DNA of 29,292 bases, from the NCBI GenBank assembly GCA_000388065.2, contig KB932210.1, one strand, 5' to 3'. Made by a program: the position numbers and the translations under genes. The notes under the pieces are model-generated. The model worked only from the letters and a program-made list of their open reading frames with translations, did no database searches and was not told the origin of the DNA. This DNA is from Fonticula alba ATCC 38817. Its lineage: Eukaryota > Protista > Nucleariida. Position 1 is the stretch's first letter, and every line of letters starts with the position of its first letter. Below are positions 1 through 29,292 of the stretch, piece after piece.

Positions 1-1032
1 CTGGGCCTGCTGATGCTGCTGCTGTTGTTGGTGGCGCTGCTGGTCCTGCTGTGGCGGTACCGCCGGGCGGCCAAGCCCGGGGGCATGGCCCACGACGATG
101 AGGACGCCACCGTGATGAACACCATGCTGGAGCTGTCCCTCCCGGGCAGCATCCTGGTGAGCATTGCCAATGACTTCGCCCCGCTCAACGAGGAGGCACT
201 GGGCGCCGGGACCCAGGCGTCGGTCTACGCGGCGCGCGCCGTCGGGGCCGGCATCTCCGACCGGCTGGGCTGTCCGGGCACCGTAGCTATCAAGCAGCTG
301 AAGGCCGCGCGCATGACCCCCACGCAAGTGACCCTCTTCCAGAACGAGGTGGCCCTGATGTGGCTGCTGCGCGACGCGCCGAACGTCGTCCGGCTGTACG
401 GCTACAGCGAGCAGCCGCCGGCCATCGTCATGGAACGCTACCAGACGGATCTGGCCACGCTGCTGCACTCGGAGGTGCCACTGGCGCCGCATGTCCTGCT
501 GGACATGTGCCAGCAGTGGGCCTCCGGGCTGGAGGCCATGCACGCGCAGGGGATCGCCCACCGGGACCTGAAGCCGGGCAATGTCTTTGTCAGCCAGCGC
601 CCGGACGGCGGCTGGCGCGCGGCCCTCGGCGACCTGGGCACCTCGCGCAACCTCAACACCGACCGGTCGTCGACGCTGGTGAGCCAGGCGCCGGAGCTGA
701 ATGCCATGACGGCGCGGTACGCGGCGCCGGAGGTGCTGGCCGCCTTCCACCGGAAGCGCCCGCTCGATTGCGAGCTCTTCCTCCCGGCGGACATCTACTC
801 CGCGGCCATCATGCTGTGGGAGTGCCTCATGCGCACGGTCCCCTGGCAGGGGAGGGACTTCGAGCAGATCAGCTCCGGGGTGCTGGCCGGCGAGCGGCCG
901 GCCATCGCCTTTGACGGGCCGCTGGCGGACCTGCTGCCGCTGGCGTGGGACGCCAACCCGCACGCCCGGCCGCCAGCGGCCTCCCTCCGCCAGAAGGCCG
1001 CCATGGCTGCCCTGTCAACGGAAATGCCCTGA
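1..1032 (+). CDS. Receptor kinase gene 1, 3' part only: TM helix plus TKL-like Ser/Thr kinase domain (5' end outside the window)
   Basis: Frame open from base 1. TM LGLLMLLLLLVALLVLLW followed by basic RYRR. Kinase motifs LGAGTQASV, VAIK, alphaC Glu (QNEV), HRDLKPGN, DLG (DFG variant), RYAAPE and DIYS; stop TGA at 1030-1032. Intronless over this stretch. Confidence 0.93.
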   Translation: MGLLMLLLLLVALLVLLWRYRRAAKPGGMAHDDEDATVMNTMLELSLPGSILVSIANDFAPLNEEALGAGTQASVYAARAVGAGISDRLGCPGTVAIKQLKAARMTPTQVTLFQNEVALMWLLRDAPNVVRLYGYSEQPPAIVMERYQTDLATLLHSEVPLAPHVLLDMCQQWASGLEAMHAQGIAHRDLKPGNVFVSQRPDGGWRAALGDLGTSRNLNTDRSSTLVSQAPELNAMTARYAAPEVLAAFHRKRPLDCELFLPADIYSAAIMLWECLMRTVPWQGRDFEQISSGVLAGERPAIAFDGPLADLLPLAWDANPHARPPAASLRQKAAMAALSTEMP

Positions 1033-1164
1033 AGCTCGCCCTTGTCCTCTGCTCTCCATATTGATTCCGCCTCTCGCACAAAGACCAGATGAAACACACC
1101 CAAACGCCGGATCGGGACCTGGGAGTCGGGCAGCGCGTGGTGCGGAGTGGCGGTGCGGGTGCGC

Positions 1165-1194
1165 GGGCATGTGTGGGCATGTGTGGGCATGTGT
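1165..1194 (+). repeat. 3 x GGGCATGTGT tandem repeat
   Basis: Three exact decamers read directly, just before the poly-G tract. Confidence 0.9.
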
Positions 1195-1203
1195 GGCCAC
1201 ACT

Positions 1204-1204
<1 letters not shown>

Positions 1205-1288
<84 letters not shown>
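1205..1288 (+). repeat. 84-nt poly-G homopolymer
   Basis: Uninterrupted G run. It explains the poly-Gly and poly-Pro ORFs in the track. Confidence 0.95.
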
Positions 1289-2172
1289 CGGCTCACGAAC
1301 GATGAAGATGTCGCGACATCGGCGCGACGTTGGTGTGCCTGGGGCCGAGGCGTGCAGACGCCCCGCATCGGATGTCGGCGCCACCCCGAACCGGGTCGCG
1401 GCCTGGCGGGCCGGCGCACGATGCGCCGGACTTGCGTCCTTCCACGGACTTCCCGCCGGGCCCACCCAGCCGCAGGACCCTGGGCACTGCGTGAAGGCCA
1501 GCACGCCTGTGCGCCACACGCCATCTCACATGCCAGAGAGGAGGGCAGAGAGCACGAGGCACACAGAACAACACCGAGGTGTGATGCTTCCCCGCTCTCC
1601 CGGCTGGAATGCCAGCGGCATGCAGGGTCGGGTCCGGTCACATGCTCCGGGCCGAGGGGGGCGGCCTGGCGTGTGTTTCATGCCAGGACGCATGGTGGGT
1701 CGAAAGCTGACCCCCACGTGATGCCCTCCTCGGGATGCCCGCGATCCGCCCCCCATGCCCTCTTCATCGCACAAATGACCGCCACCGCCGGGACACTTCC
1801 GCGCGTCCGGCAAGATTATTGGAACATTATTGTTTCGGGATTTATCGGCCAGACGCCCTTCGGCCAAGGGGAAAGCGGCGGCCCTTCCCCCATGAGCGCG
1901 GGCCATGCGGAGCCCCCGGGCCTTCCCCGCGCCCGACGCGCGCTCCTACGATCATCACGGGTCCCGGGATCGCGGGGGCCAGGATCGAGACTTTTTTACT
2001 CCTGGCCGGAGGGGGTTCCGGCCAAGATGCACACGAGGGGGCCCGGCATCTGGGCCCCGGATCTCCTGGCCCCGAAGACGGTCATTTTCTCTCAGGGGGC
2101 CCACCCCGGGGGCGGCCGGCGGTTTAAGTTGGGCCGCCGGCCATCGTTTTCCCTGGCCCCTTGCCTCCCTCG

Positions 2173-2325
2173 CTCCTCCTCCTCCTCCTCCTCCTCCTCC
2201 TCCTCCTCCTCGCCGCCTCTCTGCCCCCCTCGCCGCCTCTCTGCCCCCCTCGCCGCCTCTCTGCCCCCCTCGCCGCCTCTCTGCCCCCCTCGCCGCCTCT
2301 TTGCCTCCATCGCCGCCTCTTTGCC
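2173..2325 (+). repeat. (CTC)n microsatellite followed by ~6 copies of the 20-bp unit CGCCGCCTCTCTGCCCCCCT
   Basis: CTC run at 2173-2210; four exact 20-mers at 2211-2290, then two degenerate copies. Lies upstream of the gene 2 ATG. Confidence 0.9.
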
Positions 2326-2388
2326 CAGGGATCCCAGCCCTTCCCGGCCTGGTCCCCGTACCCCGCCCTCGCGGCCTCGGACAAAGCC

Positions 2389-5300
2389 ATGGCAGGCCGA
2401 GCTCACCTACGCCCGGCTTCCCGGTCGGTGCTGCTCCTGCTGGCGCTGCTGGCGGCCGCCATGGCGGCACTGCGTCCCGTCCTGGCCCAGGGCATCTTTT
2501 ACCATGAAACCCTGCTGCCCTTCAGCTGGAACATGGGCCCGGCTGTGGATCTGCCCCTGAAGCCGAACCACCTCGTCGAGAGGGTGATCTTCAGCAACCC
2601 CATGTACCTGTGGTCCTTTCACCAGTCGGCAAACATGTATAGCACTCTGGCGGAACATCGCCTTGGACTGTACTTTAGCCATGGGCCATCCATTACCCGG
2701 GTGTTGACACCCTTTCAGTCGTCGGAGACCCCGGTGTCCCTGCGGGTCAGCTCATCCCCAAACGGGCCCATCCCCTGGGTCGAGTCCTCCGGGACACTGG
2801 CCTTCTGGTCGGATAACAATGTTTGGGTGCCACTGGTCTACAGCCCGGCGAACAGCCTGATCGGCGTGTACACCCCGTTCGCCGGGCACGCGGCCGCCTT
2901 CCTTCGCCAGCCTGATGGGCGCGTCATCTTCCACGTGGCGAGCCCGGCATGGAGTTCGACTGCCCAGGTGCTGGTTGATGTTGCCCCCCCTGGGACCGCG
3001 GCACGCATGGCCATCGGCCACACCACCGCCGCCGCGTGGTTTGACTCCTCCGTATATTTGGCCCGGTTTTCCTGGGACACCGGCATCCTGGCCGGGCAGG
3101 TTGGCATGCTGGGCTTCACCAGCCCGGTGCTGGACGTGGCCATTGGCTGCACACATGCCCCGGGCAAGGACACGCTGTTCGCGCTGCTGGCCTCCGGCTG
3201 GCTGTATGCCTGCCGGGATTATGTCCCCGGCATGGGCTGCGAGAGTGCCCATGAGTTTGTGGTCCCCGGCCTGACGGGGCCCCTGACCCAGGGGGCCCTG
3301 ATCGTTCCCCAGTCGGCCGATAGGCTTTCCTGCCTGAATTGGCTTCTCCTGTACAGCGGCTCCCAGCTGCTGAGGGTCGGCTTCCGCAGTGACACAGGCC
3401 TCCTTCAGGAGGCGATCCCCGTGTACCTGCCCAATGGGGCCCCCTCGCCGAAGACCCTACACTTCGTCAAGATCCTCCACCCCCAAGGCTCCGGCATCTG
3501 GGCTTTGACCGATGGCCAGCGGGTTTTCCAGGACTCGCCTTCATTCAACTGTGCCGTCGATCGGACCATCGTGTGCGATAGATCGGAAGAGCGTCGTCCA
3601 ATGGGGCCCCCTCGCCGAAGACCCTACACTTCGTCAAGATCCTCCACCCCCAAGGCTCCGGCATCTGGGCTTTGACCGATGGCCAGCGGGTTTTCCAGGA
3701 CTCGCCTTCATTCAACTGTGCCGTCGATCGGACCATCGTGTGCGATGACGACATGTCGATCCGCACCACGCGTGGCTTCCTGTGTGCCCAGGGCCAGGCC
3801 CTGTCGCCGGTGGTCAGTGCAGGGCTCCTGTGCGCCGGCTGTGCCGACGGCTACGGGGTCCCGGGCAGCGGCTCCTGGACTGCAAGCAGTGCGTGCCGCC
3901 GTTCCGGCCGTTCCCCCGCCGCCCCCCTGGCCGGTTTGCCCGGCCGGGGGCTGGCCCGCCATGCCCCGACATGTTGCCCCGCGTCCTGCCGCGCGCCCCG
4001 TGGCCGGGCTCTGCCNNNNNNNNNNNNNNNNNNNNNNNNNNNNNNNNNNNNNNNNNNNNNNNNNNNNNNNNNCCCCCCCCCCGCGCGCGCCCCGCCGGAT
4101 CGAGCAGGCATTTGCTCCACCTGCGCGGCCTCCCACTGCGCGGCCTGTGTGGCCGACCGGTGTCTCGTCTGCCTCGCCAGCCATGTGCTGGTCATCGACC
4201 CGAGCTCCGGGGCCGGCACCTGCCAGCCGGCCTGTCCGTCGGGGCAGCATGTGGACCCCGCCTGGCCCGGGTCCAGGCGGTGCATGCCCGACGTCCCGGA
4301 TGTCTGGCCCGCGCGCGTCATCTGGCCGGCCACCTTCCAAGCCGACATCGGCCCCCCTCCGGGGGACTTTGTAACCCTGGCCCGGACGCGGCTCATGCTC
4401 GTCGGCGGGGCCCTGCATCTGGTGGCCGCCTCTGTGACCGGCGACGCGGCGCCCATGTACTTCCTCGGCCTCTCGCAGCAGGATTCCCCCATGTGGCTGT
4501 CACCGTCCCCCGGCGCCGGTGGCAATGGCTCCCCCCCGGGCCTGAGCTTCCAGCCCCTCGATGCCTTGAAGGCGCACGTCCACATGGCCACGCAGTATGG
4601 CGAGATTGGCCCGGTCAGTGCCACCGGCTCCGGGGCGGTTGTCCACTTTTTCTCCTGCACCCCCAACTCCTCCCTGTCAAGGGGCACCCTCAAGTGTCTT
4701 GACCCGGACGCCTCGCCGTCTTCCTCGTGTCTGGCAACCATCTCGTCTCTCGGAAGCATCAGCGGCGACTGTCAGTCCATCCGGGTGGTCGACGATCGCA
4801 CCCTGACCGTGCTGCTGACCAATGACCAGGTGCTTGTCTTTCGACTTGAGGACGATGGCGCCCTCACACATGTGACCATCTTCGGGGCGAGCGCGCATCC
4901 GGCCGCCTTCCCGCTCTTCAGCGACCCGTCCAGCAGCCCCGGCCCGGCGGGCCCCGGGTGGCTGCTCCTGGCCCGGGGCGGCGCTCGGACCCTGCTGGCG
5001 CCGTACACCATGTTCCGGTCCGTGGACCCGCGGACTTTCGATGCGCACCCGGCGCTGGATGTGCTGCCCGCCCTGCCGGATGCTGGCCAGATGCACCCGG
5101 TCAAGCTGCCGGCCGCCGGTGCCGGCTGGGAGGCCGTGCTCTCCGGGCTCCGGGTGGATCCCTCCTCCGGCAGGCAGGCTTGGATTGCGGCGCACATGCC
5201 GCGCGGGGCCCGGGCCCATGGTCGGACGGTGAATGTCCCGGCCAATGTGGATGTCCTGGGCCAGCTTCCCGCCGCGACCGGGGCCTTCCAGGTCCTGGCG

Positions 5301-8300
5301 GTGTCGCTGTCCGGGCAGGACACCCCGGCGGCTCTCATCCTGCTCACCGAGGAGCACATCGGGGTGGCCCTGCTCCGGTGCTGGCATGGGCTGGCCGCCG
5401 ATGCGGCGTGCTGGCTGCAGCCGGCCGCCTTCACGCCCTTGTCGATCCCGGCCGACGGCCTCGCGCGCAGCCCCCTGCACTTCCACCTGCTGCGGGCCTC
5501 CTCAACGCAGGGCGGCCCCTCCGAGCCGAACGCCTTCCTGTTGAGCATTCCCCACATGCCGATCCGATGGCTGACCATCGGCTCGGGGGAATGCACCGCC
5601 GCCGGGTTCTACGGCCCGGACTGCTCGGGCCTGTGCGCCCCGGCGTGTCGTCACTGCTTCGGCCCGGGCCCTGACCAGTGTCACGACTGCTCCTTCCATC
5701 TGCCCTCCTCGCCGGGCGCCTGCCTCGAGGCGTGTCCCCAGGGGCTGACCCCCGACCCGGTCTCCGGCGCGTGCGAGTGCCCCGAAGGCTGTGACTTGTG
5801 CCAGGCCATCACCGACCCGGGCCCCGGAAGCGGCACATACATCTGCACAGCCTGCCTGCCGGGGTTCGGCCTTTCTGCCGACCACAACCCCCGGCCCGAG
5901 TGTCTCCCCTGCCACGGGACGTGCAGCGAGTGCGAGCGCCCCGACGACATGCACGCCTGCACCGGCTGCCCGGCGGGCAGCTACCTGCACGACGGCCAGT
6001 GTGTGGGGGACTGCCCGGCCGGCACGTGGCCCGACGCCGACGGCCCCTCCTGCCGGGCCTGCCCGAGCACCTGTACGCGGTGCCTTTCGGCCAGCATGTG
6101 CACCGTTTGCGCGAGCGGGCACTTCCTCCCCAACGATGGGGTCTGCCGCGCGTGCGACCCCTCGTGCGCCACCTGTGGCGAGGAAGATGCCTGCAGCGCC
6201 TGCATGGACGGGCTGGTGTTCCTGAGCCCGGACCCGGGCACGCCGTCGCTCTGCGGCAGCACCTGCCCGCCGGGGGAGTTCCCCGGGCCCGAGCGGTGCG
6301 CCCGGTGCGACAGCTCGTGCGACCTGTGCGCCGGCGGGCCCACCCACTGTCTGGTGTGCGCCGCGGGCTTCCGGTGGGGTGCGGCCGCCCCGGGCCCCGG
6401 CAAGACGGGCGCCTGCGTGCCCTGCCCGGCCGGCTGCGCCTCGTGCACCGGCACCGGCAGGTGCCTTGCCTGCGCCGGCGGGCTGCTGCTGGCCGAGGAC
6501 GGGGCCTGCCTGGCTGCCTGCCCGGCGGGGACATTCTCCAACGGCGAGTCGTGCCAGCCGTGCGACATCAGCTGCGCCGCCTGCGCCGACGGCCAGCCGG
6601 ACCGGTGCACCGGCTGTGCCGCCGGGCTGGAGCTGGTGGAGGTCACCTCCGGCGCGGGGACCTGCGTGTCCGGCTGCCCGGAGGGCCAGTACCGCGCGGG
6701 CGTCGAGTGCCTGCCCTGCGACGCGGCCTGCGCCACGTGCAACGGCCCCACGGACAAGGACTGCTGGCGGTGCACCGAGCTCGTGCTACAGAATGGTGTC
6801 TGCGTGCAGGAGTGCGCGGCCAGGCATCTTGCCGTCGGGGGCCGGTGTCTGCCCTGCCATGCCTCCTGCGAGGCATGTGTCGGGGTCCGGAGCACCGAGT
6901 GCACCGCCTGCCCGGGGGGCCTGCTGGCCCTGCCGGCCGGGCAGACCCCGGGCCGGTGCGTGCCCGGGTGCCCGGTCGGCCACAACACCGCGCCAGCCGG
7001 GTGCGCCCTGTGCGCCTCGCACTGCGCCAGCTGCCCGGAGTCGGCCGACACGTGCGCCCTGTGCGAGCGGGGGTTCCTCCTGGCCGGCGGCGCATGCGGG
7101 ACCGAGTGCCCGGCCGGCGCCGCGCCCCAGGGCGGCCTGTGCGCCAGCTGCCACGGCTCGTGTCTGACCTGCTACGGGCCCGGGCCGGGCCATTGTCTGA
7201 CGTGCGGGCCGGCGGCCCCGTTGAAGGTGGGCGGGCACTGCCACGCCACCTGCCCGGCGGGCACCTTCGAGAGCGAGGGGACATGCCTGCCCTGTCATGG
7301 GACGTGCGCCGCGTGCACCGGGCCCTCGGGGGCCGAGTGCAGCGCATGCCCCCCGGACCGGGTTCTCACGCAGGATGGGACCTGCTCGCTGGACTGCCCG
7401 GCCGGGACCTACGCCCAGGATGGCGGGTCCTCCGGGTGGGTATGTGCAAGCTGCGATGCATCCTGCGCCGCCTGCCTGGGGCCCCTGGCCTCGGAGTGCA
7501 CGGCCTGCCTTCCCGGCCGGGTCCTGGATGGGGGGGCCTGTGGGGAAACCTGCTCGGCCGGGCACTTCGTGTGCCTGGCGTCGCGCCGGTGCGAGCCCTG
7601 CCCGGCCGGGTGCGCCGAGTGCCAGGAGCAGGGCACCTGCCAGGCGGCCTGCACCGCGTGCGAGGCCGGCCTTCTCCTGTCGGGCACGGCCTGTATGGCA
7701 GCCTGCCCGGCGGGACACTTCGCCCCGGCCGGGTCGCGCATCTGCGAGCCCTGCGACGGTGCTTGCAACACGTGCACCGAGCGGCCGGACAGGTGCACCA
7801 GCTGTGCGGCGGGCTTCCTGCTGCCGGCGGAGGGGGCCTGCGCCAGCGCCTGCCCGGCCGGGTGGGCGCCCCTGTCCACGCCGGACCGGGTGTGCCTGGC
7901 GTGCCCGGCCGACTGCGAGGAGTGCACCGCGGCCAGCGGCCAGGCCGGGTGCACTGTGACTGACGACGGGTCGCTGGCGTGCCCGGACATTGGCTCGTGC
8001 TCGCGCTGCGCCGCGCAATTCCTGCTGCTGCATGGGGCCTCCTGCGTCGGGACCTGCCCGGTGGGCATGTACGACGGNNNNNNNNNNNNNNNNNNNNNNN
8101 NNNNNNNNNNNNNNNNNNNNNNNNNNNNNNNNNNNNNNNNNNNNNNNNNNNNNNNNNNNNNNNNNNNNNNNNNNNNNNNNNNNNNNNNNNNNNNNNNNNN
8201 NNNNNNNNNNNNNNNNNNNNNNNNNNNNNNNNNNNNNNNNNNNNNNNNNNNNNNNNNNNNNNNNNNNNNNNNNNNNNNNNNNNNNNNNNNNNNNNNNNNN

Positions 8301-9235
8301 NNGCCGGGTGCGCCGAGTGCACCGGGCCCGAGGAGGCGGACTGCGTGCGGTCGGCCAGGCCCTCCTCGCGCGGGCTGGCCCTCGGCCTGGGCATCGGGCT
8401 GGGCCTGCTAATGCTGCTGCTGCTGCTGGTGGCGCTGCTGGTCCTGCTGTGGCGGTACCGCCGGGCGGCCAAGTCCGGGGGCATGGACCGCATGGATGAT
8501 GAGGACGCCACCGTGATGAACACCATCGTGGAGCTGTCCCTCCCGGGCAGCATCCTGGTGAGCATTGCCAATGACTTCGCCCCGCTGGACGAGCAGCTGG
8601 GCGCCGGGACCCAGGCGTCGGTGTTCGCGGCGCGCGCCGTCGGGGCCGGCATCTCCGACCGCCTGGGCTGCCCGGGCACGGTGGCCATCAAGCAGCTGAA
8701 GGCCGAGCGTCTGACCCCCACGCAGGTGACCCTCTTCCAGAACGAGGTGGCGCTGATGTGGCTGCTGCGCGGCGCGCCGAACATCGTCCGGCTGTACGGC
8801 TACAGCGAGCAGCCGCCGGCCATCGTGATGGAGCGCTTCGACACGGACCTGGCCACGCTGCTGCACTCGGGGGTGCCGCTCGAGCAGGCCACCATCCTGG
8901 ACATCGCCCAGCAGTGGGCCTCCGGGCTGGAGGCCATGCACGCGCAGGGGATCGCCCACCGGGACCTGAAGCCGGGCAATGTGTTTGTGAGCCGGCGCCC
9001 GGATGGCTCCTGGACGGCGGCCCTCGGGGACCTGGGCACCTCGCGCAACCTCAACACCGACCGGTCGTCCACCCTGGTGAGCCAGGCGCCGGAGCTGAAC
9101 GCCATGACGGCGCGGTACGCGGCGCCGGAGGTGCTGGCCACCTTCCACCGGAAGCGCCCGCTCGATTGCGAGCTCTTCCTCCCGGCGGACATCTACTCCG
9201 CGGCCATCATGCTGTGGGAGTGCCTCATGCGCACG
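2389..9235 (+). CDS. Receptor kinase gene 2 (signal peptide, domain A, Cys-rich, domain B, furin-like/CxxC repeats, TM, TKL-like kinase); 3' end lost in gap 9236-9768
   Basis: ATG at 2389 (AAAGCCATGG) with signal peptide MAGRAHLRPASRSVLLLLALLAAAMAALRPVLA. The frame is broken only by the adapter artefact (3580-3746), intron 3889-4107 and gap 8078-8302. Cys-rich stalk ~5590-8350, TM LALGLGIGLGLLMLLLLLVALLVLLW, kinase with VAIK/HRDLKPGN/DLG/APE. Confidence 0.88.
3431..3746 (+). repeat. Exact 149-bp direct duplication (3431-3579 = 3598-3746) separated by an adapter; assembly artefact
   Basis: The two copies are identical. Removing 167 nt restores the frame (...DRTIVCD-DDMSIRTTRG...). Confidence 0.92.
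3580..3597 (+). other. Illumina adapter sequence AGATCGGAAGAGCGTCGT assembled into the contig
   Basis: 18/18 match to the start of the well-known TruSeq adapter read-through AGATCGGAAGAGCGTCGTGTAGGG, located exactly at the duplication junction. Confidence 0.95.
3889..4107 (+). other. Gene 2 intron 1 (phase 1; contains gap 4016-4072)
   Basis: Donor GTGCGT at 3889, acceptor CAG at 4105-4107. The spliced product ...GSWTASS-ICSTCAASHC parallels the equivalent junction in genes 3 and 4. Confidence 0.75.
8078..8302. other. Assembly gap (N run) within gene 2; other gaps at 4016-4072, 9236-9768 and 24467-24548
   Basis: N runs. The other three gaps abut poly-C tracts. Confidence 0.99.
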
Positions 9236-10407
9236 NNNNNNNNNNNNNNNNNNNNNNNNNNNNNNNNNNNNNNNNNNNNNNNNNNNNNNNNNNNNNNNNN
9301 NNNNNNNNNNNNNNNNNNNNNNNNNNNNNNNNNNNNNNNNNNNNNNNNNNNNNNNNNNNNNNNNNNNNNNNNNNNNNNNNNNNNNNNNNNNNNNNNNNNN
9401 NNNNNNNNNNNNNNNNNNNNNNNNNNNNNNNNNNNNNNNNNNNNNNNNNNNNNNNNNNNNNNNNNNNNNNNNNNNNNNNNNNNNNNNNNNNNNNNNNNNN
9501 NNNNNNNNNNNNNNNNNNNNNNNNNNNNNNNNNNNNNNNNNNNNNNNNNNNNNNNNNNNNNNNNNNNNNNNNNNNNNNNNNNNNNNNNNNNNNNNNNNNN
9601 NNNNNNNNNNNNNNNNNNNNNNNNNNNNNNNNNNNNNNNNNNNNNNNNNNNNNNNNNNNNNNNNNNNNNNNNNNNNNNNNNNNNNNNNNNNNNNNNNNNN
9701 NNNNNNNNNNNNNNNNNNNNNNNNNNNNNNNNNNNNNNNNNNNNNNNNNNNNNNNNNNNNNNNNNNNNCCCCCCCCCCCCCCCCCCTGCAGGAGGGAATA
9801 AAAATATCCACCTTTCCTGCGACAGGGCTGTGCCAGCCCACATCCCCGGTTCGGGTGTGCATCTCGCTGCGTCCGCGCGCGCGCGCGCCCGCATGTACCC
9901 CCCCCCCCCCCCCGAGATGGGACGCGCGCACGACGCACGGCGCCGGCATCAGGCAGGTGTGCCCGCGGCCGACGGCCAACCGAAGCGCGGGGCTCGGGCG
10001 GCATGCGGGAGGCCCAGATCGTTGGCAGCCGGCTGGCCCTGGCCGGCATTCCAACGGCATGGTGCCGCCCCGTTCCCCGGCCGGCATGCATTCCTGAGAG
10101 CCGTAATACCCTGCCGAGGGGCAGGCGCGGTCAGGGGAGCACCACCAACTGGGGCGGATCACATGTGGCGCATCACAGGTGGACCCGGGTGAAACTGACC
10201 CACACCGGCGCCCGGCCCACGATTTGTGTGGCAGGCGTCAACAGCTTTGGAACATCCTACCAGTCCTGGGGGCTTGGCATGGGGAATCTCCCCATGCCGG
10301 ATGCGCTTTCATCCCGTCCGGTTCGGTTTTCTGGCGGTCTCTGCGGCGGGGTCATACCACGCCATCCCGCCCGGCGCTTGGTGCGGGTGGTGCTGTGAGC
10401 CACGCCG

Positions 10408-10550
10408 AGTGTGTGTGTGTGTGTGTGTGTGTGCTTGTATTTGTGTCTGTGTTTGTGCTTGTGCTTGTGCTTGTATTTGTGTTTGTGTTTGTGCTTGTGC
10501 TTGCGTTTGTGCTTGTGCTTGTGCTTGTGCCTGTGTGTATGTGTGTATGT
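10408..10550 (+). repeat. Compound (GT)n / (TTGTGC, TTGTGT)n microsatellite upstream of gene 3
   Basis: Read directly. It yields the low-complexity VCVC/ACAC/HKHK/LCLC ORFs in the track. Confidence 0.9.
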
Positions 10551-10729
10551 GCCGGTGTCTGCGCATGAATGCACATGTATTTCCATGCGCCGGAGCCTGG
10601 CAGCAAACAAAATGCCACCCAGGCCACCACATTCCTCCCCTCCCCCGGCTCAACATGCGTCTCAGCCGGATTGCCTCTTGCCCCCCCCCCCCCCCCCGCC
10701 GCTTTGCGCGCTCGCCAGTCGCCCTCGCG

Positions 10730-13700
10730 ATGTCCCTCTGCGCCGGACCGTCCTGCGCGGGGCGGTCGCCCCCACGCCCACCGCCGGGCCTCGTCCTGCT
10801 GCTCCTCCTGTCGCTGCTGGCTCTGCTGCAGTCTCCCGCCTCAGGCCGGCAGGCCTCCTCCCCTGGACACACTCCACCGGTGGCCCCGATGGACCGGGCC
10901 CCGGTGGTGAGCTCGGCCGACCCGCCGGAATTGCAGTTTCCCCGCGCCCCGGTGCCACTTTTTGGCGGTGTCTCATTCCACACCGTGAACACGCTGCTTG
11001 CCAAGGAAACTTCGATCGCCATCATTGGCCAGGCCGCCGACAGTGCGCAGCTATTCTCCCAGGCACTTGTCGACTTCACCACGGCCCCGGAGTGGCGGGC
11101 CGGCTGCTATTTCAGCGAGGCACACCCGATCGACTCCATCTCGTCGCCTTTTGCCCTGAGCCTGGGCACGACGCGCTTTGTGCCGAGCCTATTCCAACCA
11201 AAGCCGGCCCTGTTGGAAGTTTCGGAAAACGTCATGCGACTGGTGCTGGCCGATTCGGACAGCACGTCGCATGAACACACCACCCCCACACGTGCACTGG
11301 CCATGGTGGCCGATTCCCCGGAGAAGGTCTTCGCCATCATGATGAGTTCCAGCGACGTTCCTTCGCTGCTGGTGCTTGCGAGGGACGCCCCCCCGACGAG
11401 TTTCGGCCTCCAGCTCAGTCACTTCACGTACGCCGGCGTGCGCGGCGTGCGCGGGTCCCAGCACGCGATCTTCCTGTGGCAAGGGAACCACATTGCCCGT
11501 GTGACCTTCGACAATCCAGCCAGCCCCGCCGCCCGGTACCTGGCCCTTCCATACACCATCATCAGCCTGGAGGCCGTTCGTATACACCCCAATACCAATG
11601 GCTCCATGGATGACCTGCTGGTTCTCTATGGCAATGGCGAGTGGGCCCTGTGCACCCAGTGCCATGGGCTCACTGCCCAGACCGACTTCCGGGTCATCCA
11701 CAAACACCCGGCTCCCGTGCGGGGCCGCATCCTGGCCGTGGCCGGCTACCAGACCGACACCCCGGTGAACAGGGCTTTCTTCCATGAAACTCTGACACCC
11801 AGCGGAGATGCCCTTTGGCGCATGGACTTCGATGCGGATGCCCAGCTGCTGGGCATGCGGCCAGTGGCCCTGGCGGCCAATGCCCTGGCCAATGCCCCGA
11901 CCCTGCAGGTGATGCAGCTCCGGCGGTCCTCCCAAGCCTGGACCATCGCCCTGGCCGATCGGTCCTACGTCTACTTCGACGGCTCGGACTTTGGCTGCGG
12001 CCCGTCGGGCGACGAGACGATCGTCTGCTCCCCGAGCAGCCCCGATGGCTGGGCGTGCAAGACGGGGCACGCGCAGTCGCTTTTCGGCACCCGCGGCCGT
12101 CTGTGCGACGCCTGCAGCCCGGGCTGGGGTGCCGAGTATTTGCCCACCGGTGCGCCTCTCTCGCCAGCCGGCCGGCCGGCCGGCCGGTCGCCGAGGCTCC
12201 CACCCCGCCCGCCCGCCCGCCCGCCTGTCCGCCTGCCCGCCCGCCTGCCCGCCCGCCCGCCCGCCCACCCGCCCGCCCGCGTCCCTTGCCCCTGGGGGCC
12301 CCTCACTAACGGCCCTGATGCTCATCCGCCCTTCCCCCCTCCACCCGTGGCATTTCATGTCCTGTGGTATACACACACACACACCGCCACAACCATGGCC
12401 TCCGGGGATGTCCCCCCTCCCCCCCTTGCCGGGCATCCAGGCGTCGAGTGCACCAAATGCCCCGACCCCAATTGCGCCGTGTGCAACCTGCAACACGGCT
12501 GCCTGGCCTGCCTGGAGGGCTTCCGCACCATCCTCCAGCGAGATGGCCAGGTATCCTGCATCGGCGACCCGGCCTGCCCCGAGGGGACCATCGATGATGG
12601 GGTGCTGTGCCTTGCATCCGAAGCGACCTCCCATTTGGGCGTTTACCTTCGGCTGGCCGAGTCGCCGGTCCGGGGGCTGGCCCCGGGCGAGGAGGTCGGC
12701 ACACTGGTGCCCACCTCGCTGGAGGTGGACCCGGCCACCGGCACGCTGCTGCTGCCCGGCCCGGGGCCCGTGGTGCCGGTCGGCTCGCGGGGCATGCTTT
12801 CCCTGCGCGCAGGCGGCTCGCCGGTCTACCTGCGGGATGACCGCCCGACCGCCGCATTGGACGCCATCCCGCTGGGGGAGCTCGGGCCGCTGGCGAACTT
12901 GGATGTTCGCTCCGCCATGGAGCTTCGGGTGTGGCCGGCATCGCAAGCTCGCCCATTCGTGGCGCTGCTCGTGTGCCACACCGGCGGGCTGGTCCTCTTC
13001 CACACGCAATGCCCGGCTGGCTGGTCCCAGCCCCAGGACCCGTGCCCGGTGGAACTCCGCTCTGAGCCCATCCCCGGCGGGTGCGAGCACATCGCCCGCC
13101 TGGAGGCCCACGCGGCCAGTGTCCTACGTGCCCCCGGGAACGGTGCGCTGCACATCCGCCTGGACATGGTCACCGGCAAGCTGCTGCCCTACCCGCCGCA
13201 ATCGCACGCCATCCATCATCTGGCCCTGCTCGAGACCCCGAACGTCGGGCTCGGCCCGGGGGACCGGCTTGTCGTGGCCCCCATCGCGGGGGGCAAGCTT
13301 CGCGCCGCCCCGGAGGCCATGCTCCTCCGGGAGGAGGCCCGAATGCAAGCCTTGACGATGGCCGGCGGCAGCCTGCTCCACCCGGGGCTGTCCCTGCCGG
13401 CCGGCTGGCATCCGGTTGTGGTTCGCACCCCGCACCGGGCCGCCTCCCCGGGGGAGCTCTTTGTCACCGGCCTGATCGCATCGGCCGACGGCAGCAACCG
13501 CGTCTTTTGGGAGGCGCTGCACCTGTCCCAGGGGGTCCTGCCGGTCGGGGCCCGGGCCCATGCGCTGCCTGCCCGGCGCCAGCGCCTGGCCACCCTGGCC
13601 GGTGGCCACCCGCCGGCCTTCCAGGTGCAGGCCATTCCCCTGCAGGTGCCCGGCGTCCCGGGCGCCCTCGTGGCCATGACACCGTCTGGCATCCATGTGG

Positions 13701-16700
13701 CGCCGGTCTACTGCCACCCCGTGACGGACCTGTGCGCCGCCCGGCCGGCCGTCGGCCAGCCCTTCGCCTCGTTCCTGCCCCGGCATCCGGCCGGCCACCT
13801 GCTGGCGCCTCGGGCAAGCTCGCTCGTCGGGGCCACCGGCCGGGCCTTCATGCTGTCCGGCCATGAGGCCGGCCCGCCGGCGCAGCTGACCATCGACATT
13901 GTGTCGTGCGCCGGCCCGGGCCAGCAGCCGCCACACTGCCTCGAGTGCCATGAGTCGTGCCTCGGGTGCGAGGAGGCCGGCCGGGAGGACGCGTGCCTCG
14001 GCTGCCCGGCCGGCCGGGTTCTCTTCCAGCGGACCTGCCTCGATGGCTGCCCGGCCGGCATGTGGCCCGATGCCGGGGTGTGTCGGGCCTGCGCCGTCGG
14101 GTGTGCCGCCTGCACCGGGCCCGGCTCCTGCTCGGGCTGCCTCCAGGGGGAGTTCCTCAGCCCGACCACCCGCCGGTGCCTCTCCTGCCAGGGGTCCTGC
14201 GCCGAGTGCGACGACGACGCGGCCTGCACCGTCTGCAAGCCGGGCATGGTTTTTTTGAGCCCGGACGCCCAGACCCGGTCCCTGTGCGGAAGCACCTGCC
14301 CCCCGGGGCAGCATGTCGGCGCTGCCCGGTGCGAGGAGTGCAGCGCGCCGTGCTCGCTCTGCGCCGGCCCCGGGCCCGACGCCTGCCTGGTGTGCGCCCC
14401 GGGCTTCCGCTGGCTCGGGCCGCCGCCGCCGCAGCCGCAGCCCGACACAGGGGGCACATGCGTCGCCTGCGCCGAGGGCTGCCACGCGTGCACCGACGCC
14501 CGGTGCCTGGCCTGCGCGGCCGGGCTGCTGCTGACCGACGGCGGCGCCTGCGTGGCCGCCTGCCCGGCTGGGTTCTTCAGCAACGGCGAGTCGTGCCAGC
14601 CGTGCGACGTCAGCTGCCGGACGTGCGCCGGCGGTGCGGCCGACCAGTGCACCGACTGCGGCGCGGGGCTGGAGCTCGTCGAGGCGGCCCCCGGCGTGGG
14701 GACCTGCGTGTCCGGCTGCCCGGAGGGCCAGTACCCGGCCGGGGGCGCCTGCCTGCCCTGCGACGCGGCCTGCGCCACGTGCAACGGCCCAACCGATAAG
14801 GACTGCTGGCGCTGCACCGGGGCCATCCTCCAGGACACCGAGTGCGTGCAGGCCTGCGCGGCCGGGCACTTTGCCGCCGGCGACCGGTGCCTGGCCTGCC
14901 ATGCCTCGTGCGAGGCCTGCACCGGCAGCCGGAGCACCGACTGCACCGCCTGCCCGGCGGGCCTGCTGCCGCTGCCGGCCGGCCAGTCGCCCATGCGCTG
15001 TGTCCCCGCCTGCCCGGTGGGCTCCCGGCTGACGGCCGCCGGCTGTGCCCCCTGCGGGGCCCGCTGCGCCAGCTGCCCGGGCGAGGCGTCCACCTGCGGC
15101 CAGTGCGAGCGCGGGTGGCTGCTCGATGGCCCGGCGTGCGTGGCGTCCTGCCCGGCGGGCAGCTGGCCGCTGGGGGTCGCCTGCTCCGGCTGCCATGCCG
15201 CGTGTGCCTCCTGCCACGGGCCGGGGGCCGGCGACTGCCGGTCGTGCGCGGCGCCGGCGCCCCTGCAGCTGGACAGCACCTGCCATGGCGCCTGCCCGGC
15301 CGGGACCTTCCAGTCCGACCACATGTGCCTCCCCTGCAGCGGCATGTGCGCCGGCTGCTCCGGGCCCAGCAGCACCGAATGCACCGGCTGCCGGCCGCAG
15401 GGCTTCCTCCTCCAGGGGGCCTGCTTGGACTTCTGCCCCGGGGGGCATTTCGCCGATGGCCAGGCCGCCTGCCAGGCCTGCCATGCAAGCTGCGCCATGT
15501 GCACCGGGCCCCTGGCCACCGAGTGCACCGGCTGCCACGAGCCGGGGCTCCTGCACGCGGGCCGCTGCGTGGACCAGTGCCCCCCGGGCAGGGTGGCCTG
15601 CCGGGCCACGGGCCAGTGCGACCCCTGCCCGGAGGGCTGCACCTCCTGCCAGCCGGGCGGCCCGGTCCCGGGCCACATGTGCTCGGCCCGGTGCACGGCC
15701 TGCCAAGCGGGGCTCGTCCTTTTCCAGGACCGCTGCGTGGAGGCCTGCCCGGCGGGGGAGTTCCACGCCGACTCGCGGGCCACCCTGTGCCAGCCCTGCT
15801 CGGATGTGTGCGCCTCCTGCTTCGGCGCGGCCGACATGTGCACGGCCTGCGCCGACGCCGGCCTCTGGCTCCAGTGGGACACGGGGGTCTGCCTGGGCGC
15901 CTGCCCGCCGGGCCAGGCCCCCACCACCTCGGGCCATGTGTGTCTCCATTGCATGCAGGGGTGTGCCCGGTGCACGGCCGGCCCGGCGGCCGACGCGTGC
16001 ACCACCGCCCCCGACCGGTCGCTCGCCTGCCTGGCGGCCGGGTCGTGTGACGAGTGCGCGCCCGGCCTGCTGCTCTTGGGCCGGGACAAGTGCGTGGCCG
16101 CCTGCCCGGAGGAGGGCTTCTTCGCCGACTGGGCGGCCGCCCCGGCTGCCTGCCGCCCCTGTGACCCCCGGTGCCGGGCGTGCGTCGGGCCCACCGGGGC
16201 AGACTGCGCCTCCGGCGACAACCCCGCCCGCCGTCGGCTCGGTATGCCCCTCTCACGTCTCTGCCCGTTGCGTGGGCGTGGGTCCCCTTTTTTTTCTTTC
16301 GCCCCGCACACACGCCTCGGGCCCCTCAACTGACATGGACCCCGTGCCCAGCGCTCGGCCTGGGCATCGGATGCGGGCTGCTGCTCCTGCTTCTCCTGGC
16401 GGTGCTGGTGTTCTTCTTGCTCCGGCGGCTCCTGCGCCAGCGCCGCGCCTCGGCCAAGGTCCGCCACCGTGGGCAGCTGCTCTTGCTGGCTGCGCCCCCT
16501 CCTCCCCCCCCCCAAGCGGGCCATCGCCCCTCCGCACGAGGCCCTTTGCACTGACACCCGAGCCCGGTCCGTAGGAACACGACGACGAGGACGCCACCGT
16601 CATGAACACCATGCTGGAGCTGTCGCTCCCGGGCAGCATCCTCGTGAGCATCGCCAGCGACTTCGCGCCGCTGGACGAGCAGCTGGGCGCCGGGACCCAG

Positions 16701-17621
16701 GCGTCGGTCTTTGCGGCGCGCGCCGTCGGGGCCGGCATCTCCGACCGGCTGGGCTGCCCGGGCACCGTGGCCATCAAGCAACTGAAGGCCGCGCGCATGA
16801 CCCCGGCGCAGGTGACCCTCTTCCAGAACGAGGTGGCGCTGATGTGGCTGCTGCGCGACGCGCCGAACATCGTCCGGCTGTACGGCTACAGCGAGCAGCC
16901 GCCGGCCATCGTCATGGAGCGCTTTGACACGGACCTGGCCTCGCTGCTGCACTCGGACGTTCCCCTGGACCAGGGCACCATCTTGGACATCTGCCAGCAG
17001 TGGGCCTCCGGGCTGGAGGCCATGCACACGCAGGGCATCGCCCACCGGGACCTGAAGCCGGGCAACGTCTTTGCCAGCCAGCGCCCGGATGGCTCCTGGA
17101 CGGCGGCCCTCGGGGACCTGGGCACCTCGCGCAACCTCAACACCGACCGGTCGTCCACCCTGGTGAGCCAGGCGCCGGAGCTGAACGCCATGACGGCGCG
17201 GTACGCGGCGCCGGAGGTGCTGGCCGCCTTCCAGCGCCGGCGCCCGCTGGCCCCGGAGCTCCTGCTCCCGGCGGACATCTACTCCGCGGCCGTCATGCTG
17301 TGGGAGTGCCTCACGCGCATGGTTCCCTGGGCTGGTGCGCTCCCATCCCCGCCTCCGCCCCTTCTGCCATCGGCCCATGGGCCCACATGTCACGACCGCC
17401 GGCTAACACCCTGCCCCCGGGGAGGGGGCGGGCCCGTACACCCAGGCATGAACTTCGAACACATCATGCTGGACGTCGTGGCCGGCAAGCGCCCCGCCGT
17501 CCCCCCCGACGCGCCACTTGGCGACCTGCTCCGCATGGGCTGGGACTCGAGCCCCCATAGCCGGCCGCTGGCCGCCTCGCTCCGGCAAAAGTGCGCGCAC
17601 GCCTGGACCAGCCAACAGTAG
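10730..17621 (+). CDS. Receptor kinase gene 3, complete; exons 10730-12149, 12441-16241, 16352-16458, 16575-17334, 17446-17621 (6264 nt, 2087 aa)
   Basis: Signal peptide ...PPPGLVLLLLLSLLALLQSPASG. All four introns are GT-AG with compatible phases and the summed length is divisible by 3. The spliced TM region reads RRRL-ALGLGIGCGLLLLLLLAVLVFFLL; kinase motifs match genes 1 and 2; stop TAG at 17619-17621. Alternative in-frame ATG at 10655. Confidence 0.88.
12150..12440 (+). other. Gene 3 intron 1 (291 nt, phase 1, in-frame read-through, contains a (CCGC)n repeat)
   Basis: Donor GTGCGC, acceptor CCAG. Removal gives EYLPT-G-VECTKC and deletes a Pro/Arg low-complexity insert; position equals intron 1 of genes 2 and 4. 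Confidence 0.8.
16242..16351 (+). other. Gene 3 intron 2 (110 nt, phase 1)
   Basis: Donor GTATGC, branch-like CTGAC at 16330-16334, acceptor CAG; joins the ectodomain to the TM exon. Confidence 0.85.
16459..16574 (+). other. Gene 3 intron 3 (116 nt, phase 0)
   Basis: AAG|GTCCGC donor, CTGAC at 16551-16555, TAG acceptor. Spliced SAK-EHDDEDATVM matches HDDEDATVM of gene 1. Confidence 0.85.
17335..17445 (+). other. Gene 3 intron 4 (111 nt, phase 1, in-frame)
   Basis: Donor GTGCGC, CTAAC at 17403-17407, acceptor CAG. Spliced VPWAGMNFE aligns without gaps to VPWQGRDFE of gene 1. Confidence 0.85.
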
Positions 17622-18624
17622 GGGCTCGGCTCGGAGGCGCGCGCGCGGGCAGGATGCCCGGTGCCTCCGGCCTCCCCTCCACGCCCCTCGAGGCAGCGGG
17701 CCTGGCCGCCTGTGCCGCCCCTTGTCCAGGGGCATCGCCGCCTTCCGGCCGGGATTCGACCGGCACCGGCAGCCCGCCTGGGGGCTGCCCGAAATACAGC
17801 CAGCCGCCTCGTGGCGGGCCACTGCCGTCCGTCGAGCAACGCATCCCTCGGCCCGCTGGGCGATGTGGGCAAAGGGGGTCGGGGGCGATCACGGGGCGGC
17901 AATGGGCTTGGAGCCATGGAAGGGCATGTCCCTCGCGCTACGTGCCGTCGGGGGCCCAGCCGGGGGCCGGGAGCGGGGCTTGCCGGCCCGGCCCATGTTC
18001 ACGGCGCATGGGCGGCCACACTGGCCGGCGGATCGGCCGCCGGGCGCGGGGCATCATGCGAGCAAAGCACCCACAGGCAGGAAGGGCACCCCGCCATCGT
18101 CCGCGTGTCCTCCCCGCCCGAGAGCCGGTCGACGTGCAAGTCCGCCGACGCGTGTCTCGGCAGCCCCTGCCAAGGAGCCCCGGGCCGCGGGCTGGGCCCG
18201 CCCCCCAGGCGGCGCCATACAATCGGGCCCTCTCCCCCGGAGCCTCTCACGGGGCCCCGGGGCCGGGGTGCAGAGGGCAGGGACGACCCAGGGCAAATGG
18301 CCCCTGAAAGCGGGCCGCCGGCGTGCGGCCGTCAGGGCCGTTGGCAGTCTGGCCCATGGGCGCCCCGAGAAGTGGGCAGCCGGATCAATCGACCAATAAA
18401 TATTGGAGGCCCCCATATATTGGACGCGCGGGGAGCGGAACACAGAATGTCGCCGCTCGCGCATGGCGAGGCGGGCCCAGCATCGCCGGGTGGGCCCCGG
18501 GGCCTCTCCCCCGGCGCCTCGGCGTGGTTCATATTCTTGTTCGCGCTGCTGCGCCCCGCGTGGCCCGGCCCGGCGCCCGCACGCCGGGTGCCGAAAAGGA
18601 GAAAGCGCCGCTCCGGCGACCGAC

Positions 18625-18629
18625 AAAAA
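18625..18629 (-). terminator. Pol III terminator (T5) of tRNA-Val copy 1
   Basis: TTTTT on the minus strand 8 nt downstream of the tRNA 3' end. Confidence 0.7.
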
Positions 18630-18637
18630 GAAGGAAC

Positions 18638-18711
18638 TGTCCGAACCAGGACTCGAACCTGGGACATTCTGTGTGTTAGACAGATATGATAACCATCTAC
18701 ATCATTCGGAC
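18638..18711 (-). tRNA. tRNA-Val(AAC): tRNA-Val(AAC), copy 1
   Basis: Minus strand folds as GTCCGAA/TTCGGAC acceptor stem, D arm ATG..TGG..CAT, anticodon arm TCTGT-CTAACAC-ACAGA, T arm CCAGG-TTCGAGT-CCTGG and discriminator A; 74 nt, no intron. Confidence 0.96.
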
Positions 18712-20012
18712 TGAGGGAGGAGGCGGCCCTAGGGCCCCTAACGTGCGCGCTTTGGCCACCCGCCCGGGCGGAGAGCCTCGCCGGCCTCCCGGCGTTCCCG
18801 GGGCCGCGACCCATGCCGGCTGGCCTGCCGGGCGTGGCCGCCCCAGGGGAGCAAAGGGGGCCGGGGGATGTTCTTCGTGTCTCCCCTCCGACCCGGGGAT
18901 ACTGCAGCTTGCGCGCGTGCGCGCGCGCGATCACACGGCCTGGCCGACCGCCATCCGGCCGGTGGGCCGGGACCGCCGTGCCCGCATCGAGCCCCTGCTG
19001 TGGGGCGCCTCTCGCCGGGCGGCTGCCACCCGCCAGACATGGCTCCTCGCACGGCCATCTGGCCGGCTCGGCGCATGGGCGGCGCCCCGCCCGCCGGGCC
19101 CCCCCCCTGCCGGCATCCGGGCGGTCCGCGTGCCGACCGGCCACAAGCAAGCCCGGAAGCACCGCCGGCTTGCGGGCTCCGGCCCGGGGCGCGGCCAGCA
19201 GCGGCCAGGAGGGGCCGTATGGCCCGGCTGGCGCGACCCCGGCCCGGTCGAGCCCCGACCACCGGGCCACAGTGCCACCCATCGGCCACAGGGCGCCGTC
19301 TTCCCCAGCGTACATGAGGGGGATATGGTCGCCTGGGCGGGCCTTCGGACCTGCAGCGCCCGCCGTGCGGCCCCCCCCCCCCCCCCGGTGTCACGGCCCC
19401 GGCCGACCTGGGGGCCGGCGGGCCGCTGCTGCTGGCCTCGGGCTCCGGCAGCCGTGCGGCCCCCGCACGCCGGGCGCCCGGCACCCATGCGCCCCCAAGC
19501 CGGAGCATGATGTGCCTGCCTGGCACGGTCCACCGGCCAGTCGCGCCGGCAGGTCCGGCATCACGGCCCGGCCACCGGGCAGTGGCCCATCCCGGCATTC
19601 GGGCTGCCCGGTTGGAAGGCGGCGGTGTTTCTTTCTTTCATCCGGCCGCTGGGCATGGCCCCGGCGCAGGACATCACCCGCGCGGGCCCCCCGGCCTCGA
19701 GCGGAGCCCCCTCTTCCGGCAGCTCACCCTCCTCGGGGCCGCTCGCTTGCCCTGGGCCGCCGGCACGGCCGGGCCCTCTCCCACGGTCGGCCCCCCCCCC
19801 CCCCTCGCCCGGCCCTCCTGCTGACATGTCCCCCATGCTGCCGGCGGCCTCCCCTCCCGACACCCGGGTGACATATGCCTGACGCTCGCATGCGCGCGGC
19901 GCAGGGCCACCTCTCGACAGGCCCCCCCCCTTGCACCCGGAGAGCCGGGCGCAGATGGACATACACAGAGAGATGGGAAGGGGACACGCACAGCAACCGA
20001 CACACGCCCGGC

Positions 20013-20018
20013 AAAAAA
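20013..20018 (-). terminator. Pol III terminator (T6) of tRNA-Val copy 2
   Basis: TTTTTT on the minus strand 5 nt downstream of the tRNA 3' end. Confidence 0.75.
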
Positions 20019-20023
20019 GGATC

Positions 20024-20097
20024 TGTCCGAACCAGGACTCGAACCTGGGACATTCTGTGTGTTAGACAGATATGATAACCATCTACATCATTCGGAC
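20024..20097 (-). tRNA. tRNA-Val(AAC): tRNA-Val(AAC), copy 2
   Basis: Identical 74-nt sequence to copy 1 with unrelated flanks and its own T-run terminator. Confidence 0.96.
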
Positions 20098-21123
20098 TGG
20101 AGGCTGGCCACGCGCGCTGCCATATGACCTCTGTAACCTTCGCCGCCCAAATCCCAGAATTGGTCACGGGTTGTCACGTGACCACATCTGAGAAGTCGGA
20201 TCCCCGGCTCTCCTCTCCTCCTGGGGAGAGCCGCGCCTCCGTGTACAGACCTTCGCCCCGCCCTGCCGCCTCCTCCCTCGGCGCCAGGGAAGAGGGCAAG
20301 GTGCTCCTTCTCCCATGCGCCTAACCCCTATATAAGGGACGGCATCCGCGCCCTCTTTCCCATGTACGACTACCCTAGAAAGGATAGTCATTGCCTCCTT
20401 GGCCTGGCTTTCTCCCCCCCAAGCCAGTAGTCTCTGATGTAAATACCTTTGCTTCCCCCAACAAGACCGCGCGCGCTTTATTGTCATCGCTTGCCTTCTT
20501 GTACCTCTCGAGACGAAATGCTTTCTTCCGAGGCGTGATCTCCATATCGGAGAACAAGTCTCGGTGAATCAGTCCGAGCGTTTCAACCTCAAGTGACTTT
20601 GTGCAGCCATATCGTCACCGCCGGCGCCGCGTCCGAACTTCGCTCCGCTCACCTCCTCCGCGCCTGCCTCACCTCGCCCTGCTGTCGCCTCCCCGCCAAA
20701 TCTGGTCGCGCCCTCTACGTGATCAAATAGCCGGGAGATCCATTTTTTACCTTCCTTTCCCCGTAGGTGGGCGTTGGCGTCGTCCGTCAACCATGCAACC
20801 CATCCCCTCTCTTTCCCATGTATTGCCTCTTTCCTGGGCACCCCTATATAAGGACCCCCCTTTCCCGCCTCCCCTCCAAGGGCTCAGCACCTTGAAGGAT
20901 AGTCATTCTCTTTACGGAGGCCTTGACTTCCCGCTGCCCTGCCTCTGTACGTCGCTCCCCCTGGAGCGGTGTGACCCGGTCCCTGATGTACTCCCCATAA
21001 AGACGCAGATCACCAGCTTTCCTTTCTTTTGTTGTTGTGTCCACGTCCGAGTGGTGACCCTCTCGGGAGGGAAGGCGCTGGGTGGTTCAGCGGGGGCCCT
21101 CATCGGTCCCTCAGAATCACGCA

Positions 21124-21465
21124 TCAGAACCGGAGTGTTTCAGAGTGTCCAGCTCCCGAGTCTTTCGAGGGGGGATTCTCATATCGTCTGCATGGCAGAC
21201 GTTTCCACCCTTGAGGCTTGCCCTCAAGTTCGATGACGTTGTTGGATTTCGGGCATTCCGCTCGGAACATCGTGTGCGCCTTCAAGCCTGGCTGCTTATT
21301 TGGCGTCTTGTCCCGATCAGAGTGGGCAGAGGAACCACCCAGTCTCCTGGGCGGATGTCGTGCCTGCGCGTCTTGGCCGTGCGGGCCCCTCAATGCCTTT
21401 CCCTGCCTCCTTCTCGAGGCGCTTCTTTACTTCTACGAGAGAACCTCCGGGGCGAGCTCTTGGTT
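21124..21465 (-). pseudogene. Frameshifted remnant of the integrase C-terminal (SH3-like/GPY-F) region
   Basis: After the ORF stop, fragments in alternating frames read LVEVKKRLEKEAGK, RTAKTRRHDIRPGDWVV, NNVIELEG and GNVCHADDMRIP. These resemble the order helix, pGDxV, 'n.y.l', 'vH' of Ty3/gypsy integrase tails. Pattern recognition only. Confidence 0.5.
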
Positions 21466-23736
21466 TTAGGGGAGCAGGGACATTGGGGAAGTGGCATCAT
21501 GCTTCCCATGGACCAGGAGGTGAGGGCTGAGCCCCAGCGAGGTCGGGCACGCATTGTGCGCCTGCACTGCTCGAGAGATGGCTTCCTCGATGTCGATGGT
21601 GTCATCCTCTGCCACGATGGTTGCGAGCTTTGCCTCAATAGAGCGGATTCCCCCCTCTGCCGTGCCATTGGATGGCGCCCTACACGCTGCCGAGCGTACA
21701 TGTACGATGTCTTGTCCCATGAGGAATGATATGAACTCTACCGAGGTGAAGAGAGCATCGTTGTCAGAGATGAGGACTCGCGGAGAGAAGGGGGCGATCA
21801 CTTCCTCCAGGAGTCTCTCCTTGACCATCCGAGAGGTGATGCGGCCTTCAAACGGGATAGCCATGACATAGCGAGTCAGGACATCCACGACGATCAGGCA
21901 CTTGAGTTTCTTCCTTGGGTCCTGTTTGATCCGGAACTCGGTAAAGTCGATCGCCACGCATTGCATGGGACCATCCGAGTGGGAGTTGTTCCCAGTGTTA
22001 TCAGCGGACGGCTCGATGGGGGGGAGCTTGCCAGGTGCTCCCGAATCCTCGTCATCCCGGCGGGGGCGCTGGGATGCCTGTGAAGGGGGGTCAGGCGAGC
22101 GAGACCGCCTACGAGAGCGCACGCCCCCCGGCCCGTTCCTCCACCCTTCGGTCCTGGCGCCCGGAGCTCCCTGGCTCCGTGTGGCGACCGATCGGGGACC
22201 CGTGGGCTCCTCAATGTCGAGCCGGACAATGTGTCGGCGCAGCTCGTGGAATCTTCCAGAAACCGATGCCTTCTGGAACATAGCCCGGAGTTCCTTCGCG
22301 CGGTTTGCGTCCGCGCGCTGGCGAATGTCGACCCGATCGAGCCTGGGGTCGATGTCCTTCGGACCCGCCGGGTCTAGAAAGTCGTACCCGGCAAGCATCA
22401 TCGCGAGAGACACCTCCTCCCGGTCAAAGTAGTCATGCAGCTCCTCGACCACTTGCTCCTTAGTGAGGTCCAGTCCGGCCGCGCCGATGCACCACGCAGT
22501 CAGTTCGACTACCAGTGACGGGCTGGCCATCAGGGCGCCCCATCTGCGCAGTGCATAGTTGAGAATCTTCTGGTGGGAGCAGCGGACGATCGAGCCCAGG
22601 TAGGCTTGCATGACGATCGTGGCTTCGGGAACATTCTCAGGAATGTCGTGGTGAGTCAATTCCTCCAGCAGGGAGAACACCTCCTCCGTGGTCCAAGCCT
22701 GCAGGACCCCGTTGAGCAACATGAAGTTGAGCATGAATTGGCGCAGAGCCAGCCGGCCAGGCTCGTGGAGGTCTGAGGGTAGTTTGAGTCCCACGACTCG
22801 GATGGGAGTTTCGCGCTTGGCCTCCTTCGGGGCGGGCGTCAGCGCCTTCAAGAACTTTCCAACGTTCTCGGGAGTGATGTTCAAACGCCTGACCGTCGAA
22901 GGGCCGCCAGGCGGCCGCAGGAGACTGCGAGCCTCCTGCTGGGCAAGATAGAGCGGACTCTTCTCGTCGGGGAGATCCATGGCAGCCCCGGCCATTTCGG
23001 CCGTGCCCATGGTGACCCCGGGGCCGGGCCTCTTGCCGGGGTCCTCCCAGAGCTCGGAGAATGCCGAAACAACCTCGGGATCCTTCAGCAGCAGCTGCGC
23101 GCCCGGAAAGATTGGCTCACCTTTCCGCAAAAGATCCACGACTACGGGGTAGTACTGCTCCCCATAGCGCTCGGCAGCCCGCGTCGCCACTTCGTGGCGC
23201 TTCTGGTTGCTTGGCAAGAACTCCAAGGCCATCTCTCGCATGCCCTCCAGCGCTGAGGGACCAAAGATGGAGTCCTGGAATTGCTGGGAGAGGTCCGGAG
23301 TGATGCAGATCCTGGCAATCTCCGCATCTGAGGCTCGCCGCGAGCCTGGCACCCTGTTCCGAAAAGCTTGAATTAGGGTGCTGGAGGAAAGGAAAAGTGT
23401 GACGTACGCGTCGGCAAATCGATCACTCGTGAACAGACGGTTCGCTTGGTTCATGCTGACCACCAGGGCGAATACCGCATGGACGATCAGCACTCTCGGC
23501 TCTTCCTGGATCCGGGGCCTCCACAGACCCGGCAGGGTCCCAATGTCCTGCGACGGGTCAGCAGCGTACTGTAGGATGATGGAGAGAAGGGCACAGGCAT
23601 CATCCACCTCGGGCATCTCGAAGTGAGCCGCGCTGGCATGGATCTCCACGTCGCCAAAGCGGATGAGGGTGGCCTGCGGTCCCTTCACGGCGGACTCCTC
23701 GGTGTCGCGTCGGAAGGTGAAGTTGGGGAGCGACAT
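21466..23736 (-). CDS. 756-aa ORF: ~570-aa unknown (possibly Gag-like) N-terminus fused to a retroviral-type rve integrase core
   Basis: Likely start MSLPNF at 23736. Basic RSRRRSRSP linker, then GKLPPIEP...PMQCVAIDF (D 21946-21948), LIVVDVLTRYVMAIP, LISDND (D 21763-21765) and SNGTAE (E 21655-21657); exactly 35 residues separate the last D and E. Confidence 0.88.
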   Translation of the reverse strand: MSLPNFTFRRDTEESAVKGPQATLIRFGDVEIHASAAHFEMPEVDDACALLSIILQYAADPSQDIGTLPGLWRPRIQEEPRVLIVHAVFALVVSMNQANRLFTSDRFADAYVTLFLSSSTLIQAFRNRVPGSRRASDAEIARICITPDLSQQFQDSIFGPSALEGMREMALEFLPSNQKRHEVATRAAERYGEQYYPVVVDLLRKGEPIFPGAQLLLKDPEVVSAFSELWEDPGKRPGPGVTMGTAEMAGAAMDLPDEKSPLYLAQQEARSLLRPPGGPSTVRRLNITPENVGKFLKALTPAPKEAKRETPIRVVGLKLPSDLHEPGRLALRQFMLNFMLLNGVLQAWTTEEVFSLLEELTHHDIPENVPEATIVMQAYLGSIVRCSHQKILNYALRRWGALMASPSLVVELTAWCIGAAGLDLTKEQVVEELHDYFDREEVSLAMMLAGYDFLDPAGPKDIDPRLDRVDIRQRADANRAKELRAMFQKASVSGRFHELRRHIVRLDIEEPTGPRSVATRSQGAPGARTEGWRNGPGGVRSRRRSRSPDPPSQASQRPRRDDEDSGAPGKLPPIEPSADNTGNNSHSDGPMQCVAIDFTEFRIKQDPRKKLKCLIVVDVLTRYVMAIPFEGRITSRMVKERLLEEVIAPFSPRVLISDNDALFTSVEFISFLMGQDIVHVRSAACRAPSNGTAEGGIRSIEAKLATIVAEDDTIDIEEAISRAVQAHNACPTSLGLSPHLLVHGKHDATSPMSLLP

Positions 23737-23940
23737 CTCAGCTAGTATCCCGGTCGGCCACAATGTATGTGGCAGAGTACGATCGCTGCCTAAGTGAAGC
23801 GCAGCGGTGTGGTCCCCGGGTAGGGGATCGGGCAACGCGTGGATGAACGGCAACGTGTGTATGTCTCTGGTGGATGCAAGGGAAAATATGCAATCGGCAG
23901 CGATGCAGGCGCATCGGTGGACACAGGGCGAGGGCCGCCG

Positions 23941-23950
23941 CCTTATATAC
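23941..23950 (-). promoter_or_regulatory. TATA-like box GTATATAAGG ~205 nt upstream of the integrase-ORF ATG
   Basis: Rare AT-rich motif in GC-rich DNA, correctly oriented for the minus-strand ORF. Confidence 0.55.
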
Positions 23951-24582
23951 CGAGGCTGTGGCACTCGCACAAGCGTTGGCAGTCGTCAGGATCACGGGCC
24001 GTGTCACGAGCGGGGCATTTCACAGCGAGAACACGGCATGTGATGCCGGCGGTCAGCCCACACACCCGCCCGCCGAGCCACGGGCCCCTGAGGCGCTGCC
24101 AACCTTCTCGGCCATGCCGCCCGGCCCCGCCCCGCCCTCCCACGCCTCGGGGCCCCCAGCCCGGGCGGGCCCCCTGACGCCCAGTGGCGCCCGCTTTTCC
24201 GTATGTTCGTCCCCCGCCTGGAAAGGGCCGCCCGAACTGCCGAAAGCGTGTTGGCTGGACACGCCGACCCCCGGCGGCTGGTCGCCCTCGCTGGGTTTCT
24301 CTTTTTTTTCGTTCGGAGCCCCCCACGCCATCTGAGACCGCACCTTCGGCGGATCTCGACCCCTGGCTCGTCGGCTCCGCTGAGCACACCGTTCCCCTTC
24401 CGGCTGGCGGCGGAAAAATTCAGCAGCCAGCCCCTTGTCGGGGCACGCCGCCGGGTATGGCCCCCCNNNNNNNNNNNNNNNNNNNNNNNNNNNNNNNNNN
24501 NNNNNNNNNNNNNNNNNNNNNNNNNNNNNNNNNNNNNNNNNNNNNNNNCCCCCCCCCCGCCCGCTTTCAGTCCCCTGGCACC

Positions 24583-27500
24583 ATGCATGTCGGGGTGCGC
24601 CGGGCCCCGGTGCCGCCGCCGGGCTTGCTGGTGTGCCTGCTCTTGCTGGTGCTTGGCGCGGCGCACCACGTCGTGCTCGGCACAGGTGCGAGCACGCACC
24701 TCTGCATGTCGCCCTTCTTGCTGTTCAAGGACTGGCGCTTCCATCAGGCCGGCCCGCTCGGGCTGGCCGAGCCGCCGGCCACCCTGCTGGCCCGCTTCCC
24801 CATCTACCCCTCTTCCAAGGTGGACGTCTTCTCCCAGCTGTCCATGGACTTTGACGCGGCGCCGGAATTCCGCCTCGGGCCCTTCTTCAATCCCCTCTAC
24901 CCCCAGTGGAACATGGAACCCTTCAAGTCGCTGGAAAACGTGAACGGCACGCCGATGCTCATCCCGTCGACCACGGCCGGCCGCGACCCGGCGCTTCTGG
25001 TCGTCGGGCAGACCTATGTCGAACTGCTGACCGAGAGCAGGAGCGTGCTCTACTCCTCGCCCCTGCGCTTCCTGGCCGGGCTCGCCATCGGCCCCGATGA
25101 GGTCTTCCTCCTGCTGGCCATCGAGGATGACAGCTTGACCGTGGTGCACCTGGCCGCCGAGCCAGAAGATGTGTCCTTCGAGGAGGTGGACCTGGACGGC
25201 CTGACGGCCAGCCAGGTGGAGGCCGTGCCCGCGGCCGCCACAGGCTCCGGGCTGGGGTTTTACGTCTGGCAGGGCCGGCTCCTGGCACATTTGGAGGTCA
25301 CCGGCGACGAGGTGTCGGTGAAGAGGTACTCGATGGGGCCGGACCAGGCGGGCATCGTGAAGCTCTTCCCCGGGCACCTGTCCAGCAGGGCGCCCGGTGC
25401 CACGGGCGTCGATGACCTGGTGCTCCTGCGCGACGACCGCACCTGGGAGGTGTATGTGGGCGTGGTCGGCAGCATGCTGGGCACGGCTGCCCTGACTCCG
25501 GCCGCCTCCTTCGCCCACCCGGCGGACGCCACGCTCCAGGGGCGGATCCTGGGGGTGTCGTCCACCGAGACCCCGGGCCCGGTGCGGGAGCTCTACTGGC
25601 TGAATGCCGCGGAGCCGGAGCCGGGCCGCCCGCGCCTGTGGCGCCTGGAGCTGACGGCCACCGGCCAGCTGGGCAGCCTGATGCCGGTGCTGCTGCCGAC
25701 CTCGAGCGCGATCCAGGTGGGGCACTTCCAGCCGGCCATGCTTCGCACCGGCCCCAGCACCATGAGCCTGGCCCTGGTGGACAACACCCGGGCCTACTTC
25801 AGCCAGGAGGACTTTCTGTGCCCTGTGGACCGGTCGATTGACTGCTCGCCGAGCTCCGTGCTCGGCTGGCAGTGCGCCCCCGGCCATGTCCTCAGCCCGC
25901 AGGATAGCCACTTGCGCCTGTGTGCTGCCTGTGACCGTGGCTTCTACTTGGACCCCCTCGCCGGGCCGGGCGGTGTGTTTCTCGGGCGCGTGGGGGCCGC
26001 GGCTTTTTCCTCCGCCTCGGGCCATGCCGTGTGCTGACCTTTGTGCTTGTCCCTCTTCGCCGGCTGGGTGTGCCGGCTGGCGGCCGTTCGCCTTGCGGTA
26101 TCCCTTGGTGCCGATTCGTGGATGCCGACTGGTACCGATTGCCACTGGCGCTCATGCGTGTGCGTGTGTGTGTGTATGTTGCTGTGTGTGTATGTTGCTG
26201 TGTGTGTATGCTGCTGTGTGTGTATGCTGCTGTGTGTGTATGTTGCTGTGTGTGTATGCTGCTGTGTGTGTATGCTGCTGTGTGTGTATGCTGCTGTGTG
26301 TGTATGCTGCTGTGTGTGTATGCTGCTGTGTGTGTATGCTGCTGTGTGTGTATGTTGATATGTGCGTGTGTGTTGATATGTGCGTGTGTGTATGCATGTG
26401 CACGCCCCTGTGCCCCTCTACACGCCCCTGCGTGCACGTGCTTGCGTGCGCCCGCGCCTGACATGCGCCCATGCCATCGCGTGCGCATGCATGTGCACGC
26501 GTGTCTGTGAATGCGGCGCGCCCGACCGAAATGTGGCCCCCCGGCCCGGACCCCCACCCGGCACATGTCCCTGGCCCCGCTGGTCGTCTCGCCCGGCCGC
26601 GGGCCGCCGCCAACAGACGTCCTCTGTCAGCCCTGCCCAGGCCACATGTGCAGCGCGTGCGCTGGTGACATGTGCCTGTCGTGCAAGCCGGGACTCCTGC
26701 TGCAGGTTCTCTCCCCCTGGAAGAGCGCCTGCGTGGAGACCTGCCCCCAGGACTGGGTCATCAACGGGGACTTCTGCCTGCCGGAGGAGACCTGGGCCAG
26801 CCCGATCCACCAGTCCACACTCTTCCCCTTCACACTGGGCGATAGCGACCCCACTCAGCCCATGAACATCCTGATGCCGACCACGCTCAGCGCCTCGCTG
26901 GGTGGCCAGCCAATGTTGGACATGACCATCGCCACCGGCACCCCGCACAGTGGCTATCTCAGCTTCTCGCAAGGCAGGACCGATGCCCTGCACCTCGTCC
27001 ATCAAACCAACCAGTTGTCCCCGCTGCGGAGCATCCGCCTGCCCTCCTCGCATCCGGCCGCCGACTTCCAGGTGGATGGGGCCTTGGAGTTTGTGCTGGC
27101 CCCGGCCCAAGGGCTGCCCCTGGTGGGCCAGGCCTTCTGCCATGGGGGTGGTCTGAGCATCGTCTGGGCCACTTGCTCGTCGCCTGCCACCCAGGGCCAG
27201 AGCCGGTGCGACGCGAGCTTCACCAAGCAGGATCTGTCTATCGGCACGTGCACCGGCCTGCACCGGGTGTCCGACAGCGCGTTTGCCGCCTCCCTGAGCT
27301 CCGCAGGCATGGTGCTGGTGGACATGTCGCTGCGCCCGCCGACCGTGCACCACCTTCGCCTGGTCCAGCAGGACACACGCATGGCGGGCTTCGCCTGGCC
27401 CGGCTACCAGGGCCGGCCCCGGGTGGCGGCCCGCATGGCCGACTTCCACGCCGCCGACCAATTCCCCAACCTGGCCGTCCTGGCGGTGGACCTGCTGCAA

Positions 27501-29292
27501 TCGGAGGACCCGCGCGCCGAGGCGGCCCTCCTGGGCCCGGTGACCCAGGACCCGGCCACGAACCGCCTCGAGCCGGTGGTCGTCCCCACCCCCGGCCGGG
27601 ACAGCGCGTCCGAGCTCTTCCTCACGGGGCTGACCCCGGGCAGCGCGTTGGACGAGGTGGTCTGGCGGGCGGTGCACATACCAATCGGCGGCGCGCCGCT
27701 CCATGGCCGGACCTCGGACCTGCATGGCCCGGCGCTGGACCTCGCCAACCTGCCCTCGTCCGTGGGCTGGCACAAGGTCCTGCCCCTGGACCTGGGCCTG
27801 CCCGGCTTCCCCGGGGGCCTGGTCCTGGTCACCCCGGACGCCATCTGGCTCTCGGTGCTGGGCTGCCCGCCCGGCGCTCGGATATGCGTCCTGCGGAAGC
27901 CCACAAAGGTGACATACGACGCCCCCCTTTCCTGGCCCTCGAACATGGGCCCGATCCGGCTGCCGGGCCATTTGCAGCCGGTCACCCCGCTGGGCGGGCC
28001 CCTGGCCGGGCAGACTGCCCTGGAGCAGGTGCATCTCATGCTCCACGCGCCCGGCTTCACGCCCACGGGGCTGGGCCTCGGCATGGACCGCTGCCCGGGC
28101 GGGACCTTCGGCCCTGACTGCCTCCCCTGTGCCGAGGTGTGTGCCACGTGCACCGGGCCAGACCCGGAGGATTGCACGGCCTGCTGGCTGGCCCTGCCCG
28201 ACGACCCGCAAGGGTGTGTGAGCACCTGCCCGCCGGGCCTGCGCCCGGACCTGGCCCTGGGCCTGTGCCAATGTCAGATGGATTGCGCCGGCTGCCACCT
28301 GGACCCCGGCGGGTCGGGGCAGTTCATTTGCCACGCCTGCCCGCCGGGGATGGCTCTGCCCGTGGCCCAGCCGCTGCCCTCCCAGTGCCACGCGTGTCAC
28401 TCCTCCTGCAGCGAGTGCCACCTCCCGGGCGACCCCGGCGCGTGCAGCGCCTGCCCCGAGGGCAAGGCGCTGCACTCGGGCCAGTGTGTGCCCCGCTGCC
28501 CGGCCGGCATGACCGCCGATCCGGCCCAGCGCCTGTGCATCCCCTGCCCGGTGCCTGGCTGCCTCCGGTGCGGCGACACCCAGTGGGATGTCTGCGACGC
28601 CTGCCAGCCGGGGGACTTCTTGGATGCCGGCACCAACCGGTGTCTTTCCTGCGATCCGTCGTGCGTGGACTGCAGCGGCTCCGCTGCCTGCACCACCTGC
28701 CGGAGCAACTTGGTATTCCTGGCGACCGAAAGCTCGACGCCCTCGCTGTGCGGCAGCACCTGCGCCCCGGGCGAGTATGTCGGCGCTGGCCGATGCGCCG
28801 CGTGCGATGGGTCTTGCGCCCTGTGCGCCCAGGCGGCCGACCGGTGCCTGGTGTGTGCGGCCGGCTTCCGCTGGTCCGGCCCCGCGCCGGCGGCCGGCGC
28901 CACCGCCGCATGCGTCCCCTGTGATCCTGGGTGCGCCTCCTGCAGGGCGGACGGCTGCCTGGTGTGCGGGGCCGGCCTCGTGCTGGGCCCCAACGGGCAG
29001 TGTATCGCCGACTGTCCGGCCGGGATGTTCAGCAACGGCGAGTCGTGCCAGCTGTGCGACGTCAGCTGCCGGACGTGCGCCGGCGGCGGGGCCGACCAGT
29101 GCACCGGCTGCGGCACGGGGCTGGAGCTTGTCGAGGCGGCCCCCGGCGTGGGGACCTGCGTGTCCGGCTGCCCGGCGGGCCAGTACCGTGCCGGTGTTGA
29201 ATGCCTGCCCTGCGACGCGGCCTGCGCCACGTGCAACGGCCCAACCGATAAGGACTGCTGGCAGTGCGCCGGGGCCGTGCTGCAGGGCGACG
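24583..29292 (+). CDS. Receptor kinase gene 4, 5' part; exon 1 24583-25972, exon 2 from 26617 to beyond the window end
   Basis: Signal peptide MHVGVRRAPVPPPGLLVCLLLLVLGAAHHVVLG; domain A ends FLCPVDRSIDC. Exon 2 opens D-VLCQPCPGHMCSAC; spot checks at its start and end show the same open frame, with domain B and the CNGPTDKDCW Cys repeats shared with genes 2 and 3. TM and kinase are inferred to lie outside the window. Confidence 0.85.
25973..26616 (+). other. Gene 4 intron 1 (644 nt, phase 1)
   Basis: Donor GTGTGT, acceptor AACAG. Removal bypasses the stop at 26035-26037 and joins at the same protein position as in genes 2 and 3. Confidence 0.82.
26157..26395 (+). repeat. ~12 copies of the 16-bp unit TGTGTGTGTATG(C/T)TGC within gene 4 intron 1
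   Basis: Read directly; source of the VCVCMLLCVYAA and HTHSSIHTQQ ORFs. Confidence 0.9.

Follow-up and report, generated by a model that had tools for sequence, protein, structure and literature searches.

The window, a 29,292-nucleotide stretch of the slime-mould-like protist Fonticula alba ATCC 38817 (contig KB932210.1), carries on its (-) strand a single open frame of 756 codons (21466-23736) that begins at an ATG at 23736, as a sequence-only reading of the same DNA had described. In the ORF listing of the window, the stop-to-stop extent of this frame is 21466-23970 (-), or 834 codons, and an open run of such length has a chance of ~8e-13 per frame at the local base composition. GC content is strongly periodic by codon position, both in the N-terminal half (0.66/0.44/0.76) and in the integrase part (0.60/0.42/0.70). 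The gene is composed of an orphan protein fused to a bare integrase catalytic core. The motif strings and RS-rich patch quoted in the sequence-only reading are present in the ORF, with RSRRRSRS located at aa 540, GKLPPIEP at aa 569, VAIDF at aa 594, ISDND at aa 656, and NGTAEG at aa 690.

The element region, at most ~4 kb long, lies between a host-like gene and a tRNA gene and has a GC content of 55-64% and a GC3 of 0.70-0.76, compared with 70-77% GC and a GC3 of 0.92 in the host. A low-GC (55-60%) tail of 1.37 kb (20098-21465, (-)), of uncertain membership in the element, runs from the stop codon to the upstream side of tRNA-Val(AAC) (20024-20097, (-); ARAGORN, Rfam tRNA 60.7 bits). This tRNA gene is a neighbour outside the element, and its duplicate at 18638-18711 has unrelated flanks. 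No open piece of the tail has a Pfam or PDB match; neither coding capacity nor similarity to the second copy of the element described below is detectable there. The "decayed C-terminal tail" that had been proposed past the stop codon finds no support in these searches, and remnants of an integrase C-terminal domain, seemingly visible by eye in the post-stop frames, were dropped on the same grounds. A 713-codon (-) ORF at 24004-26145 was rejected as GC-driven and spurious, with codon-position GC placing the coding frame on the + strand. A sequence gap is present at 24467-24548.

Integrase part and N-terminal module

The integrase part (aa 569-756 and the stop codon; 21466-22032, (-)) is identified by Pfam rve and by retroviral cores in the PDB. 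The rve family (PF00665) matches aa 589-685 (21682-21972, (-)) with 39.6 bits for the whole ORF and 42.8 bits for the integrase part, above the cutoff of 32.6, and marks a catalytic core with the triad D597, D658, and E694. Alignment by phmmer places these residues on positions 64/121/157 of a solved alpharetroviral integrase, with 35 residues between D658 and E694 (D,D35E). The rve match and the triad alignment together bear out the D,D-35-E integrase claimed earlier. Retroviral integrase cores are the best PDB matches (E 0.002-0.03, ~20 bits), and no solved Ty3 integrase occurs among the PDB matches. A PDB match to "Tako8" (E 1e-9, zero qualifying stretches) is an artefact in which weak similarities to a designed repeat protein add up. 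The D,D35E core aligns residue for residue with alpharetroviral integrase, a likeness to retroviral and Ty3/gypsy integrases; unlike these, the protein has no end domains, and the similarity is very weak, no better than that to bacterial IS3 (45 bits). Among NCBIfam models, the IS3 equivalog scores 45.4 bits (cutoff 160) and the IS481 equivalog 30.8 bits (cutoff 224), both below cutoff. The integrase part is also matched by the PHROG 157 transposase (E 1e-7), and its best plasmid tblastn match has 32-34% identity (E ~5e-3).

The integrase part has 28 residues ahead of the first catalytic Asp and 62 beyond the Glu; the N-terminal zinc-binding domain and the C-terminal domain are both absent from the ORF. 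The region of aa 500-596 contains just two His and one Cys, so no HHCC finger is present. At E<=1, Pfam detects no family besides rve in the ORF, no protease, RT, RNase H, or zinc finger in the ORF or its surroundings, and no match in the 19 neighbouring ORFs on both strands, in agreement with the earlier claim that the integrase stands without these domains. No protein-primed DNA polymerase, packaging ATPase, or capsid genes were found near the integrase, unlike in Polinton/Maverick elements. Structure prediction of the integrase part alone gives a pLDDT of 40. Judged from its sequence, it has the look of a fragment from a larger pol.

The orphan N-terminal module (aa 1-568; 22033-23736, (-)) ends in a basic Arg/Ser/Pro-rich tail (aa ~520-568; 22033-22179, (-)) with 11 R+K in 49 residues. 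The module has no PDB match and no Pfam match, with no gag family at E<=1. Among 1.84 billion (1.84e9) representative proteins, two matches were found, to the N-terminus only, both of them F. alba fragments from one locus. The AlphaFold model of the N-terminus with these two fragments has a pLDDT of 36 and is unusable; this low-confidence model is the sole basis for a "helical-looking" N-terminus, a description that we do not uphold. Two features, its position and its basic tail, lead us to infer a Gag-like ORF1.

Protein homologue searches with the whole ORF and with the integrase alone (also scored inside the ORF) returned no relatives, and no RT-bearing relative appeared in any protein search. 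Full-length gag-PR-RT-RH-IN copies with the same N-terminus were not found among predicted proteins. An exact-sequence look-up of the ORF in protein records gave no entry, and scans of viral contigs, metagenomes, and bacterial and archaeal genomes, which for part of the metagenomes used a degenerate pattern built from a 100%-conserved 11-residue stretch, revealed no relatives of the ORF. Phage sequences searched by tblastn gave no match.

The upstream repeat and a second copy

Upstream of the ORF, an nhmmer profile of three copies delimits an LTR-like repeat of ~255-260 bp (23766-24027, (-)). This profile matches the window at 24027-23766 and a second locus, L001 on F. alba scaffold KB932205.1, at 8847-9111 and 10934-11186, and nothing else. 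The Smith-Waterman scores of the repeat are 36 and 42, against 19 ± 2.6 for shuffled sequences, and the z-score for the two L001 copies is ~8.5. The three copies are 58-63% identical to each other, so the retroelement family is old.

Within the repeat directly upstream of the ORF lies the TATA-like motif TATATAAGG (23941-23949), which occurs three times in the window against zero expected; motifs in inverted orientation have only the 9-mer in common. The window repeat starts with TG and ends with ACA, as does the 3' repeat of L001; overall, each of these termini is found in two of the three copies. The repeat is followed by a 29-nt leader (23737-23765, (-)) containing a putative primer-binding-site-like stretch read from the letters, with TGG beginning 3 nt past the repeat end in the window and 2 nt after the 5' repeat at L001. 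Comparison of this stretch with six available tRNAs gives 10/18 at best, which is chance level. No second (3') repeat copy was found anywhere in the window with the nhmmer profile, blastn with 7-mers was negative for the tail, and no inverted repeat in 19500-27000 has one arm on each side of the ORF.

The L001 copy carries the N-terminal ORF without the integrase and is composed of two direct repeats (8847-9111 and 10934-11186) flanking a broken ORF1. It shares with the window the stretch from the repeat start through aa 568, at ~72% DNA identity, and nothing beyond. In a tblastn search of ORF1 against L001, aa 1-568 are covered at 47% identity, and the best-conserved block, aa ~280-517, reaches 62%. 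The L001 ORF ends 16 codons past the homology point at aa 568, the 3' repeat copy follows within ~50 nt, and the purine run GGGGAGGAG abuts that copy. No ORF1 homology was found past the 3' copy, so the repeats form a bounded terminal repeat and not the start of a second tandem gene. Outside the repeats, the window and L001 have unrelated sequences, which is what a mobile unit would show. At L001, the 5-bp flanks of the two repeats differ, a comparison that the ~40% repeat divergence makes uninformative for a target-site duplication. Pfam detects no protease, RT, or RNase H in the L001 ORFs, and the nearest tRNA gene is 8 kb from the copy.

The window ORF has remained stop-free over 756 codons though the family is old, so this copy is either young or under selection. 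Under simulated neutral change, the ORF stays open in 6.5% of trials at 5% change and in 0.5% at 10%; old neutral DNA would not be so intact.

Origin of the fused gene

The most likely explanation of the locus is a cut-down LTR retroelement remnant and not a transposon of a new kind. Specifically, we assign a probability of about one half to the reading in which the ORF belongs to what remains of an LTR retroelement family that is otherwise unknown and close to extinction, in F. alba or a very close relative, with the window copy as a non-autonomous deletion derivative. Of the three origins offered by the sequence-only reading, a deleted Gag-IN retroelement fits best, given the LTR-like repeat upstream of the ORF and the same repeat on both sides of the integrase-less copy.

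Under the remnant reading, the repeat at 23766-24027 would be the 5' LTR, supplying the TATA promoter, and the leader after it would hold the putative primer-binding-site TGG stretch. The 568-residue module would be the Gag-like ORF1 of the family, modelled as mostly helical, and its Arg-rich basic tail would bind nucleic acid. An internal deletion in the window copy would have taken whatever separated ORF1 from the integrase core, presumably the protease, RT, RNase H, and integrase zinc-binding domain, and an in-frame deletion junction would account for the one long ORF. The window copy would also be 3'-truncated, having lost the integrase C-terminal domain and the 3' LTR. With these parts missing, it would be unable to reverse-transcribe itself, and the bare core would be unlikely to integrate DNA alone. 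We infer both the existence of a full gag-pol ancestor and the origin of the ORF1-integrase fusion by deletion. Against the remnant reading stand the lack of a 3' repeat in the window, the lack of a readable target-site duplication, the primer-binding-site-like stretch that pairs with none of the six tRNAs, the lack of an RT-bearing relative in the protein searches, the stop-free ORF in an old family, and an ORF1 with neither homology nor fold support as a capsid. Moreover, both copies lose homology at aa ~568, which two independent deletions alone do not explain.

The best placed alternative, which we consider unlikely, is an exapted host gene: a retroelement-derived fusion of ORF1 and integrase core would be kept by selection and expressed from the former LTR promoter, with the core acting as a nucleic-acid-binding or nuclease module and not in transposition. 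The TATA box and the catalytic triad are intact, and the parts that such a gene could dispense with, the 3' repeat and the integrase end domains, are gone. All 756 codons are preserved while the sole relative is ~28% diverged and broken; however, a single young copy accounts for the intact ORF equally well. The dN/dS of ORF1 between the window and L001 copies, 0.42-0.68, is in the direction of selection, but values of 0.4-0.7 against a pseudogene are weak evidence. The GC3 of 0.70-0.76 remains far from the host value of 0.92, whereas the composition of the broken L001 copy has drifted towards the host's, as that of a long-resident gene should too. No orthologue occurs in other organisms among the 1.84e9 representative proteins. 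The domestication proposed in the sequence-only reading is therefore favoured by the intact ORF and disfavoured by codon usage and by the missing orthologue; with no homologue outside F. alba and a non-host composition, the ORF is unlike domesticated integrase-derived genes. It is improbable that the fusion represents a selected, lineage-specific exaptation of a capsid-like protein and a bare retroviral-type core or, less likely still, the functional protein of an element that lacks RT and has direct repeats at its ends.

The point at which the two copies part, aa 568/569, bears on a chimeric origin, which we regard as quite unlikely. Here, repeat-ORF1-repeat would be a complete small element or gene family, and either template switching or insertion and deletion would have placed an unrelated, 5'-truncated integrase fragment in frame behind ORF1. 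The similarity of the two copies runs out exactly at the integrase start, but the sequence around this junction is basic and of low complexity, and similarity would fade there in any case. The L001 layout, with its ORF ending 16 codons on and the 3' repeat within ~50 nt, suits a complete small unit, and the tail behind the integrase has no likeness to the repeat or to L001. Conversely, the similar codon-position GC of the two halves leaves no compositional seam, and no donor element is known.

Ginger1 and Ginger2-TDD elements have terminal inverted repeats, a transposase with extra DNA-binding domains, and families of integrase-bearing copies. A new family of such RT-less integrase DNA transposons (Ginger/Tdd-4-like), with the 568-residue N-terminus as the DNA-binding part of the transposase, is very unlikely: one ORF that encodes an intact D,D35E core but no RT matches the general description of these elements as carriers of an rve-type integrase without RT, and the lack of any database relative leaves room for a new family, but there are no terminal inverted repeats around the ORF, no extra DNA-binding domains, no zinc-binding N-terminal or C-terminal integrase domain, and a single integrase-bearing copy, the other copy having no integrase and being bounded by direct, not inverted, repeats. 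The RT-less transposon offered as a second origin by the sequence-only reading gains nothing from these results.

Affinities and significance of the family

Non-autonomous LTR elements, described mainly from plants, carry GAG only ("TR-GAG") or GAG with decayed pol pieces that include integrase (PMC13570524). Like these elements, the F. alba family has TG..CA direct repeats of a few hundred bp and a retained first ORF, and lacks RT; L001 has exactly the repeat-ORF1-repeat layout of TR-GAG, and the window has a repeat-ORF1-integrase core layout without RT. Unlike TR-GAG elements, the family resides in a holomycotan protist, and no known GAG detectably resembles its ORF1. A further difference is that the window copy has one repeat and an ORF1 in frame with an intact integrase core, and no autonomous partner is known. 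Of the features of autonomous LTR retrotransposons, the two terminal repeats are absent in the window and present at L001; TG..CA termini and a polypurine tract are both present, the tract at L001 only.

Some LTR retrotransposons are associated with tRNA genes, including yeast Ty1 and Ty3 and Dictyostelium DGLT-A. The low-GC insert in the window likewise ends against the upstream side of the tRNA-Val gene; unlike in those elements, this is a single instance, and the recognisable element stops 1.37 kb short of the tRNA gene. The locus gives no ground for claiming targeting. Repeats are reported to make up 0.36% of the F. alba genome (bioRxiv 10.64898/2026.06.24.734286), which agrees with a family of which one or two relics are left.

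If the remnant reading is right, the locus is nothing unusual in kind, being a non-autonomous LTR retroelement with deletions, and the F. alba "hypothetical proteins" H696_03271 and H696_03272 are explained as pieces of the broken Gag-like ORF at L001. The finding would gain in importance should selection on the intact ORF be demonstrated; exaptations of capsid-like proteins and integrases are known in animals and are not known from the nucleariid branch next to fungi. As a remnant, the locus would have modest value as the record of a retroelement family not otherwise documented, in an opisthokont genome that is among the poorest in TEs.

Open reading frame and integrase core

Of the 834 codons in the open frame at 21466-23970 (-), the last 756 begin with the ATG at 23736; at the local base composition (stops 0.033 per codon), a run of this length has a probability of ~8e-13 per frame. 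Codon-position GC is 0.66/0.44/0.76 over aa 1-530 and 0.60/0.42/0.70 over aa 586-756, the pattern of real coding sequence in both halves. In Pfam, aa 589-685 match the rve integrase core (39.6 and 42.8 bits; curated cutoff, 32.6 bits), and phmmer aligns D597, D658, and E694 with residues 64, 121, and 157 of a solved alpharetroviral integrase, with a D658-to-E694 spacing of 35 residues. Protease, RT, RNase H, zinc-finger, and gag families gave no match in the ORF (Pfam, E<=1) or in 19 neighboring ORFs on both strands. Since aa 500-596 carry only two His and one Cys, the ORF contains no HHCC finger, and because it also stops 62 residues past the catalytic Glu, the integrase is a bare catalytic core, lacking the N- and C-terminal domains that normally flank it. 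The ORF is thus real and intact, with the architecture described by the sequence-only reading: an unknown domain of ~570 aa fused to a D,D(35)E integrase, devoid of protease, RT, RNase H, and HHCC finger. AlphaFold models of the N-terminus and the integrase part are of low confidence (pLDDT 36 and 40).

The integrase is very divergent, recognizable only as an rve domain with all three catalytic residues in place. Among solved structures, alpharetroviral and spumaviral cores come closest (E 0.002-0.03). The integrase reaches 45 bits against the bacterial IS3 profile and 31 bits against the IS481 profile, well short of the cutoff in each case, plasmid-borne IS3 transposases are 32-34% identical (E ~5e-3), and word-indexed protein searches returned no matches.

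The sequence after the stop codon, 20098-21465, carries no periodic GC signal, and its open pieces have no Pfam or PDB match; the decayed C-terminal tail proposed earlier was not borne out, and apparent remnants of an integrase C-terminus, suggested by visual reading of the other frames, were dropped on the same Pfam and PDB results. Two clusters in this tail, at 20324-20392 and 20809-20907 (+, opposite to the ORF), share three exact 13-14-mers, one with the TATA-like 9-mer TATATAAGG, in an order that differs between clusters; they may represent two modules of a promoter-like kind or the remains of a different element.

Genomic setting of the insert

The window has a GC content of 70-77%, from which 20000-24000 stands apart at 55-64%. 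This stretch is bounded on one side by a tRNA-Val(AAC) gene (20024-20097, -) and on the other by a host-like coding region (about 24550-26037, +; GC3 near 0.9), so that the foreign-looking insert measures at most ~4 kb and leaves no space for a hidden pol. The host-like region, traceable over 24184-26037 (+) across the gap at 24467-24548, is oriented divergently relative to the element and has no Pfam match; a 713-codon ORF on its opposite strand (24004-26145) was rejected as a GC-driven artefact. A duplicate tRNA-Val(AAC) gene lies 1.3 kb away (18638-18711, -), and the two genes share 95% identity across 97 nt, the 3' T-run included, while their flanks are unrelated. At 20024-20097, the insert terminates at the upstream side of the second gene, a single case that does no more than hint at a tRNA-gene association.

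The + strand of the window carries a tandem array of furin-like/VSP-like cysteine-rich repeat receptor genes, each continuing into a protein-kinase domain, at 97-1032, 3672-8411, 8495-9197, 10226-17621, and 26500-29292, with a period of about 8.1-8.4 kb and paralogues 75-94% identical in the kinase part. A 16-nt GT-rich unit is tandemly repeated about 18 times at 26123-26418, and a 20-nt CT-rich unit likewise forms a tandem repeat at 2150-2341, both in intergenic or 5' regions of these genes. An 84-nt poly-G run (1205-1288), an exact 149-nt duplicate (3431-3579 and 3598-3746, 18 nt apart), and four N runs (4016-4072, 8078-8302, 9236-9768, and 24467-24548) are signs of draft assembly, and local structure near them is to be read with care.

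The orphan N-terminal module and its flanking repeats

The N-terminal module (ORF1, aa 1-568) has two matches among 1.84 billion representative proteins (HMMER), fragments of 194 and 98 aa annotated as F. alba 'hypothetical proteins' and encoded side by side on scaffold KB932205.1 (locus L001). This locus aligns with window 22056-23982 at 72% DNA identity and covers aa 1-568 at 47% identity (tblastn), with no similarity to the integrase part or the sequence after it. Its ORF1 copy is broken, being spread over two reading frames with two in-frame stops; H696_03272 (98 aa) and H696_03271 (194 aa), at L001 9136-10888, are two pieces of one broken ORF1 and not independent genes. The flanks of L001 and the window are otherwise unrelated, although L001 also neighbors a furin-like receptor kinase gene (12830-18430) and shares the window's base composition. 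A search among predicted proteins recovered the L001 fragments alone; unannotated full-length copies may exist in the genome.

A repeat of ~255 bp lies directly upstream of the ORF in the window (24027-23766, -), immediately upstream of the broken ORF1 in L001 (8847-9111), and just downstream of it (10934-11186). The copies are only 58-63% identical pairwise; their local alignments nevertheless score 42 and 36, which is 6-8 standard deviations above the average for shuffles (19 +/- 2.6), and a profile built from them matches those three sites and none other in the window or L001. Two of the three copies start with TG and two of the three end with ACA; in L001 the 3' copy is immediately preceded by a purine run, GGGGAGGAG. 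Both 5' copies are followed after 2-3 nt by a TGG-initiated stretch, the expected position of a primer-binding site, which matched none of the six tRNAs compared. In its ends, the adjoining purine run, and the TGG-initiated stretch, the repeat shows features typical of a long terminal repeat. TATATAAGG lies about 80 nt from the start of the window copy; the window contains three instances of this 9-mer (expected, none), all inside the insert. No second (3') copy was found in the window. Nothing resembling ORF1 follows the 3' repeat in L001, so the repeat is terminal and does not open another gene in tandem, and the locus reads as repeat-ORF1-repeat, the layout of the non-autonomous 'TR-GAG' class (PMC13570524). 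Families keeping GAG together with decayed pol pieces, integrase included, are on record (PMC13570524).

Origin of the fusion

An in-frame deleted, non-autonomous Gag-IN element, one of three options raised by the sequence-only reading, best explains the LTR-like repeat upstream of the ORF and the repeat-ORF1-repeat layout of L001. An old family of LTR retroelements would have ORF1 as its first, Gag-like ORF. In the window copy, which would also have lost its 3' end, an internal deletion would have brought ORF1 into frame with the catalytic core of the integrase. With only 28 residues ahead of the first catalytic Asp, the integrase begins as if a longer pol had been severed within. Residues ~520-568 are basic and rich in Arg and Ser (11 Arg+Lys among 49; Arg-rich in L001 too) and occupy the place where a nucleocapsid-like nucleic-acid-binding tail would be expected. 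The capsid identity of ORF1, the gag-pol ancestor, and the origin of the fusion by deletion are inferred steps.

Several results sit poorly with this reading: the window lacks a 3' repeat, the putative primer-binding site matches none of the six tRNAs compared, and the window ORF is free of stops despite wide divergence among the repeats and between the two copies of ORF1. In simulations, the fraction of trials that keep the ORF open falls from 36% at 2% neutral substitution to 6.5% at 5%, 0.5% at 10%, and 0% at 14%, and dN/dS against the broken L001 copy is 0.68 (aa 1-97) and 0.42 (aa 280-515); hence, the choice is between a young window copy that shed its 3' end all at once and selection acting on the ORF. 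Exaptation, the domestication option of the earlier reading, draws on an intact ORF too clean for its divergence from L001 and on these dN/dS values, but the GC content, low throughout the insert and its tail, favors youth, the L001 copy having drifted to 68-71% GC, and we consider maintenance by selection doubtful. ORF1 homology between the window and L001 ends at aa ~568, and the L001 ORF stops 16 codons later, a shared breakpoint that also fits the main reading poorly. This point would be either the natural end of ORF1 or the seam of a chimera between an ORF1 unit and an integrase fragment from elsewhere, the latter being judged improbable. A new integrase-only, RT-less DNA transposon is very unlikely, as nothing beyond the absence of RT favors it, no inverted repeats or second integrase-bearing copy were found, and the integrase lacks DNA-binding end domains.

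F. alba reportedly contains only 0.36% repeats (bioRxiv 10.64898/2026.06.24.734286), which makes survival of a family as one or two relics plausible. The locus context points to an object of a familiar type, an LTR retroelement that is deleted and non-autonomous, whose family in F. alba was previously unrecorded.
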